A DNA stretch of 64,000 bases from Bacillota bacterium (GTDB lineage Bacteria > Bacillota > Clostridia > Clostridiales > Caloramatoraceae): positions 1-64,000 of the forward strand of contig JAEZLD010000048.1 of assembly GCA_023415335.1 (NCBI GenBank). Reading direction: 5' to 3'. How positions within the stretch are numbered: the stretch's first letter is position 1; each line of letters begins with the position of its first letter. Both the position numbers and the translations under genes were made by a program. Under the pieces are notes generated by a model. That model was not told where the DNA came from. It saw nothing but the letters and a program-made list of their open reading frames with translations, and made no database searches. Shown here one piece after another: positions 1-64,000 of this stretch.

Positions 1-127
1 TAATAATCACTATGCCCTGTGATTTAAATAAATTGGGCGTGCTCAGCTTTAACTTATAAATACAATCAAAGGACGTGGTAAAAATGGCTCGTAACAGAGA
101 AAAAAACATCAATCATTAATTCATCAG

Positions 128-1029
128 GTGGAAATGAAATTAAAGTCAAGAATGGCAATCGGTCATTCAAAATATGATGACCAGAAGTCGGAACGTGCAC
201 TATTGAAAGAAAAGCGGAAAAAGGATTCGAAAGCAATGCTAAGTTATCAAGAACGTATTTCCATCCATAAGATTTATACTTGGAGTACCTTTCAGGATTA
301 TCAGAAACATGCCTGTTACTTTGTTAAATGGTGTAAGGAACGTTATGGATGCAGGATACTTTCCGAGTGCAGGCAGTATGTAGATGAATGGCTTAAGGAA
401 AGGGCTGTGCTGGCTCCTCATTCTCAGAAGCTGGAAGCATGTTCACTAGCGAAGGTTTTTGACTGTACGACAGAGGATTTTATTAAAACAGCAGTACGAC
501 ATAGGTCTGGTATTACAAGAAGTCGGAAAGCTGCAAAACGTGATAAGAATTTCTCTGAATCAAAGAATAAGGAATTCATAGAATTCTGTAAAGCCACTGG
601 ATTACGTAAAAAAGAATTGAAATGTTTAAGGGGTACACAATTAGTCTTTAAGAACGGAATTTATTACATAGCTGCTACCAGTGGTGCCAAAGGTGGCAGA
701 CACCGTGAATCCCCTATCATTTCAAATGTTGATGCAATTGTAAATCGAATGAAGGAAGCCGGAATCTGTTTACACAATCCAATGGTCAAAGAATGACCAG
801 CAGAAGCTTCAATTATTGGCTAAAGAAGTATTGCAGGGATGCCGGCGTAACTTTCAAGAGTAGTCACTGTATTCGCAGAACATTTGCCAGTAGACTGTTT
901 GCTGCAGGGATGCCATTAGATGAAATCAGTGTTTATCTAGGTCATCAGGATATCGAAACAACCAAAGGATACATCTACAATTACCATGAAATCGAACAAA
1001 ACCGTTCCTACATGAACAAAGCCTTATAA
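128..1029 (+). pseudogene. Tyrosine recombinase/phage-type integrase, frameshifted near 793 (ORFs 128-796 and 793-1029)
   Basis: The N-part carries box I 'ATGLRKKEL'. The C-part carries 'HCIRRTFA' (HxxR) and 'LGHQDIETTKGYIY' (catalytic Tyr). The two ORFs sit in different frames and overlap by 4 nt. Confidence 0.7.
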
Positions 1030-1176
1030 CCAGTTGAGCACGTAAAAGGATGTTGCACACATCTGCACACATGATTATGGGCAAGAAAAAAGAGAAAACA
1101 CAGATAATATCTAGGTTTTCTCCTCTAATTAATTAAGCACGAGACGGGATACATTCCACTCCCCCAGCCATTATTT

Positions 1177-2280
1177 TTACGCTTTCCTATTTCCCATAAG
1201 GCTCATCAGCTGGGAAAGAAGGTCTCCATTACCGCTTAGGTTAATACTCCCCACATTCTCACAGATGCGCTCCACATACTCAAGCTCCTTCAGCTTGTAT
1301 AGTGTCTGGTTCTCCTCCATAAGCCTGGCTGTGTTCAGCAGTGATCTTGTGGAAGCAACCTCCTCACGGCGGGTAATGACGTTTGCCTGTGCCCGCTTTT
1401 CAGCCACAAGCACGGTGTTCATAATGTCACGGATTTCACCGGGAAGGATAATATCCTTTACGCCGGCATCCATAATCTCCACAAACAACGCCTTTTCCTT
1501 CTCCTTCAGGCAGTCAAAAACGTATTTTGACATTTCATCCTTGTTTGAGAGAATATCATCAAGCTTATATTTGCCCACATAATCCCGCAGTGCAAGCTGG
1601 GCCGCAACGTGCATCTGCTCGGCATAGTCATCAATCTCTGTCAGTATCCTTACATAATCGGTTATGCGGTAATTGCAGACAAAATTGATTCTAAGGGATA
1701 CCTTATCCTGGGTCATAATCTCCTGTCCCGTAATATCCATCTGAGTCAGTCTTGTATCAACAAAGCTTACGTCCACCCGGATATTGTTTTTCCAAAAGTA
1801 GTACGTACCTGCATCAAGAATGCGAACCAGCCTCTGGTTGAAATACAGACGTGCCTTCTGGTACTCTGCCACCTGGACCTTTGTATAAAGCATGGAAGGC
1901 AGCTTTTCAAATATGTATTCTGGAACGTCTTCGGATACCTCTGGAGAGGATATATCTACAATTTTATATTCATGCTTATCAATAACAGACCAGAATGCAT
2001 ATTTTCCGTGTCTGAGGGCACCGGCAAACTTTCCGTTTATAAAATGCAGAGCAAGCTCCTGGTCCCCAGCCTCAACCACGGAGGTTGCCTGATGAATGCT
2101 GTTGTCTGAAAGCAGGGTGTCCAAAGCGCACCTGCCTGATGTCAAAGGATGATCCATCTGTACTATTTCAATTTCCCTGTCTCCAAAGAGACGGTATTTT
2201 CCTGCCCCAAGCAACTTAACAAATTTACCGTTCTTGAACAAAAAACCCTTCTGATTTTCATTAATGATTACCTTTTTCAT
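1177..2280 (-). CDS. SPFH/band-7 (stomatin/prohibitin-like) domain protein with an N-terminal extension
   Basis: The C-terminal half has a typical SPFH core and coiled-coil tail ('...VLVAEKRAQANVITRREEVASTRSLLNTARLMEENQ...'). It is a 367-aa ORF with coherent codon usage. Confidence 0.7.
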   Translation of the reverse strand: MKKVIINENQKGFLFKNGKFVKLLGAGKYRLFGDREIEIVQMDHPLTSGRCALDTLLSDNSIHQATSVVEAGDQELALHFINGKFAGALRHGKYAFWSVIDKHEYKIVDISSPEVSEDVPEYIFEKLPSMLYTKVQVAEYQKARLYFNQRLVRILDAGTYYFWKNNIRVDVSFVDTRLTQMDITGQEIMTQDKVSLRINFVCNYRITDYVRILTEIDDYAEQMHVAAQLALRDYVGKYKLDDILSNKDEMSKYVFDCLKEKEKALFVEIMDAGVKDIILPGEIRDIMNTVLVAEKRAQANVITRREEVASTRSLLNTARLMEENQTLYKLKELEYVERICENVGSINLSGNGDLLSQLMSLMGNRKA

Positions 2281-2579
2281 ATTCTAAAACCTCCTGGGGT
2301 TAATAATCGATTTACAGCTATCCCTATTCATAAGGCGGCTGAAGCCTTGAGCATATGGATCAAAGGGCGGGAAGCAGATCTGGCCTTCATCTCCTCTATG
2401 CGGTATCCGGTCCCGGACAAAGCCTTATGCCCAGTGCTCCGGGTCCGTCACGCATCCAAAGGATGCATGACGGGTCCCATTGCCAGATAGCTGTATTCTG
2501 TTTGCTTACTTACATCTTTTTAGATGCAGTTTCTCGCCGTTTTTACGGCGCTTACCATACCACTGGCCACACGCTTTAA

Positions 2580-2640
2580 GACGTAGGGTAGGATTCGAAC
2601 CTACCATATAAGGGGAGCTCATCCCCGTCGTTTACACGAC
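2580..2640 (-). other. tRNA-Tyr(GTA) 3'-half remnant (anticodon loop to 3' end), an att-like scar
   Basis: The minus strand reads gtcgTGTAAAcgac-GGGGAtgagcTCCCC (long variable arm) - GGTAGGTTCGAATCCTACC (T-arm) - CTACGTC (acceptor 3' strand). No matching 5' acceptor or D-arm lies upstream, so it is a fragment and not a gene. Confidence 0.5.
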
Positions 2641-2768
2641 TGCCACGTGCAAGTGACACTTGGCATGCACTTTGGGATTCCCTGGTGCACCGCAGTGAAA
2701 GCTTATCAGACACCCGCTTAAGTGACCTTGCAAGTATAGAATACAAAAAAACATTCCTCTTATCACGG

Positions 2769-2801
2769 AAAAAAAGCTGCGAACTCATCACAGCTCACAG
2801 C
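2769..2801 (-). terminator. Rho-independent terminator of the WYL-pair operon (stop codon sits in the loop)
   Basis: The minus strand reads GCTGTGAGC-tgtgatga-GTTCGCAGC followed by TTTTTTT. Confidence 0.5.
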
Positions 2802-3699
2802 TTTTCTGCATTTTCAAACGTTCCTTTATCAGCTTCACAAAGTATTCCGGGCCTGCCACCTTGATGAAGGGGCCAAAGGATAGCACCCGTATAACCATTT
2901 CCGTTTCGTCGTCCCTGTTGTACCTTATCGTCATCCTATAGTGCTTATCATCAATCCGCTCAGCCTCTTTTTTAAAATGGGCAAAATGGAGCATTACACG
3001 TTCCAGGGCATTCCTCTCATCCACCAGCTCAAGGATTAAGCTTCTCATTTTTATGGGGTTAGGATTTTTATGTGGGGTGAAGCTTTTTCCCGAATACGGC
3101 TTACATGAAATAATCCTTCCAAGGTTAATTGTCTTTCCGTACCTGCAGCCAGACGTAAAAAGCCGGAACTTATCATCCTTTTCCGAATACTCCAGGTATT
3201 CAGGAAAAGCATTTAAATATGTCTGATTCCCCTTACGGTTTAATACGCTAATGCTGAGGGCATAATGATGCTCAATTGCATGGAGAATCAGCCTGAAGTT
3301 TTGGATATAATCCTCATCTGAAAAATCATCTCCATCAGCGTACTTGTCAAATATATAAATGTCCTCCGGAGTAAATAATGGCTCAACGTCGTCAGCATTT
3401 GGTAGCTCCTCGTTGAACAGCCTTATTCTTGGGTCCTGTGCTATTGCCTTTATCCACCTTTTCTGCAATGTGGTAAGTGGCATGTTTGGAGCATGCCTGA
3501 GCAGTGCACATCCATCCGGTTTTATCAGCTGCCATTTCCCTTCCTTCAGCGCAGGCTCAATAGCAAGAATACTCTCATGGAATGCATATTCTTCTATTAT
3601 CCCCCTCATCTCATTTGTCGTAAGGGGATGCTCCGCTGCCACCTTAAGGATTTTTAAAACTGTATTATAATAGGCTCCGTAGATTTCGCTGAAAATCAC
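2788..3699 (-). CDS. WYL-like domain protein (second gene of a pair)
   Basis: It carries a WYL-type motif 'KFRLFTSGCRYGKTINLGRII'. It overlaps the upstream WYL gene by 4 nt. Confidence 0.55.
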   Translation of the reverse strand: MIFSEIYGAYYNTVLKILKVAAEHPLTTNEMRGIIEEYAFHESILAIEPALKEGKWQLIKPDGCALLRHAPNMPLTTLQKRWIKAIAQDPRIRLFNEELPNADDVEPLFTPEDIYIFDKYADGDDFSDEDYIQNFRLILHAIEHHYALSISVLNRKGNQTYLNAFPEYLEYSEKDDKFRLFTSGCRYGKTINLGRIISCKPYSGKSFTPHKNPNPIKMRSLILELVDERNALERVMLHFAHFKKEAERIDDKHYRMTIRYNRDDETEMVIRVLSFGPFIKVAGPEYFVKLIKERLKMQKSCEL

Positions 3700-4937
3700 T
3701 TTTCACCGCCTCCATCCAGGCCATACAGGCGATACATGTCTTCAATATCTTCCTTAAACTGCCTCTCTAATACCTTATTGGAAAAATTAATATAGATTAT
3801 GCGGCATATGAATGTCCTGATCCAAGGTATCAGCTCGCTGGTGTCGTATACATCTGCAGTAAACCGGCTGGTGCAGCTGTCAAGCCTTTCAACACATCCG
3901 CAGCGCTTTTCCCTCTCAAGCCTTCGGTGGATATGCCCCTCGCCTTCACCATACCTTACTGTAAATTCAACGTGCTCCATTCTTGATGAGCTTCCCTGGG
4001 TGCTGACTCCCCACATATGCTTCTGCATGCTGTCAAGCATACTGCGCAGCTCATCAAAGCGCACACAGGGCTCTCCCTTCCTAACCGATAAGATATTATC
4101 CAGACGGAAGGATGTGATTCTTCTATATTCAGGACAATAGGCCATAAGGTACTGTCGTCCACTCTGCACGCTTATCAGTATCCTTAAAGGAATGGCATTA
4201 ACCTCTGACGTCCGTTCCTTATTCCTATTCAAAACAGTGAGCGAAGCATCCCTCTTCTGATGCATTACATCAAACAGGGAGCAGAGAATCCCGCTGTCAA
4301 GTGAATCGGTTATGTAATGATGCTTAAAAGCAAAGCTGTCCTCATGTGCTTCAAGCCTGTCCAGCAGAAAGGAGCCAATTACTCCGCAGGGTGCAGCCTC
4401 CGAGAAAAAATCAAGGGTACTTTCGCAGTGAAGCTCACTCATTTCTGCCCGTCTGTAGAGTACTATCTTTCCTTGCTTTTCACTGCAGACCAGCCCCTCA
4501 GATACGTATTCCTTCAGCTTTTTTCTTATTGTGGATTCATCAAAGGTCTTAGGCTCCTGAAACACAGAAAGATACTCGTCAATTTTTTCTGTAATTTCAT
4601 TCAGCGAATACACTTCCTCAGGTGAGGATAAAATATCAAACAATATAAAGTGCAGCGTTATATCTCCATCTGTAAAGCTCTTTGCCTTCCATGCCTTGTA
4701 AAGTGGATTATGGCAGGAAACACGGCTGTCAATTGCAATGAAAATGTTCTTTCCCTCTGGCGTCTGCCGGAAGCCCATATAATCCCCAAGCCAGCTTTCA
4801 ATACGCCGGCGTTCATCGTCATAAGACCTGGAACTCTTTCTATCAAACTCATCCCTGCTTTTAAAGCCGTAGACATAGAACTCACGCATATAGTCCCGTA
4901 TATGTTCAAAATTCTTGATCAGTTCCTTGTATGCCAT
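3696..4937 (-). CDS. HTH + WYL domain transcriptional-regulator-like protein
   Basis: It has a clear WYL signature 'GRQYLMAYCPEYRRITSFRLDNILSV' (YL...R.FRLDRI). It is translationally coupled to the downstream paralogue-like gene. Confidence 0.65.
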   Translation of the reverse strand: MAYKELIKNFEHIRDYMREFYVYGFKSRDEFDRKSSRSYDDERRRIESWLGDYMGFRQTPEGKNIFIAIDSRVSCHNPLYKAWKAKSFTDGDITLHFILFDILSSPEEVYSLNEITEKIDEYLSVFQEPKTFDESTIRKKLKEYVSEGLVCSEKQGKIVLYRRAEMSELHCESTLDFFSEAAPCGVIGSFLLDRLEAHEDSFAFKHHYITDSLDSGILCSLFDVMHQKRDASLTVLNRNKERTSEVNAIPLRILISVQSGRQYLMAYCPEYRRITSFRLDNILSVRKGEPCVRFDELRSMLDSMQKHMWGVSTQGSSSRMEHVEFTVRYGEGEGHIHRRLEREKRCGCVERLDSCTSRFTADVYDTSELIPWIRTFICRIIYINFSNKVLERQFKEDIEDMYRLYGLDGGGEK

Positions 4938-5147
4938 GACCCCACTTCCTTGTATAAGCTTAATTGTTTTTTATAAACAGAGCTTCATATTTGCAGATTA
5001 TCTATTGCTTTAAAGTTATGTTTCCTTTTGCATTTATTAGTGTGAATTACTGCCTTATAATTATTATAGTAATAGCATGTTTGTTGTGCAAGAAGAGCCT
5101 GTATCCCATAGTCCTCTTTCTTTTCTTCTGCAATTTAGTATTTCCGG

Positions 5148-5843
5148 CTAATTCCAGGGCTTCACTCCATTCAGCCATCCCATGTCCATCCAGTACTCCT
5201 TTTCTGCTGGAGAAGCCCCCCAGTCAGCCTTCTGCATTCCTCCGAAAAGCCAGAATAGAAATCGTGTCTTAAGTCCTGCATGCACCTTTTTATTTTTGGA
5301 AAGCCTGTCTGCTATCTTGTTAATATCCTTTTCTATCTTGTTTTTTTTCTTTTCAGGAACCATTCTCCAGTTCATTGCATTAACGGCAATGCCGTACCTT
5401 GACACCTGAGGAATGCCCCAGTTCTTAAGATTGCTTACCACCAATTTTGCTGCCTTACCCGCACCAGCCCCAGCTGTAGTAGATATTACTATGGCTCTCT
5501 TTTTAAACATTTCCTTGTACGGCTTGTGTGTCATCCAGTTTGTAAAGAACAAATCCAGAAATGCTTTCATTGATGCTGATGGCATCATGCAGTAATTGGG
5601 GGTTGTAAAAACGAGAAGATCCGCTTCAAGCATGGAATTGATAATTATTTCTTTATCACTCCAGAAAGGACAATTTTCACGCTGTTCCAGACATGCATAG
5701 CATCCCAGGCAAAAATGGTTCAAATCCCTGGGAAGGAAGAATTCACGGACCTGTTTTTCTCCCTGTATTTTCTCAACCAGAGCATTGCCAATATGCCAGG
5801 TGCTTCCTTTGTGGTTTTGCCCGTTTATAATAGTAATCTTCAT
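5148..5843 (-). CDS. Flavodoxin-like / NAD(P)H-dependent FMN reductase family protein (iron-sulfur flavoprotein-like)
   Basis: 'MKITIINGQNHKGSTWHIG' shows a flavodoxin-like nucleotide-binding fold, followed by a Cys pair 'CLGCYAC'. Confidence 0.65.
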   Translation of the reverse strand: MKITIINGQNHKGSTWHIGNALVEKIQGEKQVREFFLPRDLNHFCLGCYACLEQRENCPFWSDKEIIINSMLEADLLVFTTPNYCMMPSASMKAFLDLFFTNWMTHKPYKEMFKKRAIVISTTAGAGAGKAAKLVVSNLKNWGIPQVSRYGIAVNAMNWRMVPEKKKNKIEKDINKIADRLSKNKKVHAGLKTRFLFWLFGGMQKADWGASPAEKEYWMDMGWLNGVKPWN

Positions 5844-5933
5844 CTCTGCCCCTCCTATAAATTTATAATCCTCTCTCTGTCATGTAGCCCACTTACTTAA
5901 CTTACCAAAAGAAATCCTTTAGGTAATTGTTCT

Positions 5934-6305
5934 TCATTGGGTAATCTCCAGATTACCTTCAGCTTCAGCCACCTTCCGGATGAATCCAAACAAAAGCAGG
6001 AGCGACAGCACCATGCATATGGCTTCTTCTGCCGGCTGGGCATGGATAAGACCATAATAGCCCCAAATTCGGTTAAAAATCAGCAGGAATGGAATATAGA
6101 GAACCAGCTGCCTCACAGCGGTGATTGTAAATGCATACATTGCCTTTCCTATGGCATCGAAGGTATTTCTCGCAATGGAGACCGTCCCAACAAAAGGGAG
6201 CATCAGCATAAATGCACGGAGTGTTTTAGCTCCTATTGAGATAACCTCCTCTGACTCTGAGAAGATACCTATAAGGCCAGGGGCAAATACGCCTGATATA
6301 CCCAT
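5934..6305 (-). pseudogene. C-terminal fragment of a MATE-family efflux transporter (truncated)
   Basis: Only 123 aa are present, covering the last 3-4 TM helices of a MATE-like protein. The fragment is overlapped by the flavodoxin ORF upstream and has no N-terminal part. Confidence 0.5.
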
Positions 6306-6625
6306 AATAGCAGTTTCTCTGCACCCTTGGCCTTAGCTATCTGCTCCATTGCATTAGTATAGACTCTTTGTTTCATGCCACAAGTATAGATAAAGAATAC
6401 CCTTTTTCCTTCAGGAAGGTTTGCTTCGGCAAACTTCAATATGCATTCCTGCATTTTCCCAAAATAAATTCCAGAAGCAAATCCGATCAAGTCATATCCA
6501 GACAGCTTGGCTTCTTTTACTGCAGTGACATCAATCAAATCAACATCATATGCCTCTTTTATGGCATGAAGAACCTTCTTCGTGTTGCCGTGATGCCTTG
6601 AATAGTAGACAATAGCTGTTTTCAT
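6269..6625 (-). CDS. Flavodoxin family protein
   Basis: It has a 'MKTAIVYYSRHHGNTKKV' flavodoxin N-terminus. An AGGAGG RBS lies 8 nt upstream. Confidence 0.6.
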   Translation of the reverse strand: MKTAIVYYSRHHGNTKKVLHAIKEAYDVDLIDVTAVKEAKLSGYDLIGFASGIYFGKMQECILKFAEANLPEGKRVFFIYTCGMKQRVYTNAMEQIAKAKGAEKLLLWVYQAYLPLAL

Positions 6626-6647
6626 ACTTACCTCCTAAAATCAGAAT

Positions 6648-6818
6648 TTAATGCTCTCTCTTTTCTCTCCGTTCAGCTCTCCTCTCCTCCTTCTGATCTT
6701 TTCTTTCACACGAAGTTAAAGGCTTTCTTAAGGATGTATGATGATGCTCTCTGCAGGCTTCACAATCCCCGTGCCTTTCACATTTAACCCTTTTGCATGG
6801 ACAATCTGTATTAATCAT
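6648..6818 (-). CDS. Small (56 aa) Cys/His-rich protein (CPCx4CxRHGDCxxCxxHHH) that the ORF track missed
   Basis: The manual translation is MINTDCPCKRVKCERHGDCEACREHHHTSLRKPLTSCERKDQKEERRAERREKREH. An AAGGTG RBS lies 8 nt upstream. The gene sits directly upstream of the flavodoxin gene. Confidence 0.45.
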   Translation of the reverse strand: MINTDCPCKRVKCERHGDCEACREHHHTSLRKPLTSCERKDQKEERRAERREKREH

Positions 6819-7357
6819 ATTTTACACCTTCAAGTTTTATATATCATTCATTATTATTTTTTAGAACCCCCTACCTTATAGACACGGCATTCATTACTAT
6901 AAATTTTACAGTTTTCATCTACTGCAGCCTTTTCCAGATAGATAACACCTTCGGTATTATCTTTGGAAGCCTCAGCGCCGTATACAACAGCAGCTTCCTT
7001 CTCATCCTCACCGAAAACCTTCAGAACGGTTTCCTTATTTCCTACACACTTAGTAACTAAATTTCCTCTGTGTCATGATTACACACTCCTATAAAAATAT
7101 TCCTACAAGAGCGTATGAAAAAACACACCCATGGCTGCGACAGGTGTGCTGAAATCCTTCATGCTCACCCATCGTTCAAGCCTTAGCACCTTAATCCTTG
7201 GTCAGGTTGCTGTGTGGTCAAGGAGCCTGTCTCTCGCACACTCTTTATAGGTTATTGTAGTATAGTCTTTTTAACTGTTTAAGTCTATATATGGAATTAG
7301 TATTTTTGCGTGCAATAAAGGTCAAGTATACTGCTAGCTGCTGTAACATTTTCATAA

Positions 7358-8917
7358 TCAGTATTTTCTCCTTGCTATATATTTATAAAAGGCATTTTCA
7401 TCAATATCGTAACTGTAGTAATTATATTTATAGTCATCTGGTATACCTTCTGCATATCTACTGGCATATGCCTCCAAAGACACCGCCTTGGACTTATCAT
7501 CTAATTTCAATATATCATCCCCTATGATAGAATCTGAGAATTCCCTCAGTGGATGAATAAGTCCTATTAAAACAGCTCCAATCAGACATATAGTGCAAAG
7601 CTTATATACAGCATTCTTCTTATGAAAGTCAATTGCAGATGCCTTATTCAGATAATCCAGAATCATTACAAGCATTATAAACAGACACGGTATACTGCAT
7701 CTCATGACAAAATCATTATATAAGCCCATATTAAAGAATGGTAATGCGACAAGCTCCACTACTGATATATAAAACAGAGGATTTCTCCTGTTTTGGATAA
7801 ACAAGCACACGGCATAAATTAATACCATTGTAAAAACAAATATAATGTACTTCCACCCATTCCCACCAGAATAATTGATTACAGAAAATTCCAAGGAATC
7901 TGACTTCTCACCGGTGATATTTCCATAAAAATATAAGAGAAGAACTGTTCCGAGAGTAGCGGTTAATGTAATGTTAGGCAGACTAAAGATCTGTTTTATC
8001 CATTTTTTTATATTCTTCTCCTTTAATAACATGTATACCGCCATTGTAAAGGCTGCTGGAAGTATCCCCACAAATGAAAACGTTCCAAACAAAATAGCTG
8101 GGAGCATCAGAGCCACATAATCTTCTATTTTTTCTTTATTCTCAATAAAAAGCAGGACAATAATCCAGATAGCTATCACCTGTGGGAACACCCACCTAAG
8201 CATCGTGTAGTTGCTTGAATATTGCAGACGGATTTCATTTTGATATATGAGCCAATGATATGAAGCTGCGCTGGGTTCTTCCAACGGGTACACAAGCTCT
8301 AAAAGCTTCTGTCCCAGCAAAAGTGGTCCACTAAAAAAACATAACAAAAATACAGTTAACTGCTGCATCCTGGTTGTTCTCACCTTGAGAATTTTTATGA
8401 GGTTTAGAAACACCAGTACAAGTCCTATTTCAGCCCAGACATAATTCACAATTTCAGCCATTCTATATGAGTGAAATATTTTACCAAAAGCAGCAGGCAC
8501 TAAATATTGAGCTATATAGTAGGTAAGCATGGAGTGCTCCTCTATACCCTCCCAAAGACCATTCACATAATATACAGGCCAGGCTTTATTTATAAGATCA
8601 GATAATACTGCATTGTGCTTAAACCAATCACTGGACTGGGATACAAACCTGCCCCATCCTGCATAATATCCTGTCATTAGAAGAAATAAAATAGCTATAA
8701 TCATTATCCAAGGACTTATTCTAAATTCTTGTGTTTTAGAGCCATTTTGCATATTATAATCCTTCAAAATACATCTAATCCCATATGTGGCAGCCAAGAT
8801 ACAAATTACTGCAATGGGTAGCTTTGTCCAGCCCAAAAGAAAAATAATAATCGGTATATAGATATAAGCCATAGAAACATAGAACAAGTTCTTATTTGTT
8901 ACAATCCATTCCCTCAT
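7358..8917 (-). CDS. Polytopic integral membrane protein of unknown function (>=10 TM helices; possibly glycosyltransferase/polymerase-like)
   Basis: The 519-aa ORF is very hydrophobic throughout. I recognise no catalytic motif. Confidence 0.55.
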   Translation of the reverse strand: MREWIVTNKNLFYVSMAYIYIPIIIFLLGWTKLPIAVICILAATYGIRCILKDYNMQNGSKTQEFRISPWIMIIAILFLLMTGYYAGWGRFVSQSSDWFKHNAVLSDLINKAWPVYYVNGLWEGIEEHSMLTYYIAQYLVPAAFGKIFHSYRMAEIVNYVWAEIGLVLVFLNLIKILKVRTTRMQQLTVFLLCFFSGPLLLGQKLLELVYPLEEPSAASYHWLIYQNEIRLQYSSNYTMLRWVFPQVIAIWIIVLLFIENKEKIEDYVALMLPAILFGTFSFVGILPAAFTMAVYMLLKEKNIKKWIKQIFSLPNITLTATLGTVLLLYFYGNITGEKSDSLEFSVINYSGGNGWKYIIFVFTMVLIYAVCLFIQNRRNPLFYISVVELVALPFFNMGLYNDFVMRCSIPCLFIMLVMILDYLNKASAIDFHKKNAVYKLCTICLIGAVLIGLIHPLREFSDSIIGDDILKLDDKSKAVSLEAYASRYAEGIPDDYKYNYYSYDIDENAFYKYIARRKY

Positions 8918-9099
8918 TCAACATTTCCTCCTCATCCATAACGTGTAATTCTATAAAATATCCATCCACACTGAGAAGGATATTTTATTCAACTTATCCA
9001 AATTATAAATTACAAGTTTTACCAGTATTGTATCGTCAATAGTTCTAAAAGTCAATTTATAGGTTATAAACTACGCTTCGCGAACCAACGCAGCGCTAT

Positions 9100-9640
9100 A
9101 TCCGCAAACTGAATCTGGACAACCCTCATCCCCTTCTTCTTCTTATTCTTGCCGCCATTATCTGCACCCTGTATTGGTTCTTCGGTATAGAGAGGCTGCT
9201 TTATTGGTGGAACGGGAGCAAACAGAAGCATAGCCAAGGCTCAGGGTATTAATACTAATTTTAATATTTTTTAGGACTTATGCTTTCCAATGGTCTGGTT
9301 GCTTTGGCAGGTGCACTGCTCAGCCAGTATCAGGGCCCCGTGGATGCCAACATGGGAAGGGGAGCTATTGTAATCGGCCTTGCTGCTGTAACTATAGGCG
9401 AGGTAATATTCGGAAAGGTATTTAAAAATTATGCACTTAAGCTTTCCGGAGTGGTATTATGATCCATTATTTACCATATCGTATTGCAGATTATACTGTA
9501 GCTTGGTCTGAACACCAATGATTTGAAGCTGTTTGCAGCCGTTGCAGTGGCAATTACCCTTACCGTTCCCCACCTTATGGATATGTTCAATTCCATCAGC
9601 GGAAGCACAGCGGCTAACAACAAGCTGTTGCTTGGATGAT
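9100..9640 (+). pseudogene. Remnant of an ABC-transporter permease (BMP/ribose-type), broken across several frames
   Basis: Permease-like segments appear in three frames: 'LLLILAAIICTLYWFFGI', 'LSNGLVALAGALLSQYQGPVDANMGRGAIVIGLAAVTIGEVIFGKVF' and 'LFAAVAVAITLTVPHLMDMF...KLLLG*'. Confidence 0.5.
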
Positions 9641-9655
9641 TTTCTGTTAATATTA

Positions 9656-9686
9656 CAGCCTTCTATGAAAAAACATAGAAGGCTGT
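9656..9686. terminator. 12-bp-stem hairpin terminator (copy 1 of a duplicated 35-nt element)
   Basis: cagccttctatg-aaaaaa-catagaaggctg followed by TTTATTTATT. It lies downstream of deoB (-) and of the permease remnant (+). Confidence 0.6.
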
Positions 9687-9707
9687 TTATTTATTGTATC
9701 ACGTTGG

Positions 9708-10898
9708 TTAAACTAGAAGCTGTAATATTGATTTCCCCAGGGTTCCTTCTGGCATTTGAACGCCAAAGTTATCTGCTATGGTGGCCCCCACAACGGCGAA
9801 CGTATCTGCTTCAGGAAGCAGTCCGTTTCCCTTCATGTTTTTCCCATAAGCAATAAATGGTACCTTTTCCCTGGTATGATCTGTACCCGTGTAGGTTGGG
9901 TCATTCCCATGGTCTGCAGTTATAATAAGAAGATCTTCCTCTCCCATGGTGTTCATGAGGTCTCCAAGCTTCAAATCAAATTTTTCAATTTCCTCTGCAT
10001 ATCCTTGTGGATTTCTGCGATGTCCCCATAAGGCATCAAAATCCACCAGATTTACAAAGCATAGGCCGTGAAAAGCTTTTTTTGCTGTATCAATTGTCTG
10101 CTCCATTCCATGGATAGAGCTCTTTGATTTATAGCTTTCCGTGATTCCCTCTCCCACAAAAATATCATTAATCTTTCCAATTGAAATCACATCATATCCT
10201 GCATCTTTAAGAGCGTTCAGTGCAGTCCTTCCATATGGTTTCAGTGCATAATCATGCCGGTTACTGGTACGCTTAAATTCACCCTTCTTCTTTCCCACAT
10301 ATGGTCTCGCAATTACGCGTCCTACCTTCCATTCATCCTTCATGGTGATCTCCCTGGCAATTTCGCAGCACCGATAAAGTTCGTCCAGTCCAAAGGTATC
10401 TTCATTTCCACATATCTGTAATACAGAATCAGCAGATGTATAAACTATCATATGCCCGGTAGCAATTTCTTCTTCTGCTAGTTCCTCCAGTATCTCAGTT
10501 CCACTGGCACTTTTATTACCAATAACCTTGTGCCCGGTGCGTTTCTCCAGTTCACTGATAAGCTCTGGCGGGAAGCCTGTATCTGTAAAGCTTTTAAATG
10601 GTTTTGTAACGTGAAGCCCCATCATTTCCCAGTGGCCGGTCATTGTGTCCTTCCCATTGCTGGCCTCTTTCATGGCTCCATAATAACCAATGGGTGCAGC
10701 TTCGGCTTCAACATGTTTAAGTGGAATAATATTGGCTATGCCCAGCTTTTTCAGATTTGGTATTTTAAAGGAATCTACCGCCTCTGAAATGTGCCCCAGT
10801 GTGTTCACTCCTATGTCACCGAATTCTTCGGAATCCGGCATTGCTCCCACACCCAAAGAATCCATAACTATAACAAATATACGATGATATTTTTCCAT
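9708..10898 (-). CDS. deoB: Phosphopentomutase
   Basis: It has a full-length DeoB signature: metal-binding '[11 protein letters not shown]', '...TADHGNDPT...'. Confidence 0.9.
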
Positions 10899-10943
10899 AT
10901 CGTTTTCTCCTTTCTCATTATATTCTGATTCTATGTTTTGCTT

Positions 10944-11609
10944 TTAATACCCAGCTGCACTTATTCCCTTTACCAGCTTAATTATGCGACTTGTACCAAG
11001 GCGATTGGCCCCCAATTCAAGAAATCTCACAGCATCATCCATAGTAGATATACCACCTGCTGCTTTGATTTTAACATCAGGTCCAATATACCTTTTAAAC
11101 AGCTCTATATCTTCAAAGGTTGCTCCTGCTTTAGAAAATCCGGTGGAGGTCTTGATATAATCTGCACCTGACATAGTCACTGCCTTGCACAAAGCAATTT
11201 TCTCATCATCTGTCAGCAGACATGTTTCAATAATAACCTTGAGCACCTTGCTGCCGCAGGCAGCCTTAAGCGTGCAGATTTCGTTCTCTATCAGGTCAAA
11301 TCGTCCCTGTTTAGCCCACCCAATATTGATAACCATATCAATTTCATCTGCCCCGTTCTCCAATGCATCCTTAGCTTCAAACTCCTTTACAGCAGTTGTG
11401 CTGTATCCGTTAGGAAAGCCGATAACTGTGCAAACGGCTATTTTATCCTTAACATATTCCTTTGCCTGCTTAACATAGCTTGGTGGAATACATACAGATG
11501 CAGTCCCGTATTCAACAGCATCATCACAAATTTTCTGAATTTCCTCCCAGGTAGCAGTCTGTGTTAAAAGTGTATGGTCTACATGCTTTAAAATATCTTT
11601 TGTCTCCAT
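10944..11609 (-). CDS. deoC: Deoxyribose-phosphate aldolase
   Basis: It has a DeoC TIM-barrel with 'DMVINIGW' and the Schiff-base Lys region 'LKVIIET'. Confidence 0.9.
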
Positions 11610-11667
11610 TTTTCTATCTCCTTATAAGTTTTATTATTTTATATTATTACTAAGGCTTCCAATAAAT

Positions 11668-12471
11668 TTATAATATATCCTCTTTGCTTAAAATACTATG
11701 TGCATCAAGAATTCTTGTTGGAGAATATCCTGTATATTTTTTAAACACCCTGATAAAATACTTGTAATCAGAAAAACCAACCATATCCGCAACCTCGTAA
11801 ATTTTATATTTTTCCATCTTCATGAATTCTATTGCTTTCTGCATCCTATACCGATTTAAATAATCATTAAATGTATATCCTGTTGATTCCTTAAATTTAT
11901 TATTCAAATAGGTACAGGACATTCCACATTCAGCACTGATGTCGGTAAGAGCAATTCGTTTATTATAATCTTTACATACACATTCCAGCATCTGGTTAAC
12001 ATACCGGTTTCCAGTTGCAGTTTTCATTGTTTGATCAATGATCCCCATTTTATGCTTTTCAACATTTAGAATTCTTTGCTCGTCCTGCAGCTTGGAAATT
12101 CTTACTCTTTTATCAATGATCTTCCGAATGGCACTATACAGCTCATTATAGTTCACTGGTTTTAACAAGTATTCGGTTATTCCAAGGCTAATACCTTTTC
12201 TTGCATACTCAAACTCATTATATCCAGATACAATAATAGCATTATATTTAAATTCTTCAATGCTTTTTTCCAGCATCTGCAGCCCATCCATCTCCGGCAT
12301 ATTGACATCAGCAATTACAATATCAGGATGGTCATTTCGAATTCGTTCCAATCCCTCTATGCCATTTCTTGCTTCTCCGATAACTACACAGTTTACATTT
12401 GCCCAGTCAGCAGTAAACATCAGTCCTTTTCGAATAATATCCTCATCTTCAACCAATAGCACTCGATACAT
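11668..12471 (-). CDS. Two-component response regulator, receiver + AraC-type HTH (YesN-like)
   Basis: It has an N-terminal receiver with 'VIADVNMP' (phospho-Asp) and C-terminal AraC HTH helices. Confidence 0.85.
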   Translation of the reverse strand: MYRVLLVEDEDIIRKGLMFTADWANVNCVVIGEARNGIEGLERIRNDHPDIVIADVNMPEMDGLQMLEKSIEEFKYNAIIVSGYNEFEYARKGISLGITEYLLKPVNYNELYSAIRKIIDKRVRISKLQDEQRILNVEKHKMGIIDQTMKTATGNRYVNQMLECVCKDYNKRIALTDISAECGMSCTYLNNKFKESTGYTFNDYLNRYRMQKAIEFMKMEKYKIYEVADMVGFSDYKYFIRVFKKYTGYSPTRILDAHSILSKEDIL

Positions 12472-12473
12472 AA

Positions 12474-14180
12474 CTACATCTCCATATCAATAGGCATTGT
12501 AATACATACAGTTGTTCCTTTTCCTAGCATACTATCTATTCTCAAGCCATATTCCTGTCCATAAATCAACCTGACAACACGGTGGGAATTATACATTCCT
12601 ATATGCTCCCGCTGCTCATCTTCTTGTTCTAAGCTTTCCTGCAGCTCCCTCAACCTGGCAGTTTCAATTCCACCTCCATTGTCACGAACAATTAATTCTA
12701 AATTTCCCTCTTTTTCTCTGGCTTCGATCCATACTGTGATGGAGTCTACATTTTTCAGGCCATGTCCAAGAGAGTTTTCTACTACAGGCTGTAGTACCAG
12801 CTTAGGTATTTTAATGTCCATCAGCTCTGATGGAATTGAAATATGATATTTCAAACGGTTATTATACCTAATCTTCTGAAGAAGTAAATAGTCGCTAATA
12901 TACTGAATGTCCGTTTCCAATGGCACTAATTCATTTCCATAATTAATACTATATCTCATTAAGCTGGCAAATGCTACTACCATTTCTGATGCCTGCTTTG
13001 CATCAATTTGGATTTCATAGCGCAGTGTTTCAAGCACATTATATATGAAATGGGGGTTAAACTGTTCTTCCAGCTGTTTAATTTCCATGATTCTTTTTCT
13101 CTCAACCAATTCACTGTTAGCCTTAAGTAATTCCTCTCTTTGCATAATGACATTTCGATAGGCGGTATGGAGCTCTTTGAATTCACTAAAGGCTGTTTTT
13201 TGGAGCTCATAGTCCATATTCCCGTTACCGATTTCTTCAATAGACTTTCTAAGCTCTTCCACTGCCTTAAGGTTTCGGTCGGTGATTTTCTTATTCAGTG
13301 GAAAAAGTAAAGTAACCATCAGCAGCCCTAGTATTACAAAAAACCACAGCCCTACTTTTATGATGTTGGTTTGGTATTCCGTGGATATTAATGTATATAG
13401 CATCAGTGAACTATTTTCCAGCGATGACACGGACACATGATAGTCCTTTCCGTCAATCGTTGTAATGCCACTTCCCGTAGAAACAATAGCCCTGTTTGTG
13501 GGGTATTTGTCTAAAGGATCCATATATTTACGTCCTAACGAAAAAAAGAGATTGCCGTATCGGTCTGTAATCATAATATCATCTAGCTGATAGTCCTTAA
13601 GGATCTGGTAGATTCCCTCATCATACGCGTCAAAAAAAAGATATCCTATCAATTTACCTTGAGAAGTAACCCCTCTTCCCAGCAGAATATCACCTGCTTG
13701 TCGGCATTGGTAGTATAATCCACTTGGAACAATAAATATTTCAGAGGTATTAGTCTGAATTTTTCTTGTAAGATTCTCAAATATATCACTTCCCAAGAAA
13801 ATAGTCTGGTTACTGTCATACAGATTGGAACAAACCATCCGATTTTCTAAATTCACCAGACAAAATGCACAGCGAATCTTTTGTGAATTTGAATAATCGT
13901 AAAGTATACGGTTTGCTTCGGTAAAATGATTATTTGTATAATCAGACAGTACCATTCTTATTGGCTCTTCCTCTGATATTCTATAAATTCCATCCATGTA
14001 GGAATGCATTTGTTCATTAAGAATTGCTGATATTTTCTTGTTACTACTCCTATTTTTCCCCACACTGAACCACAATATATTACAGACATAAAATAAAGCC
14101 ATAAGAACAAATAAGGCAGAAACTATGGACAGCGTATATCGAAAAAGTGACTTCCGCACGTAGTCTTTATAATGATTCAT
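12474..14180 (-). CDS. Sensor histidine kinase (YesM-like; 2 TM, HAMP, His_kinase, HATPase_c)
   Basis: It has an H-box 'FNPHFIYNVLETL' and an ATPase 'RDNGGGIE'. It sits 2 nt from the RR gene. Confidence 0.85.
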   Translation of the reverse strand: MNHYKDYVRKSLFRYTLSIVSALFVLMALFYVCNILWFSVGKNRSSNKKISAILNEQMHSYMDGIYRISEEEPIRMVLSDYTNNHFTEANRILYDYSNSQKIRCAFCLVNLENRMVCSNLYDSNQTIFLGSDIFENLTRKIQTNTSEIFIVPSGLYYQCRQAGDILLGRGVTSQGKLIGYLFFDAYDEGIYQILKDYQLDDIMITDRYGNLFFSLGRKYMDPLDKYPTNRAIVSTGSGITTIDGKDYHVSVSSLENSSLMLYTLISTEYQTNIIKVGLWFFVILGLLMVTLLFPLNKKITDRNLKAVEELRKSIEEIGNGNMDYELQKTAFSEFKELHTAYRNVIMQREELLKANSELVERKRIMEIKQLEEQFNPHFIYNVLETLRYEIQIDAKQASEMVVAFASLMRYSINYGNELVPLETDIQYISDYLLLQKIRYNNRLKYHISIPSELMDIKIPKLVLQPVVENSLGHGLKNVDSITVWIEAREKEGNLELIVRDNGGGIETARLRELQESLEQEDEQREHIGMYNSHRVVRLIYGQEYGLRIDSMLGKGTTVCITMPIDMEM

Positions 14181-14250
14181 TTTACCATGCCCTCCTTTTT
14201 ACATAAAAGCAGTATACCACAATTTTAGTAGCATACTGCCTTTTTTTCAA

Positions 14251-15930
14251 CTATACACTGATATCATCATTTCCTGTTACCCTAAAGAACAAAAGAAGTG
14301 ATAATACACTGGTACAGGTCAGGATAGTAGAATATGCGGCTGCATTCCCGAAGTTACTTCTGATAACCTCTGCATAAATAGCAACTGTCAAGGTCTGGGT
14401 TTTGCTTGTATAAAGAATAATCGAAGAGCTCAACTCACTGATTAAGGTAATCCAGCTCATGATTGCTCCAGACAGTACACCGGACATCATCATAGGAACA
14501 GTTACTTTAAGGAATGATTTAACCTCAGTGCATCCTAAGCTGATTGCCGCTTCCTCCATGCTTGGACTAATCTGTCCGATGATAGCTGTACTTGAACGGA
14601 TTGTGTAAGGCATTCGTCTTATGCTAAGAGATATTATGATAATGATTACCGTACCGCTAAGCAGTAACGGCTTAGTATTAAATGCATACAAGAAAGAAAT
14701 ACCAAGTACAGAACCCGGGATAATGTACGGGAACATTGTCAATGTATCTAAAACAGATGTCAGCATGTTTTTCTTTCTAACAGTCAGATAGGAAATCAAA
14801 ATTCCAAGGATAATTACAATTACAATTGCACAAAGACCAAACAAATAGGTATTTGATATAGCAACATTATTATTTTTAGATAATAGTGTATTTTTATAAT
14901 TATTTAATGAAAATCCACCTGTGTAAACGGACCCACCCTGTGTTTCAAGGAAAGAGGTAATTATAACCGTTACCTGAGGCAGAATCGCAACTAATGCCAC
15001 CAAATAAACAAATATATGTGCAAAGAATCCCTTTACTCCACTAACCTTCTGTGCCTCCATAGGCTTTAAAGCATTCATGGAATAAGTGAATTTATTACCA
15101 ACATACTTTTGTATGAAAAACATTAACAATGTAATTCCAATAATAATAACACAAAGGGAAGCCGCAAAATGATCATTAGTGCTTACCTCTCCCATAAACT
15201 GGTTGTATACCAACACAGGAAAAGTCTTAAAGCCTTCACCTATCAGCATTGGAGTACCGAAATCCGAAAAGACTCTCATGAATACTAACAAAGAGCTTGC
15301 CAGCATAGTCGGCATTACTAAAGGAATAATAATATGTACAATTCTCTGAACTGCTGTACATCCAAGGCTCTCCGCTGCCTCGTTTAATGAGTTATCAAGA
15401 TTCTTCAATGCACCTGATATATACATATATACTAGCGGGAACGATTGTAATGAGAATACAAGTACTATACCGGCGAACCCATAAATCCCCCCCAATTTAA
15501 TACCAAAAAAATTGTTTAAAAATTTTGTAATAAAACCATTTCGTCCAAGCAGCTGAATCCAAGCATAAGCTCCAATAAACGGAGGAGACAAGTAAGACAT
15601 AACAATTAATATATTCAGATATTTGCTGCCAACAATTTTAAATCGTCTAAGCACATATGCCATAATGAGCCCAAGAAAAGCTGCTACTATAGTTGATACA
15701 ATGGTTACCTTAAAGCTATTAACCAAGGTGCTCCAATAAAACTTCTTAGTAAAGAATTTGGCAAAATATTGAAAGCTTATTGAGCCATCTTCCATTAGAA
15801 TACTTTTATAAAGAATCAATCCCAAAGGATACACCACAAAAATCAAAAACAAACCGAGGATAACAATTGTCATCGCCACCCAGATATTTAGCTTTTTTTC
15901 TCCTGTACGCCGCATAATCGTTACCTCCAA
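14251..15930 (-). CDS. ABC transporter permease, fused double BPD-transmembrane domains (FbpB/ThiP-type)
   Basis: It has 12 predicted TMs and two EAA-like loops. Confidence 0.8.
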   Translation of the reverse strand: MEVTIMRRTGEKKLNIWVAMTIVILGLFLIFVVYPLGLILYKSILMEDGSISFQYFAKFFTKKFYWSTLVNSFKVTIVSTIVAAFLGLIMAYVLRRFKIVGSKYLNILIVMSYLSPPFIGAYAWIQLLGRNGFITKFLNNFFGIKLGGIYGFAGIVLVFSLQSFPLVYMYISGALKNLDNSLNEAAESLGCTAVQRIVHIIIPLVMPTMLASSLLVFMRVFSDFGTPMLIGEGFKTFPVLVYNQFMGEVSTNDHFAASLCVIIIGITLLMFFIQKYVGNKFTYSMNALKPMEAQKVSGVKGFFAHIFVYLVALVAILPQVTVIITSFLETQGGSVYTGGFSLNNYKNTLLSKNNNVAISNTYLFGLCAIVIVIILGILISYLTVRKKNMLTSVLDTLTMFPYIIPGSVLGISFLYAFNTKPLLLSGTVIIIIISLSIRRMPYTIRSSTAIIGQISPSMEEAAISLGCTEVKSFLKVTVPMMMSGVLSGAIMSWITLISELSSSIILYTSKTQTLTVAIYAEVIRSNFGNAAAYSTILTCTSVLSLLLFFRVTGNDDISV

Positions 15931-17012
15931 TTAATCAGGTTTTTAGTTCCCTCACTGTTGTACACATTAATCTTCTGCGTTTCTACTGCAAGCTTGATTG
16001 GAGTTCCATCAGGAATAATATTTTGGACACCAGAGTTCTGAATAATCTCCATCTCTGTTCCATTCTGAATTTCAACGAAATAGTGAGTGGTAATTCCAAG
16101 GAATACACTGCTCTTTACAACAGCTGGAATTCCATCTTCATTCTCGTTCCTGATTATGAATTCTTCCGGTCTAACAGAAATCTTAACCTTCATTCCGTCT
16201 TCGCATTGCTCTGATAAATTGTTCATCTGGAAACAATAATCGTTAACCTTCACAAATTTATTATTTTCTTTTCCTACAATAATTGCATCCATTACGTTAG
16301 AAAGACCAATGAAAGTGGATACAAAAATATTTTCAGGACGCTGATATATATTTTTTGGAGTATCAATCTGCTGAATTACGCCTCCATTCATAACTGCAAT
16401 ACGGTCAGATACAGCAAGTGCCTCTTCCTGGTCATGTGTTACATATACAGTTGTAATTCCAATCTGTTGTTGAATTCTCTTGATTGCATTTCTCATTTCA
16501 ACACGAAGTTTAGCATCCAGGTTTGAAAGAGGCTCGTCCATAAGAAGGACCTCAGGATGAATAATTATCGCTCTGGCAAGAGCTACACGCTGCTGCTGCC
16601 CGCCAGATAGCTTAGCTGGCATACGATTCTTCAGGTTGTCAATCTTAACTATCTTAAGTATCTCGTCTACCTTAGCTTCAACCTGTTCCTTTGGAACCTT
16701 TCTGTTCTTAAGGCCAAATGCCACGTTATCTCTTACGGACATATGAGGAAATACTGCATAGTTCTGAAATACCATACCCATATTACGCTTATTGGTAGGT
16801 ATGTTGTTAATTACCTTGCCATCAACCTTTATTTCCCCGCCTTCAATGGAGTTGAATCCGATAATCATACGAAGGAGCGTTGTTTTTCCACAGCCCGATG
16901 GTCCTAACAATGTAAAAAATTCTCCAGGCTTAACATCAACAGATAGTCCATTGATAATAGTATCTTTTCCAAATTTCTTTACAACTTTTTCAATATTTAT
17001 TGCTACACCCAT
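15921..17012 (-). CDS. ABC transporter ATP-binding protein (PotA/FbpC-type with a C-terminal TOBE domain)
   Basis: It has Walker A 'GPSGCGKTT', signature 'LSGGQQQRVALARA' and Walker B 'LLMDEP'. Confidence 0.9.
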   Translation of the reverse strand: MGVAINIEKVVKKFGKDTIINGLSVDVKPGEFFTLLGPSGCGKTTLLRMIIGFNSIEGGEIKVDGKVINNIPTNKRNMGMVFQNYAVFPHMSVRDNVAFGLKNRKVPKEQVEAKVDEILKIVKIDNLKNRMPAKLSGGQQQRVALARAIIIHPEVLLMDEPLSNLDAKLRVEMRNAIKRIQQQIGITTVYVTHDQEEALAVSDRIAVMNGGVIQQIDTPKNIYQRPENIFVSTFIGLSNVMDAIIVGKENNKFVKVNDYCFQMNNLSEQCEDGMKVKISVRPEEFIIRNENEDGIPAVVKSSVFLGITTHYFVEIQNGTEMEIIQNSGVQNIIPDGTPIKLAVETQKINVYNSEGTKNLINWR

Positions 17013-17120
17013 TGTGCGCCTCCTACTAATTCTAAAATAGAAAGGTAAAAAAAGACCATCTGTACATCAACTAATCAACTGCTCAATTAATATATTGATG
17101 GACAGATGGCCTTTAATTAA

Positions 17121-18188
17121 TTAATCCATAGAAGATTCCATATGCTTAGTATATAGATCAGTAATTGCCGTCTTGTTATCAGAAACCCATCCTTCATCAT
17201 AGTTATCGAATAACTTTATCTCGCTCTGAGGAGTCATATAATCTGCCAGCTTTACGCCTGCACGAAGTGGACGTACAGTCAGATTTGACCCAACGGCACT
17301 CTGAATCTTCTCAGACAGCATATAGTCAACAAATTTCTTTGCATTTTCGGGGTGCTTGCAGCCAGCTAATATCTGAACAGACTCTCCAGGGAAAATTGCT
17401 CCTTCTTTAGGGAATACTACCTTTACATGGGCGCCTTGCTTAACATAGTTAGCTGCTGGATCTTCCCAAGTAAGCCCTACAGCATACTCTCCTTCTGCAA
17501 CGCCTTTATAAACCTGGCTTGAACTGTTGCACATTTTACCATCAAGGTTCTTTATAAATTTATCAACAAAGCTCCATGCCTCATCAGATAGAGGATCATT
17601 TCCAGTTCCCATTCCATAAAGCATAGCTATCAGAGACTGAAAAGCAGAGCTAGAGTTTACAGGATCGCCAAATGCTATTTTACCTTTTAATTCAGGATTG
17701 AGAAGATCTTCAAATCCTTCAAGCTTTATATCACCAATCAAATCTGTATTTACAATCAAAACAGTTGGGTCAGCAAATGCAGGAGTAAAATATCCAGTAG
17801 TATTACGGAAAGCTTCCATCATGTTTGTATCTTCCTTAGATACATACTGGGCAAAAAGGTCTTTTGATGACTCCAGCATAGTACGGTCAGCAACCCAGAA
17901 GATATCACCTAATGGATTTGCCTTCTCGGATTCTGCTCTTTTTAGCAGTTCTCCAGTACCAGCAGTAACAACTTCCACCTTAATTCCAGTATCCTTCTCA
18001 AACTCTGGAATAACTGCATTGTTTAACGATTCGCTACGAGAGGTGTAAACAACAAGAACTTGCTCTTCTTTTGAATCGGCTTTGTCATTTGTAGTAGTTT
18101 TCTTACTTCCACAAGCGGCCATACTTATTACCATAGCTACAGCTAGTGATGCTGCGATTAATTTTTTCAATCCTTTCACTTTACCCAT
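17121..18188 (-). CDS. ABC transporter substrate-binding lipoprotein (family-1 SBP, iron(III)/polyamine/thiamine type)
   Basis: It has a lipobox 'MAACGS' and is SBP_bac_1-like. Confidence 0.8.
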   Translation of the reverse strand: MGKVKGLKKLIAASLAVAMVISMAACGSKKTTTNDKADSKEEQVLVVYTSRSESLNNAVIPEFEKDTGIKVEVVTAGTGELLKRAESEKANPLGDIFWVADRTMLESSKDLFAQYVSKEDTNMMEAFRNTTGYFTPAFADPTVLIVNTDLIGDIKLEGFEDLLNPELKGKIAFGDPVNSSSAFQSLIAMLYGMGTGNDPLSDEAWSFVDKFIKNLDGKMCNSSSQVYKGVAEGEYAVGLTWEDPAANYVKQGAHVKVVFPKEGAIFPGESVQILAGCKHPENAKKFVDYMLSEKIQSAVGSNLTVRPLRAGVKLADYMTPQSEIKLFDNYDEGWVSDNKTAITDLYTKHMESSMD

Positions 18189-18404
18189 CCTCCGAAATCA
18201 TTTTAGATAAATTGTTGCAACCATTATCTTTGAGAAAATTCTAACATTTATTTTTTTTTATGTATATCCGAAAAAAAATAAAAAAGGTGGAAAATACAAA
18301 AATTTTGTCTTTTTCTGTTGTATCTGTTCACTAGCGTGTAGTATCTTCTCATTATAGATGCAGGCAGGGTTATCATGGATGTGTCCGGAGGCGAGAAATG
18401 CTAA

Positions 18405-18434
18405 CAGCCTTCTATGAAAAAACATAGAAGGCTG
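18405..18434. terminator. Hairpin terminator, copy 2 of the duplicated 35-nt element
   Basis: It carries the same cagccttctatgaaaaaacatagaaggctg + TTTTAT as the copy at 9656-9686 (35/36 nt identical). Confidence 0.55.
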
Positions 18435-18580
18435 TTTTATAATTATTAAAGGTTCACCTAATCAGTATATTAAATTTGCCTACTAAATCAGAAGCCTCCG
18501 CTGATGCTCCTTCAAAAGACATCAGGTCAAGCTACTTGTTAATGAGTCAGGAGAAACATTACAGTAAAGAACAGGTCACC

Positions 18581-19608
18581 TTATTCCAAGCTGCAAACCG
18601 CTTCCCGAAGCATTCCCGCATATTCCGCCTTCACATGCTGGGGACCTTTAATCTTTACCTTTCCACCAAAACCAAACACCCAACTATAAAAGATGTGACT
18701 TACTGCAATATCTACAACGGCTCTAAATGAGTTCATGTCGTTTGCGTATGTAGTAACATCCTCGCCAAGCCGGTCAATAATGGAATCCATAACACTGTTG
18801 TCGCATATCAATTCAACTTCTTCATGCTCGCTGTTAAACATTAGGAATGTTATATAATGTATTCCTCAATATCAAATCCCTCTGGGGCAGGAGTTCCGTC
18901 TTCTTTCAAGATAACCGGACACTTAGCAATTAGGTCTACTCTAAAGCACCCAAGACGCTGTTTATTTTCGTAAACACCAATCATATAATAACAAGCACCA
19001 TTCCACACAAGATGAAGGGGCGTAATTGTGTACGGCTCACCATTGTGTTTCAATTTTTTCTCTTTTCATACATTGTATTGAAAATACTGTAAGGAGATTT
19101 TCTTGTTCGCGTTGATTGCATCGTTAATGGCATCAACAATAATGTAGATTCTTTCATTTCCAACCTTAATGCGGCCTTCACAGCTTACATTCCTTTTAAG
19201 ACTAGCAGCAGCATAAGATCCAGCCATAGAACTAAGTTTCTCAGCCAGTTCTTTGCTTTTGCTTGAATTTATGAATTTTGACGATTCAACAGCGTCAATC
19301 AATAATTTTAACTCTGGAATATCAAATTTTCGTCCAAATAGATTGTATCTATTCTGCGTAGATTTAACCTCTTCGATTTCAAACCCCAACTGCCTGAGCA
19401 GTTCAATCTCAGCTTTGATTGTTTGACGATGTGATCTGATTCCATATTTCTCCCCTAAAATTCGAATCAGCTGAGCAGTTGTAAGAAAATGCTCTTCGTC
19501 TATTTGCTCACATAAAATTTTTGCCAAGTACAACGGCCTTAATTTTGCGTTGTTATCCATTTGCCCACCTTCAATACAGATAAACATTTTACAGGTTGTA
19601 TCTGACAC
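18581..19608 (-). pseudogene. HTH-WYL-WCX transcriptional regulator (BrxR/CapW/PafBC-like), disrupted by an in-frame TGA and a frameshift
   Basis: It is split into three ORFs. The first is the HTH part 19608-19066. The second is the WYL part 19053-18850, with 'ITPLHLVWNGACYYMIGVYENKQRLGCFRVDLI'. The third is the WCX-like C-terminus 18841-18581, with 'FGFGGKVKIKGPQHVKAEY'. ORF1 and ORF2 are in the same frame across a TGA. ORF2 and ORF3 are in different frames. Confidence 0.65.
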
Positions 19609-19828
19609 ACGGGGAGTATCTTATGTTTGTAAAACCAGCGGCTTCAAACTCTCAAACTATATCTAAATAGTTTTCTCCAGTAAGTCCCCAAGAGGATGCT
19701 GGAATTTAAGCCTCTCCAGTATGATTGTTCGTGTTTCCGCAGCCAACTAAAGAAAATAGCAAAGCCAATGCCAAACACAAAGATATAACCCTTCTCACTT
19801 TGCCCACCTCATAGAATCAACGCAGATA

Positions 19829-20890
19829 TTATGCGTTGATTAATTCAGAGAAATCTCTGCAATTTTGAACATTTGAGACCTGAATTTCCACATTCAATCC
19901 CCCAGAGGATCGCAAAAACACCTGCCCATATAAGCATATTGGAAGCTGTCTGTTGTTGCTGTAACGGCGATCTGGCGTTCCGTTCTTATTAACAAACTGC
20001 CATGTATGTCCTACAACTTGAGCATCCTTCGGAACTCCTTCACTTTCAACAAATCTAACTTCAGAAGTTTGGACTCTAAAATCACTATAATCAATCATTC
20101 CCACTTTGCTTCCGCGTACAATGAAGACTTTATCAGGAAGAATAATCAACATTTCCTTCTTCAGTTTGATCTGTACAGTATCAATATTTGTATTGATGTA
20201 GAAGGGACGCCCTTTTTCGATTTGGCAAGGAATACGATTTAGGCTTCTCCCTGCACCAGCATGTAATTTCGTGTTCGAATTAAACTGCTCAGAAGTAATC
20301 TGCCACTCTTTTTTTCCTTCAGCCAGTAATTGCCATGCGCCAATTCTTCTGTCATGCTCATCTTTTGCTTCTGCATCAAAGGAATATTCCAATTCAACAC
20401 GGCCCGACTTGTGAGCCATGACCTTTAGAACAATACCAAGAACCAAAAGCAAGAAAAACACCGGCTGCGCAAATCCTAATAGAGAAAGCCAGATCAGCGC
20501 CGTACTCCATTTATTGAGTTTAATTGTTTTTTCTATAGTTTGAGAAATATTACCAGTCTCTGCAGCCTTAAATTGCTCAATACTTGCGCTTTCGATCGGA
20601 ATTTCTGCCTCATAATTGCTTGAAGGGTTGTAGTTTCCGGGATTGTAATTATTTCCTGAAGAGTTACCGTATCCTTGTGATCCGCCTCTTCTCCTTGAAT
20701 TTCGCTTTCCGGATTCATCAACATAAGATATTCCTGTTCCCGGAATAGAATATGTTCTTCTTGTTTTTCCGCTTGCTGTTTTTGTAATACGGTATCCTTT
20801 GGTACCCCAACTATATCCAATACCTGATTTGCTGAGATTGATCCTAAATCCCCCTCCAAGATTTATACTTTTTCTATATCTAAAGCCCAT
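19829..20890 (-). CDS. DUF4236-type N-terminal domain + single TM + C-terminal domain of unknown function
   Basis: The N-terminus 'MGFRYRKSINLGGGFRINLSKSGIGYSWGTKGYRI' matches the DUF4236 pattern. It is followed by a Gly/Asn/Tyr-rich linker and a hydrophobic helix 'LIWLSLLGFAQPVFFLLLVLGIVL'. Confidence 0.6.
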   Translation of the reverse strand: MGFRYRKSINLGGGFRINLSKSGIGYSWGTKGYRITKTASGKTRRTYSIPGTGISYVDESGKRNSRRRGGSQGYGNSSGNNYNPGNYNPSSNYEAEIPIESASIEQFKAAETGNISQTIEKTIKLNKWSTALIWLSLLGFAQPVFFLLLVLGIVLKVMAHKSGRVELEYSFDAEAKDEHDRRIGAWQLLAEGKKEWQITSEQFNSNTKLHAGAGRSLNRIPCQIEKGRPFYINTNIDTVQIKLKKEMLIILPDKVFIVRGSKVGMIDYSDFRVQTSEVRFVESEGVPKDAQVVGHTWQFVNKNGTPDRRYSNNRQLPICLYGQVFLRSSGGLNVEIQVSNVQNCRDFSELINA

Positions 20891-21625
20891 TCAAATAACC
20901 TCCTCAACTTCAATAAACACTACGCTAAGATCATCGTTTGAACCGTTTTTTAGGGCTTCTTCTATTATCTTATTGCACTTTTCTGTTGCTGCCATGTTTT
21001 GGATTAATGTGGCTTCCAGAAAATCAAGAGAAACATACTCATGAACACCATCTGAGGTGAGCAGATATTTTTTCCCTTTTGTAATAGATGAAACAGAGAT
21101 CTTTGCGGCGTAGTTTTCATTACCTCCACCTAAGCAACTAGTAATCTCATTCTTGTTACATAGTTCAGCTTCCTCATATCGTTGCATGCTACAAAGGTAG
21201 TTATAAACCGTATGATCCGATGTCAGCTGTTTTAAGTAATCGCCTTGCAACACATAAGCCCTGGTATTTCCCACATGAATAAGTTGATATTTCGTTTTGA
21301 AAAACAGGATCCCTGTTAGCGTCGTAGCCATATCCGAAAACTTGGGCTCCTGCTTTGCCTTTTCTAAAAGTGCAGTATTAATATCTAGGATCTCCGAACG
21401 AATATCAATACTCATGTCTATTGCAAGATCCCTTAAGGCATTTACAACAAAGTTTGATGCAACGGCACCACCGGCATTACCCCCAACACCGTCTGCAACA
21501 CAAACGATTCCACTTTGAACAGTGTCCAAAACCTGGCAACTATCCACAACAACATCTTTCCCAACAAGAACCGCGTCTTCGCTGGCTAATTTGTTTTTCC
21601 CAGCCTTTGTAACTACGCAGATCAT
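20891..21625 (-). CDS. PP2C-family Ser/Thr protein phosphatase
   Basis: It has the motifs 'VADGVGGNAGG', 'TSDGV' and 'NGSNDDLSVV'. Confidence 0.85.
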   Translation of the reverse strand: MICVVTKAGKNKLASEDAVLVGKDVVVDSCQVLDTVQSGIVCVADGVGGNAGGAVASNFVVNALRDLAIDMSIDIRSEILDINTALLEKAKQEPKFSDMATTLTGILFFKTKYQLIHVGNTRAYVLQGDYLKQLTSDHTVYNYLCSMQRYEEAELCNKNEITSCLGGGNENYAAKISVSSITKGKKYLLTSDGVHEYVSLDFLEATLIQNMAATEKCNKIIEEALKNGSNDDLSVVFIEVEEVI

Positions 21626-23517
21626 TAAATCGCCTCTTTAGTGCAGGTTAAAGCATACGGCATATTTTCAGCATCTATATCTTCAATCCTGATTCTGGCA
21701 TCGCCTTTCACGCCATGGTCAAACATATATCTTGCCAAAGGATTGATGAGTAAGCTTTCAACAAAGTTTCCGATTCCTCGACCACCGTTTGCAAGATTGC
21801 CCAACGCCTTTTCTTCCAAAATCTTCATAGCCTTTTCCGACAAAGTCAGCTCAATGTGTTTCTCTGTAACCAGGTTCCTAATAAGCTTATTAACCTGTGC
21901 CTCAAGGATAATCTTTGCTACAGGAGGACGAATGAAGTCAAAGACCACAATGTTTTCACCAATTCTATTCAGAATCTCAGGGCGTCCCAGCTCAAGTTTG
22001 AAATAATCCTCAATAGCCTGTCTTACGCGAGTTTGGACTTCTGAATATTCCATCTCCGCTGTAACATTGGGTTCTCTTACGCCAAGATTATTTCTTGTGT
22101 AAATTCCAAGGTTGCTAGTGAAGATTATGATACATTCAGAAAAATAAACCGTATTACCCTGGCCGTCCGTCATTCTACCATCTTCCAAGATTTGCAGGAA
22201 TTTATCGAAGATAGACGGATGTGCCTTCTCAATTTCATCAAACAGGAGGATAGAGAAAGGATTTTCCTTAACTGCGTTTGTTAGCTGGCCTCCTGCTTCA
22301 TATCCAACATATCCTGGAGGCGCTCCCAGCAATTTTTGGTCGCTGTGACTCTGGCTGTATTCACTCATATCAAATCGAATACAGCAGCTCTCGTCTCCAA
22401 ACAGTTTCTCGGCCAGCGTCTTTGCGGTTTCCGTTTTACCAGTACCAGTCGGTCCTGCAAAGAAAAGAATTCCCTTGGGCTTGGCGTGGGAAGAGCTCTG
22501 TAATCCAGCCATGCCGGTAACAGCTCGTTTTACAACATCCAGTGTTTTTATGATAGCAAAATCCTGACCTTTTACGCGCTTTTGGAAATCTGCGTGAGCT
22601 GTCTTTAATTCATTCTCATCAAGGGCATCCCAAGGATTCTCTTTAATTCCATAACGGTATAAATCAATTACCGATGCCATCTGTCTAATTCTGGTCTTTT
22701 CATTTTTACAAAGTCTTCTTAGCCCATTGATCTCAGTAAAGCTAAACCCTTCAGTAAGGCCTACAAATTTATCTTGAATCTTATCAAGTTCTTCCGGATG
22801 TTCTTGATAATAAGGAAAATCTTCATCATATACATCTGCAGCGAAAAAGCTCATGAAATTTTCTCCTTTAATGAGCCGTTCGCGTTCTTCTTTGGAAGGG
22901 GTTCCAAGGCTTATGGTCTTCACATTGGGATTATCCAAATAGAACCAAGCAGGAATATCGTTGACCTTATTAACGATCATTACAACAATATTTTTTAATG
23001 TCCCGTTTTCTGTACGGACATCCTTTCCTTCCATAGAAGATAGGATTAAGTTTGTGAAACTATCTACTTCAGATTGTTCTATTCCATCGGGAGTCGTAAT
23101 GTATCTTGAAGCAAGATTCATAACAATTGCAGTAGACTGTTTATTTTGATTTACAGCAGTTCTAATTATAGAAGTTGCTGAATTACTCTTTCCCTTAAAA
23201 TCACATCTTATGTATTTACCTTCAAGTTTTGCGTTTGCAATCTCAGCAAAAGACTCAACATGACCTTCCTCACAAGAATTATAAAATCCCTGCATGCTGT
23301 CAAAAAAGACAATCGATTGATATCCAAGGTCCTTAAAATAATAGTGCAGGTACTCAGGCAAGCGCAAAATGCTGCCTTTAGAAATGCTTCCCTCTGTAGG
23401 GTATTGATACACATCGAGAACATTGCCTTCGAGAATAATCAAGGGTTTGATTCTGCTAAAAATACCCAGTTCTCTGTGCCATTTTGGAATATATTCTTCC
23501 ATTTTCCTGCCTCCCAC
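21625..23517 (-). CDS. AAA+ ATPase with a ClpA/ClpB D2-like C-terminal module and a divergent ~330-aa N-terminal region
   Basis: It has Walker A 'GPTGTGKTETAKTLA', 'LLFDEIEKAH' and the sensor region 'IIIFTSNLG'. The N-terminal half is unrecognised. Confidence 0.8.
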   Translation of the reverse strand: MGGRKMEEYIPKWHRELGIFSRIKPLIILEGNVLDVYQYPTEGSISKGSILRLPEYLHYYFKDLGYQSIVFFDSMQGFYNSCEEGHVESFAEIANAKLEGKYIRCDFKGKSNSATSIIRTAVNQNKQSTAIVMNLASRYITTPDGIEQSEVDSFTNLILSSMEGKDVRTENGTLKNIVVMIVNKVNDIPAWFYLDNPNVKTISLGTPSKEERERLIKGENFMSFFAADVYDEDFPYYQEHPEELDKIQDKFVGLTEGFSFTEINGLRRLCKNEKTRIRQMASVIDLYRYGIKENPWDALDENELKTAHADFQKRVKGQDFAIIKTLDVVKRAVTGMAGLQSSSHAKPKGILFFAGPTGTGKTETAKTLAEKLFGDESCCIRFDMSEYSQSHSDQKLLGAPPGYVGYEAGGQLTNAVKENPFSILLFDEIEKAHPSIFDKFLQILEDGRMTDGQGNTVYFSECIIIFTSNLGIYTRNNLGVREPNVTAEMEYSEVQTRVRQAIEDYFKLELGRPEILNRIGENIVVFDFIRPPVAKIILEAQVNKLIRNLVTEKHIELTLSEKAMKILEEKALGNLANGGRGIGNFVESLLINPLARYMFDHGVKGDARIRIEDIDAENMPYALTCTKEAI

Positions 23518-23593
23518 TCTTTGTTCTACACGCTATTGATTACTGTTGATTTTTTCTTGAAATATAGTATAACCTTAATCTGGGCAATTCATT

Positions 23594-24175
23594 TTACCCA
23601 CGATATGGGGTAAAGCCTGGCTTATGTATCCCCACAGAAACAATACCGTCTGTCGTCGTAAAATTTTGAATTCTGTTCCCATTTTCCCGTAAATACCAAT
23701 CATACAATCCGCGGTATTTCTCTTTTAAGATGTGAATCCTTTGATTGGTAGATCCACGCAAAACCAGACCAGCATTCTTTTCTTCAATATATGGTCCATC
23801 AACAAGAACTGCAATATAAGGCAGAATATCATTTGCTAGTGAGTTTGTTGCTGTGAATTCCTCGCGGGTATATCCAGTATAGACTAAAATGTCCTCAGAA
23901 ATATCATGAAGTTTCTTTAATAAATCAAGCAATTCTGATGCTTGATCCAGTGGTTCACCGCCAGAAATAGTAAATCCATCAATTGTATGGTCTGTAGCGA
24001 GTCTCTTAATCAGTTCTAAAAGCCTATCAACTGATATCTCATATTCTTCTTTCTGATTCCACAACTCCGGATTACTACAACCTTTGCAGGCGCGTTTACA
24101 ACCACAGAGCCATATACCAACTCTATTACCAGGACCCAAAACTTTTACGGGATACAATATTCTTGCTACATTCAT
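23594..24175 (-). CDS. Anaerobic ribonucleotide reductase-activating protein (NrdG)-like radical-SAM activase, orphan
   Basis: The match to NrdG runs along its whole length: 'KVLGPGNRVGIWLCGCKRACKGCSNPELW' (CxxxCxxC), 'ISGGEPL', 'VYTGYT', 'VLVDGPYIEEKNAGLVLRGSTNQRI'. No glycyl-radical enzyme is nearby. Confidence 0.85.
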   Translation of the reverse strand: MNVARILYPVKVLGPGNRVGIWLCGCKRACKGCSNPELWNQKEEYEISVDRLLELIKRLATDHTIDGFTISGGEPLDQASELLDLLKKLHDISEDILVYTGYTREEFTATNSLANDILPYIAVLVDGPYIEEKNAGLVLRGSTNQRIHILKEKYRGLYDWYLRENGNRIQNFTTTDGIVSVGIHKPGFTPYRG

Positions 24176-24783
24176 CTGTCCACCTTGAAAGTCAAATAAG
24201 CAGCAAGTTCTTGTCTCTCGCCATTAATCACTTTGCCACCAAGGCCAATCTCATCGCCTTCTTGCAATGCGGTCGGTACATCATTGTCAATGGGCTTATC
24301 GTTTACAAATGTTCTGTTTGTGGCACTCAGGTTTTCAATAAAAACCTTTCCAGCAACTATCGTCAATTTTGCGTGCTGACGACTAACATATGAACGCTGT
24401 TTCAAATAGTCCTTCAATTCGGCTTCCCGGCCTATAATCACAACTGGCGTATCAAAAGATTGAGAAAAATCACCACTAATTGAATCTAAAGAATATGAAA
24501 ACTTCTTCTCTTCATGTTTCGTAGGCCGAATATCTGAAATATCCTCTCCACATGTTTTACATTTTCGAGCTTGTGGAGGATTAATCGCACCACATTCACA
24601 AACTCTCGCCAAAGTTCCTTGCGATGCTGGTGGTTCTGTGGGAAGTTCCTTTTGAGCCTCTTCAAGAGCAGCATCCACAATACGAACTCCTGTTAGATCA
24701 CATTCACACTTTCGACACTCTAGCAAAACAGGCAGGTTGTTCTCACCACAGGAAGGGCAAACTTTATATTTCTCCAAAGCCAT
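24172..24783 (-). CDS. Double zinc-ribbon + FHA domain protein
   Basis: It has CPSCG...CRKCEC and CECG...CKTC ribbons. The C-terminal FHA region shows 'VIIGREAE...SRQHAKLTIVAGKVFIENLSATNRTFVND'. Confidence 0.8.
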   Translation of the reverse strand: MALEKYKVCPSCGENNLPVLLECRKCECDLTGVRIVDAALEEAQKELPTEPPASQGTLARVCECGAINPPQARKCKTCGEDISDIRPTKHEEKKFSYSLDSISGDFSQSFDTPVVIIGREAELKDYLKQRSYVSRQHAKLTIVAGKVFIENLSATNRTFVNDKPIDNDVPTALQEGDEIGLGGKVINGERQELAAYLTFKVDR

Positions 24784-26150
24784 TACTCATTCTCCCTTCG
24801 CATTGTTTTTGTGGCAGAACGCTTTTTCCTTCTTCTCGTTGCCATTTCAGTAATTTGTTTACTACTGTGAATTTGATAATCGTTTACATTAATGATTGCT
24901 GCATATTCTGCAGCAGGAGGCGACATTTCAATACGCGTTCCCACAATGACGCCCTTTTCCTTTAGTCTTCTTTCAATCTCTGCAAACTCACCGCAAAAGG
25001 TTTCCATATCTTCCGTTAATTCTCCCACCTCTTCTTCATTGGGGAGCCGGTCTTCATGAGCTATGCCACCAAGTTCCATTGCTATTTGACCATCCGAAGA
25101 AAAGGTGACATTGACGGCAGTACCTTCATCAAAAGAATACAATTCATTTCTAAATTTCTTTCCGCTTTTCTTCTTTACTTCGCGGGAACCCAACAGTTCA
25201 TATCCCATTTCGGAAAGAACCTCTTCCACACAATCACTGATATATTCCTGTTCGCGCTGTTTGACCGCTAACAACTCTATCCTTTCAACTTCTTTTTCTA
25301 TTGTTTCAATCTCTGCAGATCTAAACAAATCAACATTGGACTGGACTCCGGTCAATTGACAAAGCACCTCATATCTATCAAGGAGATCTTTACGCAACTT
25401 TTCTTCTTCTTTTTTCTGCTCCTTGATAAGAGAACTTTTCGCTTCGAGAGCTCTAATAGTTAAACTAGAGAAGGTATGTAGATAATCTATGGACACAATA
25501 CGCCCAAGCGAATTCATTGCCTCCCCAATCTCTTCTTTCAAAGAATTAGGACATTCTTTATCAAGAAACATTGCCTTCAACTTTGCTTCCAGCTCAGTTC
25601 GCTCCGTCTCCAAAGCATCCACTTCAACTGGAGCGCTGAAGTCCAAATAAACATATGCTGCAAGGTCCTCCGCTATACTATCTTGTGCCGTATTTTCAAG
25701 TTTTTCCACAACAACAGTAGCTTGCTGGATTGGTTTCTCTATCTCTTTTTGTAGAGCTTCAACATTCTGCTTAATCTTCCTGATCGCAGCAAGCTGTTGT
25801 TTTTTCTCAGCAAGAGCTTCCTCGCTAATTTGATATTTTTCACTCAAATGAGGTCGATGAGATTGAAGATCCATAAGCAATTCGGTTGACTCCTTCTCTA
25901 TGACACCCAGCATTTCTTGCAAGGACGCCACACAGTTACCATCAACCTCACAGCGCTCATTCAAAAGTTTTAGCCGTGTGAGCAACTCCTCGATAGTTCC
26001 TCTACATCCTAATATGTATGAAACACCTAACTCAATTTGATTAGCACACGATATGCTTTGCTGTTCACAGCGCATTTGTCCGTTGACATTAGCCCGTGCC
26101 CAGCCAGATAATTCATAAACAGATATTTTAGGACCACTCATCCAAATCAC
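24783..26150 (-). CDS. Coiled-coil protein of unknown function
   Basis: It has long heptad-rich E/K/L segments and is translationally coupled on both sides. Confidence 0.55.
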   Translation of the reverse strand: MIWMSGPKISVYELSGWARANVNGQMRCEQQSISCANQIELGVSYILGCRGTIEELLTRLKLLNERCEVDGNCVASLQEMLGVIEKESTELLMDLQSHRPHLSEKYQISEEALAEKKQQLAAIRKIKQNVEALQKEIEKPIQQATVVVEKLENTAQDSIAEDLAAYVYLDFSAPVEVDALETERTELEAKLKAMFLDKECPNSLKEEIGEAMNSLGRIVSIDYLHTFSSLTIRALEAKSSLIKEQKKEEEKLRKDLLDRYEVLCQLTGVQSNVDLFRSAEIETIEKEVERIELLAVKQREQEYISDCVEEVLSEMGYELLGSREVKKKSGKKFRNELYSFDEGTAVNVTFSSDGQIAMELGGIAHEDRLPNEEEVGELTEDMETFCGEFAEIERRLKEKGVIVGTRIEMSPPAAEYAAIINVNDYQIHSSKQITEMATRRRKKRSATKTMRRENE

Positions 26151-26160
26151 CTCAACTCAA

Positions 26161-27852
26161 CTATTCATTCATCAACATTCGCCACTTATCAATTTCTTTC
26201 TTCTTGCCAATCGCAATTAGCCATGTCTCAAGCTGCACATCTAAATTGCCATCATAATCAACAAGTCTATGACATAAGGTCTCAAATTTATCGAAAGACA
26301 AATCCAAACACTCTCTCATGTATCCTGCCAGTTCGCCAACTGTACGGAACTGCTGGTTATCCAGCAGCAATAATTTTTGTCCTGACAAGGTATATGCCAT
26401 ATAATAATAGGTGCGAAGCAAATCCGAATGTTTGCCTTTCTCTAATACATAAGAATCTTCAATGGCTGCCGTAGCCTTTTTAAGAGCTTCATTCTTTGGA
26501 GACACCTGCATTACATACTGAGTTAAAAGTTTTTCATTCAAAACGCTTTCATAATACTTGTACTGAGATTTATCGTGTTTCCAAAGCTTTTCGAGAACAT
26601 CTCGGCCAAATGCGGGAAGACTTTCATACACTTCACCCTTCCAATAGAAGCCCTTCAATTTCGGGTTCAAGCGATACAGCAGTTTCCAAAAAATAATATC
26701 ATCTTTTCCATTAGAGCGGCTGGCTTCCTCTTCAGCTTCCATGCATTTTTTCGCTGCCTCTTGATCAAAAACTCGAAAATGTGCTGATAAAAGGCCTCGG
26801 AAAAGATGTTTCTTTCCTTCGTTCCAGTTCTTTGCCAGAGACGCAGCAAGCCCTTCTATGCTGGTTATTTCTTCGTTTAGGAAATGGTAAATAGGCATAT
26901 TTCCTTTGCCTACATTTCCAATTCCTTCACCAGGGATGATAAGGCTTTCACCGTTGATCCACTTTACAACCTCTTCGTATGTCCAGCGGCGATTTGGATT
27001 GTTTTTGTTTTTGCGATAACTGATATCATAATATGTCAATGCAGAAATAAAATCTTGCAAAAGCACGGGCATGCTTTCCGGAAACGGTATTCTTTGAACG
27101 GATACATATTGTTCAATCTCTTCCGGTTGCATATTTGCATATGGAGTATATCCACAAAAAAGCTCAAACAGCGTTATGCCAAAAGAGTAATAGTCAGATC
27201 CCTCATAAAAAATATTCTTAAAAGTCTCTGGTGCTGAATACTCAGGTGTCATGCCTGTTTTCGTCACAAGAAGAGTATGTTTATCATCAACAGCGGAACT
27301 GATTCCAAAATCGATAATGGACACAGTTTTACCATCATCATTTAACATAATATTAGATGGTTTAAGATCTTTGTGAATAATTCCTGCCTGATGGATCGCA
27401 TGTAGCCCCTCATTAATGTTGGGAATAATACTTTCAACCAATTCCTCATAGTTAAATGTTTTTCCTTGCAAACTTCCATTTTTGTAGTAAGGAATAATTT
27501 CTACAGGAAAACCATTATGTTTTGCTGTTTCATGAAGCTTTGCAACATAAGGTGAATTGATGCTCAGTAACGCCTTAATCACATCTTCCTTGATTGCGAA
27601 TTTCCTCTTGTAAATCTTCGCAATATACTTTTTCCCATCATTCGAGCAAATATACAAATCAGCTTCTCCAGAGGCAACCTCCAATCGTTCTTCAATTGTA
27701 TACTTGTCGCAAATTATTGTTCCGCGATCAATCAAATCCTCTTGTCTACTGATAGAGTCGATTTGATTGCCATACTGCTGGACGAGCTCTGAATTAATCG
27801 CAGTCGGTGCTGATTCTATGATATTAGGATTAATTACTGTACGATTATCCAC
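26161..27852 (-). CDS. Hanks-type Ser/Thr protein kinase with a ~270-aa C-terminal domain of unknown function
   Basis: It has 'YIAKIYK' (beta3 Lys), 'HKDLKPSNIML', 'DFGIS' and 'TPEYSAPE'. Confidence 0.85.
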   Translation of the reverse strand: MDNRTVINPNIIESAPTAINSELVQQYGNQIDSISRQEDLIDRGTIICDKYTIEERLEVASGEADLYICSNDGKKYIAKIYKRKFAIKEDVIKALLSINSPYVAKLHETAKHNGFPVEIIPYYKNGSLQGKTFNYEELVESIIPNINEGLHAIHQAGIIHKDLKPSNIMLNDDGKTVSIIDFGISSAVDDKHTLLVTKTGMTPEYSAPETFKNIFYEGSDYYSFGITLFELFCGYTPYANMQPEEIEQYVSVQRIPFPESMPVLLQDFISALTYYDISYRKNKNNPNRRWTYEEVVKWINGESLIIPGEGIGNVGKGNMPIYHFLNEEITSIEGLAASLAKNWNEGKKHLFRGLLSAHFRVFDQEAAKKCMEAEEEASRSNGKDDIIFWKLLYRLNPKLKGFYWKGEVYESLPAFGRDVLEKLWKHDKSQYKYYESVLNEKLLTQYVMQVSPKNEALKKATAAIEDSYVLEKGKHSDLLRTYYYMAYTLSGQKLLLLDNQQFRTVGELAGYMRECLDLSFDKFETLCHRLVDYDGNLDVQLETWLIAIGKKKEIDKWRMLMNE

Positions 27853-27854
27853 CT

Positions 27855-30800
27855 TTAAACACCTCCAACCACAGTAACCTTATCGTCGATTACATTAATT
27901 TTCTCATTTGCAATCAGTTTTTCAAGAGCTCTTGCCATTGCTACATTGATTTTCTCACCGCGTCTTGAATATCCAATTGCCCTTGTTGTTTCTTCAATGA
28001 GTGCTTTTGTGCTAAGTCCAAATGTGTTAGAAGCAACAGCTATCATAGCAAGCCCCAATTCATCTGTAGAAATAAGGTTAATCGCTCTTTGATTGTATCC
28101 ATCCTCAGGAATACGCACTTTGAGATTATCAAAACCTTTAAGGGTGACAAAATCATCTTTAATCTCCAGCCGTTGTCTGCCCGCTGTGGTATTCATTGCC
28201 ATATCAACCATGCGACGCACCAGACTCGTTACCTTTTGATTACCAAAAGCACCCGCCATTCTCTGGTACAACAAATCCTTATGTATCGGCTGCTCAATAC
28301 CGACAATATAAACTATCCTTGTTAATACTTCGGTCATATTGTCGTATGTGTTTGGCATTGGTGCATCCCACCAATTGGCCTCCACATAGCGTTCAAATCC
28401 ATACGGATTATCCTCGTCGCAATTAATGCCACCACGGTTTTGTGTACCTTTATAAGATTCCTCCGTAACTTCTTCAACCATACTAGACAAATCTTCTTGC
28501 AATAATTTCTTCTGCTCAGGTTCTTCAATTTTAACAGCAGTATGTTCGGATGCATCCTGTATAAACGAGAGGAGTTTAGCTCCTTCCACCTCGGGATTAA
28601 TATACCACTCTGCAGACCATACTCTGTACATATTCCAACCCATGGAATTCAGCACAGATCTTCTCAGATGATCTCTATCTCGTGCTGTATGAGCAGAAAC
28701 ATAAGAGTAACCATCACACTCAATACCTGCAATATATTTGTCTTCATCGTTACGATCCACAACGGCAATATCAATACGATAACCAGAACAACCAACATAC
28801 TTTTTGATAGTATATCCATTCTTTTCTACAAATTCCCCAACCATATCGACAAAGCGATCCTGCCCTTGTACATTTCTAGACGAGGCTAACGCAACTGCGC
28901 CATTCATAGCAAACTCAATGTACGAGCGTAACATTCTGATGCCTTCTGATTCTGTTCTGGAAAGATCAATATCGGAAGGAAGAATAGAACTAATAAGCTT
29001 TATGTTTCGCTTTGCTCTAGTAATCGCAACATTTAGTCTTCGCTCACCGCCTTGGTGTCCAAGAGGGCCAAATCGCATGTGCATCGGGCGCCCAGATTCC
29101 TTTTGATCCTTTGTTTGCGCATAACAAATACTAAAGAAAATCGTGTCGCGTTCATCGCCCTGAACATTTTCCAGATTCTTTACAAAGAACTCTTCTTCAT
29201 TACCTTCCTTGAAGAAGAATTCATATTCCGGATTTTGCTCTCTAAACCGCTGCACTTCCAAAGAAATCTGTTGCTGTTGCTTTTCGCTGAAGGCAATGAT
29301 TCCCAGGGATCTGTCCGGATGCTTATCAATATGCTTCTTGATTAATTCAACACACCGCTTAGCCTCTGCAACATTACAGTTTCTACCGCCGCCTTCATAA
29401 TATCCATCTTCAACATATTCGAACTCAACACCACAATCCTCTTCGTGTTCCACGCTACTTGGGAAAGTGACCAATTCATTCTTGTATATCTCTTGATTAG
29501 AAAAGGCAATGAGATGCTCGTGCTTGCTTCTATAATGCCAAAGCAATGTACGATTTGGCAGCACACTTGCGGTTTCTTCCAGAATAGAATCGTAAACAAT
29601 ATCTTCGTATTCATCATCAGAATCAAAAGCGTCGGAATCATTGCTTGTACTCGTAGCAAAGAAATTTGTAGGAGGCAACTGTTTTGTATCACCAGCAATG
29701 ATAACCTGCTTTCCTCTGAAAATAGCACCAATTGCATCTTGTGGGAATATCTGTGAAGCCTCATCAAAAATAACCATATCAAATTGGTAGGAGTCTGCTT
29801 CAAGGAAATAAGCCACAGACAAAGGGGACATCATCAAACATGGTTTTAATGTCAGCAACAAATTGGGAATTGATCTAAAGAGCATTCTCAAAGGCATAAT
29901 GCGACGCTTTTTTCCCATTTCTCTTTGAAGCACCTGCAACTCATCTTTTGCTGTTGTGACTCTGTTGGTATCAGGAAATCTGCTAATTATTTTCTCGCGG
30001 ATTCTCATCTGTGCAACAGATAGCTGCTTAGTATCCAATTCCACAAAGCGTTCCAGCTTCGCCTCTTGAGTTCTTCTACGGAAACTTTGGACAGCCGGAG
30101 ATTTATCCATTGCCATAGTAATCCAGAGTTTATAAAACTGTTTTTCAAAACAAGCCTTAATTTCACTTGCCGGAACTACACCTTCGGAAATCAAATCAAC
30201 ATATTTCTTTAGTCCTGCATTAACACACTCAGCAGTTGTTTCTCGATAATCAATCCACTGGTCCAAAGAATTGACATTGCTTCGGCAAGCAGAAACTTTC
30301 TCATTGATTCTTGCAATTTCACTTTGTTGCAAGGAAGCTCCATATTCAAACAACGAAGCAAAGTAGCTAATAGGCTCTTCTACTGGAGCAAGAAGAAGTC
30401 TTATATCTGTAGTTGCAGCTTCCAGATTGTTTCTTTCCGCTTCACTATTACAGTATGTACGGATAAATCCGGGCGCAGCAATGCTGAAGCTGTTGTTTTC
30501 AAACAAAGAATTCACAGCTTCAATATCATCAATTAGTTCTGCCCACTTAGTGTCAATTCCAGCATAGCGCTCTCCAAACAAAAACACTAAGCTGTCTTCA
30601 TTTTGTGCCAGTGACAGTCTATAGTTTCTTGCACTATTAGCCGTATTAATGTTTTCAACAAGCTCTGCCATTGCATCTTCGCAGGTGGCAAATCTCCGTA
30701 TATATTCAACGGAAGAATTCAGTCCATTAGTATGCTTGCTCAAGAACAGAATCCTCTGTAGTATTTCGTCATTCGTAGTTGCAAAAACAGGATCCTTAAA

Positions 30801-33800
30801 GTCTGAGGAAATATTATTGAGTTTAACAGAAAGTGAATCTAGCCTTTCCTCTAAAAGTACACTTACAGCAGATGCAATCTGTTCTAATTGGTCAGAATGA
30901 ACATCCTTATTGCTTAAGATATTAATAAGAACTTCGGGCACTCCAGTTTCTCCAAAGCAATTCTTCAACTTTCGGACCATATCAAAGGCATCTAACAAGC
31001 TTTGCCACGGGGTATCCACATCATCATAACGTGAACCCAAAACCACATCAAAACGATGCTTATTTTCTTCAAACCATAGCTGTTCTGCTTTGAATGCCTT
31101 GATTTGCTGTAGCAGGGAAATAATCATTGCATCATTGATTTTTCCACCGATTGTTCTGCAAACAGCTCGAATAGTTTTAATGTCCTCTTTGTATGCTGCT
31201 TTGAATATCTTAAAGAAATTCACATACTCTGTTTTGAAACGCAACAGCATTCCGTCAACATCGATTTTGAAGACATCTTCTTCCCATTGATCCAAAATAG
31301 CTTTTTTGATACCCAGGTATGTTTGTGCATGGGACTGTCCTTGGGTAATCAATTTTTTAGCCTCGGCTGCTATCTCGTCATTAAACCATTCACGCTTAAC
31401 GGTATTTGTGTTAAGCACAGCCCTGGCAACAGCTCCTGTCTCTTTGATTGCATTGAAGTTTTCACCAAAATTGATACCTAACATAGATTTTATACATACA
31501 TAAGCGTTATACACTTCATTCCATTCTTGTTCAAGTGAATTTGCGTATACTTTAAGCTGGCTAATGCCTCCAATAATGTCTGCTTCGGAAGACTTTTTAT
31601 AGTTACCGCACTTTCTGATGTTGTCTAGTGATTCTCGGACAGAATCTATCCAAGCCTGTAAATCTTCATCCAAAATACTCTCCACAAACAAAGCTTTCAC
31701 TTTGTCAAGGCATGCCAAATACTGCTGCTGTTTTTCTTTTTCTTCTACAGCAACAGTGCGAAGTTTATGACGCCGCTGGACCTGTGCCCATTCCTCAGGG
31801 AACAACGGAGCGACAACAAACATTTCCAAAAACTCCGCCATCTTTTTGGCCCCACTAAGGGTACGTTCTCCAGACAGGCCGAGACGGGCATGAATTTCAT
31901 GTAGAGTGTCATTAAGCTTTGCAAGCTGGTCTTCGAGCAAGTGGGTTTTTTGTATAAAACTGTTTTTTAAGCTTTGACTTGCTTGGGTAATTGTTGTTCC
32001 GTTCCACGGATGTTCTTCTAGCTTCATTCCCAGCGCTAAAAGAGCTTTTTCCATATTTGCAACACAATACATCATGGCATTATATTGGGAAGAAGTCACA
32101 GAATGAATATCGTCAATTTCAAACTGGATTTCCGGAACAGAATCCAAAATAGAATATTTACCAAAGGCGGTATATAAGCTTTCTCCCAATGGTTCAATTT
32201 CACTGTGGAGCTCTTCTGCATATGCATTAAGATGTTTGCGATCATGGAAAAGTTCATCCAGCTCTATAACAACAGAATCCTTAACTCTCTGGTGCGGAAG
32301 TTTTAGGTTGGCTCCAATGTTTTCCAGAATATCTTTTTTGTTTGCTTTGTGGCTATGGAGAGCTAAGCAGAAATCCTCCAGTTGCACTTCAGTTAATCTC
32401 TTCAAAACAACTTGAAGGGCGGCGGCCTTTTCAGAAACAAACAAGATTTTCTTTCCATCAGCCAATCCTTCGGCAATAATATTAGTAATTGTCTGACTCT
32501 TGCCTGTACCAGGAGGGCCTTGCATAACGAAGCTAACCCCCATCTTAGATAGTAAAATTGCTTCTTGCTGACTTGAGTCTGCGTTAACCACTTGATACCA
32601 ATCGCGGGGTGAAACATCATCAAAGGCAAAATTCTGATATGATGCAGGAATTTGATTTGCTGAAGATACATCTCCCGCGATAGCCCTCAAAGTAGGACTA
32701 CTCATCATTCGGGCACGGTGATTGTTGAGATCATGGTACATGCTGATCTTCAAAAAGGACAACAAACCCATGCTCACTTCACGGATAATTTTCCATCCTC
32801 GCTTGTCAACAATCTCTTCAATCTGCTGCAAATATTGCTGGATTGATGACTCATCCTTCAACTCAAATGTAGGCAAATCTAAACCATACTGCTCGTTGAA
32901 CAAATAGTCCAGCGTAGGATTTACCTCAATTTCGTCATCATACCGACTCAGTGTGTACGGAGAGTGTATGGATTCTAATCCAAGTGTTACCGGCATCATC
33001 AGTAATGGAGATTTGAGCCATGGAGAAGAATCCTTGCTATTTTCTTTCCACTCGACAAAACCAAATGATATGTACAAAATGTTTGTACCTTGTTCATCCT
33101 TGGCTAACTTAGCTTTATTTCTTATATTGCGTAGTGTTCTTTGCCTTTCGACAATAGAGCCTTCCGTTTTAATGTCTCCAACATGAACAGGGAGAGGATA
33201 AGACAATGTTTCCAGCAACGAAAGAACAGAAAATGTTCTTAAATCCGAATCCTTATCAATCGGTCTTTGGAATGTAAGTTCCTCTTCACCAATAGCCAAT
33301 CTGTTAAACAGTTCAGAAAAACCCGGTTCAATAATCCGCAAAGTGGAAAGTTTTGTCTCTCGATAATTAATCATTCGATTGCGCTTACCAAGATCCAATA
33401 GCTGATGCTTCCAAAAATCAATTCGTTTATCTAATGTTTCCAGATCATCTGCTCTAACATGGATACCATCCATTGCATCAGGAAGTTTTTTTCCATCAAA
33501 AGCATTTTCAACATGCTCAACACTTGCTTCTCCCCTCTGAGTTGACTCCACCGTTGACGTTATTGTTTCAACTGGAGAATCATTTCTTACCACTCGTCCC
33601 TCTGGAGCAAAGTTTTCTGTTTTGCCTGCTTCGACAGCAGCCTGCTGCGTCTGAGTAGTAGACGCAGGAACTGGAGTAGATTCAACAGCTCGAACCGGAA
33701 CCTGGTTTTGTTGTGCTCTCACTTCGTTTATCCTCTTTGCACTCAAATAATTCTCTTTGGCAGCATCGTTGTAAGATGCTGGGTTGGATGAATACCGGCT

Positions 33801-34013
33801 GAACGCTGATACCCATTGTGTATTCCCCAAAGTAGAGCAACGCGTAAAAGCGTTGTTGCAAACAGGACAAGTATGAGGTTTTGCCAAATTTATATAACTG
33901 TTATTAGAAAATCCATTAGCAATAATTTGTCTACTTATTCTTGCACAAATAGGGCAAATGACCGTAGGAACTCTTGAACCGTTTGAACAATTTAAGATGA
34001 TTAAATCCACCAT
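27855..34013 (-). CDS. Giant (2052 aa) zinc-ribbon + DUF4011 + SF1 (Upf1/DNA2-like) helicase + DUF3320 + DUF559/Vsr-like PD-(D/E)xK nuclease protein (Hhe-like)
   Basis: It has Walker A 'VMQGPPGTGKSQTITNII' and motif II 'VIFDEASQ...GDTKQLPP'. The C-terminal nuclease region shows 'YRIDIAVVDRNDEDKYIAGIECDGYSYVSAHTARDRDH'. The N-terminus carries CPIC...CPVC ribbons. Confidence 0.85.
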   Translation of the reverse strand: MVDLIILNCSNGSRVPTVICPICARISRQIIANGFSNNSYINLAKPHTCPVCNNAFTRCSTLGNTQWVSAFSRYSSNPASYNDAAKENYLSAKRINEVRAQQNQVPVRAVESTPVPASTTQTQQAAVEAGKTENFAPEGRVVRNDSPVETITSTVESTQRGEASVEHVENAFDGKKLPDAMDGIHVRADDLETLDKRIDFWKHQLLDLGKRNRMINYRETKLSTLRIIEPGFSELFNRLAIGEEELTFQRPIDKDSDLRTFSVLSLLETLSYPLPVHVGDIKTEGSIVERQRTLRNIRNKAKLAKDEQGTNILYISFGFVEWKENSKDSSPWLKSPLLMMPVTLGLESIHSPYTLSRYDDEIEVNPTLDYLFNEQYGLDLPTFELKDESSIQQYLQQIEEIVDKRGWKIIREVSMGLLSFLKISMYHDLNNHRARMMSSPTLRAIAGDVSSANQIPASYQNFAFDDVSPRDWYQVVNADSSQQEAILLSKMGVSFVMQGPPGTGKSQTITNIIAEGLADGKKILFVSEKAAALQVVLKRLTEVQLEDFCLALHSHKANKKDILENIGANLKLPHQRVKDSVVIELDELFHDRKHLNAYAEELHSEIEPLGESLYTAFGKYSILDSVPEIQFEIDDIHSVTSSQYNAMMYCVANMEKALLALGMKLEEHPWNGTTITQASQSLKNSFIQKTHLLEDQLAKLNDTLHEIHARLGLSGERTLSGAKKMAEFLEMFVVAPLFPEEWAQVQRRHKLRTVAVEEKEKQQQYLACLDKVKALFVESILDEDLQAWIDSVRESLDNIRKCGNYKKSSEADIIGGISQLKVYANSLEQEWNEVYNAYVCIKSMLGINFGENFNAIKETGAVARAVLNTNTVKREWFNDEIAAEAKKLITQGQSHAQTYLGIKKAILDQWEEDVFKIDVDGMLLRFKTEYVNFFKIFKAAYKEDIKTIRAVCRTIGGKINDAMIISLLQQIKAFKAEQLWFEENKHRFDVVLGSRYDDVDTPWQSLLDAFDMVRKLKNCFGETGVPEVLINILSNKDVHSDQLEQIASAVSVLLEERLDSLSVKLNNISSDFKDPVFATTNDEILQRILFLSKHTNGLNSSVEYIRRFATCEDAMAELVENINTANSARNYRLSLAQNEDSLVFLFGERYAGIDTKWAELIDDIEAVNSLFENNSFSIAAPGFIRTYCNSEAERNNLEAATTDIRLLLAPVEEPISYFASLFEYGASLQQSEIARINEKVSACRSNVNSLDQWIDYRETTAECVNAGLKKYVDLISEGVVPASEIKACFEKQFYKLWITMAMDKSPAVQSFRRRTQEAKLERFVELDTKQLSVAQMRIREKIISRFPDTNRVTTAKDELQVLQREMGKKRRIMPLRMLFRSIPNLLLTLKPCLMMSPLSVAYFLEADSYQFDMVIFDEASQIFPQDAIGAIFRGKQVIIAGDTKQLPPTNFFATSTSNDSDAFDSDDEYEDIVYDSILEETASVLPNRTLLWHYRSKHEHLIAFSNQEIYKNELVTFPSSVEHEEDCGVEFEYVEDGYYEGGGRNCNVAEAKRCVELIKKHIDKHPDRSLGIIAFSEKQQQQISLEVQRFREQNPEYEFFFKEGNEEEFFVKNLENVQGDERDTIFFSICYAQTKDQKESGRPMHMRFGPLGHQGGERRLNVAITRAKRNIKLISSILPSDIDLSRTESEGIRMLRSYIEFAMNGAVALASSRNVQGQDRFVDMVGEFVEKNGYTIKKYVGCSGYRIDIAVVDRNDEDKYIAGIECDGYSYVSAHTARDRDHLRRSVLNSMGWNMYRVWSAEWYINPEVEGAKLLSFIQDASEHTAVKIEEPEQKKLLQEDLSSMVEEVTEESYKGTQNRGGINCDEDNPYGFERYVEANWWDAPMPNTYDNMTEVLTRIVYIVGIEQPIHKDLLYQRMAGAFGNQKVTSLVRRMVDMAMNTTAGRQRLEIKDDFVTLKGFDNLKVRIPEDGYNQRAINLISTDELGLAMIAVASNTFGLSTKALIEETTRAIGYSRRGEKINVAMARALEKLIANEKINVIDDKVTVVGGV

Positions 34014-34070
34014 ATTAATACCTCATCACCTCTAAAAAAATGGTTCTTATTGTTGTAATCAATCAGAAAA

Positions 34071-34277
34071 CTAATCGTTCTCTATGACTTCCATCAAGTC
34101 TCCTAGGTCACAATGAAAAATCTTACAAAGGCGAAGCATGACTTCCATTGAAACGACGCGGTCTTGATTAAGTTTTGTCATAGTATATTGCGAAAGTTCA
34201 GCCGCCTTCGCAAGTTCACTTTTTTTCATTTTGTTAGTTATCATAATAGTCCACAGTTTATCATATCTAACTATCAT
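34071..34277 (-). CDS. XRE-family HTH transcriptional regulator (68 aa; internal Met start preferred)
   Basis: 'MITNKMKKSELAKAAELSQYTMTKLNQDRVVSMEVMLRLCKIF' is a Cro/CI-type HTH. An AGGAGG lies upstream of the ATG at 34277. Confidence 0.7.
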   Translation of the reverse strand: MIVRYDKLWTIMITNKMKKSELAKAAELSQYTMTKLNQDRVVSMEVMLRLCKIFHCDLGDLMEVIEND

Positions 34278-34332
34278 GCTCTTCCTCCTATATGTAAAAT
34301 TTAATCTACTTTCAGCTAGATACAAAAATACA

Positions 34333-34347
34333 TGATATAGTATATCA
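34333..34347. promoter_or_regulatory. Perfect palindrome TGATATA-G-TATATCA in the XRE promoter region (candidate operator)
   Basis: It is a 7-bp inverted repeat ~55 nt upstream of the XRE start. Confidence 0.35.
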
Positions 34348-34623
34348 CAGTTCTCGTAAAGCTTCAATGTATTTTATCGAACTAACAAGAATTACACTAG
34401 AATGTGTCGATTTAAATCATCACCTAAAGTGAAAACATCCCACACCAGGCCGCGAAAACCCAGTGCGGGGTGCAAGGTCTTAATATGCCGGGATACCGTA
34501 TCCCAGGATCTCATAATGTCCGACCCCATAGCTGCGCTGTGCACAGGAATCGCCGGAGTCGCCCTCAGCGGTGTAAACTCAACAGTTATCGATAGTTTTA
34601 GCTTCAGTACAAAATAAAAATAG

Positions 34624-34662
34624 GCAAAAAAATAGAACCCCATGAGTTCTCGACTCATAGGG
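34624..34662 (-). terminator. Rho-independent terminator downstream of lysS
   Basis: The minus strand reads CCCTATGAGT-cgaga-ACTCATGGGG followed by TTCTATTTTTTT. Confidence 0.5.
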
Positions 34663-34833
34663 CTCTCACTGCATTTAGTTTTCATTTAGTGCAAGCGATT
34701 GCGATTTGCATGTTTTTGTCGTGAATACCGGCGACAAAATGGAGAGGTTTGGAGAAAAAATTGGATAGTCACCACACCATATCGCAAAATCAATCGCAAT
34801 AAACCGTTATAAGGGGACCTGCAGGGACTTAAT

Positions 34834-36360
34834 TTAGTCCAAAGGCTTCATGGTAGGGAACAGCAATACGTCCCTTATGGAATAGGAATCTGTAAGGAAC
34901 ATCACAAGTCTGTCTATACCTATTCCCAGACCTCCGGTAGGAGGCATTCCTATCTCCAGGGAGTTTACGAAATCATCATCCATTGCATATGCTTCGTCGT
35001 CTCCCAGCTCCTTTTCATTAGCCTGCTGCTGGAATCTTTCCAGCTGGTCTATTGGGTCGTTAAGCTCTGAATAGGCATTACCCAGTTCCCTTGCAAACAC
35101 AAAGGCCTCAAACCTTTCGGTAAGCTCTGGGTGACCCTTTTTCTTCTTTGTAAGAGGCGAAACCTCTATTGGATAATCTAAAATAAAGGTTGGTTGTATC
35201 AGGTGCTCCTCAGCGTATGCCTCAAAGGCTGCATTTAATAGATCTCCCTTGGAGCAGTCTCCAAGCTTCTTCTTCAGCTCATCTAATACCTTTGGAAGCT
35301 GCTTTTTAACAACCTCTCTTGCTTCATCATCTGTCTTTATCTCGTTAAAGTCCACACCTGCATACTGCTTTACTGCATCATGCATGGTAAGCCTTCGCCA
35401 AGGCGGCTTAAAGTCAATCTCAGTACCCTGGTAGGTTATCTTGGTAGTTCCATTAACCTCTGTGCAGCAATATGCACACATGTTTTCCATAAGCTCCATC
35501 ATTCCATTATAGTCTGTATATGCCTCATATAGCTCTATCATGGTAAACTCAGGGTTATGCCTTATATCTATTCCTTCATTTCTGAAGTCCTTACCTATTT
35601 CATAAACCCTTTCAAAGCCTCCAACTATAAGCCTCTTCAGGTAAAGCTCGGTGGCTATCCTTAGGTGTAGGTCTATATCCAAGGCATTGCTGTGGGTCAT
35701 AAAGGGCCTTGCAGCAGCTCCACTGGCAATAGTGGAAAGTATTGGTGTCTCAACCTCTATATAATTTCTGTCGTCCAGGAACTTTCTTATAGCCTTTATT
35801 ATCTGGGTTCTCTTATAGAAGGTATCCCTTACCTCAGGATTCACTATAAGATCCACATATCTCTGCCTGTACCTTAAATCAGGGTCCTTAAGTCCATGCC
35901 ACTTCTCCGGAAGAGGCTTTAAGGATTTGGTAAGCAAAACAAAGTCCTTAACATGTATGGATATTTCCCCAGTCTTTGTCTTAAATACCATGCCTTCAAC
36001 ACCGATAATATCTCCCAGATCCAACGTTTTAAAAAACTTAAGCTTTTCCTCACCTACATCATCAATTTTAATATACATCTGAAGCTTTCCATATCTGTCA
36101 TGTATATCACTGAAGCCGGCCTTTCCATGAACCCTCTTGGACATAAGCCTTCCAGCAACCCTTACATCCTTACCCTCAAGCTCCTCATAGTTATCCTTTA
36201 CATCCTTTGAGGTGTGGGTTCTATCATACTTAACTATCTCAAATGGGTCCTGGTCTTTATTCTTCAACTCATCCAGCTTCTGCCTTCTCTGCATTATAAG
36301 CTCATTGTATTCATTCTCGAGCTTTTCTATTTCCACCTGATTTAATTCATCATTTGCCAT
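34834..36360 (-). CDS. lysS: Lysine--tRNA ligase (class II)
   Basis: It is full-length LysRS with an OB anticodon-binding domain and class II motifs ('FRNEGID', '[10 protein letters not shown]'). Confidence 0.95.
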
Positions 36361-36396
36361 ATTGTACCCCCGGTTATTTATTTGCCTTTATGGTCT

Positions 36397-36900
36397 CTAC
36401 TTTCTCTTGATTTCAAGAACCTTAAACTTTCTTATTCCTTCTGGAACCTGTATTTCAACAATTTCTCCAACCTTGTGTCCTAAAAGTCCTCTTCCTATTG
36501 GTGACTCATTGGATATTTTCATCTGGATGGGGTCAGCCTCAGCAGAGCCAACTATAGTAATCTCCATCTCATCATCGTACTCTATCTCATTAACCCTTGT
36601 AGTTGCTCCTACGGAAATAACATCCGTCTTAACATCATCCTCATCAATAATCTTCGCATTTTTAAGCATATTTTCAAGGGTTGCAATTCTTCCCTCAACA
36701 AATGCCTGCTCGTTTTTCGCCTCATCGTATTCTGAGTTCTCACTAAGATCTCCAAATGAAAGAGCAGTCTTTATCTTCTGGGTGACTTCCTTTCTCCTGA
36801 CTGTTTTAAGCTGTTCAAGCTCATCCTCAATCTTTTTTAATCCCTCATATGTAAGTATGACCTGCTTGCTGTTTTCGCTCATTTTACGAATCCCCTCCAT
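36397..36900 (-). CDS. greA: Transcription elongation factor GreA
   Basis: It has the N-terminal coiled coil '[17 protein letters not shown]' and a C-terminal FKBP-like domain. Confidence 0.95.
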
Positions 36901-37131
36901 TATTTTTTCGCAATTCCCTGATGTTACACAACAGAGATCATGGCGCTAGGCTTATTATAAGCTTGCTTTCTCAAGCATTTTTAATTATTTAACATATACA
37001 TAACTAATATAATATAAGCACTATAAAGGTTTCTTTACAGTGCTCTAAGCCTCCGATTCATTAGATGATATTATAAAGCACTACCAGTTTAATGTCAACA
37101 ATTTTATTGCTTGTATTATATATACTATGTA

Positions 37132-37914
37132 CTACCTTTTCAAAACAACCTTACCTTGCTGCATAATTGCATCAACAAAGAAGCCTTCTCTCTCTGCCAT
37201 ATTCCATATTCTATCCTTTCCAATGCATGACAGATATCCTTGTACAGCTTCCTCCCGCAGGCCCCCCATGTCTTTATAGGCAATACCTACATCATCAAAC
37301 CACCGGCCTGATTGCTTAGGCTTTGGAAACCTCATAAGAAGTGTTGGCCGGTCCTTAGTTAAAAGCTGTGTATAGTCATCATTGTCAGCTGCAAGTATCA
37401 CCGCATCAGCCCTTTCTGAGGCTTTTATAGGGTCCTCTACTACGGCTGCCGAAATTCCATACTCTATCATGGCCTTCTCCGCAATATCCATAAGCCTCCC
37501 TTTGTTTTCCTTGGTAACAAGAAGTATTCTTCTGGCTATAGGGCATAACAGTTTAAATGCACACATACCTTCGTAGGTAGCTCCATCTCCTATTACCACC
37601 TCGCCCAGCCTCAGGTCACAACCTAAGCTTACGCTGTAGTAATCCAGTGCCCTAATCAGCAAAGAATAGTAGCACAGTTTGGAATAGTTTATATTATAAT
37701 CCCTCGAAACTACTATCTTAGAAATTCTGCCTGCCATTTTCTTTGCCTGACGGAGTTTTAAAGCTTCATTTTCTTCAGATACATTTATCCAGGTATAGTC
37801 TATATCTTCAATACTATCCTTTATTGTTTCAGGTGGCAAAATATACCTTAGAAAGCTGCTTTTTCTTTTCCCCTCTGTGTATTTTTCCTTGGAGATAACG
37901 GCAAAGCCCTGCAT
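37132..37914 (-). CDS. Hypothetical protein (260 aa)
   Basis: It is an ORF between greA and dusB with no motif I recognise. Confidence 0.45.
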   Translation of the reverse strand: MQGFAVISKEKYTEGKRKSSFLRYILPPETIKDSIEDIDYTWINVSEENEALKLRQAKKMAGRISKIVVSRDYNINYSKLCYYSLLIRALDYYSVSLGCDLRLGEVVIGDGATYEGMCAFKLLCPIARRILLVTKENKGRLMDIAEKAMIEYGISAAVVEDPIKASERADAVILAADNDDYTQLLTKDRPTLLMRFPKPKQSGRWFDDVGIAYKDMGGLREEAVQGYLSCIGKDRIWNMAEREGFFVDAIMQQGKVVLKR

Positions 37915-37959
37915 GTTGTTCTTCCTGTCATTGCTATATAATAGAATATATGACGTAGT

Positions 37960-38928
37960 TTAATCATTATTCGTAGCTTTGTAATTCAACAGAAGCTTTC
38001 TTATCTGCTCCTCGTCCTCCAGTTTATTTATCTCTTGTCTCAGCTGTGCTGCCCCTTTCATTCCCTTTAGGTACCATCCCAGCTGTTTCCTCATTTCAAA
38101 CATTCCTTTATGACCCTTATTGCTACATACCATATCAAAATGCCTTAGTGCCATATCTATCCTCTCAGAAACAGATGGCTCGGGAATCAGCTCACCAGTG
38201 GTTAAATATGTGCAAACTCTTTTGAATATCCAAGGGTTCCCAAGGGCTCCTCTGCCAATCATTATTGCATCGCAGCCTGTTTCATCAAAAAGAGCCTTTG
38301 CCTCTAATGGTCCTGTCACATCTCCATTTCCAATAACAGGTATGGATACGGCTTTCTTCACCTTAGCAATTATATCCCAGTCAGCCCTGCCCTCATACAT
38401 CTGAGCCCTTGTCCTTCCGTGCACAGCAACTGCAGAGGCTCCAGAGTCTTCTATCATTCTGGCGAACTCTACTGCATTAACAGACTCCTCATCCCAGCCC
38501 TTTCTTATTTTAACGGTAACCGGCACCCTGGAGTTCTTTACCACGCTGCTTATCACCTGGCTTGCTAGCTTAGGATTTTTCATAAGTGCCGATCCATCAC
38601 AGTTCTTTATTACCTTCGGGGCAGGGCATCCCATGTTTATATCCACAATAGCGACCTTAGGATCAAGACTTACCTGGGCAGCAGTTTTTCCCATGACCTC
38701 AGGGTCCGAGCCGAATATCTGAAGGGCAGCAGGAGCTTCTCTTTCGTCTATGTCCATAAGTTTTTCTGTTTTCTGACTTGAATAATATAATCCTTTGGAG
38801 CTTACCATTTCAGTATACACCAGCCCGCAACCCATCTCTTTGCATAAAACCCTGAAGGTCTTGTCTGTAACACCCGCCATAGGGGCAAGAAAAATATTGT
38901 TTGATGGTATGTATTTACCTATTTTCAT
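37960..38928 (-). CDS. dusB: tRNA-dihydrouridine synthase
   Basis: It has 'LAPMAGVTD', 'DINMGCPAPKV' and 'HGRTRAQMY'. Confidence 0.9.
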   Translation of the reverse strand: MKIGKYIPSNNIFLAPMAGVTDKTFRVLCKEMGCGLVYTEMVSSKGLYYSSQKTEKLMDIDEREAPAALQIFGSDPEVMGKTAAQVSLDPKVAIVDINMGCPAPKVIKNCDGSALMKNPKLASQVISSVVKNSRVPVTVKIRKGWDEESVNAVEFARMIEDSGASAVAVHGRTRAQMYEGRADWDIIAKVKKAVSIPVIGNGDVTGPLEAKALFDETGCDAIMIGRGALGNPWIFKRVCTYLTTGELIPEPSVSERIDMALRHFDMVCSNKGHKGMFEMRKQLGWYLKGMKGAAQLRQEINKLEDEEQIRKLLLNYKATNND

Positions 38929-38936
38929 GCTATCAC

Positions 38937-39713
38937 CTATCTGTTCTTTTCATAAAGTATTCTTAGTCCCTCTAATGTAAGGAAAGGATGAACCTCATTT
39001 ATAGTAGTGCTTTCTGATGCTATCATCTTTGCCATACCTCCAGTTGCAACCACATAAGGCTCCTTTTCTCCTAAGCCCTTCATTTCCTCCTTCATTCTTC
39101 CTACAATATAGTCTACCTGTCCTATATATCCATACACAATTCCAGCCTGCATACTCTGTATTGTATTTTTGCAGATTACATTTTGGGGCTTAACTATATC
39201 AATCCTTGGGAGCTTGGCAGCCTTTGCAAACAGTGATTCGGCGGCAATTTTTACACCAGGGACTATGGCCCCACCGTAATAGTCTCCATTTTCACCAACT
39301 GCACAGAAGGTTGTGGCCGTTCCCATATCTATTATAACCAATGGGCGCTTATAAATTTCTATTGCAGCTACAGCATTCACAATCCTGTCTGCTCCCACCT
39401 CTCTGGGGTTATCATATTTAATATTAATTCCAGTTTTAACCCCAGGGCCGACTACAATAGGCATAAGCTTAAAGTATTTCCTTATACCATGTTCAAGAGA
39501 ATACATTATGTTAGGCACTACGGAGGAAACTATTACTGCCTCCACCTTCTTATAGTCAAGCTCAGACCTTTGGAACAGCTCCAATATAAGTATTCCAAAC
39601 TCATCTGCAGTCCTGCTTTCACCTGTTGAAAGCCTCCAGTCCGCCATAAGCTTTTTCCCCTCATAAACTCCCGCTACAATATTTGTGTTTCCCACATCGA
39701 AAACTAAAAGCAT
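38937..39713 (-). CDS. coaX: Type III pantothenate kinase
   Basis: '[16 protein letters not shown]' and the ASKHA fold. Confidence 0.9.
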
Positions 39714-39862
39714 TTTATCACTCCCATTACCTTTCTTCTATATGAATCTTCCATCCCTATATCATTAAAGTCTTCAGACCATAAACTGTTTCCCAGCTTT
39801 AATGCCCGCTTTGATGCAGGCATTTTAATAATAACATATATTATATTCATAATATATCAGAT

Positions 39863-40861
39863 TTAAACCTGTGGTATTTTATAAAGTCCCCTTACGGAAA
39901 CATCTCCACTGATTACTCTTGTGGTTTCTCCGCTATCAAGCCTTACAATAAGTGCCCCCTGGTCATCCATATTCAGTGCCACCCCTTCCCATACGCTGTC
40001 AGCGGCCATAAGCCTTACTCTTTTTCCAATCAGAACCGAGTATTTCTCTAACATTGGAACCATGGGCTTAAGTCCTTCCTTCTTGTATAATTCATAGCTT
40101 TTCTCAAAGCAGTTAAGTATAGAAGCCATTATCCTTTTTCTACTTAAGGCTTCTCCCTTATGAATCCTAAGGGATGTAGCAATATCACAAAGCTCCTGTG
40201 GAAAGGATAGCTGGTTTATGTTCATCCCCATTCCCACCACAATATAGTTAATTCTATCCAGCTCTGCATTCATCTCCGTCAGTATTCCGCAGAGCTTCTT
40301 ATTATCAAGTACAATATCGTTTGGCCATTTTATACCCGTCCTTATACCTGTTTCCTTCTCTAAGCCCTGTACAATTGATAGTGCCAGCACTGGTGTTATT
40401 GAAAAAGCACTTTCAGGGCTTACAGGGGGCTTAAGAAGTATTGATGCGGCAATGCTGTTGCCTTTGGTAGTTGCCCAGCTTCTGCCCTTCCTTCCCCTTC
40501 CTGACTGCTGCTCCTCAGCTATTATTATCAGCCCTTCCTCAGCACCCTTGGCTGCTTCCTTTTTAACCTGGTCATTGGTTGAGCCGGTGGTATCTAAATA
40601 TATAATCCTTCTTCCAATATATCGGGTTTCAAGATACTGCCCTACCTCTACCTCTGACATCACATCGGGGGATGATACAATCCTATAGCCATTCCGTGTT
40701 CTAGCCTCTATTTTATAGCCCTCGCTCTCCAGCTGCTTTATTATCTTCCAAACCGCTGCCCTGGATACTCTAAGGCTGCGGCTTAGCTCTTCACCCGAGA
40801 CATATCCACCGCCTTCCAGCAGTTTTTTTAGTATTTCATCCTTCAATTGCACCACCACCAA
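39863..40861 (-). CDS. birA: Bifunctional biotin operon repressor / biotin-[acetyl-CoA-carboxylase] ligase
   Basis: It has an N-terminal HTH 'VSGEELSRSLRVSRAAVWKIIKQL', the BPL catalytic 'GRGRKGRSW' and a C-terminal SH3-like domain. Confidence 0.9.
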   Translation of the reverse strand: MVVVQLKDEILKKLLEGGGYVSGEELSRSLRVSRAAVWKIIKQLESEGYKIEARTRNGYRIVSSPDVMSEVEVGQYLETRYIGRRIIYLDTTGSTNDQVKKEAAKGAEEGLIIIAEEQQSGRGRKGRSWATTKGNSIAASILLKPPVSPESAFSITPVLALSIVQGLEKETGIRTGIKWPNDIVLDNKKLCGILTEMNAELDRINYIVVGMGMNINQLSFPQELCDIATSLRIHKGEALSRKRIMASILNCFEKSYELYKKEGLKPMVPMLEKYSVLIGKRVRLMAADSVWEGVALNMDDQGALIVRLDSGETTRVISGDVSVRGLYKIPQV

Positions 40862-40941
40862 AACATTTTCCTATAAGACTCCCTGATCTGCAGCCTGGCT
40901 ATTACCCAGGAAATGTGCTGCAAATAAGTAGTTCGAAGCAT

Positions 40942-41415
40942 TTATTTTCTTCCAGTCCTGCATTCAATATACCTTTGTATTGCAGCGGCATTGGGCTTAA
41001 ATATCTCTGAAGGAAGACTGTCTATTGAAAAAAAACCCAGCTGCTTTACCTCATCATTATCACATCTAAGGGTTCCCTTATACCTTCTGCATATATATAC
41101 CATGTCAATGTTAGATACCTGGTCCCCATTAGGATAAACATGATGCATCTCAGGACCTGAAAATACCCCCAAAAACTCCAGTTCTTCAGCTATTAGTCCG
41201 GTTTCCTCATAAAGCTCCCTTTTAGCTGCATCCTCTACCCTCTCGTCAAGCTCCACAGAACCTCCTGCATAAGCCCAGCTTGGCTCATCTGTTCTTAGCT
41301 GAAGCAGTATTTCCCCTTCTGCATTTTCTACTATTATACTGGCTCCACACTGCAGTATAGGCCTTGTGCCAACCAGCTTCCTCATGTCCATAATATAACC
41401 TGACATTATAAGCAC
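40942..41415 (-). CDS. NUDIX hydrolase
   Basis: It has the Nudix box 'GGSVELDERVEDAAKRELYEETG'. Confidence 0.8.
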   Translation of the reverse strand: MLIMSGYIMDMRKLVGTRPILQCGASIIVENAEGEILLQLRTDEPSWAYAGGSVELDERVEDAAKRELYEETGLIAEELEFLGVFSGPEMHHVYPNGDQVSNIDMVYICRRYKGTLRCDNDEVKQLGFFSIDSLPSEIFKPNAAAIQRYIECRTGRK

Positions 41416-41933
41416 CTCTCATACAATCTGAAACGATCCAGTCCATAACTGCTGTACCCAAGGTCTGCTGTTCCTGCATATGAAAAGCCAAGCTTCTCAT
41501 AAAGCTTAATTGCTGGACTGTTCTTTTCGTACACATCCAGCCTTAATGCCTTCATGCCATCTCTTCTGCCCTGTTCTATGGAAAACTGCATAAGACCCTC
41601 TCCAATTCCCTTTTTTAAATAATAAGGCTCTACTGCCAGTGTATGTATAACATAGATTTTACAATAATCCTCGTTTGAAGTCCAATTAACAGAACCATAT
41701 CCATTCTCAGGCTCATGATTTAATATTATAGAGCCTGCAATTTTCCCATGGTCCAATGCCACATACAGGCTGTCCTCTGATATACCTTTAAGTGCATCCT
41801 CACGTATAGGATATATCCCCTTTTTCCATCCAGGATAGTTCACCGTAGCTGCCAGATAATCATTAAGACTGTCATAGAGCTGCGTTATTTCTTCAATATG
41901 GCCTATACCTGCCTTTTCTATTTTAATATTCAT
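41406..41933 (-). CDS. GNAT family N-acetyltransferase
   Basis: It has the acetyl-CoA binding 'YLKKGIGEGLM'. Confidence 0.75.
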   Translation of the reverse strand: MNIKIEKAGIGHIEEITQLYDSLNDYLAATVNYPGWKKGIYPIREDALKGISEDSLYVALDHGKIAGSIILNHEPENGYGSVNWTSNEDYCKIYVIHTLAVEPYYLKKGIGEGLMQFSIEQGRRDGMKALRLDVYEKNSPAIKLYEKLGFSYAGTADLGYSSYGLDRFRLYERCL

Positions 41934-42083
41934 AAGCTTTCCTCCCGCCTATGCACAAGTATTGCTGGAGCACATTTTCTATATTATAGTAAAACCCTCC
42001 CACATGCAATGGTAGATTCACTAATCCGCTGCACTGTTTTATTCTTAAAAAGGACGGTTTTCCTAAGAAAACCGCCCCTATAG

Positions 42084-43922
42084 CTATGCTATACTTACCT
42101 CGTTAAATACTGCTTCAAACTCATCTGCATCAAGCTTCTCTTTTTCAAGAAGTGCCTCTGCAACCTTATGGAGCTTATCCATATGATCCTTCAGCATGTT
42201 TTCAGCTGCTTGATATCCTTCGCTTATGATTCTCTTTATTTCCTTGTCTATTTGAGCAGCAACCTCTTCACTGCAGTTCCTTGACTTGGTGAAATCCCTT
42301 CCAAGGAACACTTCGTCGTGTCCTGAGCCAAACTCTACAGGTCCTATAAGGTCGCTCATGCCATATTGGGTAACCATCTTCCTGGCCAGCCCTGTGGCTC
42401 TTTCAATATCGTTGCTGGCACCTGTACTTATATCGTCCAGTACAAGCTTTTCTGCAACCCTGCCTCCAAGCATGATTGCAATAAGCTCCTCAAGCTCCCT
42501 CTTTGTAGCATAGCTCTTATCCTCCTTGGGAAGGGATGCAGTATATCCTCCTGCCATACCCCTTGGAACTATGCTTACCTCGTGTACAGGATCTGCCAAT
42601 GGGAACAGCCTTCTTACCACTGCATGGCCTGCCTCATGGTAGGCTGTAAGCTTTCTATCATGCTCTGTCTGAACCCTGCTCTTTTTCTCTGGTCCCATCA
42701 TTACCCTGGAAATGGATTCCTGAAGCTCAGACATTCCTATAAGCCTCTTGCCTCTTCTTACAGAAAGAAGGGCAGCCTCATTCATAAGATTCTCAAGGTC
42801 TGCTCCAGTAAAACCAGGAGTGCCCTTAGCAAGCACATTAAGATTAACATCAGGCTCGAGAGGTTTATTTCTAGAATGTATTTTAAGTATTTCCTCTCTG
42901 CCCTTAACATCAGGTGCATTTACTACAATCTGTCTGTCAAATCTGCCAGGTCTTAAGAGTGCATGGTCAAGTATATCAGGCCTATTGGTTGCCGCTATTA
43001 CTATGGTACCCTCATTTACTCCGAAGCCGTCCATCTCGACGAGCAGCTGATTTAATGTCTGCTCCCTCTCATCATGGCCACCACCAAGTCCTGCACCTCT
43101 CTGTCTTCCAACTGCATCTATTTCATCTATGAATATAATGCAAGGTGAATTCTTCTTTGCTGTTTCAAACAAATCTCTTACTCTTGATGCACCAACGCCT
43201 ACAAACATCTCTACAAAGTCCGAGCCGCTGATACTGAAGAATGGAACTCCTGCTTCTCCAGCAACTGCCTTGGCAAGAAGTGTCTTACCGGTTCCTGGAG
43301 GGCCTACCAGAAGTATTCCCTTTGGTATCCTTGCACCAAGCTCAATATACTTCCTTGGCTGCTTTAGGAAGTCAACCACCTCAGCAAGCTCCGTCTTTTC
43401 CTCATCTGCTCCTGCAACATCGTTAAAGGTGACCTTTCTTTTGTCATTGGATGCCAGTCTTGCACGACTCTTTCCAAAGTTCATTACACCCTTTCCGCTG
43501 CTACTTGATTGGGATTGCTGTATAAATATAAACCATACGGCACCAAGCATTACAAACATCAATATGTTTGGAAGCATCGACACCCACACAGGAAGTGTCT
43601 CAGGCGGCACATAGGAATGCTGTACCTTGCTCTCCTCCGGCTTATCGGAGTTATACTCATTAACAATATCAATGAATTTTTCAATGCTTCCTACGTTGGA
43701 GATAAACTCTGTACCGTCTTTAAGCTTACCGCTGGCACTGTAATCTCCTTCACTAATTTCTATTTTCTCAACATCCCCAGCTTCTAGCTTTGTAAGAAGT
43801 TCAGTAAGGGTAAATTTTTCAGGTTTCTGGGAATTACCATTGAACAATGAAATTGCCACAACAAAGGCTATTATAACTATAAGCCATATACTAGCATTTT
43901 TAAGGAATGATTTCTTCATCAT
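42084..43922 (-). CDS. ftsH: ATP-dependent zinc metalloprotease FtsH
   Basis: It has two TMs, AAA 'GPPGTGKT', SRH 'ATNRPDILD' and the zinc site 'HEAGHA'. Confidence 0.95.
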
Positions 43923-43981
43923 AACCCCCCTTTCTTATCTACATGTTATAATATTTTACCACACAATATTTGCGTTCTCAA

Positions 43982-44533
43982 TCAGTTAGTTTTATCGTTT
44001 TTGTAAACTTCCTCCTTTAATATTCCTATATATGGAAGGCTCCTGTACCATTCTGCATAATCAAGTCCATAGCCTACTACGAACTCATCAGGTATGTTAA
44101 AGCCTATATAATCAGCCTTTATATCAGCTTTTCTTCTATCTGGTTTGTCAAGCAGCGAACATATTTTAATAGACTTTGGTCCTCTTGACTGAAGATAGCC
44201 CATAAGGTACTTAAGAGTTGTTCCAGTATCTATTATATCCTCAATTATTAGTATGTTTTTATCCTTAATATCTGCATCAAGATCCTTTAATATCCTTACA
44301 ACCCCTGTAGACTTGGTTGATGCACCATAGCTTGAAACAGCCATGAAATCTATCTGTATGTCTATGCTCATGGCTTTCATTAGATCAGCCATAAAAGCGA
44401 TGGAACCCTTAAGTATTCCAATAAACATTACTTTTTCATCCTTATAATCCTCGGATATCTGGTCTGCCAGCTCCTTTACCCTCTTTTGGATAGTTTCGTC
44501 GTCTAAAAGTATCTTTTTAATTGAATCATTCAT
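43982..44533 (-). CDS. hpt: Hypoxanthine phosphoribosyltransferase
   Basis: It has the PRPP motif 'ILIIEDIIDTGTT'. Confidence 0.9.
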   Translation of the reverse strand: MNDSIKKILLDDETIQKRVKELADQISEDYKDEKVMFIGILKGSIAFMADLMKAMSIDIQIDFMAVSSYGASTKSTGVVRILKDLDADIKDKNILIIEDIIDTGTTLKYLMGYLQSRGPKSIKICSLLDKPDRRKADIKADYIGFNIPDEFVVGYGLDYAEWYRSLPYIGILKEEVYKNDKTN

Positions 44534-45899
44534 TCTTGTACCTCTCCAATCTTATTTCAATGATGTTTTCTGTTGCTTCGTCAATTTTATAGTTCCTTGT
44601 GTCACGCATCCCAACAAGCCATAATACCTCGCTGCCTGCTGCAATAATTAAAGCCTCCTGTCTCTTGTCAGATGGCACCTTTTTATCTATAAAATAATCC
44701 TTAAGCTTCTTTGTCCCTTTCATGCCATTAGGGCATATGTAATCCCCGTTTCTCCTGTTCCTTATTACTAAGCCATTTCCTATTTTATCATAATCAAAAT
44801 ATTTGATAAACCTATCATTACAAAAATGTCCATCATTTTTTTTGAGAAGTCTGGTAGAAACCATTGCATCAGCCTCCGCCACATGCACACTCCCCTCATT
44901 TGGAAGCTCATATTCAAAATCCTTTGTCTTCCCCTTCTTTAATATTTGGAAGCTGTCATATTGGATTCGGCATATTATTTCATTGGGAAGGCTTATATAC
45001 TTACCAGTCCTCCCTTTTGATATTATGTCAATACAATCCTCTATATGCTTGCTTTCTATGTTATTAAGGCCTCCCTTGACCTTTTCAATAGCCAGTCTGA
45101 TAATCCTCCTTTTAATGGACACATGCAGCAGGTTGAATTCACTTAAAGAAAGGCCATCCTTTCTTTTCAGCTTCTCCATTTCAATAAGTGCCCTGGAATT
45201 AAGATAATCATCGTCCTGCCTTGCCAGGTCTGAGGCCTTTGATATGCACTCTATTATGTTTGGATTGAAATTTTCCTTTATGTATGGAATAAACTCAAGC
45301 CTGAGCTTATTTCTGGCATATATATCTTTATTATTAGTACTGTCATGCATTGGGTTAAGTCCCTGTGCACTGCAATAGTCCTCTATCTCCTCTCTGGTGC
45401 AGTATAAAAGTGGTCTTATGTAGCACTCCGCCCTTACAGGTTTTATACCACCTAAACCGCTTATTCCAGAGCCCCTGAGAAAATGCATTATGACAGTTTC
45501 AGCCTGGTCATTCATATTATGGGCAATAGCGATTCTCTTTGCCCCAACCTTTTTTGCAATCTCTTCGAATAGCCTGTATCTCTGATATCTTCCCGCTTCC
45601 TCCTCAGACATCTGATGCTCCCTGGCATAAGCTGGTACATCAACGCTTCTTGATATGAACGGCACCCCTAGCTGGTTTGAAAATTTCCTGGCAAACTGCT
45701 CATCTCTATCTGCCTCCTCCCCCCTGATCATATGGTTCAGATGGACAGCATAAAGCTTAATATCATACAGCTGCCTTAGGCTGGACAAAATATGAAGCAT
45801 ACACACTGAATCGGGTCCCCCCGACAGTCCTACAATTATTGCATCCCCGCAGTTTATCATTTTATTGGTCTCAATAGTGTATATGACCTTTTCCCTCAT
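44526..45899 (-). CDS. tilS: tRNA(Ile)-lysidine synthetase
   Basis: It has the PP-loop 'GLSGGPDS'. Gene order tilS-hpt-ftsH is conserved. Confidence 0.9.
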   Translation of the reverse strand: MREKVIYTIETNKMINCGDAIIVGLSGGPDSVCMLHILSSLRQLYDIKLYAVHLNHMIRGEEADRDEQFARKFSNQLGVPFISRSVDVPAYAREHQMSEEEAGRYQRYRLFEEIAKKVGAKRIAIAHNMNDQAETVIMHFLRGSGISGLGGIKPVRAECYIRPLLYCTREEIEDYCSAQGLNPMHDSTNNKDIYARNKLRLEFIPYIKENFNPNIIECISKASDLARQDDDYLNSRALIEMEKLKRKDGLSLSEFNLLHVSIKRRIIRLAIEKVKGGLNNIESKHIEDCIDIISKGRTGKYISLPNEIICRIQYDSFQILKKGKTKDFEYELPNEGSVHVAEADAMVSTRLLKKNDGHFCNDRFIKYFDYDKIGNGLVIRNRRNGDYICPNGMKGTKKLKDYFIDKKVPSDKRQEALIIAAGSEVLWLVGMRDTRNYKIDEATENIIEIRLERYKNE

Positions 45900-45989
45900 G
45901 TTTAATCACTCTTTTTTTCATATTAAATTCTATCCCTACTTTTACACATATATACACTATATCAAATAATATTAAAAAGTAAAAGCATT

Positions 45990-46020
45990 AATATAAATTA
46001 GAGGCCCTTGAAAAGGGCCC
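45990..46020 (-). terminator. Hairpin terminator downstream of spoIIE
   Basis: GGCCCTT-gaa-AAGGGCC is flanked by A/T runs. Confidence 0.45.
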
Positions 46021-46033
46021 CCAATCCACACCA

Positions 46034-48430
46034 TCAATCATGCTGCTTCCATATCTTAGACACAAGCACCGTCATGTCGTCCTTTGCCTCCCCTTTATAA
46101 TTGTCCTCCGCCATTTTGAGAAGGCTGTCTGCAATATCCCTTGGATTTCCACTTTCCATGGAGCGTATGGTCTTCTCTAACCATTCTTCGTTCTCCAAGC
46201 CCATGGAATCCTCTATCCCATCAGTGACCATAATAATAATGTCTCCATCCTCCAGCTCTACTATTTCACTTTCAATCTCAATATCCTCCAGTATTCCTAC
46301 AGGAAGTGAAGAGGATCTAAGTATACGAACACTGTCTCCTGATTTAATAAAGGTTGCTGCAGAGCCTATTTTAACAAATTCACCCACACCATTGTATAGG
46401 TCTATAATTCCAAGGTCAATTGTGGCATAGCTTTCTTCACAGGACCTGAGTATTAGAACTGAATTGATTGCCTTAATAGCCGAGGTTCTCTCATAGCCTG
46501 CCGCCATAAGCTTTTCAAGAAGCGATATGGTAACACTGCTTTCCATAGCTGCTGCGCTGCCACTTCCCATACCATCACTTATTGCCAGCATATATCTTCC
46601 CCTGCTTATATTCCCATGGAAGCAGGTATCCCCGCAAACCTTCTCCAGCGGCTTTTGTGCCATAGCAGAGACTATGTTGTAGCATTCAGCCTCTACAAGC
46701 TTAAACTGACACAAAGAGCAGTCACTGTTAAGCCTGCATTTAACACTATCCTTTGTCATTCTGATACCAAGCACCTTGGATATAACCGTGGTATATTCCC
46801 TTGAGCAGGACTGCTTCCCCATACATGGTGTTCTATAAATAGAAACCTCATGCTTCCCATTATTATCCCTTACTGCTATTACATCATCAAACTCCAGGCC
46901 CATATTATCTAAGGCCACTCCTATACTCTCCTCCAGGTCGTTTTTAAACTCAAAAGAGGTTCCTACATCACTAGCCATGGAGTTTACCATATTTGATATA
47001 CTTTCAAGCTGCTGTCCAACAATTCTCTTGGAATTGAATATTTTTCTTCTCCATTTACTATTAAGCTTAAATATTTCAAATACCATATTCACCTGACGTG
47101 CAAGCTCATTTGCTCTTATGCACTTTCTCTGCAGCTCTTCTGGCATATCCTTTAGACTTATCCTGCCCTTTTTCTCTGCCAGCTCCATCATTGTCTTAAA
47201 CGAATCATAGGTCTTGTAGAACTCTCTTTTCCAGCAAAGATTTCTGCCCTCACATACTGCACACACCTTATCAGCAACGCTCTCCACCAATCCATCCACC
47301 TCTGACTTTCTGAATATGTCTTTATCCGAAGTTTCATTTAATGCCTCGGAGAGGTCTGTAAGGGTGGCTGCAATCTCACGCATCCTGCCCCCCATCATCT
47401 CACGGACTCTCTGGGAATACAGCTTTTGAAGCTCCAGCCCTCTTTCCTCCGCATCCATCATTTGAGCTGCCTTTTCATAAAAGCCTTTTCTTACCATAAG
47501 AAATACAACAGCTCCTATAGCTGCCTCTATTACGTCCTCTGCATATATAACTCCTTTTCCATTAAGTCCAATTAGAAATATATATACAGCTAAAAAAGCT
47601 AAGGATGAAAGAGCTTTATTTTTCCCTCTGAAGGTTCCTGCTGAAAGCCCTGAAGCTCCATAAATACCTATGTATGTCATTGCTGCCCCTCCGGTCAGGC
47701 TTAATGCCATACCCAGGAGCAGTCCTGTAAAGGCCCCTGAAGATGCGCCTTCTACATAACCTATAAACATTGTAATAAACACTGTCAATATTCTTCTTAT
47801 GTTTACCCCACCATAGCCTATATCCCAAAGCCCTCCCATAAGCATCACAGCCATGAAGCCCACACAAGCCCATTCCTCTCTTGATAGCAGTTTTCTTTTT
47901 GTTATGCGGAAGCACAAGGGAATACCATAGGAAAAAACATATCCAAAGCCTGCTGAGAGGGCGGCCTCAACACCTGCCAGGAATATACTATAGCCAGTGC
48001 TGTAGTCATTCATTACTATGAGGTTAAAAGAAATAAATGAAATAAAGCTTACTAAAAAGCCTACTATAAGCACAGCTGCATTCTTTTCCTCCAGCCTTAA
48101 TGAATAAAATATGCCCGCAAGCAGCATTACCACGCATGCATGACATACCCCTTCTGCAAAGCTGGCACTACACATATATCCTGATGCTATAGCCGCTGCC
48201 GAGATAGCTGCATAGCTTCTGCCAAGAGCTATGTATACTGCTATGAAAAATCCTATACCAAAGGGACTTAGTCCTCCAATTATTACTGTTCTTCCCATCA
48301 AGAAGGCACAAGCATATATAAAAAGTGCCTCCCTGGAGAAAACCATAGCATGCCATTTCCTCCTTGCCATTTTTGTTTCCTGTCCTGTTTGTTTATATAT
48401 CCTGAGCTGCTGCCCATACATAAAAAACAC
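46034..48430 (-). CDS. spoIIE: Stage II sporulation protein E (10-TM + PP2C phosphatase)
   Basis: It has an N-terminal polytopic domain and the C-terminal PP2C 'ISDGMGSGSAAAMESS...MVTDGIED'. Confidence 0.9.
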   Translation of the reverse strand: MFFMYGQQLRIYKQTGQETKMARRKWHAMVFSREALFIYACAFLMGRTVIIGGLSPFGIGFFIAVYIALGRSYAAISAAAIASGYMCSASFAEGVCHACVVMLLAGIFYSLRLEEKNAAVLIVGFLVSFISFISFNLIVMNDYSTGYSIFLAGVEAALSAGFGYVFSYGIPLCFRITKRKLLSREEWACVGFMAVMLMGGLWDIGYGGVNIRRILTVFITMFIGYVEGASSGAFTGLLLGMALSLTGGAAMTYIGIYGASGLSAGTFRGKNKALSSLAFLAVYIFLIGLNGKGVIYAEDVIEAAIGAVVFLMVRKGFYEKAAQMMDAEERGLELQKLYSQRVREMMGGRMREIAATLTDLSEALNETSDKDIFRKSEVDGLVESVADKVCAVCEGRNLCWKREFYKTYDSFKTMMELAEKKGRISLKDMPEELQRKCIRANELARQVNMVFEIFKLNSKWRRKIFNSKRIVGQQLESISNMVNSMASDVGTSFEFKNDLEESIGVALDNMGLEFDDVIAVRDNNGKHEVSIYRTPCMGKQSCSREYTTVISKVLGIRMTKDSVKCRLNSDCSLCQFKLVEAECYNIVSAMAQKPLEKVCGDTCFHGNISRGRYMLAISDGMGSGSAAAMESSVTISLLEKLMAAGYERTSAIKAINSVLILRSCEESYATIDLGIIDLYNGVGEFVKIGSAATFIKSGDSVRILRSSSLPVGILEDIEIESEIVELEDGDIIIMVTDGIEDSMGLENEEWLEKTIRSMESGNPRDIADSLLKMAEDNYKGEAKDDMTVLVSKIWKQHD

Positions 48431-48651
48431 CTCACATCCGTTGACGTGAGGTTATTATATCAAATCAATCCGTATTTATTTGTCACAATGTAAATAAGAG
48501 TTATGTTAACTCTATGACAATAACAAGTGGTTTACATTACGTTAAAATAAACTTCGACTTCTATTCCGTATTTCTAATTAAGAAAGGATAACATTCATAG
48601 CTAATAATAGGGAACGTTTTTATAATCCTTACTAAATCTCCGCATATAATA

Positions 48652-49164
48652 TTATTTCATGTACTCCTTTGAAAGCTCTGCATAATGTGAAGCATTCCAC
48701 TTGATTCCTTCTATATTCTCTTGGGAAAGGGCTCTGATAACCTTACCAGGTACTCCCAACACCAGAGAATTATCAGGAATCACCTGGTTTTCAGTTACGA
48801 CGGCACCTGCACCAATTATGCAGTTATTACCTACCTTTACTCCATTCATTATTATGGCACCCATGCCCACCATAACGCTATTACCTATGCTACATCCATG
48901 GACAATTGCATTATGACCAATGGTTACTCCCTCCCCTATAGTCAGATTAAAGCCCTTATCCCCATGAAGGGTAGCATTGTCCTGAATATTGCTTCTGCTT
49001 CCTATGGTAATATCACACGTATCACCACGTACAACTGCCCCAAACCATACAGAACAGTCTCCACTAAGCTTTACATTTCCTATAATTGTTGAATTGTCAG
49101 CTACAAAGCAGCTGGTATGTATGGAGGGGGTGATGTTTTTAAAGGATTTTATCATATATATCAA
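48652..49164 (-). CDS. Gamma-carbonic-anhydrase-like / hexapeptide-repeat (LbH) family protein
   Basis: It has left-handed beta-helix repeats and 'VIGNVKLSGDCSVWFGAVVRGD'. Confidence 0.8.
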   Translation of the reverse strand: MIYMIKSFKNITPSIHTSCFVADNSTIIGNVKLSGDCSVWFGAVVRGDTCDITIGSRSNIQDNATLHGDKGFNLTIGEGVTIGHNAIVHGCSIGNSVMVGMGAIIMNGVKVGNNCIIGAGAVVTENQVIPDNSLVLGVPGKVIRALSQENIEGIKWNASHYAELSKEYMK

Positions 49165-49192
49165 CTCCTAAATAGAATTATATGTTCTATTA

Positions 49193-49543
49193 TTAATTAT
49201 TTTTTATGGTTTTAACTGATGCAATCAACATTCGGCGTATAGAGCCACACATTTGCAATAGCTGCTTTTTCTTTTCTTCATCAATATATCCCGTATCTGA
49301 CAGGAGTTCTATCCAATATTCAGTTTCATAGCACTCCTTTAAGGAAATTTCCAACTTTGAGATAAAGTCCTGTTTTCCCTGTGCATAGTTTGCCTCATGA
49401 ATATTTGCTCCAATACTAGTTCCAGAACGAAGTAGTTGATTGCATAATGGTGATGGTGCATGTATAGATTGTAAACCCTTAATTAGAAATACAATTTCTT
49501 TTGCTAGTTCCTTGGATTTTTCTTTTAAAATCCCCTCAGACAT
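49193..49543 (-). CDS. Four-helix-bundle protein (23S rRNA intervening-sequence protein family)
   Basis: It has 'SIGANIHEA' (ANIAEG-like). The preferred start is MSEGILK, with AAAGGTGG 7 nt upstream. Confidence 0.7.
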   Translation of the reverse strand: MSEGILKEKSKELAKEIVFLIKGLQSIHAPSPLCNQLLRSGTSIGANIHEANYAQGKQDFISKLEISLKECYETEYWIELLSDTGYIDEEKKKQLLQMCGSIRRMLIASVKTIKNN

Positions 49544-49597
49544 AAAGCTACCACCTTTCATGAACATATTATATCACATAAAATGGAAGGTGTTTTT

Positions 49598-50060
49598 ATG
49601 TCCTGCGAACGGCCAATATAGTTGAAAAAAAGCACTTGCTACTATCTCCCTATAAGTATTAGTAATAAGTTATATTCCGTCCTGCGGACGGAGTGATATT
49701 CTGGCCTTTAGCCATAGTGATATTGAGTTCTTCGAACTCAGTGATATTATATTCGCCTTTTTACTCTGGGCGCAGCCTAATATCACTGCGTAGCAACATC
49801 ACTGGCGAAGCCAATATATCTCGCCAACGGCGAATATAGTTGAAAAAATAGCACTTGCTACTATCTCCCTATAAGTATTAGTAATAAGTTATATTCCGTC
49901 CTGCGGACGGAGTGATATTCTGGCCTTTAGCCATTGTGATATTGAGCTCTTCGAGCTCAGTGATATTATATTCGCCTTTTTACTCTAGGCGCAGCCTAAT
50001 ATCACTGCGTAGCAATATCGCTGGCGAAGCCAATATATCTCGCCAATGGCGAATATAGTT
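49598..50060. repeat. Tandem direct repeat, ~218-bp unit x2 plus a partial third copy
   Basis: Unit starts fall at 49615, 49833 and 50052. Copies are ~96% identical. Each unit holds 5 GTGATATT/AATATCAC motifs and small palindromes. Confidence 0.75.
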
Positions 50061-50061
50061 G

Positions 50062-50098
50062 AAAAAAAAGCACTTGCTTGCGCAAGTGCTTTTTTTTC
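50062..50098. terminator. Bidirectional terminator (A8-GCACTTGC-ttgc-GCAAGTGC-T9) at the 3' end of the tRNA operon
   Basis: It is a perfect 8-bp stem flanked by A and T runs. The partial third repeat copy runs into it. Confidence 0.7.
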
Positions 50099-50101
50099 TG
50101 G

Positions 50102-50175
50102 TGGCGGCGGGGAGATTCGAACTCTCGACACTCCGGGTATGAACCGAATGCTCTGGCCAACTGAGCTACGCCGCC
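50102..50175 (-). tRNA. tRNA-Met (CAT), elongator-like
   Basis: The minus strand reads GGCGGCGTAGCTCAGTTGGCCAGAGCATTCGGTTCATACCCGGAG...CCGCCGCCA. It has one A.C mismatch in the T-stem. Confidence 0.75.
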
Positions 50176-50178
50176 ATA

Positions 50179-50254
<76 letters not shown>

Positions 50255-50266
50255 ATATTATTAAAT

Positions 50267-50356
50267 TGGTGCCGGAGACCGGGATCGAACCGGTACGGAC
50301 CTTTAGGGTCCGCAGGATTTTAAGTCCTGTGCGTCTGCCAGTTCCGCCACTCCGGC
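50267..50356 (-). tRNA. tRNA-Leu (TAA), type II
   Basis: GCCGGAGTGGCGGAACTGGCAGACGC...GGACTTAAAATCC, with a long variable arm. The 3' end is CCA. Confidence 0.85.
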
Positions 50357-50527
50357 ATCATTGACTAGCGACATTATTTATTATATAATGCTTTTTCAAA
50401 TACGTCAACATGATTTTTGAACATATTTTCAGGGATAATATGGTATTAATATCATATACCCTCCCCCTTAGCAAATATAAAATATAAAAAGGTACTTTAC
50501 CTAATGGCAAAATACCTGTAAATAGCT

Positions 50528-50935
50528 TTAATATCTTCTAGAATAACCCCCACTTCTTTTATTGTCCTGATTCTTCTTGATATCCTGTATTCTTTCATCG
50601 CTGTCCTTTAGGAACTTGGCCAATCTTTCTTCAAATGATAGGCTGGCCACCTTTTTCCTGTCGCTGTCCCTATCAAAGTCCACAGGCCTGGAGGTCTTTT
50701 TAACGGGATTAGCCTGTCTTATTGATAAGCTTACCTTTCCATCTGCATCAATGCCTATAACCTTTACTTTTACCTTATCATGCTCCTTAAGATGGTTTCT
50801 GATATCCTTTACATAGCTGTCGGATACCTCTGAAATATGAACCAGTCCTGTCCTACCTGACACCTCAACAAATGCACCAAAGTTGGTTATATTCACCACA
50901 GTGCCATCTAATATGCTACCTACCTGAAGGGTCAT
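50528..50935 (-). CDS. yabR: S1 RNA-binding domain protein YabR
   Basis: It has an S1 domain 'GSILDGTVVNITNFGAFVEV...GLVHISEV'. Confidence 0.85.
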   Translation of the reverse strand: MTLQVGSILDGTVVNITNFGAFVEVSGRTGLVHISEVSDSYVKDIRNHLKEHDKVKVKVIGIDADGKVSLSIRQANPVKKTSRPVDFDRDSDRKKVASLSFEERLAKFLKDSDERIQDIKKNQDNKRSGGYSRRY

Positions 50936-51016
50936 ACTAAAAAACTTCCTCCTTAATTGTATTAATGATATTATTATACATTAATGTTAAATGGCAGTCA
51001 ATTTATTGAAATTACG

Positions 51017-51295
51017 TTAATTATTATTTTTATCCTTATCAATAAACAGTATTTCTCCTGGTTTAACAAGCCCAAGCTTCTCCCTTGCTACCTTTTCAAT
51101 ATATCCATCATTTTGGGTATCCTCCAGCCGGGAAGTAAGATCGGCATTCTTCTCCTGGAGCTGGGTCAGCTGCGCTTCATATTGGTGATGCTTGTCATTC
51201 AGTCCTGCTATTGTTATTTGCTGCCTTATTAATATTGATCCAAAGAAAGCTAGTATCACACCCCAGAATATAAGCTTTTTCCATTTAATCTTCAT
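51017..51295 (-). CDS. divIC: Septum formation initiator DivIC/FtsB
   Basis: It is a single TM + coiled coil 'QLTQLQEKNADLTSRLEDTQND...VAREKLGLVKPGEI'. Confidence 0.8.
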   Translation of the reverse strand: MKIKWKKLIFWGVILAFFGSILIRQQITIAGLNDKHHQYEAQLTQLQEKNADLTSRLEDTQNDGYIEKVAREKLGLVKPGEILFIDKDKNNN

Positions 51296-51313
51296 AAAAC
51301 CTACTCCTTAGTG

Positions 51314-51859
51314 TTATTTTTCTTGGCTGATATTTTTTTTTGTATTAATTTTATTATTCTTTATGGCTTTGGTTTTTCCTGCTTTTTGATTACTTTTTTT
51401 TGATGCCTTTATCTGCTTCTTGACCTTATACTTCTGGTCCTCCTTGTGGATAAGAGCTGAAATCAGGCTTTTGATAAATCCAATCATGTATAATATAGCC
51501 TTTATTGGGAATATGAGCACCATCCATAAAATTCTTATAGCCTTGGCCATATAATATATAAACCATCTCATACCCTTTAGTATAGCCCTGCTTAAGACCT
51601 TAAAGTAAAGAAGCCCCCCCAGTCCCATTCCTATAATTGTATAATATCTAAAATCCCCGTTATTGGTGTATAAAAAGAATATAAATATTATTATTGCGCA
51701 AAGAATCCAGAACAGCATGTCCGATATAGCCGCAAGTAATCCCCTGGTACGACACCAGTATCTTATGCTGCGGTATCCATCAACCATGAGACCGGCTATG
51801 ACCCCTCCTGCTACTGCGCATAAAAAATAATATATCTGTATGCTTGAAGGTATAATCAT
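51314..51859 (-). CDS. yabQ: Spore cortex biosynthesis membrane protein YabQ
   Basis: It is a multi-TM small protein with a K-rich tail. Its position between yabP and divIC is conserved. Confidence 0.6.
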   Translation of the reverse strand: MIIPSSIQIYYFLCAVAGGVIAGLMVDGYRSIRYWCRTRGLLAAISDMLFWILCAIIIFIFFLYTNNGDFRYYTIIGMGLGGLLYFKVLSRAILKGMRWFIYYMAKAIRILWMVLIFPIKAILYMIGFIKSLISALIHKEDQKYKVKKQIKASKKSNQKAGKTKAIKNNKINTKKNISQEK

Positions 51860-51880
51860 AATGTCCCCCGTATAGACAGA

Positions 51881-52168
51881 TTACTTAAACAGCTTCTTGA
51901 GCAGCTTTTCCTTACTTGCACTATCCTTATCATTGTAAAATATAGAATAAACATATCCTTCTATGGACATTTCTCCATTATCCACATTAAGCTTGTTCAC
52001 CTTCATAGACTTGCCCTTAATGCTTAAACCACCCATGGATGTCTGCAGCACCACATTTTCTTCGTTAAAGGTTACCACCTTGATTACGCCTGTTAAATCC
52101 AGGCTTTCCCTGTTATTTATATAAAGGGAGTGGTTCTGCTGAAACTTTGTTCCCTTTGAATTTTCCAT
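51881..52168 (-). CDS. yabP: Sporulation protein YabP
   Basis: It has the YabP fold 'LTGVIKVVTFNEENVVLQTSMGGLSIKG'. Confidence 0.85.
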   Translation of the reverse strand: MENSKGTKFQQNHSLYINNRESLDLTGVIKVVTFNEENVVLQTSMGGLSIKGKSMKVNKLNVDNGEMSIEGYVYSIFYNDKDSASKEKLLKKLFK

Positions 52169-52284
52169 ACTATCCCTCCCATCATATTTATTTTTATGAT
52201 TCGGGAAGGCTTATTATTACTTTTTTATAGCAGCCTTTAATAAGGTAAAAGCCTGTAGGATTTTTATAGTCCCACAGGCTTTCA

Positions 52285-52542
52285 TTAATCAATCTCCTTG
52301 CCACTTAGAATCCTATACAATCCTGCAGCGCTGTCCTTGGTTACCCTTTCGGCTATGCTGAGTATTTCGGCTTTGACACTACCAGAGGCATAGTTTATTT
52401 CAATAATGTCTCCTACCTTTACCTCAGAACCAGGCTTGGCGGGTCTGTTATTCAACATTACTCGGCCAGAATCACAAACCTCCTTGGCTACGGTCCTTCT
52501 CTTTATAATCCTGGATACCTTAAGGTATTTATCTAGTCTCAT
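52285..52542 (-). CDS. yabO: RNA-binding S4 domain protein (YabO/Hsp15-like)
   Basis: 'MRLDKYLKVSRIIKRRTVAKEVCDSGRVMLNN'. Confidence 0.85.
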   Translation of the reverse strand: MRLDKYLKVSRIIKRRTVAKEVCDSGRVMLNNRPAKPGSEVKVGDIIEINYASGSVKAEILSIAERVTKDSAAGLYRILSGKEID

Positions 52543-52606
52543 TCCTTCACCCCCGGAGCAATGAATTTAATGGAAAAAATCAGGTCTAAGACCTGATTTT
52601 CTTCGG

Positions 52607-52882
52607 TTACTTATTTACTGATTCCTTAAGTTCCTTACCAGCCTTAAATGCAGGTACCTTTGATGCAGGAATAGCTATTTCTTCAAGAGTTCTTGGGTTT
52701 CTGCCCTTTCTTTCTGCTCTTTCCTTTACTTCAAAAGTTCCAAAGCCTACTAGCTGAACCTTTTCTCCGCTTGTGAGCGCACCCTCTACGCTATCGATGA
52801 AAGCCTTGAGAGCCTTCTCTGCGTCCTTCTTAGTAAGACCGCTCTTTTCTGCCATTGCTGTTATAAGTTCTGCTTTGTTCAC
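52607..52882 (-). CDS. hup: DNA-binding protein HU
   Basis: It has the canonical HU sequence '[38 protein letters not shown]'. Confidence 0.95.
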
Positions 52883-52983
52883 AATGATTCCCTCCTTTGT
52901 TATTCTACATGGTAGATTACTATAGTGTATTCTTCACAAATCCCAAAAATCCTTCTTTATCGAAGCATTTTTTAGCAAAATAA

Positions 52984-54426
52984 TTAAGAAAGTTTAGATT
53001 TGGCAACATTCCACAGCAAATCCATCTCATCTAGTGCCATTTCGTTAAGCTTTCTTCCCTGTGAGGTGCACTCCTTTTCCATATATCCAAACCTGGAAAT
53101 AAACTTATCACAGGTTCTGGACAAAGCAAGCTCCGGATTAACATTCAGATACCTGCAGGCATTAACAACAGAGAATAGTAAATCTCCCAGTTCTTCTGTT
53201 ATATTGCCATTATTTTGTGTTTTATATACTTCTAAAAATTCATTTAGCTCTTCATGTATCTTATCTATAGCACCATCAACGTTGTCCCATTCGAAACCTA
53301 CCTTTGCAGCCTTTTCCTGTATCTTATAGCTTCTCATAAGCGAAGGCATAACCCTTGGTATGGCCTGAAGGTTTTCAGTAACTGACGACATGTGCTTTTC
53401 CTCCAGCTTTATCTCCTCCCATCGGTCCAGTACTTCCTCTGAAGTATCCATATTTTCATCTCCGAAAACATGGGGATGGCGGTTTATCATCTTGTCAATT
53501 ACACCCTGTGTCACATCATTTATATCAAATTCACCAAATTCCCTTGCTATCTGGCTATGAAATACAACTTGAAGCAGCACGTCTCCAAGCTCTTCACAGA
53601 GCGCATCCATATCCCTATTCTCAATTGCATCCACTACCTCATAACTTTCCTCAATAAGGTAGCGCTTAAGAGTCTCATGATTCTGTTCCTTATCCCAGGG
53701 GCATCCATTTTCTCCTCTAAGCCTTTCCATGACCCTTAGGAGTCCCTGAAACCCTCTCTGTTTATCCTCCTTAACTGGGGGTATGTAAAGGCTGGTAAGG
53801 TAGTCAACCCATTCTACCCTGTCTATTTCATATAAAGGCATATGCTCTGCCTTCTCAATATCGGGAACACCTGCAGCCCTTATTAGTACAACCTCCTGGT
53901 CGTCGCTGTAGGTTTCCATAAGCTGAAGCTTTATGTCGGATGCAACCATCCTGCTGTATACCTGGGTTACAATGTTTCCGGTATTTATATCAGGCCTTTG
54001 TGATGAAAGCTGAAGACCATCTATTATTTTCAATCCCTCTATAGGGTCAACCTGCAGAAGGTTTACAACTGCATCTATGAAGCTGAGTGCTGGATGTATA
54101 CGCACCTTTACTCCGGCCTTCTTTGCCTGCTTAAGAATCAGCTGTACTGATTTTTCAGCAATAAGTGGATGGCCTGGCACTGCATATACTACGTTTTCCT
54201 GAGCTACAATCCTTTCCGCTATTGTTTCATAAACCTGGTCAAAGCTATCCCCCTCATCATACACCAGGTCAAAGGTGCTGAAGGTAATGCCCAGCTCTTT
54301 TAAGTAGTCCACATTGGGATGTTTGCATGTCCTTAAATATACATTATCTGCACTTTTCATTATATTTATACAGCTCAGGGTAATATCCTCCCTGGCTCCT
54401 GGTCCTAAGCCCACAATATCTATCAT
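52984..54426 (-). CDS. mazG: Tetrapyrrole-methylase-like + MazG nucleoside triphosphate pyrophosphohydrolase (YabN)
   Basis: It has the N-terminal TP_methylase 'IVGLGPGA' and C-terminal MazG 'EESYEVVDAIE...EELGDLLF' repeats. Confidence 0.9.
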   Translation of the reverse strand: MIDIVGLGPGAREDITLSCINIMKSADNVYLRTCKHPNVDYLKELGITFSTFDLVYDEGDSFDQVYETIAERIVAQENVVYAVPGHPLIAEKSVQLILKQAKKAGVKVRIHPALSFIDAVVNLLQVDPIEGLKIIDGLQLSSQRPDINTGNIVTQVYSRMVASDIKLQLMETYSDDQEVVLIRAAGVPDIEKAEHMPLYEIDRVEWVDYLTSLYIPPVKEDKQRGFQGLLRVMERLRGENGCPWDKEQNHETLKRYLIEESYEVVDAIENRDMDALCEELGDVLLQVVFHSQIAREFGEFDINDVTQGVIDKMINRHPHVFGDENMDTSEEVLDRWEEIKLEEKHMSSVTENLQAIPRVMPSLMRSYKIQEKAAKVGFEWDNVDGAIDKIHEELNEFLEVYKTQNNGNITEELGDLLFSVVNACRYLNVNPELALSRTCDKFISRFGYMEKECTSQGRKLNEMALDEMDLLWNVAKSKLS

Positions 54427-54446
54427 ATGTATCCTCCCAAGCTTTG

Positions 54447-55988
54447 TTAAAGTCCTCGTCTCACGATTCCGGTCAGTTCATCCTTTGTCAGGGTTCTTGT
54501 GGCTAAAAGCATTACAATATATATAAACCCTCCAATTAGAATGGCTAGAACAGTTGCAATATTACCGCTTCCAGACAAGCTTTGTATCCTCGTGAATACG
54601 AATATCACTGATATAATCATCATTGCCGAGGATATAGCCGGCCCCGCAAAGGTTTTATTAAACGGAAGCCTTACTCTCGTATATTTTACCACAAATATAA
54701 AATCAAGCAAAGCTACTACTACATATGAAAACAGGGTGCTATATGCTGCTGCCTTTATGTTTAGTGACTGAACGGGTACAAAGGCCATGCTTATAATAAT
54801 CTTTACTATGCACCCCAAGCACATAGTAGCCACAGGAAGTATGGTTTTACCTATTCCATTGAGTATACTGGTACATACCTGTGCAATGATTATAAACACT
54901 GCTGCCACGGACAGTATCTGAAGCAACCTCCAGCCATCCCCTGTTCCTTGGAATATAAGCATCAGTATAGGCCTTGAAAGGGCATACAGCCCCGCACAGC
55001 AGGGAAGTGCTATCACCATTCCAAACTTAAATATGACGTGTATAGTCTTATGAAGGCTTTTAAGGCTTCTTATGGCATTCATCTCTGATATAGCAGGAAC
55101 AGTGCTTTGTGCCAGCGCCATAGAAAGAGTAAGCGGTACATTTATAAGCACATGGGCCTTGCCTGTAAGCTGTCCATATAGCCTTGTAGCCATCTGGTAG
55201 CTATAGCCAGAGGACATTAAAAGCCCAGGCACCTGTATGGAATCTATCAACGCCATTACAGAGCCTATAGCCTGGCCTATAGATATAGGTATAGCCATTC
55301 GGAGCATTTCACAAAATAAATACATAGAGTTTCTGGTTTTCTCTTCATATATACATTCTATCCTGTTCCTACTATATTTGACCATCATCCAAAGCAGTGC
55401 TATAAAGGCACCTGCTGCAGCTCCAAAGGAGGCTCCACCTGCTGCCACATCTATTCCCTTAGGTAGAAGCAGATATGCTAGTCCAACACCAATACATATT
55501 CTAATGATCTGCTCCATCACCTGGGATGCTGCAGGAGGCTCCATTATCTGAAGGCCTTGGAAATATCCACGGTATACAGAAAGAAGGCATGTAAATGCTG
55601 GAGCAAGAGATATGCCCATTAGAGAGTATGCAGCTTCATTGCTCCATTTAAAGGTGTGTATTATTGTTTGGGAAAAAATGATTAGGGAAGCACTTGAAAT
55701 CACCCCAAATATGGCCATAGCCAAAATGGAGGTTCTAAATATTTTTACTGCTTCCTTTTTTCTGTTCAATGCTATGCGCTCGGATATCATCTTAGATAAT
55801 GCAACAGGTATTCCTGCTGCAAGAGCAAGGAGAAAGGTATATAAAGGATATGTAAGCTGGTAAAGGCCTATACCCTCCTCCCCGACCATGTTTATAAGCG
55901 GTATTCTGAAAAAGAAACCAAGAAACTTGGCAACAATACCAGCCGCTGCTAAAATAAGAGTTCCCCTTATTAGGCTTTTCTTATACAT
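54447..55988 (-). CDS. spoVB: MOP-superfamily flippase, stage V sporulation protein B-like (YabM/SpoVB)
   Basis: It has 14 TMs and belongs to the polysaccharide biosynthesis (Wzx/MurJ-like) family. The position next to spoVT is conserved. Confidence 0.75.
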   Translation of the reverse strand: MYKKSLIRGTLILAAAGIVAKFLGFFFRIPLINMVGEEGIGLYQLTYPLYTFLLALAAGIPVALSKMISERIALNRKKEAVKIFRTSILAMAIFGVISSASLIIFSQTIIHTFKWSNEAAYSLMGISLAPAFTCLLSVYRGYFQGLQIMEPPAASQVMEQIIRICIGVGLAYLLLPKGIDVAAGGASFGAAAGAFIALLWMMVKYSRNRIECIYEEKTRNSMYLFCEMLRMAIPISIGQAIGSVMALIDSIQVPGLLMSSGYSYQMATRLYGQLTGKAHVLINVPLTLSMALAQSTVPAISEMNAIRSLKSLHKTIHVIFKFGMVIALPCCAGLYALSRPILMLIFQGTGDGWRLLQILSVAAVFIIIAQVCTSILNGIGKTILPVATMCLGCIVKIIISMAFVPVQSLNIKAAAYSTLFSYVVVALLDFIFVVKYTRVRLPFNKTFAGPAISSAMMIISVIFVFTRIQSLSGSGNIATVLAILIGGFIYIVMLLATRTLTKDELTGIVRRGL

Positions 55989-56088
55989 ATAACTTCTCCT
56001 GTCAAAGCAGTATTCCTATTCACTCTTTATATAAGAATATTAACGTTCGAAGAGTTATATGACTTTTCAGCAACCTATTAAAATTCCA

Positions 56089-56646
56089 TTATTGTTCCAT
56101 CTGCTTTCCAAGAAATACAGCAGCTGTCTCTGCAAGCTTTCTTTCAAGCTCTCCCATAGAAATGTTAGGCTCCTTAGACATTATAATAACTGCTCCTACT
56201 GCATCTCCTTCTGCAACAATTGGAGAGATAATCTGTGAGGAATAAACTGACGAGTCTTCCTCGTCACCAGAGATTACGAATCCCTTGCCTCCATCCTTAT
56301 TGTTGTGAAGTATAGTTTTTCTGTCTAAAAGAAGCTTTTCTATATCCTCGCTAACTCTCTTTTCAAGATATTCCTTTTTTGGTGCTCCGGCAGTGGCAAT
56401 TACCGTATCCTTATCACAGATAAGAACTGATCTGCCTATTGACTGCTGAAGAGCTTCTGCATATTCCTTTGCAAAATCACTCAGCTCACCAATTGGAGAA
56501 TATTTCTTAAGTATTACTCCACCTTCGCGGTCAGTAAATATCTCAAGAGGGTCTCCTTCCCTTATTCGCAGAGTCCTTCTTATTTCCTTTGGTATTACAA
56601 CTCTTCCCAGGTCGTCAATTCTTCTGACAATTCCAGTTGCTTTCAT
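56089..56646 (-). CDS. spoVT: Stage V sporulation protein T (AbrB-N + GAF)
   Basis: 'MKATGIVRRIDDLGRVVIPKEIRRTLRIREGDPLEIF' is a swapped-hairpin AbrB domain. The ORF extends 12 codons upstream of the likely start. Confidence 0.9.
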   Translation of the reverse strand: MKATGIVRRIDDLGRVVIPKEIRRTLRIREGDPLEIFTDREGGVILKKYSPIGELSDFAKEYAEALQQSIGRSVLICDKDTVIATAGAPKKEYLEKRVSEDIEKLLLDRKTILHNNKDGGKGFVISGDEEDSSVYSSQIISPIVAEGDAVGAVIIMSKEPNISMGELERKLAETAAVFLGKQMEQ

Positions 56647-56849
56647 ACTTTTTCCTCCTGTTACTAGCAATATACCATACATTGGTCTTAATTATAATTT
56701 CTACAAAAAAACAAAAATTATACTCAAAAATATTTTATACTGCAATATATGGTTTATATTTCATGAATTATATAGGAGTTTCTATAAAGACCAACATCAG
56801 TAAAAAGATGGCTGATATGCAGTTATCCTGCATATCAGCCATAATTAAT

Positions 56850-57038
56850 CTACAACGTTTCCTTTACACTTTTAATTTGTATCTTCTTTCTCTTAAACAT
56901 GCATGCGCTGCACATATCCTCTGACATTGAAGGCCTGTTTCTATACCCACAGTTTTGACAAGCATCTTCAGCATACCTCATGGGACTCCGTTCAATATCC
57001 CTCTCCCAGATGTCATGCCCATTGAAGCGGTCCTTCAT
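56850..57038 (-). CDS. Small (62 aa) zinc-ribbon-like protein
   Basis: It has 'CQNCGYRN...CSACMF'. A GGAGG RBS lies 8 nt upstream. Confidence 0.45.
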   Translation of the reverse strand: MKDRFNGHDIWERDIERSPMRYAEDACQNCGYRNRPSMSEDMCSACMFKRKKIQIKSVKETL

Positions 57039-57275
57039 TTTAAAACCTCCAAATCTTAATACATATATTGTGTATATTTATACATTTATTATACATTTTT
57101 ATGTATTGTTAATCAAGAGGTGGCTCCTAACTTTTATATTAGTTTATTACATATCCATAAAAATTATTAAATTTATATAAAGTAAAAGCAGTCTTTACAG
57201 TTACAATACAAGAAAAGCCTGACCATTGCTGATCAGGCTTTTCAACATATTCTATTCTCTTTTCTCTCTTCACTC

Positions 57276-58226
57276 TTATCTTGTTATTGTTGTCCCTGTC
57301 TTTCCCTTCAGCGCCTCGCGGGCCTTCTCCAGAGACGTTACAATGGCTTTCCTGCCTTCTCTGGACTCTGCAAACATGACTGCTGCCTTTACCTTAGGAA
57401 GCATGGAGCCAGGTGCAAAGTGCCCTTCCTCCATATATGTGTAAGCCTCCTGACAGGTCATATTAGCTATGTTCCTCTGGTCAGGCTTGTTGAAGTTTAT
57501 GGCTATCTGCTCTACTGCAGTAAGTATTACCAGCTCGTCTGCCTCTAAAAGCTCTGCAATCTTCTCAGATGCCAGATCCTTATCAATAACTGCAGGTACA
57601 CCTTCAAGTCTTCCATCCTCTTTCTGTATAACAGGCACTCCGCCGCCGCCTACGGTTATGACAACATGTCCTGCTTCAACAAGAGTCCTGACGATGGGTT
57701 CCTCAACAACTGTAATGGGCATTGGAGAAGCAACAACCCTTCTCCACCCACGTCCTGCATCTTCCTTCATTACATAGCCCTTTTCATCCCTAAGCCTTAC
57801 TGCCTGCTCCTCTGTAAAGAAGGAGCCTACAGGCTTGGTTGGATTTTTAAAGCCAGGGTCCTCCTTGTCCACCACTACCTGGGTTACAATAGCAGCAATG
57901 CTTTTGTTTATACCCCTGCCTCTCATCTCCTGGCTTATAGCCTGCTGAAGGTGATATCCTATATAGCCCTGGCTCATGGCGCCACACTCAGGGAATGGCA
58001 TTACAGGCTTTGATGGGTCTATGGAATTTGAGGCCTCATATGTAGCCACTATCTGTCCTACCTGTGGGCCATTTCCGTGTGCTACTATTACCTCGTGTCC
58101 GTCTTCTATCAGGTCTACTATTGCCTTAGCTGTCTCGTGGCATGTCTCAAGCTGTGCTTCAGCAGAAACATTTTTAGGATTGGCCTGGAGGGCATTGCCT
58201 CCTAGTGCAACAACTATTCTTGACAT
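57276..58226 (-). CDS. arcC: Carbamate kinase
   Basis: 'RIVVALGGNAL', 'GGGGVPV'. Confidence 0.9.
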   Translation of the reverse strand: MSRIVVALGGNALQANPKNVSAEAQLETCHETAKAIVDLIEDGHEVIVAHGNGPQVGQIVATYEASNSIDPSKPVMPFPECGAMSQGYIGYHLQQAISQEMRGRGINKSIAAIVTQVVVDKEDPGFKNPTKPVGSFFTEEQAVRLRDEKGYVMKEDAGRGWRRVVASPMPITVVEEPIVRTLVEAGHVVITVGGGGVPVIQKEDGRLEGVPAVIDKDLASEKIAELLEADELVILTAVEQIAINFNKPDQRNIANMTCQEAYTYMEEGHFAPGSMLPKVKAAVMFAESREGRKAIVTSLEKAREALKGKTGTTITR

Positions 58227-58255
58227 AATAGCTTCTCCTCTCTGGTAAATGCAGC

Positions 58256-59245
58256 CTAGTATAATGTTGCAACCATAACCGCCTTTATGGTATGCATCCT
58301 GTTTTCTGCCTCATCAAATACTATTGAAGCATTGCTTCTGAATACCTCATCGGTTACCTCGCGTATATCAAGTCCTCTTGCATCGGCATCCTTGGCAACC
58401 TTTGTTTCAAGGTCATGGAAGGATGGCAGGCAGTGCATGAACTTAACCTCTGGGTTTCCAGTGGCTTTCATCATGTCCATTGTTACCCTGTATGGTGTAA
58501 GCAGTCTTACCCTCTCAGGCATCTGGTCCTCTTCTCCCATGGACGCCCAGATGTCAGTATATATTACGTCTGCTCCCTTTATGGAATCTATATTGTCTGA
58601 TACCTCTATTACTGCTCCTGTTTCTGCTGCGACCTTCTTAACTACTGCAAGTTTATCCTCTGCGGGATGCAGCTCCTTTGGTCCGTATGCTACAAAGTGC
58701 ATCCCCATCTTTGCACAGCCATACATCCATGCATAGCTCATGTTGTTCCTTGTATCTCCCACGAAGACAACCTTTACCTTGTTTAATGGCTTTGCTATAT
58801 GCTCCTCAATTGTAAGAAGATCTGCAAGTATCTGGGTTGGATGGTCAATATCGGTTAACCCGTTCCATACAGGAACTCCTGCATGCTTTGCCAGGTCCTC
58901 AACAACCTCTTGGCTGTAGCCTCTATACTCAATCCCGTCAAAGAACCTTCCGAGAACCTTTGCAGTGTCCTCAAGGGATTCCTTCTTGCTCATCTGTGAG
59001 CTGTTGGAGTCTAGGAATGTAACGTGTGCTCCCTCATCTAATGCAGCCACCTCAAAGGCACACCTTGTTCTTGTGGAGGTCTTCTCAAATAATAGAACAA
59101 CATTCTTTCCCTTAAGAACCTCGTTATGTATTCCTGCCCTCTTCTTTGCCTTTAGGTCATGAGCTAAATCCAGCATATACCTTATCTCTGCTGGGGTAAA
59201 ATCCATAAGTGTAAGAAAACTTCTTCCCTTTAAATTAACTGGCAT
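58256..59245 (-). CDS. arcB: Ornithine carbamoyltransferase (catabolic, arc-operon context)
   Basis: It has 'STRTRCAFE' (carbamoyl-P binding) and 'HCLP'. Confidence 0.9.
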
Positions 59246-59287
59246 AATATTTACCTCCTGTTTAATATAATATATTTAAATAAATTA

Positions 59288-60511
59288 TTATAACCTTTCC
59301 CTGTTCAGTGGCATGCTCATACATCTTGGGCCGCCTCTTCCCCTCGAAAGCTCAGAGCTTTTAATGGGAAGTACCTTTATACCGCTTTTATCAAGTATGC
59401 CATTAGTTACATAATTCCTGTCATAGGTTATTACAGTTCCCGGAGCAATTGCAAGGGTATTGGACCCATCGTTCCACTGCTCACGCCCTGCAATAATCCT
59501 GTCTCCTCCGCCACATTCAATAAGCTGTACTGCCGGAAGCCTAAGAGCCTTTTTTAGTGCTTCCTGAAGACTTGTGTTTTCATTTTTTATATCCAGGCTT
59601 CCATTTGTGCCTCTTGTAATTTCAAACACCTGAAGCGCTGGGGATATGCCCGGATGTATAGTAAACTTATCAAAATCCACCATTGTAAACACAGTATCAA
59701 GATGCATGTAAGCCCTGCACTTAGGTATATCGAATACGAGTATTCTTTCAAACTCCTCCTGCTCCTTAAAGAGACTTCTGGCAAAGCTTTCTATTCCCAA
59801 TGCACCTGTTCTCTCGCTGCAGCCTATGGCAATAGTGCTATTTGACAACACCAGTTGGTCTCCTCCTTCAATAGAGAAAAGGTTATCCCTGCTATACCAC
59901 AGTGGAATATCCTGCCGGGCAAAAAGTGGGTTATATTTATGTATGTATTTTATAAATAAGGTTTCTCTTCTCCTGGCCTCAGTATGCATCCTGTTAATGG
60001 ATATGCCATGTCCCATAGCAGCTGCAGGGTCCCTTGTAAAATAAAGGTTAGGCATTGGGTCCAGATAGAATTCGTAGTCGTCCCCTATAAGCTCAGACAG
60101 GCTAAGCTTACCCTTTATGCTTATGTCTTCCTTCCTTACTCCAGCCATTACAGTATAAATAAGCTCCAGCGGAGCCATTTTCATTAAATATTCCTTTAAT
60201 GCGTCAGACACATTTCGCGATACTATTCCACTTTCCTTAAGGAACTCTTCAACAAAGCTCTCTTTGACTTTGTCATTATGTATAGCATCTGCTGCTAACT
60301 CCTCTAAGTATAATACCTCTACTCCATTTTGCCTAAATAGCTGTGCGAAGGCATCATGTTCCTCTTGAGCAACCTTTATGTATGGAATATCATCAAAAAG
60401 AAGCTTTCCTAAATACTCCGGGACTAGGTTTTCAACTTCCTTACCCGGCCTGTGAAGCATAACCTTTTTAAGAGCACCAATTTCTGATGTTATGTCAATA
60501 GTTAAACCCAT
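59288..60511 (-). CDS. arcA: Arginine deiminase
   Basis: 'SEIGALKKVMLHRPGKEVENL' is the ADI N-terminus, and there is a C-terminal Cys nucleophile region. The internal Met start is preferred over the 21-codon upstream extension. Confidence 0.9.
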   Translation of the reverse strand: MGLTIDITSEIGALKKVMLHRPGKEVENLVPEYLGKLLFDDIPYIKVAQEEHDAFAQLFRQNGVEVLYLEELAADAIHNDKVKESFVEEFLKESGIVSRNVSDALKEYLMKMAPLELIYTVMAGVRKEDISIKGKLSLSELIGDDYEFYLDPMPNLYFTRDPAAAMGHGISINRMHTEARRRETLFIKYIHKYNPLFARQDIPLWYSRDNLFSIEGGDQLVLSNSTIAIGCSERTGALGIESFARSLFKEQEEFERILVFDIPKCRAYMHLDTVFTMVDFDKFTIHPGISPALQVFEITRGTNGSLDIKNENTSLQEALKKALRLPAVQLIECGGGDRIIAGREQWNDGSNTLAIAPGTVITYDRNYVTNGILDKSGIKVLPIKSSELSRGRGGPRCMSMPLNRERL

Positions 60512-60923
60512 ATGCCCTGCTCCCTTCAAATTATATGTTTTATTTCCAGCACATTCATTATACAACCATTGCATAATGCTTTACAAGAGCATTGCTGGTG
60601 ATTTTCAAATGTAAATGCTGTGTCAATTATTCACTTCATTTTTATACTTCACCAATTCATTGAATATTATTTCACATGTCAAAAATAATTTTAGGTTAAA
60701 TCAGCATTTCTACTCTAAAAAAGAATATCTCATCCTTAATGTTATGTATATTTATAACACAGTCCTTCCCAGTCCTTATTGTTACATTTTTGTAATAACC
60801 ATCATCCCACAAGAATAATCTGAAGGCTTCTAAATAACTGCTTTGGTTTCTTATTACACTTCATCAGTAACTTCATGAGACTGCTCACTTCAGGGATATG
60901 AAATAAGTTTTATATTATACAAT

Positions 60924-60951
60924 AAAAAGAGGTGCTAAGCACCTCTTTTTC
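60924..60951. terminator. Bidirectional hairpin terminator downstream of prsA
   Basis: AAAAA-GAGGTGC-taa-GCACCTC-TTTTT. Confidence 0.6.
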
Positions 60952-60953
60952 TA

Positions 60954-61952
60954 CTATATCCTGTCAGAATAGGTCTTTACATTAGCTACCTTCTTCCAAG
61001 CATCGTAGTTGTTGTTAAACTCATTGTCCTTTTTCTCAGAAAGAAGCTTCTCTTTTATTGAATCCTTAACATCATCAAACGCCTTCACAGGAAATTCAGT
61101 TTTGCTGTTGCACTTTATAATATGATAGCCATAGGTTGTTTTTACAGGCTCGCTTATCTCTCCCTCTTTCAACTTTATGGCAGCATCTGTAAATTCCTGA
61201 ACTAGTCCTGAATTAACGTAGTTCACGTCTCCTAAGGAACCACCATTCTGTGCAGTCTGGGTATCAGTGCTTACAGCCTTTGCCACATCCTCAAAGCTTT
61301 CTCCTTTTTCCACCCGCTCTTTAGCAGCCTTGGCTTCTGCTTCAGTTGCAACAAGTATATGTGAAAGATTCATAGTATTATCCTTTTCAGTAAACTCATA
61401 TGGGTTCTCATCATAATATTTCTTCACATCGTCATCTGTAACAGATATGTCCTTGGTTATTTTATCATAAACCCTCTGGTATACTACGTCATACTCGAAA
61501 AGGTCCAGGAAATCATCCTTTGTTATGTTATACTTCTCAAGGGCACCATTAAATCCATCCTTATTGCTTAAGGAATCTATAAACTCATCCAGCTTTTTCT
61601 GTGCTTCCTGTGTAATTGTATCCGTATCATCCATAAGTCCAAATTCCTTGGCCTTATCCTCAATCACCTGCCTATATACCATCTGGTCTAAAACACCTGA
61701 CCGTATATATGATAAATAACTTGCTCCTGACTCACCTTCAAAGAAATCATATCCATAATAGCTTCCGAGGTAAACCTTCTGTATGGCAAGCTGTCTATTA
61801 TATTCTCCCTTTGTAAGCTTTTTCCCGTTTGCCTTTGCAACTACTGTCTTGTTTTCTCCCTTTTCTGTCTTGGTAATAAGCTTGCAGCTCGTTAAGCTAA
61901 ATATCATTACAAGAGCGATTAAAACGGCCGCCATTCTGCTTAGCTTTTTCAC
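60954..61952 (-). CDS. prsA: Foldase lipoprotein PrsA (PpiC-type peptidyl-prolyl isomerase)
   Basis: It has a lipobox 'LTSCK' and a parvulin domain 'LSHILVATEAEA...'. Confidence 0.85.
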   Translation of the reverse strand: MKKLSRMAAVLIALVMIFSLTSCKLITKTEKGENKTVVAKANGKKLTKGEYNRQLAIQKVYLGSYYGYDFFEGESGASYLSYIRSGVLDQMVYRQVIEDKAKEFGLMDDTDTITQEAQKKLDEFIDSLSNKDGFNGALEKYNITKDDFLDLFEYDVVYQRVYDKITKDISVTDDDVKKYYDENPYEFTEKDNTMNLSHILVATEAEAKAAKERVEKGESFEDVAKAVSTDTQTAQNGGSLGDVNYVNSGLVQEFTDAAIKLKEGEISEPVKTTYGYHIIKCNSKTEFPVKAFDDVKDSIKEKLLSEKKDNEFNNNYDAWKKVANVKTYSDRI

Positions 61953-61998
61953 GTAAATCCCTTCCTCTCTTGATTGACCTAAGGATTATTATAATCTA

Positions 61999-64000
61999 TT
62001 ATATACCGTTATGCAAACCTTCTATTTTCTCAAATATAAATTTTAACTGTCCTATTACATCCCCACTACTGAACTTGGAGGACGGTCTTATCCTTATCTG
62101 AGGCTGAGCAGGGTTGGTATAGCTCATAATATTATAACCAAGCTGACTGTTCATATGCTTAATAACCTCAAAATCAAAGTACCTAGCATTGCCCAGTGTA
62201 AGCATTACATCCTTTCCAGACTGCTTTATGGAGGTTACCCCCATCCTGTTAGCCAATGCCTTTATATAAGAGATGTTTATAAGGTTCTCCAATGGCCTTG
62301 GCATATCACCAAACCTGTCAGTAGCCTCCTCCTCTATATCCATCTTTTCATCCATTGAGGATATGGAGGCAATTCTCTTATATAGCTCTATCTTCATGGT
62401 TTCATTTTCTATATAGCTCTCAGGTATATAGGCATTTACCTGAAGGTCTATGGAGGTTTCTACAAGCTGATCCTTTGTGTCTCCCTTTATTTCCTTTACA
62501 GCCTCCTCCAGCAGCCTGCAGTACATGTCATAGCCTACTGCAGCCATATGGCCATGCTGCTGTGTTCCCAAGAGGTTTCCAGCTCCTCTTATCTCCAGGT
62601 CCCTCATGGCAATCTTAAACCCGGAGCCAAACTCGGTAAAGTCCTTAATTGCCTTGAGCCTTTTTTCTGCCGTTTCAGAAAGAATTTTATCCTTTCTGTA
62701 GGTAAAATAGGCGTAAGCTAACCTGCTGGAGCGGCCAACCCTTCCTCTTAGCTGGTAGAGCTGGGATAAGCCCATCCTGTCAGCATCATATACAATAAGT
62801 GTATTTACGTTAGGAATGTCTATTCCAGTTTCAATTATGGTTGTACATAAAAGCACATCCCCTTCACCAGATATAAAATCCAGTATGGTAGCTTCCAGCT
62901 TTCTCTCGTCCATCTGCCCATGGGCCACAACTATCCTTGCATCAGGCACCAGCCTTGAGAGTGCTGTCTGCATCTCAAGTATGGTCTCCACCCTGTTGTA
63001 TACAAAAAACACCTGTCCACCTCTGGACATCTCCCTGGTTATAGAATCCCTTATCATGCCTTCATTATATTCCATAACATAGGTCTGTACAGGATATCTC
63101 TCCTCAGGAGGAGTTTCTATAAGGCTCATGTCCCTTACCCCTGTAAGGGACATATGAAGGGTTCTTGGAATAGGGGTAGCAGTTAAGGTAAGCACATCTA
63201 TGTTCTTTTTAATATCTTTTATTTTTTCCTTATGGGTAACACCAAATCTCTGCTCCTCATCTATAATAAGCAGCCCTAGATTCTTATATCTTATATCCTT
63301 CTGTAGCAGCCTATGGGTTCCTATTATAATATCCACATTGCCTGCAGCCACATCCAGCATGGTCTTCTTCTGGTCTTGAGGCTTCCTGAATCTGCTTATC
63401 ATATCCACCCTTACGGCAAACTCTGAGAATCTCTGCTTGAAGTTGTTATAGTGCTGTTCAGCCAGTATGGTGGTAGGCACAAGTATGGCTACCTGCTTGC
63501 CATCCATTACCGCCTTAAAGGCTGCTCTCATAGCTACCTCAGTTTTTCCATAGCCTACATCTCCACACAGCAGCCTATCCATGGGTTTTTCGCTTTCCAT
63601 GTCCTTTTTTATATCCTGTATTGAGGACAGCTGATCAGGAGTTTCATCATACGGGAACTCCTCCTCAAATTGCTTCTGCCAGGAGGTATCCTTTGAAAAG
63701 GCATGCCCCTTAAGAGTGCTTCGTTCTGCATATAAAGCCACCAGGTCCTGAGCCATCTCCCTTAAAGAGTCCTTTACCTTTTTCTTGACCTTGACCCAGT
63801 CATTGCCTCCCAGCTTATACAGCTTTGGAGGATTCTCCCCTCCTCCTATATACTTCTGTACCATATCCAGCTGTTCTACAGGAACGTACAGGTTGTCTGC
63901 TCCCTGGTACTGGAGCATAAGGTAATCCTTCTTGATTCCCTCAATCACAAGCTCCTTAATGCCCTTGAACATTCCTATTCCATGGTTTACGTGTACCACA
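61999..64000 (-). CDS. mfd: Transcription-repair coupling factor Mfd (C-terminal ~666 aa; the 5' part lies beyond the window end)
   Basis: It has the RecG-like helicase motifs 'GDVGYGKTEVA', 'DEEQRFGV' and the TRG motif region. The ORF is open to the window edge. Confidence 0.95.
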   Translation of the reverse strand, partial: VVHVNHGIGMFKGIKELVIEGIKKDYLMLQYQGADNLYVPVEQLDMVQKYIGGGENPPKLYKLGGNDWVKVKKKVKDSLREMAQDLVALYAERSTLKGHAFSKDTSWQKQFEEEFPYDETPDQLSSIQDIKKDMESEKPMDRLLCGDVGYGKTEVAMRAAFKAVMDGKQVAILVPTTILAEQHYNNFKQRFSEFAVRVDMISRFRKPQDQKKTMLDVAAGNVDIIIGTHRLLQKDIRYKNLGLLIIDEEQRFGVTHKEKIKDIKKNIDVLTLTATPIPRTLHMSLTGVRDMSLIETPPEERYPVQTYVMEYNEGMIRDSITREMSRGGQVFFVYNRVETILEMQTALSRLVPDARIVVAHGQMDERKLEATILDFISGEGDVLLCTTIIETGIDIPNVNTLIVYDADRMGLSQLYQLRGRVGRSSRLAYAYFTYRKDKILSETAEKRLKAIKDFTEFGSGFKIAMRDLEIRGAGNLLGTQQHGHMAAVGYDMYCRLLEEAVKEIKGDTKDQLVETSIDLQVNAYIPESYIENETMKIELYKRIASISSMDEKMDIEEEATDRFGDMPRPLENLINISYIKALANRMGVTSIKQSGKDVMLTLGNARYFDFEVIKHMNSQLGYNIMSYTNPAQPQIRIRPSSKFSSGDVIGQLKFIFEKIEGLHNGI

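Follow-up and report, generated by a model that had tools for sequence, protein, structure and literature searches.

Positions 19560 to 18581 on the minus strand carry the broken gene of a winged HTH (wHTH)-WYL-WCX transcription factor. With a probability that we put at about 90%, this locus is a true, fixed pseudogene, produced by ordinary gene decay in a mobile, probably anti-phage island whose distal half is decaying. The island lies in the 64,000-nucleotide stretch of DNA analysed as a whole (the window). The first inactivating event was a nonsense mutation that turned Arg165 into TGA, parting the DNA-binding half of the protein from its ligand-sensing WYL domain, and neutral drift of the whole gene followed. 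In the window's sub-lineage, one A was then lost from codon 236 and conserved residues changed, and a sister strain acquired a second stop (E175*) instead. Two stops and a deletion of 1.3 kb ruined the upstream gene for an MBL-fold lipoprotein, and the genes found behind WYL in intact islands are absent, the nine proximal genes being intact. No functional product would be left in the window lineage, and the island would be losing its distal half together with the regulator.

When repaired, the gene has 326 codons, which are now divided among three pieces on the minus strand. Fragment 1 (19066..19560, codons 1-164) encodes the N-terminal winged HTH and a linker. In six-frame translation it runs from the ATG at 19560, the start supported by homologues, to a premature TGA at 19068..19066, which alignment with homologues places at Arg165 and which is common to all the strains represented by contigs L021-L028. 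Fragment 2 (18850..19065, codons 166-235) encodes the WYL core and continues in the frame of fragment 1 for 71 codons, ending at a TAA (18852..18850) that is created by the frameshift. The frameshift itself is a 1-nt deletion between 18856 and 18855, where DNA alignment with six intact relatives shows that an A of AAT (Asn236) has been lost. Fragment 3 (18581..18855, codons 236-326) encodes the WCX part in the -1 frame; its mechanically called ORF spans 18841..18581 and has 86 aa. No single uninterrupted frame covers the three domains, given the TGA at codon 165 and the deletion at codon 236. At the position of the TGA, the closest relatives have AGA in the DNA alignment, other relatives CGG and L018 AAG; in the protein alignment the residue is Arg in most homologues and Lys or Leu in the few remaining. 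The frame changes at an asparagine that is invariant in homologues, where the window is without one A of ATT-AAT, at a site away from any long homopolymer. Each lesion is a simple point event, and the gene is otherwise collinear with its relatives. The original prediction had put the first two ORFs in one frame across a TGA, and the second and third one base of frame apart; six-frame translation agrees with the former, and the missing A in the Asn236 codon, a -1 shift, accounts for the latter. Its other dimensions need correcting: it had taken the gene to be continuous over about 340 aa when repaired, but intact homologues are mostly exactly 326 aa long, and its start at 19608 is an upstream, non-homologous GTG, the homologue-supported ATG being at 19560.

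Two of the three domains are recognized by profile searches. The Pfam WYL model (PF13280, cut-off 21.8 bits) scores 22.1 bits on ORF2 alone and 28.7 bits on the repaired protein, and the WCX model (PF25583, cut-off 23.9 bits) scores 33.8 bits on ORF3 and 29.7 bits on the repaired protein. The HTH at the N-terminus of ORF1 is weak by sequence, with an HTH_11 match under the cut-off (E=0.026). That HTH, WYL and WCX segments are spread over three ORFs, as had been proposed, is thus upheld by Pfam for WYL in ORF2 and WCX in ORF3, the HTH giving just this sub-threshold match. An AlphaFold (AF2) model of an 86%-identical homologue (P0001) has a helix-helix-helix-strand-strand, winged-helix arrangement at residues ~10-75 with pLDDT 70-86, in a model that is poor as a whole (mean 45.8, shallow alignment). 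The domain matches indicate that the gene is a member of the wHTH-WYL-WCX architecture class, whose members are regulators of a known kind. No named NCBIfam family covers the repaired protein, and the PADLOC profile that fits it best is a CRISPR-associated WYL protein (“WYL, CAS associated_signaling,” PDLC01652, 2e-21). When a family profile built from 14 members was run against 177,635 PDB sequences, it matched only four WYL chains, at ~20 bits and E 0.002-0.01 (7u02, 7tzv, 9cu3, 9pfq), which we take to be DriD entries; none of the matched chains is labeled BrxR or CapW.

Intact relatives are abundant. A search of 5.8 billion proteins returned 2874 homologues at E<=1e-10, and the best 120 of these are uninterrupted, mostly exactly 326 aa long and 75-86% identical to the repaired protein. 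This supplies the comparison with intact WYL orthologues that had been called for, and it places the TGA at Arg165 and the frameshift at Asn236. No homologue above 86% identity occurs among the matches listed (the best 120 of 2874), and therefore an intact allele of the window lineage is not on record. A contig search added ten relatives in unrelated Clostridia at 54-83% identity, and homologues 75-83% identical are found in Merdimmobilis, a Peptostreptococcaceae isolate, Anaerostipes, Lachnospiraceae and Faecalimonas.

The lesions are reproducible. An exact-sequence look-up finds the same 164-, 67- and 86-aa pieces in at least six independent metagenome assemblies of the same species, with the exact 164-aa product on four other contigs and the exact 86-aa product on five. 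Contigs L021-L028 represent at least six different samples and two styles of assembler. Their nucleotide identity to the window is 98.2-99.9%, and they have the three-ORF structure between an upstream DUF4236 gene and a downstream ABC-transporter binding protein gene, as in the window. One of them, L024, has the TGA at codon 165 and retains the A of codon 236, with an extra stop of its own (E175*) and changes at the invariant N187 and the conserved C190; it also keeps the ancestral D198, Y199, R210 and F265, all lost in the window. Since L024 has the TGA without the deletion, the TGA arose first and is fixed in all the members of the lineage that were sampled, and the part of the gene behind it has since suffered independent damage in different strains. 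The changes in L024 cluster in the 3' half, and from their distribution they could be a recombined tract instead of in-situ decay. Single-base indels and substitutions are typical assembly errors, and the idea that the true gene is continuous and the lesions artefactual was one of the alternatives first raised. This can be set aside almost entirely: the same lesions recur in at least six assemblies from different samples and both assembler styles, strains 1-2% divergent in the flanking DNA are among those carrying them, the deletion is outside any long homopolymer, conserved sites have an excess of substitutions, and L024 combines the TGA with different secondary damage. The proposed inactivation by an in-frame TGA and a one-base frameshift is borne out by the same assemblies.

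Recoding has as little to recommend it. The three pieces are collinear and jointly exactly 326 aa long, as would be expected if TGA read-through or reassignment followed by a -1 ribosomal frameshift gave a full-length regulator. However, the residue opposite the TGA in homologues is Arg instead of Trp, Gly or Cys/Sec, and homologues are interrupted at neither site. The shift site ATTATATAAC lacks an X XXY YYZ slippery heptamer, and an Rfam scan of 17900-20100 found no element. L024, with no frameshift and a further stop, is incompatible with a conserved signal. TGA is a normal stop in the window, ending 8 of its 41 long ORFs, including the PP2C and FHA genes of the island. Programmed recoding would call for a stop or shift site conserved in homologues together with a slippery sequence or signal, and neither was found. 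Read-through, which had also been offered as an alternative, is therefore hardly credible here, and selenocysteine or TGA reassignment is ruled out by the Arg in homologues and the ordinary use of TGA as a window stop.

The coding sequence also bears the marks of relaxed constraint. At columns with 95% conservation or more, the repaired protein has 12 deviations, where the 120 homologues average 1.6 and reach 10 at most; at otherwise invariant columns it has five (homologue mean 0.22). Changes at otherwise invariant residues include T20I, Y199N, R210L and F265L, and F58L alters a residue conserved in at least 98% of the 120 homologues. Within the species (window versus L025 and L028), the pseudogene has five non-synonymous and no synonymous codon differences, and the neighboring genes (DUF4236, binding protein and ABC ATPase jointly) have 12 non-synonymous and 33 synonymous; Fisher's exact test gives p=0.003 for this contrast, which is a small sample with only five changes in the pseudogene. 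In all five changes, it is the window allele that departs from the family consensus. Synonymous sites are saturated in every window comparison, and dN/dS against relatives is thus unusable; by dN branch lengths only, the window branch is 1.3-2 times as long as that of the closest relative. Second lesions acquired independently in sister strains point the same way. The gene therefore combines relaxed selective constraint with reproducible disruptions relative to intact homologues, as expected of a pseudogene.

The same data bear on whether the 164-aa N-terminal fragment might still work, either as a ligand-blind DNA-binding repressor or as a dominant-negative partner of another WYL protein. Fragment 1 keeps its ATG, an AGGTGG ribosome-binding site and the whole winged-HTH region, and the same 164-aa product occurs in several strains. 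It nevertheless holds three of the five within-species changes (D4N, T20I and F58L in the window allele). All three of these between-strain differences are non-synonymous, T20 is otherwise invariant, and all depart from consensus, which argues that the HTH fragment is not maintained either. It also lacks the WYL and WCX parts on which dimerization relies in the solved BrxR and CapW structures (PMC9122589, PMC9122601). The short intergenic context suggests that the fragment's own regulated target is gone. A working fragment is accordingly very improbable.

The decay extends beyond the regulator. Directly upstream lies a second, unannotated pseudogene, the stump of an MBL-fold lipoprotein gene (19619..19807, minus strand), of which the first 63 codons, the signal-peptide end, remain. 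It has in-frame stops at 19708..19706 (TAA) and 19654..19652 (TGA), and about 1.3 kb is deleted after 19619, the full-length protein having 478-487 aa in relatives. The stump is common to all strains examined. In relatives, the lipoprotein has a weak Pfam match to the anti-Pycsar Apyc1-like model. Further upstream, the island is intact. A nine-gene array on the minus strand (19829-34277) is headed by a gene for a small XRE-type (HTH_26) regulator (34071..34277), identified by Pfam and by its context in relatives. Behind it, in 19829..34013, are genes for a 2052-aa helicase-nuclease (DUF4011/AAA_11/AAA_12/MTES_1575), a Ser/Thr kinase, a 455-aa protein, an FHA protein, a small radical-SAM protein (Fer4_12), a ClpB-like AAA ATPase, a PP2C and a DUF4236 protein. 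The helicase scores 1303 bits with the NCBIfam “anti-phage ProA” model, under its cut-off of 1500, and also matches Hhe and PADLOC PDC-S37; a literature search on the “ProA” helicase family returned nothing useful. Judged by its domains and its recurrence in three diverged relatives, the array looks like a multi-gene defense system built on phospho-signaling.

The window is collinear from 34517 to 19621 with the arrays of relatives, at ~73-77% DNA identity and 66-95% protein identity. In L011, L012 and L013 the proximal genes are those for the kinase, a 451-aa protein, FHA, radical-SAM, (LRR), ClpB-like AAA, PP2C and DUF4236, and they are followed by a 487-aa MBL-fold lipoprotein, WYL, (RNase T/BRCT, 198 aa, 282 aa), a 437-aa protein and a 613-aa Castor/RCK-like protein. 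In L029/L032 the order is XRE (HTH_26, 68 aa), a 2038-aa helicase, kinase, 452 aa, FHA, rSAM, 107 aa, AAA, PP2C and DUF4236, and then MBL (478 aa), 235 aa, WYL (328 aa), 435 aa and 613 aa. Gene order is the same in all five relatives and gene lengths are nearly equal, which, together with the protein identities, is why the nine proximal genes are considered intact. The slot between the radical-SAM and AAA genes is occupied by a 303-aa LRR_5 gene in L011, by a gene for a 107-aa protein in L029 and by ~100 bp in the window (23497-23603), and thus appears to be a variable slot in the array. In intact relatives the WYL gene lies far within a single long run of co-directional genes, separated by 20-45 bp from the gene before it and with more island genes behind it. 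This revises the earlier picture of a WYL gene lying beside the island, and of a BrxR-like gene flanking it upstream. No remnant of the distal genes (435 aa, 613 aa) was detected in 18150-18620 or in the whole window, nor any window counterpart of the downstream genes of L011. From three relatives, each only ~75% identical in DNA, we infer that the ancestor of the window island had the 435- and 613-aa genes. Given the destroyed MBL gene and the missing distal partners, the regulator is one of several casualties at the distal end, and passive decay is favored. A terminator-like hairpin with a perfect 14-bp stem (18403..18436), between the pseudogene and the ABC-transporter genes, lies where the island-derived sequence ends.

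Outside this type of island, the WYL family is carried by varied mobile DNA. In all contexts seen, its genes are co-directional with their neighbors and 20-45 bp behind the preceding gene, and the surrounding defense-type cargo varies (examples are type I R-M with HNH, Metallophos with SMC, Macro, HATPase_c_3). Genes for relaxases, LexA-like S24 repressors, translesion polymerases and Tn916-type Xis/Int are found on these elements. Plasmids and putative phage contigs also bear some of the homologues, with “WYL domain-containing protein” as the sole annotation. DNA homology between contexts ends ~10 nt or less from the coding sequence, and so no operator moves with the WYL gene.

The characterized wHTH-WYL-WCX proteins BrxR and CapW are repressors of defense operons (PMC9122601, PMC11662680, PMC9122589), with BrxR acting on a defense island (PMC9122601, PMC9122589) and CapW releasing its operator when its WYL domain binds ssDNA (PMC11662680). 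BrxR of Acinetobacter and of Escherichia fergusonii pEFER resembles the window family in its winged HTH-WYL-WCX architecture and in its location in defense-type islands on mobile DNA (PMC9122589, PMC9122601). Beyond the domain level, however, the window family has no detectable sequence relationship to BrxR, and its gene is an internal or late member of a co-directional array, not the first, with no upstream inverted repeats. BrxR is also proteobacterial, whereas the window family is ICE/IME cargo of Firmicutes, with a dead copy in the window. CapW, which belongs to CBASS, shares the domain architecture, and its mode of action is the one presumed for the intact relatives (PMC11662680), but it serves a different system and the window copy is a pseudogene with no divergent-promoter arrangement. 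Strict membership of the BrxR/CapW group is thus not borne out: the PDB profile search found no sequence homology to its characterized members, and in no context seen does the WYL gene head an operon, or diverge from one, with inverted-repeat operators. DriD/PafBC, the WYL activators of DNA-damage regulons, provide the sole solved structures that match the WYL-WCX part, very weakly (~20 bits), and relatives of the window gene lie near LexA-like and translesion-polymerase genes in ICEs; unlike the window family, which is element-borne cargo, they are chromosomal global regulators. As for the CRISPR-associated WYL proteins, to which the best PADLOC match points, no CRISPR-Cas locus is present near the window gene or at the related loci examined. 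By analogy with these systems, the intact protein would be an operator-bound dimer, released or switched at its WYL domain by a damage or infection cue such as ssDNA.

The best candidate control point of the island, as far as motifs can indicate, is 34339..34425, upstream of the XRE gene. It combines a conserved promoter-like site, TTGAAG-17-TGnTATACT (34367..34339, minus strand), with a 24-nt palindrome-like element, AGGTG-N14-CACCT (34425..34402, minus strand), which has one mismatch in the window (CACAT). Related mobile elements have the same type of palindrome ~120 nt before their genes for LexA-like S24 repressors, and it occurs at L003 8754, L008 9583, L009 9593, L032 95, L011 19825, L013 9558 and L018 14777, against a chance expectation of ~0.16 matches per 64 kb. 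It was seen only upstream of XRE or LexA-like genes, and none of the WYL contexts seen has a conserved palindrome upstream of WYL. With no WYL input left, the proximal operon would now be driven by the conserved promoter before XRE.

This arrangement frames the question of whether the loss was adaptive. If WYL repressed the island promoter, its inactivation could have been selected for constitutive expression of the helicase, kinase and AAA genes. BrxR and CapW do repress defense operons (PMC9122601, PMC11662680, PMC9122589), XRE comes directly before WYL in L008 and L009 so that both may share the conserved promoter, and the broken allele has gone to fixation among the strains sampled. The island is also less diverse between strains than the chromosomal flank, which is compatible with recent spread. 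By analogy with these repressors, it is possible that WYL loss de-represses the remaining operon. Selection for that outcome is nevertheless unlikely: with the MBL gene before WYL destroyed and the partners behind it missing, the picture is one of general distal decay instead of targeted loss; WYL is not the operon head and no operator travels with it; and in Acinetobacter BREX, a premature stop in brxR has little effect on restriction (PMC9122589). A more specific proposal starts from the spacing of the two regulators, with XRE directly before WYL in L008 and L009, 0.9 kb before it in L003 and ~14.5-17 kb from it around the window-type island. Across integrative elements of gut and anaerobe Firmicutes, WYL and the small XRE might make up a conserved pair of regulators, with variable defense cargo between and around them. 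On this view WYL loss here, instead of being passive decay, might have been selected as a switch that left the helicase-kinase-FHA-rSAM-AAA-PP2C genes under constitutive control by XRE only. We regard this as distinctly unlikely. Ordinary decay remains the preferred reading.

For annotation, the three small ORFs should be replaced by one pseudogene, with the unannotated MBL stump alongside. By itself, the locus is of little weight, being a well-documented example of a regulator pseudogene. It is also a natural experiment, in which several strains have kept a nine-gene candidate defense operon whole while lacking the WYL regulator found in every intact relative, and this suggests that the operon tolerates loss of the regulator. 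Matched broken and intact islands are thus available for asking what the Firmicute WYL family controls.

Within the species, the island genes for AAA, PP2C and DUF4236 differ from those of L025 at four codons in ~670, and the adjoining ABC-transporter genes differ at 41 in ~720 (comparison region 15581-21841). The low diversity of the island relative to its flank suggests that the island, with its broken WYL gene, has recently spread or swept within the species. No direct repeats or att-like sites bracket it, there are no tRNA genes near it, and comparison with the sister lineage gave no empty site, other genes being present there after lysS. The adjoining LysS is 83-86% identical to that of Caloramator species, and synteny upstream of lysS agrees with the sister lineage, which makes the host an uncultured, Caloramator-like member of the Clostridia. 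Downstream of lysS the genes are wholly different between the two lineages, which marks the region as variable. LysS itself (34834-36360, minus strand) has 508 aa in the window and is 95% identical in the sister lineage, where it carries an additional 148-aa C-terminal tRNA-binding domain (PF01588) that has left no remnant in the window (34368-34833). In the Peptostreptococcaceae isolate (L003 8903-16837), an XRE-WYL pair also lies downstream of greA-lysS and encloses an ADP-ribosylglycohydrolase gene; two more WYL/WCX proteins, RtcB and a DUF2828/DUF7788 protein are encoded after it, and this array may be a WYL-controlled RNA-repair module.

Follow-up and report, generated by a model that had tools for sequence, protein, structure and literature searches.

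The window analysed here, 64,000 nucleotides of a Caloramatoraceae contig (JAEZLD010000048.1), carries on its minus strand nine adjacent genes that combine a giant helicase-nuclease with a Ser/Thr kinase, a PP2C phosphatase, an FHA protein, an AAA+ ATPase and a radical-SAM enzyme. A sequence-only reading had proposed that they form an undescribed defence or stress island, which raises the question of whether these genes belong together as a unit and, if so, what such a unit would do. All nine ORFs are present where that reading placed them, and each of its domain assignments was reproduced with Pfam and NCBIfam.

Extent and layout of the island

The island is larger than first drawn, its limits being the lysS terminators (~34.6 kb) and, at the other end, a hairpin at 18.4 kb. 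Its upstream edge consists of two terminator-like hairpins downstream of lysS (34439..34666, minus strand; individually 34666-34634 and 34469-34439), in which T-runs follow stems of 14 and 13 pairs. A 97-aa ORF that overlaps them (34392-34685) has no Pfam or PHROG match and is probably no gene. At the other end lie the first 60 codons of an accessory gene of the metallo-beta-lactamase fold (MBL; 19619..19798, minus strand), of which intact copies exist elsewhere and which in related cassettes follows the DUF4236 gene. Next to it is a WYL-WCX regulator pseudogene (18581..19608, minus strand) with one in-frame stop and one frameshift, whose two pieces are 83-85% identical to the intact WYL gene of a related cassette, in agreement with the decayed WYL regulator reported earlier beside the block. 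Both belong to the same cassette as accessory genes that have decayed, and thus the copy in the window may be partly degenerate. A palindromic terminator-like hairpin of 14 pairs (18403..18436), between the WYL remnant and an ABC-transporter operon, is the downstream edge. The integrase and the tRNA scar previously placed in the region were not recovered: no integrase domain was detected among the ORFs scanned, and the tRNAs of the window, at 50099-50356, are all intact and 16 kb away.

The first gene encodes a small Cro/C1-type HTH (XRE) regulator (34071..34367, minus strand; HTH_26), with promoter-like hexamers at 34367-34332, and in other loci too a small HTH gene precedes the helicase. Its product likely has 68 aa, starting at 34277, and the true starts of the coiled-coil protein (452 aa, MSGPK...) and of the AAA+ ATPase (625 aa) likewise appear to lie downstream of the ORF starts. 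The 1-4-nt overlaps claimed for the operon could be read from the sequence at the coiled-coil/FHA (1 nt, TAATG), FHA/rSAM (4 nt, ATGA) and AAA/PP2C (1 nt, TAATG) junctions, but not between helicase and kinase, where there is a 2-nt gap. PP2C and DUF4236 genes abut directly (TGAATG, gap of 0), and 76-91 nt separate the radical-SAM gene from that of the AAA+ ATPase.

Recurrence of the cassette

The same gene order was found in 62 non-redundant loci, with protein identities of 30-85%, in dozens of Clostridia and one Paenibacillus. Fifty-seven of these came from scanning 185,579 species genomes, one for each species, with peptide patterns, so that the number is a lower bound. Six genes follow one another in an invariant order (kinase, coiled-coil, Zn-ribbon-FHA, NrdG-like radical SAM, ClpB-D2-like AAA+, PP2C), and all six are present in every sufficiently long locus (40 loci). 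The helicase lies immediately upstream in 33 of the 43 evaluable loci and is absent from the other 10, while DUF4236 follows the module in 22/41 loci and is missing from 19/41, which makes it an optional member. The coiled-coil/FHA, FHA/rSAM and AAA/PP2C junctions measure at most 20 nt in 84-96% of loci. Between the helicase stop and the kinase start the distance is at most 20 nt in 17 of 36 pairs, and in the remaining pairs, where inspected, just a small PC4 gene intervenes. Hence, of the nine-gene combination, the order recurs as a whole, but the conserved unit is the six genes from kinase to PP2C, as helicase and DUF4236 are each missing in some loci.

The distribution is patchy, and the flanks are unrelated from genome to genome. 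Carriers include Aristaeella lactis plasmid NZ_CP069422.1 and Paenibacillus sp. FSL R10-2734. One copy was found on a plasmid record and another is interrupted by an IS element; no copy was found in phage collections, nor in any of the 48 loci with a related ABC-transporter operon. The block is a single conserved, horizontally scattered cassette and not a chance juxtaposition. Genes of defence systems or mobile elements are frequent next to helicase-bearing copies (TaqI, resolvase, GmrSD, a Fic protein (PDC-S04), MkoA-like and SspH-like genes), and PADLOC models matched 4 of the 10 downstream neighbours scanned. The helicase-less copies, with no obvious nuclease, lie among housekeeping-looking genes (SufBD, GNAT, sugar metabolism), so the helicase is not the sole possible effector, and the module may have another effector or a non-defence function.

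The encoded proteins and a possible mechanism

The helicase-nuclease (2052 aa; 27855..34013, minus strand) matches DUF4011, AAA_11/AAA_12, MTES_1575 and, weakly, DUF3320. Its N-terminal four-Cys zinc ribbon (CPIC at residue 20, CPVC at residue 49) is followed by an S/T-rich linker, DUF4011, a UPF1-like SF1 helicase that contains a large variable insert, the Vsr/DUF559-like nuclease domain MTES_1575 and a DUF3320-like tail. Among PADLOC models it scores 1400 bits with PDC-S37 and 562 bits with Hhe; with NCBIfam it reaches 1303 bits for "anti-phage protein ProA" (cutoff 1500) and 882 bits for Hhe, below both equivalog cutoffs. As judged by these matches, it belongs to the catalogued anti-phage family ProA / PDC-S37 / Hhe. 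Distant relatives (~30% identity) are standalone genes of defence islands, next to GmrSD-like or CRISPR genes on plasmids.

The Hanks-type Ser/Thr kinase (Pkinase, 563 aa; 26161..27852, minus strand) conserves the K, HKD, DFG and APE motifs, and no known relative was found for its C-terminal domain of ~270 aa. At its N-terminus, the kinase has a tail with 2-5 T-x-[ILV]-N repeats, a motif strongly concentrated in such tails (139 in 3524 kinase-tail residues versus 10 in the remaining 26642). Phosphothreonine binding by FHA domains is selective at the +3 position, and the repeats are likely docking sites for the FHA protein (DZR + FHA, 203 aa; 24172..24783, minus strand), a double zinc ribbon protein whose phosphothreonine-binding residues (GR, SRxH, TNxTxVN) are intact. 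The phosphatase (PP2C_2, Stp1-like, 244 aa; 20891..21625, minus strand) retains its metal-binding motifs. Taken together, the trio is predicted to be competent for catalysis and phospho-binding. Across the motifs checked in kinase, FHA, radical-SAM, AAA+, PP2C, helicase and nuclease, conservation is at least 95% at most positions and at least 70% at the rest.

The coiled-coil protein (452-455 aa; 24783..26150, minus strand) begins with an invariant MSGPKIS motif and matched no family in Pfam, PADLOC or NCBIfam; it is predicted to form long helices and a conserved C-terminal alpha/beta domain of four strands plus a helix. A weak KA1-like fold resemblance of that domain was unsupported by Foldseek. 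The NrdG-like radical-SAM activase (Fer4_12/Radical_SAM, 193 aa; 23594..24175, minus strand) carries a GGxP motif besides the CX3CX2C cluster motif and scores 118 bits against TIGR02491 NrdG (cutoff 126). No glycyl-radical partner was found in the cassette, and no glycyl-radical motif is conserved in any of its proteins. The AAA+ ATPase (AAA_2 + ClpB_D2-small, 625-630 aa; 21625..23517, minus strand) is the most conserved cassette protein (63-85% identity). Its conserved N-terminal domain of ~300 aa, without a recognised fold, precedes a ClpB/ClpV-D2-like part in which Walker A and B motifs, a GYVG pore loop and the D2-small domain are present but the ClpP-binding IGF loop is missing. The DUF4236 protein (353 aa; 19829..20890, minus strand) matches phrog_17982 over its full length and consists of a DUF4236 head, a G/N/S-rich linker, a hydrophobic segment and a variable C-terminal domain.

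We lean, with moderate confidence, towards a phospho-regulated helicase-nuclease system against mobile genetic elements, horizontally transferred and inserted just downstream of lysS; its target is what we infer. Such a system would comprise two separable layers, an effector in which the DUF4011/UPF1-like SF1 helicase is fused to the Vsr-like nuclease, and the six-gene control module. In uninfected cells, PP2C would hold the system dephosphorylated. An infection or DNA-damage cue would switch on the kinase, which would phosphorylate the T-x-[ILV]-N repeats of its own tail and probably other components too. The FHA adaptor could then dock on the tail phosphothreonines, in a complex built on the coiled-coil scaffold, and remodelling by the pore-loop AAA+ unfoldase would license or reset the helicase-nuclease, which would degrade invading (or cellular) nucleic acid. 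The radical-SAM enzyme is an obligatory member, and DUF4236, PC4, NADAR, MBL and LRR proteins are optional accessories; transcription is presumably under XRE control, joined in intact copies by the WYL regulator. This sequence of events is conjectural.

Competing explanations and known systems

A single-gene, self-sufficient helicase-nuclease defence and a separate kinase-to-PP2C system could also be independent neighbours that share an insertion hotspot and a transcript. The helicase-less copies and the standalone distant helicases agree with this, as does PADLOC, where the helicase family is listed among single-gene candidates ('S37'). However, the helicase keeps its place directly upstream in most evaluable loci, across several Clostridia families and Paenibacillus, either close to the kinase or, where inspected, with just PC4 between. 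Moreover, all three close homologues sampled for context, among 120 listed, carry the module (one is from Paenibacillus), and no promoter or terminator was seen between helicase and kinase in the window. On balance, we consider such independence unlikely. We give still less credence to a non-immune role of the module in spore-forming Firmicutes, as a device for cellular signalling or protein quality control that answers to cues such as stress, DNA damage or development, with the helicase as a recruited DNA-repair or processing enzyme. The housekeeping-looking surroundings of helicase-less copies, the near restriction of carriers to Clostridia and Bacilli, the presence of prkA/yhbH/spoVR within 10 kb in two loci, and the standing of ClpB-type AAA+ and Stp1-type PP2C as classic stress and signalling proteins would fit this, whereas the patchy distribution (at least 57 loci in the scan), the unrelated flanks, the plasmid-borne copy, the IS insertion and the gene decay in the window's copy do not. 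Accessories of the conflict-system type (NADAR, MBL, WYL, LRR, an OLD/AAA_15-like ATPase, PC4) and neighbouring genes that match defence models also speak against it.

The cassette could also be what is left of a secretion or envelope apparatus, or a satellite of one, under type VI-like threonine-phosphorylation regulation (PpkA/PppA/Fha1/ClpV) and with DUF4236 as a membrane component; this is highly improbable, and the gene content largely refutes it. In its favour, TssH/ClpV (209 bits) and the T6SS FHA protein TagH (32 bits) are matched at domain level, both far under the family cutoffs, and the YscD cytoplasmic FHA family weakly. DUF4236 is optional, however, and none of the more than 60 loci contains sheath, tube, baseplate, membrane-complex or T7SS genes.

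As a phospho-regulated helicase-nuclease system, the cassette would be partly new. The six-gene module appears undescribed, as no PADLOC or NCBIfam model and no literature description was found for it, but the system is not wholly so, since the helicase family is already catalogued. Hhe, reportedly a defence described by Gao and colleagues in 2020, PDC-S37 and ProA share with the window helicase the order of DUF4011, UPF1-like SF1 helicase, Vsr/MTES_1575 nuclease and DUF3320-like tail, and its Walker A/B and nuclease residues are conserved. In contrast, the window protein has an extra zinc ribbon, an S/T-rich N-terminus and the large variable insert, and, unlike its standalone relatives, is followed after 2 nt by the module in one apparent transcription unit. 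The defence candidates Dodola (DolB, 74 bits) and PDC-M37B (109 bits) share a ClpB-type AAA+ core, but the match is restricted to residues 279-470 and the other partner genes differ. For eukaryotic checkpoint and NMD pathways (Rad53/Chk2 FHA-kinase with PP2C, the SMG1-UPF1 phosphorylation cycle), sequence homology is limited to generic domains. Kinase/PP2C/FHA sets gate the type VI secretion machine, including its AAA+ ClpV, and the type VI pathway (PpkA, PppA, Fha1, ClpV) resembles the cassette in combining a Hanks kinase and PP2C with an FHA adaptor and a ClpB/ClpV-like AAA+ that has a threading pore loop. The cassette, however, lacks secretion structural genes and is carried by Firmicutes, and in its AAA+ only one ATPase ring can be recognised and the N-terminal domain is unrelated. 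TerY-P triads (TerY vWA, PP2C and Ser/Thr kinase) accompany UPF1-like helicases in CoCoNuT systems, being attached to CnuH in types II and III-A, and also act as stand-alone defence (PMC11090510). Here too, a kinase/PP2C phospho-switch is attached to a UPF1-clade SF1 helicase with a nuclease, whose activity is predicted, in a predicted defence context and with zinc ribbons within the signalling layer. Instead of a vWA protein, the third partner is the FHA protein, which bears the zinc ribbons, and the C-terminal domain of the kinase, without known relatives, takes the place of a ZnR or OB fold. The cassette has no McrBC-type GTPase and adds a coiled-coil protein, an AAA+ unfoldase and a radical-SAM enzyme.

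Operon layout and edges of the island

Nine head-to-tail ORFs run on the minus strand from 34367 to 19829, matching exactly the coordinates of the sequence-only reading; the nine-gene operon proposed there is confirmed, and all of its domain calls were reproduced with Pfam and NCBIfam. The first gene in transcription order encodes a Cro/C1 HTH regulator, and the last two, likewise on the minus strand, encode an Stp1-like PP2C phosphatase and a DUF4236 protein; between them lie the helicase-nuclease, a Ser/Thr kinase, a coiled-coil protein, a zinc-ribbon FHA protein, a radical-SAM (rSAM) enzyme and an AAA+ ATPase. The overlapping junctions that had been proposed can be read from the sequence for coiled-coil/FHA (TAATG), FHA/rSAM (ATGA) and AAA+/PP2C (TAATG), and the PP2C/DUF4236 boundary shows TGAATG coupling; the helicase stop and kinase start, also said to overlap, are instead separated by a 2-nt gap. 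Inside the block, terminator-like hairpins on the coding strand do not exceed 7 pairs. The hairpin scan placed two strong hairpins after lysS (34666-34439) and a 14-pair palindrome at 18403-18436. A 97-aa ORF between lysS and the regulator gene (34392-34685) overlaps both strong hairpins, has no family match and is probably not a gene, although gene callers applied to metagenomes predict an 88-aa product at this place.

The island extends further than had been proposed and is partly decayed. In L011, a related locus whose coiled-coil protein is 75% identical to that of the window, four extra genes lie beyond DUF4236; they encode an MBL-fold protein, a 235-aa protein, a WYL-WCX regulator and a 435-aa protein. 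Of these, the window retains just the initial 60 codons of the MBL gene (19619-19798) and a WYL gene broken by an in-frame stop and a frameshift (18587-19560). The latter had rightly been called a decayed WYL regulator and, since an intact WYL-WCX gene follows DUF4236 in L011, it can be assigned to the cassette as a degenerate accessory gene. Neither the integrase nor the tRNA scar reported near the block was recovered: the scanned ORFs on both sides are backbone genes only (spoVT, yabQ, spoIIE, tilS, hpt, ftsH, birA, coaX, dus, greA and lysS among those on one flank, an ABC transporter and a two-component system among those on the other), and the window has no tRNAs other than an intact set 16 kb away. 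Given that an exact-sequence look-up of the window's LysS matched only two metagenome contigs, and that neither lysS nor the cassette lies upstream in any of 48 loci related to the downstream ABC operon (72-84% identity), a clean insertion site is not demonstrable.

Other features of the window were recorded alongside. The window encodes a second protein with a WYL domain (413 aa, 3696-4937) and, after it, a 303-aa family-less protein and an SPFH/Band-7 protein (1177-2280); the whole stretch (1177-4937) could represent one more small module for conflict or stress. A 123-aa ORF (5934-6305), whose match is limited to the end of the MatE transporter domain, looks like a gene fragment; a 519-aa ORF without a Pfam family (7358-8917) lies between a flavodoxin/MatE-fragment region and a phosphopentomutase-like metalloenzyme gene. 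In addition, a gene of the "23S rRNA intervening-sequence protein" family, of four-helix-bundle type (49193-49567), lies beside the tRNA-Met/Met/Leu cluster at 50099-50356.

Conservation and variation of the six-gene module

The family-less coiled-coil protein was used as a marker for the module formed by the six genes from kinase to PP2C. A word-indexed search retrieved 356 homologues, every one full length, and an exhaustive profile search of public data gave 712 clusters at 50% identity (326 with E ≤1e-30); among the profile matches listed, those of at least about 410 aa cover essentially the whole profile and carry no added domains. The marker has no relative among IMG/VR viral contigs or GenBank phages, and the full-length DUF4236 protein matches phrog_17982. 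Neighbourhoods in Pelotomaculum schinkii, in human-gut and other metagenomes and in source contigs gave the common order helicase, (PC4), kinase, coiled-coil, FHA, rSAM, AAA+, PP2C, (NADAR), DUF4236, (MBL, WYL), where brackets mark the variable members. Scanning one genome per species gave at least 57 loci. The gene order does recur in other Clostridia, to which nearly all carriers belong (Lachnospiraceae, Oscillospiraceae, Ruminococcus, Christensenella, Desulfosporosinus and Faecousia); the further carriers include Erysipelotrichaceae and one bin labelled Bacteroidaceae.

Gene counts per locus were taken from a tblastn matrix and gene-string analysis. All six genes occur in a single order and on a single strand in 40 of 40 loci of sufficient length, with DUF4236 directly downstream in 22 of 41. 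The AAA+ protein is the most conserved member (63-85% identity) and the coiled-coil protein the least (30-45%). Aristaeella lactis carries a complete copy of the cassette on a 44-kb plasmid record (NZ_CP069422.1, locus L154); there, PP2C is followed by a DUF6273 protein and then a 952-aa second protein kinase (18469-22841), and a DUF4236 gene lies upstream of the helicase in divergent orientation.

Several loci differ in what is inserted or adjacent. In some, extra proteins are encoded between the kinase and coiled-coil genes (the two that were scanned have no Pfam family), and one locus has an AAA_23/AAA_15 ATPase. An LRR protein of the BspA type, about 365 aa long and conceivably a ligand-binding or sensor subunit, lies between rSAM and AAA+ in 12 loci (L036 12938-14032 and 11 others, cluster c0), in helicase-bearing and helicase-less cassettes alike. 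Between the same two genes, L002 carries an IS element with an rve transposase (12834-13978), in contrast to the otherwise identical metagenome copies L003 and L004, a difference suggesting that the element moved into the operon recently. In L063, two cassettes are partly represented, in opposite orientations, and L066 encodes, downstream of its cassette, a second AAA+ protein (15437-17713) that resembles ClpC/ClpA and has a genuine IGF loop. In two unrelated genomes, genes of sporulation and stress lie 7-10 kb upstream of the cassette, namely spoVR in both (L071 661-2052; L072 1-2996) and additionally prkA and yhbH/DUF444 in L072; this may reflect chance or a common insertion region.

Predicted activities of the encoded proteins

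The 2052-aa protein combines DUF4011 (113 bits), the SF1 halves AAA_11 and AAA_12 (64 bits each), a C-terminal nuclease of the Vsr/MTES_1575 type (PF18741, 103 bits) and a weak DUF3320 tail in Pfam/NCBIfam searches. Among 33 orthologues the Walker A/B and helicase motifs (GPPGTGKSQT and DEASQ) are kept, as are the D...IECDG...RDRD motifs of the nuclease, and the variable regions are a central insert and the N-terminal 200 residues, with a CPIC/CPVC zinc ribbon and an S/T-rich linker. The nearest relative with a solved structure is IGHMBP2, a UPF1-like helicase, and close homologues are named only "DUF4011 domain-containing protein" by NCBI. The protein scores 1400 bits on the single-gene PADLOC candidate PDC-S37 and 562 bits on Hhe, and falls below the NCBIfam equivalog cutoffs for "anti-phage protein ProA" (NF058533; 1303 bits versus 1500) and Hhe (882 versus 2000). 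Judged by these sequence matches, the helicase is of an already known kind, the catalogued ProA/PDC-S37/Hhe family, with which it has DUF4011, SF1 motifs and a Vsr-like nuclease in common.

In alignments of 26-55 orthologues, the Lys, HKD, DFG and APE motifs of the Hanks kinase, the metal-binding motifs of PP2C and the phosphothreonine-binding GR/SRxH/TNxTxVN residues of the double-zinc-ribbon FHA protein are kept, and from its motifs the Ser/Thr kinase and PP2C phosphatase pairing is predicted to be active. The N-terminal tails of the kinase (residues 1-60; window gene 26161-27852) and of its orthologues in L001-L068 contain 2-5 tandem copies of T-x-[ILV]-N, with the consensus N-A-T-V-I-N-P-x-[IL]. 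Across 53 kinases the motif occurs 139 times in 3524 tail residues versus 10 times in the other 26642, an enrichment of about 100-fold. FHA domains recognise phosphothreonine plus the +3 residue, which makes the repeats the obvious candidates for where the FHA protein of the cassette would dock. No solved relatives were found by sequence for the C-terminal domains of the kinase and of the DUF4236 protein.

The C-terminal half of the AAA+ protein is a ClpB/ClpV D2 module (AAA_2, 167 bits, and ClpB_D2-small; E = 6e-61 against the D2 of T. thermophilus ClpB), and the same alignments of 26-55 orthologues keep its Walker A/B, sensor and GYVG pore loop. The protein thus shares the D2 ring and pore loop with ClpB, ClpV and ClpA, but a second, D1 ring with N and M domains was not found: neither Pfam nor the PDB yields a match for its N-terminal 300 aa, and a degenerate D1 there is unsupported, hhalign against D2 giving 0.3% probability. 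A partnership with ClpP was rejected, given that the IGF-loop position is variable and clpP lies beside the kinase in one locus only.

The rSAM protein keeps CX3CX2C (CGC...C.GCSNPELW) and GGxP (GG.P) in 55 sequences and scores 111 bits on Fer4_12 and 118.3 bits on TIGR02491 NrdG, below the cutoff of 126.1; by these features it is clearly of the NrdG/activase type, and no solved relative was found by sequence. A glycyl-radical partner gene (NrdD, PFL or similar) is absent from the cassette, and a substrate within it was rejected after the pattern R-[IVTLA]-[CSAGT]-G-[YWF] gave sporadic, unconserved matches in a few helicases only.

The coiled-coil protein (455 aa) has no family in Pfam or NCBIfam, and a profile search of PDB sequences found nothing. 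Its AlphaFold2 model (mean pLDDT 81) consists of long helices and a C-terminal domain built from four strands and one helix. With the complete model, Foldseek gave no significant match, and for the C-terminal domain it does not confirm a resemblance to KA1 of the Chk1, MARK, AMPK and SAD kinases, so that a putative kinase-regulating KA1-like domain encoded beside a kinase is attractive but unproven.

Readings of the cassette and its relation to described systems

We lean, with modest conviction, towards the cassette being a phospho-regulated helicase-nuclease system. The helicase lies directly upstream of the module in 33 of 43 evaluable loci, and the module was present beside all three helicase homologues sampled among the 120 close ones listed, including that of Paenibacillus sp. 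FSL R10-2734. Distant relatives (~30% identity) occur on their own on plasmids of Vibrio and Salinibacter, adjoining DUF262/GmrSD-like genes or CRISPR-Cas, whereas the helicase of the window's clade is embedded in the cassette. Helicase-less loci and the stand-alone relatives fit two adjacent yet independent systems, a reading that we consider unlikely beside the linkage counts. A module for non-immune signalling or quality control seems less likely still. Helicase-less loci, which fit it, adjoin SufBD, tandem GNAT or sugar-metabolism genes; helicase-bearing ones often adjoin TaqI, resolvase, GmrSD or Endonuclease_NS genes, and 4 of 10 scanned downstream neighbours have PADLOC matches (Fic/PDC-S04, 367 bits; MkoA-like, 169 bits; and the weaker SspH-like and TmtA-like). 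A secretion-type apparatus is highly improbable. The type VI threonine-phosphorylation pathway does share the kinase, PP2C, FHA and ClpV types with the cassette, but type VI structural genes are absent from every cassette locus examined, and the type VI models score far below cutoff on the cassette proteins (TssH 209 bits versus 885; TagH 32 versus 120).

It is also possible, if rather doubtful, that the six-gene core, its coiled-coil protein taken as KA1-like, works autonomously as an immune or stress machine of a kind not recognised before, to which the helicase-nuclease is an interchangeable add-on. Threonine phosphorylation would then gate a protein unfoldase as well as a glycyl-radical-type activase, and the response would include radical chemistry in the form of radical installation, protein (in)activation or SAM cleavage, with anaerobic ribonucleotide reductase, for instance, as a candidate target, and the ProA-like helicase-nuclease would be one among several effector or sensor add-ons.

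For the cassette as a whole, we infer a role in defence, which is plausible. If the phospho-regulated helicase-nuclease is a defence system, an Hhe/ProA-type protein can sit under a eukaryote-like phosphothreonine switch of kinase, FHA reader, PP2C eraser and AAA+ remodeller, and a glycyl-radical-type activase would join the enzymology of conflict systems; no characterised defence system known to us employs such an enzyme. The 712 clusters of the coiled-coil marker are mostly in gut and rumen Clostridia, whose defence systems have, to our knowledge, received little experimental study, and several carriers exist in culture, among them Aristaeella lactis WTE2008, Paenibacillus sp. FSL R10-2734 (CP150170), Blautia sp. 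HCP3S3_G3, Mediterraneibacter agrestimuris DSM 111629, Lachnospiraceae bacterium A4 and Pelotomaculum schinkii.

The sequence-only reading knew of no described system with this gene combination. This does not hold for the helicase, whose family is catalogued, and it does for the six-gene module, which looks undescribed: its proteins gave generic or partial matches only in PADLOC v2 and NCBIfam (June 2026), and in a full-text literature search no paper joined DUF4011 with FHA, PP2C, radical SAM or DUF4236. The same search returned no mention of PDC-S37 and no primary source of ProA. Kinase/phosphatase add-ons are a known theme. The cassette is not described by Kaur et al. 2020 (PMC7159879). In the TerY-P triad, a vWA protein is combined with PP2C and a kinase, and the triad is joined to UPF1-like helicases in CoCoNuT systems and also active as a stand-alone defence (PMC11090510). 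The vWA protein is a feature of its own, with no Pfam vWA match in any cassette protein; like the cassette, however, the triad pairs a Ser/Thr kinase with PP2C, and it is the closest described logic to the cassette.

Follow-up and report, generated by a model that had tools for sequence, protein, structure and literature searches.

The question raised by positions 20891-27852 of the DNA analysed here (a stretch of 64,000 nucleotides, referred to as the window) is what a eukaryotic-like phospho-signalling set, encoded together with a AAA+ machine, might control. In the first-pass annotation, the set was read as that of type VI secretion (T6SS) control (PpkA/PppA/Fha/ClpV), repurposed to gate the adjacent helicase-nuclease or the AAA+ protein. 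Pfam profiles indeed place a Hanks-type kinase, an FHA reader, a PP2C phosphatase and a AAA+ protein together in this interval, all on the minus strand (Table 1). The interval holds six genes, including two that had been omitted, for an NrdG-like radical-SAM enzyme and a coiled-coil protein, and forms the middle of a single compact eight-gene operon (34013 to 19829), which runs from the DUF4011 helicase-nuclease to the DUF4236 membrane protein in the order of Table 1. Its genes are separated by 2 nt (between the helicase stop and the kinase ORF) and 10 nt, one pair abuts, and three junctions overlap: the FHA gene by 1 nt with the stop of the coiled-coil gene and by 4 nt with the start of the radical-SAM gene, and the PP2C start by 1 nt with the AAA+ stop. 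The true start of the coiled-coil protein is probably the ATG at 26141 rather than the GTG at 26150, and that of the AAA+ protein is likely the ATG at 23502. Orthologue alignments show that catalytic motifs are kept in every enzyme of the operon.

Table 1. Genes of the operon, in operon order, preceded by the regulator-like gene at its upstream end.
Feature	Coordinates	Strand	Evidence
XRE/Cro-type HTH protein	34071..34367	-	Pfam HTH_26 E=1.4e-17; directly upstream of operon
DUF4011 helicase-nuclease, 2052 aa	27855..34013	-	Pfam DUF4011, MTES_1575, AAA_11/AAA_12; PADLOC; NCBIfam
Hanks-type Ser/Thr kinase, 563 aa	26161..27852	-	Pfam Pkinase E=7.9e-31
'MSGPK' coiled-coil protein, 452 aa	24783..26141	-	AlphaFold2 fold and homologue alignment
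Zn-ribbon FHA protein, 203 aa	24172..24783	-	Pfam FHA E=5.3e-14, DZR weak
NrdG-like radical-SAM enzyme (glycyl-radical-activase type), 193 aa	23594..24175	-	Pfam Fer4_12 E=8.5e-32
Clp-type AAA+ protein, ~625 aa	21625..23517	-	Pfam AAA_2 E=7e-49, ClpB_D2-small
PP2C/PPM Ser/Thr phosphatase (Stp1/PstP type), 244 aa	20891..21625	-	Pfam PP2C_2 E=2.9e-10
DUF4236 protein, 353 aa, last operon gene	19829..20890	-	Pfam DUF4236 E=6.5e-22

The HTH protein is a possible regulator of the operon; homologues lie upstream of the cassette in four other loci (L010, L025, L027 and L028), and gene callers call a shorter, 68-aa version on identical contigs. XRE and WYL-type regulator genes bracket the island, as in many defence loci. 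At the other end, the DUF4236 protein has a hydrophobic, transmembrane-like region (128-158) and a C-terminal domain without known function, and matches phrog_17982 over its full length (E=4.3e-77). Its gene was detected behind PP2C in roughly half of the class A loci that are complete, and DUF4236 genes also adjoin the Aristaeella and Caballeronia versions.

The three phospho-signalling proteins carry the features first claimed for them. In the kinase, YIAK (K79), HKDLKPSN (D162), DFG (181-183) and APE (207-209) are intact and conserved across 32 orthologues; the catalytic domain spans residues ~50-285 and is followed by a C-terminal domain of unknown fold, and a sequence scan found no transmembrane segment or periplasmic domain. 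The FHA protein has two N-terminal Cys4 zinc ribbons (CPSC..CRKC and CEC..CKTC) and the phosphothreonine-binding residues G118-R119, S134-R135-x-H137 and N156-x-T158; among 19 aligned family members, ribbon 1 is invariant, and GR, SRxH and NxT are kept in class A. In the PP2C, the metal-binding aspartates D17, D45 (DGVGG) and D192 (SDG) are conserved among 27 orthologues, the last motif, NDD (230-232), only moderately so; the protein matches Mycobacterium tuberculosis PstP among PDB sequences (E=3.5e-23) and reaches 135.6 bits with NCBIfam Stp1, under the cut-off of 230. Together, kinase, FHA protein and PP2C make up a complete writer/reader/eraser set, probably an active one.

The AAA+ protein is built in two tiers, with a degenerate N-terminal AAA+ domain (1-300) lacking a Walker A motif, followed by an active ClpB-type D2 and D2-small (residues 304-623 versus ClpB D2 in the PDB, E=5.9e-61); 'ClpV-like', as it had been called, is too specific for a protein with a single live, ClpB-type D2. 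The N-domain, modelled by AlphaFold2 (pLDDT 91), gives Foldseek matches to Rpt, p97, NSF and ORC (E about 3e-5 to 4e-4, TM 0.3-0.5) and defines a family of 525 clusters at 50% identity. Across the family, the Walker A and Walker B motifs of this protein, its GYVGY pore loop and its Arg finger are all kept. No conserved ClpP-docking loop was found in the family alignment, which makes remodelling likelier than degradation. In all variants examined, the radical-SAM and AAA+ genes are neighbours, with the exception of Geminocystis, in which a Fer4_12 gene lies about 9 kb away. The radical-SAM product scores 118.3 bits against NCBIfam NrdG (TIGR02491, cut-off 126.1), matches phage NrdG (phrog_626, E=2.1e-34) and conserves C26-x3-C30-x2-C33 and GGEP among 35 orthologues; a motif scan found no canonical glycyl-radical motif (RVxG[YF]) in any cassette protein. 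The coiled-coil protein has no match in Pfam, PADLOC or NCBIfam. It has 356 homologues and combines an invariant N-terminal MSGPK, present in all class A, B and D loci, with a hypervariable helical region and a conserved C-terminal alpha/beta domain (helices 16-314 and domain 318-425 in the AlphaFold2 model, pLDDT 83). Within the cassette, its gene evolves fastest (28-47% identity, versus 59-85% for AAA+).

The helicase-nuclease comprises an N-terminal zinc ribbon, DUF4011 (E=2.1e-32), an Upf1-like SF1 helicase (AAA_11/AAA_12) split by a hypervariable insert of ~700 residues, a Vsr-like MTES_1575 nuclease (E=7.4e-30) and DUF3320. It matches the PADLOC models PDC-S37 (1400.6 bits) and Hhe (562 bits). 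Walker A K505, DEASQ (1417-1421), motif VI and the nuclease residues are conserved in 23 orthologues, among which the N-terminal 200 residues and residues 600-1300 are hypervariable. It is a putative DNA-directed effector or sensor.

The seven-gene order from helicase to PP2C recurs in at least 16 other loci, mostly from gut and rumen anaerobes, and in truncated loci besides, so the association is not due to chance. These loci came from 30 genome loci, Segatella and ENA contigs and an Aristaeella plasmid. The cassette is patchy and rare (30/185,579 species representatives), decayed copies exist, and none of 2.9 million viral contigs or 50,697 phage records contains it. Its flanks usually carry defence genes (McrBC, GmrSD, type I R-M, LmuA, Avs1a, SduA, DRT-associated MBL). 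AAA+ genes 81-85% identical to that of the window occur on contigs (L001/L002, L018) whose assignment is to Bacteroidota, in a set of mostly metagenome-assembled loci for which taxonomic assignment can err; this suggests horizontal transfer.

More distant relatives retain AAA+ and radical-SAM genes, usually with the MSGPK coiled-coil gene and mostly beside an SF1 helicase with a nuclease, and this set appears from its distribution to be the older, most deeply conserved core. Some variants have a separate kinase and others a kinase fused to the helicase-nuclease: in class B it is joined to the helicase N-terminus, and on Rhizobium and Caballeronia plasmids a Pkinase+DUF4011+SF1 helicase+MTES_1575 fusion stands beside the AAA+ and radical-SAM genes. 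Natural kinase-helicase fusions are also implied by one PADLOC profile, MkoA, that matches both proteins. In Gammaproteobacterial variants, AAA+ and radical-SAM are paired with an SF1 helicase and a PIN nuclease. FHA and PP2C occur only in Firmicute-type versions and are absent from proteobacterial variants, so the core can do without the switch. In class D loci, six of the genes (coiled-coil, FHA, radical-SAM, AAA+, PP2C and kinase) are retained and the DUF4011 helicase-nuclease is missing, which therefore is not the sole possible effector; these loci carry a second radical-SAM gene next to ORFs of 38-43 aa, reminiscent of RiPP cassettes.

From homology and context, the operon most likely serves anaerobes as an anti-phage (conflict) system that moves horizontally, and it looks like one not yet described. 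The phospho-set appears to be a layer of regulation over a helicase-nuclease/AAA+/radical-SAM system, and a reasonable reading is that it gates the AAA+ protein and the helicase-nuclease, in view of the fixed order in many loci, the overlapping or abutting ORFs and the kinase::DUF4011-helicase-nuclease fusion. In the scheme that we favour, by a modest measure, an infection cue, picked up by one of the hypervariable elements (the coiled-coil protein or the helicase insert), would switch on the kinase, and the FHA adaptor would bind phosphothreonine marks carried either by the activation loop of the kinase or by a partner. The adaptor would then recruit or license the AAA+ unfoldase, with a logic like that of T6SS Fha1/ClpV and Bacillus phospho-arginine/ClpC. 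The motor would remodel the complex and free the helicase-nuclease onto DNA, and might in addition offer a polypeptide to the radical-SAM enzyme, and PP2C would erase the marks, thus setting a threshold and preventing self-damage.

Of the original interpretation, the complete phospho-set and its co-inheritance with the AAA+ and helicase-nuclease genes stand, and the T6SS origin is not supported. Capture and repurposing of the T6SS Thr-phosphorylation pathway (PpkA/PppA/Fha1/ClpV) would account for the co-occurrence of the same four component types (writer, reader, eraser and Clp/Hsp100-family ATPase), and TagH, ClpV and PppA are among the weaker matches. However, the T6SS-specific models all score far under cut-off and below generic relatives (FHA protein versus TagH/Fha, 31.6 bits, cut-off 120; AAA+ versus ClpV, 208.9 bits, cut-off 885, and versus ClpB, 259.7; PP2C versus PppA, E=1.8e-10, well behind PstP/Stp1). 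Furthermore, the kinase does not span the membrane, the AAA+ protein belongs to its own family with a dead D1 and no ClpV N-domain, profile searches found no T6SS structural genes in the window, as had been noted, and the window's spoIIE and order of genes point to a spore-forming Firmicute. The family scores lend T6SS ancestry no support, and it is highly improbable; the resemblance is one of component types only, and control of a AAA+ machine by a phospho-FHA scaffold is a likely shared logic. A non-immune role, in which a kinase-regulated unfoldase feeds a radical-SAM modifier in an operon for radical maturation of proteins or peptides or for stress/quality control and the helicase is incidental, is also improbable. 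Glycines of proteins are the targets of NrdG-type enzymes, class D has its RiPP-like genes, and the kinase weakly matches lanthionine-synthetase kinases; against this, rarity, signs of inter-phylum transfer, defence-island and plasmid contexts, persistent linkage to helicase and nuclease, and decayed copies are hallmarks of conflict systems rather than housekeeping.

The more serious alternatives keep the immune role and change the wiring. The helicase-nuclease could be a DNA sensor and the kinase its transducer, with AAA+/radical-SAM/coiled-coil activity or Stk2-like mass phosphorylation as an abortive-infection effector. The deep conservation of the AAA+ and radical-SAM genes, class D systems without any nuclease, the kinase on the helicase N-terminus in class B and the kinase matches to PD-T4-6 and mad6 would all fit, and we hold this to be a possible, if less probable, arrangement, given that nuclease motifs are conserved in this helicase family, that Hhe-type proteins reportedly carry their own nuclease and act as single-gene systems, and that the AAA+/radical-SAM pair has no known toxic activity. 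Rather unlikely is that a stand-alone Hhe/PDC-S37-type helicase-nuclease and an independent kinase/FHA/PP2C/AAA+/radical-SAM system lie next to each other in one defence island. Defence genes commonly cluster, PADLOC lists PDC-S37 and Hhe as systems of one gene, and class D has the six-gene set on its own, but the helicase-kinase order is fixed, with a 2-nt gap here and recurrence across the loci above, the plasmid-borne fusions stand beside AAA+/radical-SAM, and the Gammaproteobacterial pair again has a helicase and a nuclease.

Our preferred reading, a phospho-switched helicase-nuclease operon, has a parallel in the TerY-P triad of vWA TerY, PP2C and a Ser/Thr kinase with a Zn ribbon or OB fold, which accompanies CoCoNuT systems of type II/III-A, where the Upf1-like helicase is CnuH and the coiled-coil protein CnuA, and is dispensable in some subtypes (PMC10542128). 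In both, a kinase/PP2C switch, here too with dispensable parts (FHA and PP2C), is added to a system that has an Upf1-like SF1 helicase, one or more nucleases, a coiled-coil protein and an NTPase motor. Unlike TerY-P, this operon has no vWA/TerY, an FHA protein takes the third place and bears the zinc ribbons in lieu of the kinase, the motor is a Clp-type AAA+ protein rather than a McrB GTPase, and a radical-SAM enzyme is present. In Bacillus, the McsB/ClpC/YwlE system reportedly tags proteins with phospho-arginine. There too, proteins receive a mark from a kinase, a Clp-type unfoldase works on those that bear it, and a phosphatase reverses it; the mark here would be phosphothreonine, read by a separate FHA adaptor instead of the ClpC N-domain, and the motor family here keeps no ClpP-docking loop. 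Compared with NrdG and other glycyl-radical-enzyme activases, the radical-SAM enzyme scores near cut-off and keeps CxxxCxxC and GGEP, whereas it has a C-terminal extension of ~40 aa, is paired with a AAA+ protein (Geminocystis apart) and has no NrdD or other glycyl-radical enzyme in its operon. In PADLOC, no specific model exists for the AAA+ N-domain, the radical-SAM enzyme or the coiled-coil protein, and further components of MADS, Mokosh or Dodola are absent; among defence kinases, of which Stk2 is another, and Clp-like defence ATPases, the matches to MADS mad6 (120.5 bits) and PD-T4-6 (kinase), Mokosh MkoA (kinase and helicase) and PDC-M37B and Dodola DolB (AAA+) are confined to generic catalytic cores. 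The helicase-nuclease shares its DUF4011/split Upf1-like helicase/MTES_1575/DUF3320 architecture with Hhe, the 'anti-phage protein ProA' (NCBIfam NF058533) and PDC-S37, to which it scores very highly and which are anti-phage families either validated or, like PDC-S37, candidates, and falls under both curated equivalog cut-offs (ProA 1303.4 bits, cut-off 1500; Hhe 881.6 bits, cut-off 2000). Each of those families is listed as a one-gene entry; in this operon, by contrast, the helicase-nuclease gene comes first of eight and is inherited together with the kinase, AAA+ and radical-SAM genes.

The interval that the first-pass annotation had singled out for its kinase, FHA, PP2C and AAA+ genes lies entirely on the minus strand, and its six genes are the middle part of an operon of eight genes (34013 to 19829). 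All four named components were recovered, together with two genes that had gone unmentioned, encoding an NrdG-like radical-SAM enzyme and a 452-aa coiled-coil protein. Along the operon, neighboring genes are set apart by 2 nt, 10 nt, a 1-nt overlap, a 4-nt overlap, ~76-91 nt and a 1-nt overlap, with one abutting pair, and this tight spacing implies that the genes are likely co-transcribed and translationally coupled.

Genes of the operon, with window coordinates
Product	Position	Strand	Evidence or features
2052-aa protein (first gene)	operon 5' end (34013)	-	N-terminal zinc ribbon, DUF4011, split Upf1-like SF1 helicase, MTES_1575 nuclease, DUF3320
Hanks kinase	26161-27852	-	Pfam/NCBIfam/PADLOC scans
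452-aa coiled-coil protein	24783-26141	-	without family match
FHA protein, two Cys4 zinc ribbons ahead of FHA	24172-24783	-	Pfam/NCBIfam/PADLOC scans
NrdG-like radical-SAM enzyme	23594-24175	-	Fer4_12 8.5e-32; NrdG 118.3 bits vs cut-off 126.1
Clp-type AAA+ protein	21625-23517	-	Pfam/NCBIfam/PADLOC scans
PP2C phosphatase	20891-21625	-	Pfam/NCBIfam/PADLOC scans
DUF4236 protein (last gene)	19829-20890	-	transmembrane segment

The defining elements of a Hanks kinase, namely the beta3 Lys, the alphaC Glu, the HxD..N catalytic loop, DFG and APE, are all present in the window kinase (K79, E90, H160-K-D162..N167, D181-F-G and A207-P-E; Pfam Pkinase 107.8 bits, cut-off 31.7) and conserved in 32 orthologues, in agreement with the earlier description of its catalytic motifs as complete. 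A hydropathy scan detected no TM-like segment in the kinase, and Pfam detected no PASTA or other extra domain. The two zinc ribbons ascribed to the FHA protein are indeed there, preceding an FHA domain (Pfam FHA 52.8 bits, cut-off 20.7) that contains the pThr-contact loops G118-R119, S134-R135-Q-H137 and N156-R-T158; with these residues of a phosphothreonine reader in place, it is predicted to bind pThr. The PP2C likewise retains the Asp residues that bind metal in the defining motifs 1, 2, 8 and 11 of PP2C/PPM phosphatases, as had been claimed (D17, D45 in DGVGG, D192 in SDG and D231/D232, aligning to PstP D38, D191 and D229), the last motif being only moderately conserved, and its nearest relatives are PstP/Stp1. 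Together, the conservation of catalytic and ligand-binding residues of the kinase, FHA protein, PP2C and AAA+ protein over ~27-35 orthologues indicates that these are enzymes under selection and not relics.

The AAA+ protein contains a ClpB-type D2 at residues 304-623 (PDB E=5.9e-61; AAA_2 166.5 bits; ClpB_D2-small), with conserved Walker A and B motifs, a GYVGY pore loop and an Arg finger. Residues 1-300, modeled with a pLDDT of 91, resemble the AAA+ modules of Rpt, p97, NSF and ORC, with TM scores that are modest, but have no P-loop. On the strength of this D2 and of an AAA+-fold N-terminal domain without P-loop, the protein is a putative two-tier Clp/Hsp100-like motor with a dead D1. Clp/Hsp100 class 1 proteins have two active AAA+ modules and an N-domain, with a D2 of AAA_2 type and D2-small; neither an N-domain nor an M-domain was found in the AAA+ protein. 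The N-terminal domain family comprises 525 clusters at 50% identity, with full-length members mostly of ~600-680 aa, and the protein appears to represent a distinct family beside ClpB, ClpA, ClpC and ClpV. Since no ClpP-docking loop is conserved in it, the motor probably remodels substrates instead of feeding a protease.

The radical-SAM enzyme has a conserved CxxxCxxC motif (C26, C30 and C33), falls just below the threshold of the NrdG model (TIGR02491) and has no sequence match in the PDB. Characterized relatives abstract hydrogen from a protein glycine. The operon does not encode the canonical glycyl-radical partner motif, a regex scan for [STIV]xR[IVT][CSA]GY having found none in any cassette protein. 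We also considered the FHA zinc ribbons as a mimic of the NrdD Zn-ribbon/Gly-loop and rejected this, as no invariant Gly follows the ribbons. The coiled-coil protein is modeled as long helices plus a small alpha/beta domain, for which a fold search was uninformative, and the ~300 residues of its helical middle are hypervariable. They follow an N-terminal MSGPK that is present in every locus of classes A, B and D (window 24783-26141; L001-L041, L045 and L047), from gut Clostridia to Rhizobium plasmids. The DUF4236 protein (19829-20890) matches phrog_17982 over its full length (4.3e-77), and therefore the same architecture occurs in (pro)phages; DUF4236 genes also adjoin the system in Aristaeella and in Caballeronia.

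The helicase-nuclease that heads the operon is related to three DUF4011 SF1 helicase-nuclease families, PDC-S37, ProA and Hhe, which have known or candidate anti-phage functions, although it lies below the curated cut-offs. It shares the domain architecture of Hhe, but its score against NF042953 (881.6 bits) is under the equivalog cut-off of 2000. Against ProA (NF058533) it reaches 1303.4 bits in three stretches (cut-off 1500), the best covering profile positions 996-1903, and is a close relative rather than an equivalog. The PADLOC PDC-S37 model PDLC05009, which has no curated cut-off and whose profile spans 1550 positions against the 2052 residues here, is matched at E=0 with 1400.6 bits; PDC-S37 is catalogued as a single gene, whereas the window protein heads an eight-gene operon. 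The N-terminus and a ~700-aa insert are its hypervariable parts. The kinase also matches mad6, with 120.5 bits in PADLOC and, under an NCBIfam cut-off of 460, with 72.8 bits, and this match to the kinase core is the sole link to MADS, no methyltransferase or other mad gene being found in the operon.

The operon sits within a ~16-kb block placed between lysS and an ABC-transporter/two-component cluster. Its surroundings are typical of the region near the origin in spore-forming Firmicutes (mfd, spoIIE, tilS, ftsH, coaX, dus, lysS), and the flanks also include the arc operon and an ABC transporter. We found no integrase or tRNA at the block edges and no deviation in its base composition, and promoter and terminator scans gave nothing above shuffled expectation. 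An island-free strain was sought via the exact LysS sequence, and every matching contig carries the same island. An XRE gene lies immediately upstream of the operon. Between it and lysS is a 97-aa ORF (34392-34685) that contains two strong minus-strand terminator-like hairpins (34666-34634 and 34469-34439); because no homologue was found in related loci, this ORF is probably not a gene. Immediately downstream of the operon, a WYL-type regulator is spread over three reading frames (18581-19608, minus strand; HTH N-terminus, WYL segment and WCX C-terminus), reflecting either a pseudogene or assembly errors. WYL regulators frequently govern defence loci. Elsewhere in the window (1177-4937 and 7358-8917, minus strand), genes for an SPFH/Band-7 protein, for an unknown protein of 303 aa and for a WYL-domain protein of 413 aa may make up a second small accessory block, and a 519-aa ORF without Pfam match lies further on.

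Loci resembling the window recur in other genomes (class A). For the AAA+ protein, over 120 clusters in the database are at least 82% identical, one of them named Segatella copri. Gene neighborhoods were looked up and 185,579 species representatives were scanned, for genome contigs with the coiled-coil alignment as AAA+ N-domain alignments were too divergent; this yielded 30 genome loci, metagenome contigs and an Aristaeella lactis plasmid. The hosts are mostly gut and rumen Clostridia, and also include Bacteroidaceae/Segatella, Desulfosporosinus, Erysipelotrichaceae and Abditibacteriota. By tblastn of the window's proteins against the recovered loci, some of which end at contig edges, the order helicase, kinase, coiled-coil, FHA, radical-SAM, AAA+, PP2C is kept in at least 16 loci, about half of which have the DUF4236 gene next after PP2C. 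Identity to the window is 59-85% for AAA+, 38-74% for the kinase, 51-66% for radical-SAM, 35-64% for FHA, 34-50% for PP2C, ~38-54% for the helicase and 28-47% for the coiled-coil protein. Flanking ORFs match McrBC, GmrSD, type I R-M, LmuA, Avs1a, SduA, DRT-associated MBL and others; the cassette was found in none of the viral contigs or phage records searched; and in decayed copies the helicase, kinase and coiled-coil genes are followed directly by malic enzyme. Such a pattern is characteristic of a conflict system that is accessory and mobile. Relatives of the cassette in Segatella and Blautia (L001 13707-20577; L007 16573-20710) have in addition a NADAR protein and an MkoA-like SF1 helicase of 1067 aa, and L001 also carries a NucA-type endonuclease and GmrSD; the window has none of these.

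More distant relatives delimit the core of the system. Class D, from gut metagenomes (L036-L039), has the coiled-coil, FHA, radical-SAM, AAA+ and PP2C genes and, in L036 and L038, a much larger kinase; no DUF4011 helicase was found in these loci. Two of them contain a second, larger radical-SAM gene beside 38-43-aa ORFs (L036 3142-5550; L038 1390-2852), which by analogy resembles a peptide-maturation cassette and could point to a peptide effector. In class B (Rhizobium and Caballeronia plasmids/chromids), the AAA+ gene is followed by the radical-SAM gene, by a ~2086-aa fusion of a protein-kinase domain with DUF4011, SF1 helicase and MTES_1575, and then by an MSGPK-starting protein. Class C (Moellerella, Photobacterium and Acinetobacter plasmids) runs from an MkoA-like SF1 helicase through a PIN-domain protein and a coiled-coil 'hypothetical' of 371-381 aa to AAA+ and then radical-SAM; on the Acinetobacter plasmid pNDM1_010055 (L046, 1155-13127), this system is followed by another small AAA ATPase and radical-SAM pair. 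Homology of the coiled-coil proteins is demonstrated for classes A and D (in D for the C-terminal domain), is only suggestive for Rhizobium class B (hhalign P=0.01 plus MSGPK, LGYE and FCG[ED]F motifs), and was not demonstrated for the gammaproteobacterial class C protein. Judged by the gene content of the four classes, AAA+ and radical-SAM are the invariant pair, which is usually accompanied by a coiled-coil protein of MSGPK type and by an SF1 helicase together with a nuclease. A kinase is often present too, in some loci as a fusion with the helicase-nuclease, and FHA and PP2C are restricted to Firmicute-type versions. In P. aeruginosa, a core 'DUF4011 + radical SAM' pair flanks hotspot cDHS1 (PMC10250203), and it may be a chromosomal relative of the AAA+/radical-SAM family.

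What the analysis shows is gene content, motif integrity, operon packing, co-inheritance, kinase-helicase fusion and defence-island/plasmid context. We propose that a cue sensed via the hypervariable coiled-coil protein or the helicase insert would activate the kinase, and that the resulting pThr marks would be read by the FHA adaptor and coupled by it to the AAA+ unfoldase. The unfoldase would then remodel the complex so as to license the helicase-nuclease, and PP2C would reset the switch. The opposite wiring is a serious rival: the helicase would then be the sensor, and either the AAA+/radical-SAM pair or the kinase would act as the effector. A bolder reading, to which we give only a slim chance, is that the pseudo-D1/ClpB-D2 AAA+ protein, NrdG-like enzyme and MSGPK coiled-coil protein constitute an unrecognized protein-radical immune engine, mostly of anaerobes. 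Here the activase would abstract hydrogen from a polypeptide, either the invariant SG at the coiled-coil N-terminus or a chain threaded by the unfoldase, and thereby arm the helicase-nuclease complex or destroy a target, with kinase/FHA/PP2C as a lineage-specific trigger.

The AAA+/radical-SAM/coiled-coil engine may by itself be a novelty. In the literature, with incomplete journal coverage and hence possibly an earlier description, and among PADLOC v2, NCBIfam and Pfam names, we found no description of the eight-gene combination, the AAA+/NrdG-like pairing or the MSGPK protein. The same literature search, of equally incomplete coverage, returned nothing that combines DUF4011 with kinase and FHA or names PDC-S37, and nothing on ProA as an anti-phage helicase or on Fer4_12 enzymes in defence. 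Provided that the operon serves in defence, its architecture would be new in three ways. It would place a Hhe/ProA-type helicase-nuclease under reversible Thr-phosphorylation by a complete writer/reader/eraser set, and couple it to an unfoldase of Clp-like type and to an enzyme resembling glycyl-radical activases, a pairing we did not find described in immunity. It would also define a wider testable family (AAA+ plus radical-SAM, usually with the MSGPK coiled-coil), which extends from Clostridia of the human gut and Segatella as far as Rhizobium, Acinetobacter (pNDM1_010055) and Moellerella plasmids. Should the radical-SAM step target a protein, this would be new chemistry for bacterial immunity.

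The phospho-signalling genes had been read as a PpkA/PppA/Fha/ClpV-type set known from type VI secretion. The four component types do match, and the accompanying remark that T6SS structural genes are missing was borne out by a Pfam scan, which found none among the larger ORFs of the 64-kb window. Membership was judged by linkage to TssA-M, Hcp and VgrG, by TagH/Fha1 (TIGR03354) and ClpV/TssH (TIGR03345), and by a PpkA-type membrane kinase. The FHA protein scores 31.6 bits against TIGR03354, far under the cut-off of 120.25, and its best FHA-family match, mycobacterial FhaB, is likewise far under cut-off. The AAA+ protein, of which only D2 aligns with Clp proteins while D1 has no Walker A, scores 208.9 bits against TIGR03345 (cut-off 884.95) and higher, 259.7, against ClpB. 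The PP2C is closer to PstP (3.5e-23) than to T6SS PppA (1.8e-10), and hydropathy and Pfam scans of the kinase revealed no membrane-spanning architecture with a periplasmic sensor. All T6SS-specific models thus lie far below threshold and generic relatives score better, and the TagH, ClpV and PppA scores argue against a T6SS ancestry of the set. The analogy, as far as profile comparisons can tell, would help for mechanism and not for ancestry, and the operon shows that kinase/FHA/PP2C/Clp sets are able to assemble independently of type VI secretion.

Kinase/phosphatase switches are already known in defence. Compared with the T6SS pathway, the cassette has the same four component types but neither linked T6SS genes nor a membrane-spanning kinase. 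CoCoNuT systems, to which the TerY-P kinase/PP2C triad is attached, bring together Upf1-like helicases, nucleases and coiled-coil proteins with an NTPase motor (PMC10542128). No vWA or TerY match was found in any cassette protein by Pfam, PADLOC or NCBIfam, so that the cassette differs from TerY-P/CoCoNuT in having no vWA protein, whereas it likewise combines a kinase and PP2C with a Upf1-like helicase, a nuclease, a coiled-coil protein and an NTPase motor. By this analogy, the TerY-P triad is a nearer conceptual relative of the cassette than the T6SS set.

Follow-up and report, generated by a model that had tools for sequence, protein, structure and literature searches.

A radical-SAM enzyme related to NrdG is an obligate part of a conserved kinase, FHA and AAA+ gene system and may act on one of its proteins

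What does an activase of the glycyl-radical type do in a locus that encodes no glycyl-radical enzyme? The question is raised by a gene at positions 23594..24175, on the minus strand, of a 64,000-nucleotide stretch of contig JAEZLD010000048.1 from a Bacillota bacterium (hereafter the window). To our knowledge, every characterised activase of the NrdG or PFL-activating enzyme (PFL-AE) type serves a metabolic glycyl-radical enzyme. The original prediction, made from the sequence, held that the gene encodes an orphan NrdG-type activase in a defence-like operon, whose target is either encoded elsewhere or is a non-canonical substrate. The reading that we favour, with a probability of about 0.5, is that the product is a radical-SAM (rSAM) enzyme, catalytically intact as judged by its motifs, which acts not as an RNR activase but on a protein of its own accessory system.

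The open reading frame starts with ATG and encodes 193 residues, comprising a core (residues 1-166) and a C-terminal tail (residues 167-193); the plus-strand frame of the same interval contains many stop codons. Pfam searches assigned Fer4_12 (E 8.5e-32, residues 12-148) and Radical_SAM (E 8e-10) to the protein. The top NCBIfam family was TIGR02491 (NrdG), with 118.3 bits over residues 8-149, about 8 bits short of the family cut-off of 126.1 bits, and PRK11121 scored 80.9 against a cut-off of 199. Since the database holds 2433 homologues with E < 1e-5, the family match is far above chance. The assignment to the NrdG type was therefore correct in the sense that NrdG is the best NCBIfam family, although the cut-off is not reached. 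All of the motifs named in the prediction (CxxxCxxC, SGGEP, TGY, VDGPY and RGS) are present, as C26-x3-C30-x2-C33, S71-G-G-E-P, T99-G-Y, V124-D-G-P-Y and R139-G-S-T-N-Q, together with a loop G14-P-G-N-R18. In 79 related sequences, conservation reaches 95% or more at the Cys triad, GGxP and RGSxNQ. The GPGxR loop is conserved to the same degree in the family, and its G and R are invariant over the wider clade. Conservation of the Cys triad in orthologues had been set as a check on the prediction; the triad is kept in 133 of the 134 N-terminally complete sequences among the best 150 representatives at 50% identity.

The AF2 model of the rSAM enzyme has a pTM of 0.80, and its core (about residues 1-166) is mostly confident. 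In Foldseek searches the best PDB folds were those of PFL-activating enzyme (8fo0, 3cb8 and 3c8f; E 6e-5 to 3e-4). Motifs and predicted fold together (CX3CX2C; GGE and a partial TIM-barrel) place the protein in the radical SAM superfamily. It resembles NrdG (TIGR02491) in the size of its catalytic core and in CX3CX2C, GPGxR, GGEP, TGY, DGxY and RGSxNQ. PFL-AE (3CB8/8FO0), which binds a Gly-containing peptide, is the closest solved structure and shares the partial TIM-barrel radical-SAM fold. Unlike PFL-AE, however, the rSAM enzyme has a core about 50 residues shorter, shows only 21-25% identity over the aligned structure and has no PFL-type partner.

The prediction that the locus lacks a glycyl-radical enzyme held in every search. 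No PFL/NrdD-type domain was found in the operon proteins or in ten other large ORFs of the window. The PROSITE glycine-radical signature PS00850 ([STIV]-x-R-[IVT]-[CSA]-G-[YFW]) was absent from the six frames of the 64 kb window and from every operon protein of 90 related loci. NrdD was found neither in the 64 kb window nor within ±10 kb in the 90 related loci, and no partner protein carries a motif of the glycyl-radical enzyme type, RVxG[YFW]. The Zn-ribbons of the neighbouring FHA protein were considered as a mimic of the C-terminal Zn-ribbon and Gly loop of NrdD, but there is no conserved glycine after either ribbon.

The gene is, however, no orphan. It lies in a block ordered Ser/Thr kinase, coiled-coil protein with an MSGPK N-terminus, Zn-ribbon/FHA protein, rSAM enzyme, ClpB-D2-type AAA+ unfoldase and PP2C phosphatase, with a Hhe/ProA-like helicase-nuclease usually upstream. 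Among 79 distinct related loci, with denominators that vary by gene, the FHA gene is upstream of the rSAM gene in 67/68, the coiled-coil gene is present in 53/53, the AAA+ gene in 39/39 and the kinase gene in 41/44. PP2C was found in 30/32, and the helicase in 24 of the 32 loci with enough flank; a DUF4236 gene is present in 18/32 loci. Conservation within the system is highest for the AAA+ unfoldase (56-88% identity). In Pelotomaculum schinkii the block occurs in identical order, and in Aristaeella the system is on a plasmid. We concluded from this synteny that the rSAM gene is an obligate component of a conserved accessory system. A scan of genome contigs with the rSAM protein alone gave only 3 loci.

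In the window the genes of the operon are all on the minus strand. The first encodes a 2052-residue SF1 helicase-nuclease (27855..34013) with DUF4011, AAA_11/AAA_12, an MTES_1575 REase-like domain and DUF3320. It scored 1303 with NCBIfam ProA (cut-off 1500), 882 with Hhe (cut-off 2000) and 1400 bits with PADLOC PDC-S37; because it is under both NCBIfam cut-offs, it is a relative and not a member of Hhe/ProA. It shares the DUF4011, SF1 helicase and MTES_1575 architecture of the single-protein anti-phage helicase-nucleases Hhe/ProA and scores strongly on their models. Unlike them, it is one gene of an operon of six or more, and a quarter of the related loci lack its counterpart. It is a probable nucleic-acid-directed effector or sensor. 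Next lies a Hanks-type Ser/Thr protein kinase (26161..27852, 563 residues; Pfam Pkinase 7.9e-31), which has a conserved C-terminal domain of unknown function and matches PADLOC mad6 and PD-T4-6-type kinase models. The coiled-coil protein (24783..26141) has 452 residues from the ATG at 26141, and the gene caller likewise starts it at MSGPK. The 203-residue Zn-ribbon/FHA protein (24172..24783; Pfam FHA 5.3e-14, DZR) consists of two Zn-ribbons, with conserved CxxC pairs, and a phosphothreonine-binding FHA domain. The stop codon of this upstream gene and the start codon of the rSAM gene share ATGA, a 4 nt overlap by which the two genes are translationally coupled.

On the other side of the rSAM gene lies the AAA+ unfoldase (21625..23502, 625 residues), whose ClpB/ClpC D2-type module retains intact Walker A/B motifs and a GYVG pore loop; the N-terminal region, some 265 residues long and of unknown function, is also highly conserved. 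A PP2C-type Ser/Thr phosphatase follows (20891..21625, 244 residues; Pfam PP2C_2, NCBIfam Stp1-type 1.8e-39), and then a DUF4236 protein (19829..20890, 353 residues; Pfam DUF4236 6.5e-22), often the last gene but not obligatory. Downstream of the operon is the remnant of an HTH-WYL-WCX regulator of the BrxR/CapW type, disrupted into three ORFs (18581..19608, minus strand; WYL 1.5e-4 and WCX 4.5e-8 on separate ORFs). The base composition across the island shows no anomaly. The host is probably a sporulating anaerobe of the Firmicutes, as spoIIE lies in the window and Clostridia are the source of the related loci.

The obvious conventional explanation is that the gene is a housekeeping or spare nrdG that serves an nrdD elsewhere on the chromosome and is in the operon by accident. 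NrdG is indeed the best-scoring family, only 8 bits below the cut-off, and a host of this kind probably uses class III RNR. A canonical nrdG, however, is normally beside nrdD, as in Bacillus mycoides, whereas the synteny described above is invariant over 79 distinct loci with nrdD in none of them. Identity of the rSAM enzyme is 51-68% within the family but 31-40% to canonical Firmicute NrdGs; it differs from these also in an extra conserved C-terminal tail of about 40 residues and in neighbours that are always FHA and AAA+ and never nrdD. Copies of the gene are borne on plasmids, and relatives occur in Rhizobium, Rhodococcus and Paenarthrobacter, which are taken as aerobes and for which we know of no class III RNR. 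We consider the housekeeping explanation very unlikely. Some sources label such genes [quoted passage not shown] (for example P0083 and Arthrobacter CP017423.1), and class III RNR should not be inferred from that label.

The tail deserves attention because it separates this enzyme from the NrdGs linked to nrdD. Residues 167-193 carry the conserved, clade-specific pattern N-R-IQNF-T-DG-SVGIH, which is alignable across Clostridia, Rhizobium, cyanobacteria, Actinobacteria, Bacillus and Treponema. The match extends through the tail in 86 of the 134 N-terminally complete representatives. The 149-residue B. mycoides NrdG, encoded next to nrdD, is without it. Among the plasmid hits listed, alignments to those annotated nrdG end at query residue 146-164, with two exceptions, an Arthrobacter protein aligned to 181 (CP017423.1, with a "putative" annotation) and a Klebsiella protein aligned to 185 (NZ_CP129856.1). 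The "4Fe-4S single cluster" hits that were checked in non-RNR contexts, by comparison, end at 171-187. The tail-bearing clade, annotated "4Fe-4S single cluster domain-containing protein", is represented in samples from gut, rumen and environment and forms at least 257 clusters at 50% identity, with members in Rhizobium, Caballeronia, Rhodococcus and Paenarthrobacter. The window enzyme belongs to it, having the tail after RGSxNQ and an adjacent AAA+ gene. As far as these alignments tell, the clade is separate from the nrdD-linked NrdGs. Together with the obligate synteny and the plasmid-borne copies, this speaks against a target encoded elsewhere and leaves the non-canonical substrate as the branch of the original prediction that the evidence favours.

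No part of the protein is better conserved than the tail, yet the monomer model is least confident there, with pLDDT <50. Segments that become ordered on binding a partner typically show this combination. By hhalign the tail matched DUF2997 in register over 43 columns (P 0.0012, probability 20%), a likeness that is only suggestive, and Pfam DUF2997 gave no match on ten rSAM tails.

A partner that recurs outside the Clostridia is an AAA+ ATPase. Plasmids of Rhizobium, Rhodococcus and Paenarthrobacter carry rSAM relatives with AAA+ partners. In the Rhizobium locus an AAA+ protein and the rSAM enzyme are encoded together with a fused kinase::helicase and an MSGPK protein. The set AAA, (DUF1257), DUF2997 and rSAM is carried by plasmids of actinobacteria, Bacillus and Paenibacillus, and in Treponema the rSAM enzyme is found with an AAA protein. 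One natural fusion, P0378, joins the rSAM enzyme to a SpoVK-type AAA domain and adjoins an (M)SGRK coiled-coil protein. The pairing of rSAM enzyme and AAA+ ATPase thus recurs over several architectures.

These partners also bear on the possibility that the enzyme acts on a small molecule, as QueE and viperin do, and converts a nucleotide or SAM into an antiviral nucleotide analogue or into a signal that controls the helicase-nuclease or the AAA+ protein. The original prediction had named an anti-phage nucleotide modifier as one of its two specific suggestions. QueE, likewise a small Fer4_12-type radical-SAM enzyme, was the next-best fold after PFL-activating enzyme (5th5, E 9e-4), with viperin-like enzymes lower down. 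Nucleotide-acting radical-SAM enzymes, viperins and Ophion, are found in defence; nucleic-acid-binding partners (helicase, PC4, HhH) recur, and the protein partners have no recognisable glycyl-radical motif. By sequence, however, the enzyme is clearly closest to NrdG and PFL-AE, families that activate proteins, and its matches to the NCBIfam QueE models are marginal (TIGR04349, E 9.5e-4; TIGR03963, E 5.6e-3; 16-19 bits against cut-offs of 260-300). No queuosine genes lie near the rSAM gene, and QueE itself acts on a pterin-like small molecule. The GPGxR loop, which we take to touch the substrate peptide in PFL-AE (3CB8), is conserved. What constantly accompanies the enzyme, moreover, is an unfoldase and a coiled-coil protein rather than any gene of nucleotide metabolism, and the helicase is missing in 8/32 loci and also in the fusion-type and DUF2997-type systems. 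Small-molecule chemistry is therefore possible but doubtful.

If the rSAM enzyme acts on a protein of its own system, which one would it be? The coiled-coil protein begins with M-S-G-P-K and a beta-strand, continues with long coiled coils and ends in a beta4-alpha-beta head; the head and the N-terminal strand resemble a KA1 domain in the model. Pfam and PDB sequence searches with this protein gave no match. Its M-S-G-P-K N-terminus is invariant in alignments of 32 and 33 sequences. In six-frame translations of ten non-clostridial loci, MSGP[KR] matched only twice, once in Rhizobium and once in Caballeronia, and in both the motif opens the equivalent ORF. Ser-Gly is the core of the PFL site RVSGY. 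The invariant N-terminal Ser-Gly is thus the best candidate for the site of hydrogen abstraction, although the candidate glycine is N-terminal here and the PFL-type glycine lies in a buried C-terminal finger loop. Another glycine, the invariant G313 ("EMGY"), was considered as a glycyl-radical loop and rejected, as the AF2 model puts it at a helix-to-strand turn of the KA1-like head and not in a hairpin.

It is worth noting where this argument is bounded. The clostridial coiled-coil proteins showed no significant similarity to those of Rhizobium, Caballeronia and locus L105 in HMM and hhalign comparisons, and the equivalence of the clostridial and proteobacterial proteins rests on the MSGPK N-terminus, architecture and operon position. 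The coiled-coil head matched nothing in DUF1257 by hhalign. The AAA/DUF1257/DUF2997-type systems are without an MSGPK protein, and there is therefore no single universal substrate motif. Three different AAA+ families supply the AAA+ partners of the clade, so that a conserved modification site on the AAA+ protein is less likely. The comparative data point first to the coiled-coil protein as a candidate substrate or scaffold, ahead of the AAA+ N-domain, a radical on which was the other specific suggestion of the original prediction.

On the favoured reading, that of an enzyme acting on a protein of its own system, the reaction might proceed as follows. SAM would be cleaved by the reduced [4Fe-4S] cluster of the rSAM enzyme, and the resulting 5'-deoxyadenosyl radical would take a hydrogen from the system's own protein and not from a metabolic glycyl-radical enzyme. 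The site of abstraction may be the N-terminal Ser-Gly of the coiled-coil protein, on which the rSAM enzyme would dock via its conserved C-terminal hairpin. The AAA+ unfoldase could present, remodel or reset the substrate, while the kinase, FHA and PP2C proteins could gate the step through threonine phosphorylation. The end result would be the installation of a radical or a radical-derived modification. Because relatives occur in presumed aerobes, a glycyl radical that is long-lived and O2-labile is a less plausible end product there.

Two further explanations were weighed. The rSAM protein might turn over little or not at all and serve as an Fe-S/SAM sensor, reporting SAM level, redox or Fe-S status in infection, or as a scaffold. 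A conserved tail that appears to depend on a partner, together with the translational coupling, suggests a tight complex; phage SAM-degrading enzymes are known as counter-defences, and sustained radical chemistry is harder in presumed aerobes. However, the cluster cysteines, the SAM-binding GGEP and RGSxNQ are under strong purifying selection, in at least 133/134 representatives, and binding alone needs less. We regard the sensor explanation as unlikely. Alternatively, the enzyme might attack nucleic acid directly, taking a sugar or base hydrogen from DNA or RNA presented by the helicase and so damaging or marking the invader. The association with an SF1 helicase-nuclease and the presence of PC4-like ssDNA-binding genes and HhH proteins in relatives are in line with this, and DNA-acting radical-SAM enzymes such as spore photoproduct lyase exist. 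The rSAM enzyme, however, is very small, lacks a domain for binding nucleic acid and shows no similarity to the radical-SAM families that act on DNA or RNA, and the helicase is dispensable in a quarter of the loci. Attack on nucleic acid seems distinctly improbable.

The view of the surroundings as a defence-like operon was supported by the related loci. Their neighbours include McrBC, NADAR, nucleases and MobA; LRR genes are inserted variably. In the window itself, the matches of the helicase to PDC-S37, ProA and Hhe and the WYL regulator remnant point the same way. The system is most probably directed against phages or mobile elements. With PADLOC-DB v2 the rSAM, FHA, coiled-coil and DUF4236 proteins had no match, and the matches of the system were to generic kinase and AAA models and, for the helicase only, to PDC-S37. 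No family member was found in the viral contigs scanned. We found no description of a kinase/coiled-coil/FHA/rSAM/AAA+/PP2C system in the searchable literature, nor the literature source of NCBIfam "ProA".

Radical-SAM chemistry within anti-phage loci is shared with prokaryotic viperins and with Ophion OpnA. Viperin is a single-gene system whose products are ddh-nucleotides. Both belong to other radical-SAM families, and the present enzyme is accompanied instead by an unfoldase, a coiled-coil protein and a phospho-switch. Ophion, considered as a match for the present system, is unrelated, its rSAM enzyme being paired with PHP and PRTase proteins. The combination of kinase, FHA, PP2C and Clp-type AAA+ proteins recalls the threonine-phosphorylation switch of type VI secretion, which consists of the kinase PpkA, Fha1, the PP2C PppA and the AAA+ protein ClpV, and the FHA and AAA+ proteins gave weak matches to TagH and ClpV models. 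Unlike type VI secretion, however, the system lacks secretion genes, is found in Gram-positive hosts and includes an rSAM enzyme, a coiled-coil protein and a helicase besides the switch. The analogy is one of function only. A pair of DUF4011 and radical-SAM genes also flanks P. aeruginosa cDHS1 (PMC10250203).

We tentatively suggest, as a speculative extension of the favoured reading, that glycyl-radical-activase chemistry has been recruited from metabolism to immunity: the Ser-Gly of a KA1-like coiled-coil scaffold would be modified with the assistance of the unfoldase, under the control of kinase, FHA and PP2C proteins, to arm or trigger the helicase-nuclease and other effectors. If true, defence and signalling systems would gain their first protein-radical switch, and activases of the glycyl-radical enzyme type their first substrate outside the glycyl-radical enzymes. 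The system would offer a directly testable case, consisting of one small enzyme, one invariant N-terminal motif and one unfoldase. What is seen across the clade is an activase lineage that keeps all catalytic residues while AAA+ unfoldases and novel proteins have taken the place of the usual partner; its genes are found on plasmids and in defence islands. Should a system protein prove to be the substrate, these enzymes would represent a new type of post-translational control by radical chemistry, which may serve anti-phage immunity.

The gene at 23594-24175 on the minus strand encodes an intact radical-SAM enzyme of the activase type. It is an ATG-started ORF of 193 aa, and the plus-strand translation of the same interval contains many stop codons. 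The protein matched the Pfam families Fer4_12 (E 8.5e-32, residues 12-148) and Radical_SAM, and the motifs named in the original prediction (C26x3C30x2C33, SGGEP, TGY, VDGPY and RGSTNQ) were all found. The top NCBIfam model was that of NrdG (TIGR02491), with 118.3 bits over residues 8-149 against a curated cut-off of 126.1 bits; the models of the pyruvate formate-lyase (PFL) activase and of other glycyl-radical activases scored far lower. The solved structures related to it by sequence are PFL-activating enzymes (PFL-AE) only. PFL-AE (8fo0, 3cb8, 3c8f), followed by QueE, also gave the closest PDB folds to the AF2 model (mean pLDDT 79, pTM 0.80). Most of the core of this model, which reaches about residue 166, is confident, whereas residues 167-192 have pLDDT below 50.

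The suggestion that no glycyl-radical enzyme accompanies this activase was confirmed. No NrdD or PFL domain was present in any other ORF of the window that was tested, and the PROSITE glycine-radical signature had 0 occurrences in the six frames of the 64-kb window. The enzyme works like NrdG and PFL-AE and descends from the same stock, but it differs from the activases of glycyl-radical enzymes in having no partner with this signature. It also departs from NrdG in two defining respects, its score being below the TIGR02491 cut-off and its gene showing no linkage to nrdD. Given the NrdG match, the protein might be a housekeeping NrdG serving a distant nrdD; we regard this as very improbable, and it is the only alternative strongly disfavoured by the data, both from the 64-kb window and from the related loci.

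The gene sits within a minus-strand operon, the junctions of which are tight or overlapping. First in the order of transcription is a protein of 2052 aa with DUF4011, SF1-helicase and MTES_1575 nuclease regions (27855-34013). It scored 1303 bits with the NCBIfam model ProA (cut-off 1500), 882 bits with Hhe (cut-off 2000) and 1400 bits with PADLOC PDC-S37, and is a relative rather than a member of these three groups. A Hanks-type Ser/Thr kinase (26161-27852), a coiled-coil protein of 452 aa without a family match (24783-26141) and a protein combining an FHA domain with two Zn-ribbons (24172-24783) follow, an ATGA being common to the stop of the FHA gene and the start of the radical-SAM gene. 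Downstream lie a ClpB/ClpC-D2-type AAA+ protein (21625-23502), a PP2C phosphatase (20891-21625) and a DUF4236 protein (19829-20890), all on the minus strand. In the AAA+ protein the Walker A/B motifs are intact and a GYVG pore loop is present, while its first 265 aa or so form a conserved region without known function.

Just downstream of the operon is a broken HTH-WYL-WCX regulator of the BrxR/CapW type (18581-19608, minus strand), split into three ORFs (19066-19608; 18850-19053, WYL; 18581-18841, WCX). It is apparently a pseudogene, and the system may therefore be deregulated here. The region lies between housekeeping genes, with an ABC transporter at one end and lysS, greA, ftsH, tilS and spoIIE at the other. 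Between lysS and the helicase gene a scan detected terminator-like hairpins and promoter-like sites, in numbers no greater than in shuffled sequence. Elsewhere in the window are a second pair at 2788-4937 (minus strand), comprising a WYL-domain protein of 413 aa and a protein of 303 aa with a weak WCX match, and a 519-aa ORF outside the system (7358-8917, minus strand) without a Pfam match at E 0.1. Near the WYL pair lies a flavodoxin-like FMN reductase (5148-5843); a protein of the flavodoxin type is a conceivable electron donor for a radical-SAM enzyme.

The enzyme had been described as an orphan, and this description did not hold. The database contains 2433 homologues at E < 1e-5, of which the best 120 are 187-212 aa long and 58-68% identical, one being 99% identical. 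Look-ups and a metagenome scan yielded 89 loci with 79 distinct radical-SAM sequences. Among the loci with sufficient flank, the Zn-ribbon/FHA gene lies immediately upstream in 67/68, and the coiled-coil gene (53/53), AAA+ (39/39), kinase (41/44), PP2C (30/32), helicase-nuclease (24/32) and DUF4236 (18/32) genes recur. The radical-SAM enzyme is thus obligately co-inherited with a protein-threading AAA+, a coiled-coil protein beginning with MSGPK and a kinase/FHA/PP2C switch. The same system is carried by the Pelotomaculum schinkii genome and an Aristaeella lactis plasmid; no member of the family was found in the IMG/VR viral contigs scanned. In several related loci the helicase and kinase genes are separated by a small PC4-like gene with an ssDNA-binding fold (L001, 5919-6161; L003, 5932-6180; L006, 5922-6164); in the window these two genes abut and the PC4-like gene is missing.

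Of the related loci, 21 carry an insertion of one to three tandem genes, all from one family, between the radical-SAM and AAA+ genes (L003, 10585-11286; L065, 5825-8762; L017, 3302-5158; and 18 others); the window has none. Most members inspected have variable BspA-type LRR (LRR_5) repeats after an N-terminal helix; possibly they are sensor or effector modules that can replace one another. Genes near the related loci include McrBC, NADAR, nucleases and MobA. With QueE as the next-closest fold, nucleotide or small-molecule chemistry can be envisaged for the enzyme; its obligate companions include a protein-threading AAA+, and we consider this chemistry unlikely. Direct attack on nucleic acid, in an operon headed by a helicase-nuclease, seems improbable to a much greater degree.

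The clade of this enzyme is separate from the activases of ribonucleotide reductase (RNR). The Cys triad, which the original prediction had singled out for checking in orthologues, is at least 95% conserved in the family, as are GPGxR, GGxP and RGSxNQ. Past the stretch covered by the NrdG model there is an equally conserved C-terminal tail, N-x-IQNF-x-T-x-x-G-x-x-SVGIH. Relatives of 30-39% identity from Rhizobium, Geminocystis, Rhodococcus, Paenarthrobacter, Bacillus cereus and Treponema have a tail of like shape (beta-strand, DG turn, beta-strand, Gly and often a helix), which both E. coli NrdG and the nrdD-adjacent NrdG of Bacillus mycoides (149 aa) lack. Among the plasmid matches listed, of those annotated nrdG, including entries from Bacillus, Clostridioides, Clostridium, Lactococcus, Lactiplantibacillus, Eubacterium eligens, E. 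coli and Vibrio, all but two align only to query residue 146-164; the exceptions are a "putative" nrdG of Arthrobacter (to 181) and a Klebsiella record (to 185). Matches annotated as "4Fe-4S single cluster domain", where checked in non-RNR contexts, reach residue 171-187. A profile search of 1.84 billion representatives gave at least 257 clusters at E <= 1e-30. The best 150 include 134 with a complete N-terminus; the match extends through the tail in 86 of these, and CX3CX2C and GG[ED]P are kept in 133. A sensor or structural role for the protein, with these motifs so retained, is rather improbable.

Although strongly conserved, the tail is the sole low-confidence part of the AF2 monomer, a pattern consistent with a segment that folds when bound to a partner. 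It has some likeness to the N-terminal hairpin of DUF2997; in B. cereus, for example, DUF2997 has KRVKIRILPDGTVQAETKG and the tail of the radical-SAM enzyme NRLEIRLHPDGTISANGMA. With an hhalign P of 0.0012, a probability of 20% and no Pfam match, this likeness of sequence is only suggestive.

Members of the clade occur in several further architectures with AAA+ proteins. Rhizobium leguminosarum and Caballeronia have a ClpB-like AAA+, the radical-SAM enzyme, a 2086-aa kinase::helicase fusion and a protein of about 450 aa starting with MSGPK. In the R. leguminosarum fusion (L092, 10647-16907) the Ser/Thr kinase is at the N-terminus of a ProA/Hhe-like helicase-nuclease, an arrangement that connects the two activities, kinase and helicase, within the system. 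On plasmids of Rhodococcus, B. cereus, Paenarthrobacter and Paenibacillus polymyxa (L094, 4252-7989; L095, 8980-12789; L096, 4564-8257; L103, 5682-8549), the tail-bearing enzyme comes after a classical AAA ATPase, a protein of 124-151 aa (annotated DUF1257 in P. polymyxa), DUF2997 and sometimes an HhH protein. In cyanobacteria, DUF2997 and DUF1257 have been reported to adjoin the ferredoxin Fed7 (PMC4284462). In Treponema succinifaciens the radical-SAM and AAA genes lie within a contractile-injection-system cluster. The 483-aa homologue P0378 (L105, 854-2305) is a natural fusion of a tail-bearing radical-SAM domain with a SpoVK/CbbX-type AAA module, known from one metagenomic contig and so possibly an artefact of gene calling; its neighbours are a 496-aa coiled-coil protein starting with (V)SGRK, an AAA-AAA-trypsin protein and a DO-GTPase1 gene. 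These architectures make the partnership with AAA+ the most general feature of the clade. Since the partner comes from three different AAA+ families, it is argued that its unfoldase activity is needed, rather than a modification site on the ATPase.

Two alignments, of 32 and 33 sequences, show no variation in the N-terminal M-S-G-P-K of the coiled-coil protein. After this motif comes x-S-x-Y-x-L-T; an independent gene caller likewise placed the start at MSGPK. In six-frame translations of ten non-clostridial loci, MSGP[KR] had only two matches, both of them where the equivalent ORF of Rhizobium or Caballeronia begins. These proteins showed no significant similarity to the clostridial family by HMM or hhalign, so that their equivalence rests on motif, architecture and operon position. 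The head of the protein, an N-terminal strand (residues 1-11) with a C-terminal beta4-alpha-beta unit (about 300-420), is KA1-like, resembling regulatory fragments of Snf1 and SOS2 and KA1-like domains of METTL16 and TUT1. KA1 is a kinase-regulatory module in eukaryotic kinases (Chk1, MARK and AMPK relatives); the gene lies directly after that of the Ser/Thr kinase. The other invariant glycine, G313 (EMGY), was ruled out as a glycyl-radical hairpin because it lies at a helix-to-strand turn in the model.

We propose, with a probability of roughly 0.5, that the enzyme belongs to a defence-like system and directs its radical chemistry at a protein inside that system. It would cleave SAM and abstract a hydrogen atom from this protein. 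The best candidate target would be the N-terminal Ser-Gly of the coiled-coil protein, since it is invariant, probably exposed (it is modelled as an unstructured segment before the first strand) and corresponds to the core of the PFL glycyl-radical site; the assignment to Gly3 in particular is tentative and considerably less probable than the general proposal. The tail would dock the enzyme onto the KA1-like head, and the AAA+ unfoldase would present or reset the substrate. The step would be gated by phosphorylation of threonine, which the FHA domain would recognise and PP2C would remove, with output through the helicase-nuclease or through variable LRR and other modules.

Among known systems, Ophion also contains a radical-SAM enzyme but is a different one, and PADLOC-DB v2 has no model for the radical-SAM, FHA or coiled-coil proteins. 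In the Aravind-lab survey of NTP-dependent conflict systems a radical-SAM effector appears in an FtsH/vWA context, unlike that found here, and the right flank of P. aeruginosa cDHS1 encodes a radical-SAM protein (PMC10250203). No description of the system was found in the searchable literature, the coverage of which is incomplete, so that a recent one may exist.

Some members of the clade occur in Rhizobium, Rhodococcus and Paenarthrobacter, which we take to be aerobes. A long-lived, O2-sensitive glycyl radical is therefore unlikely as the general end product; equally plausible are a modification derived from the radical and an event that is transient or suicidal. We rate the enzyme as one of the glycyl-radical-activase type with a partner set other than a glycyl-radical enzyme, in an uncharacterised multi-gene system.
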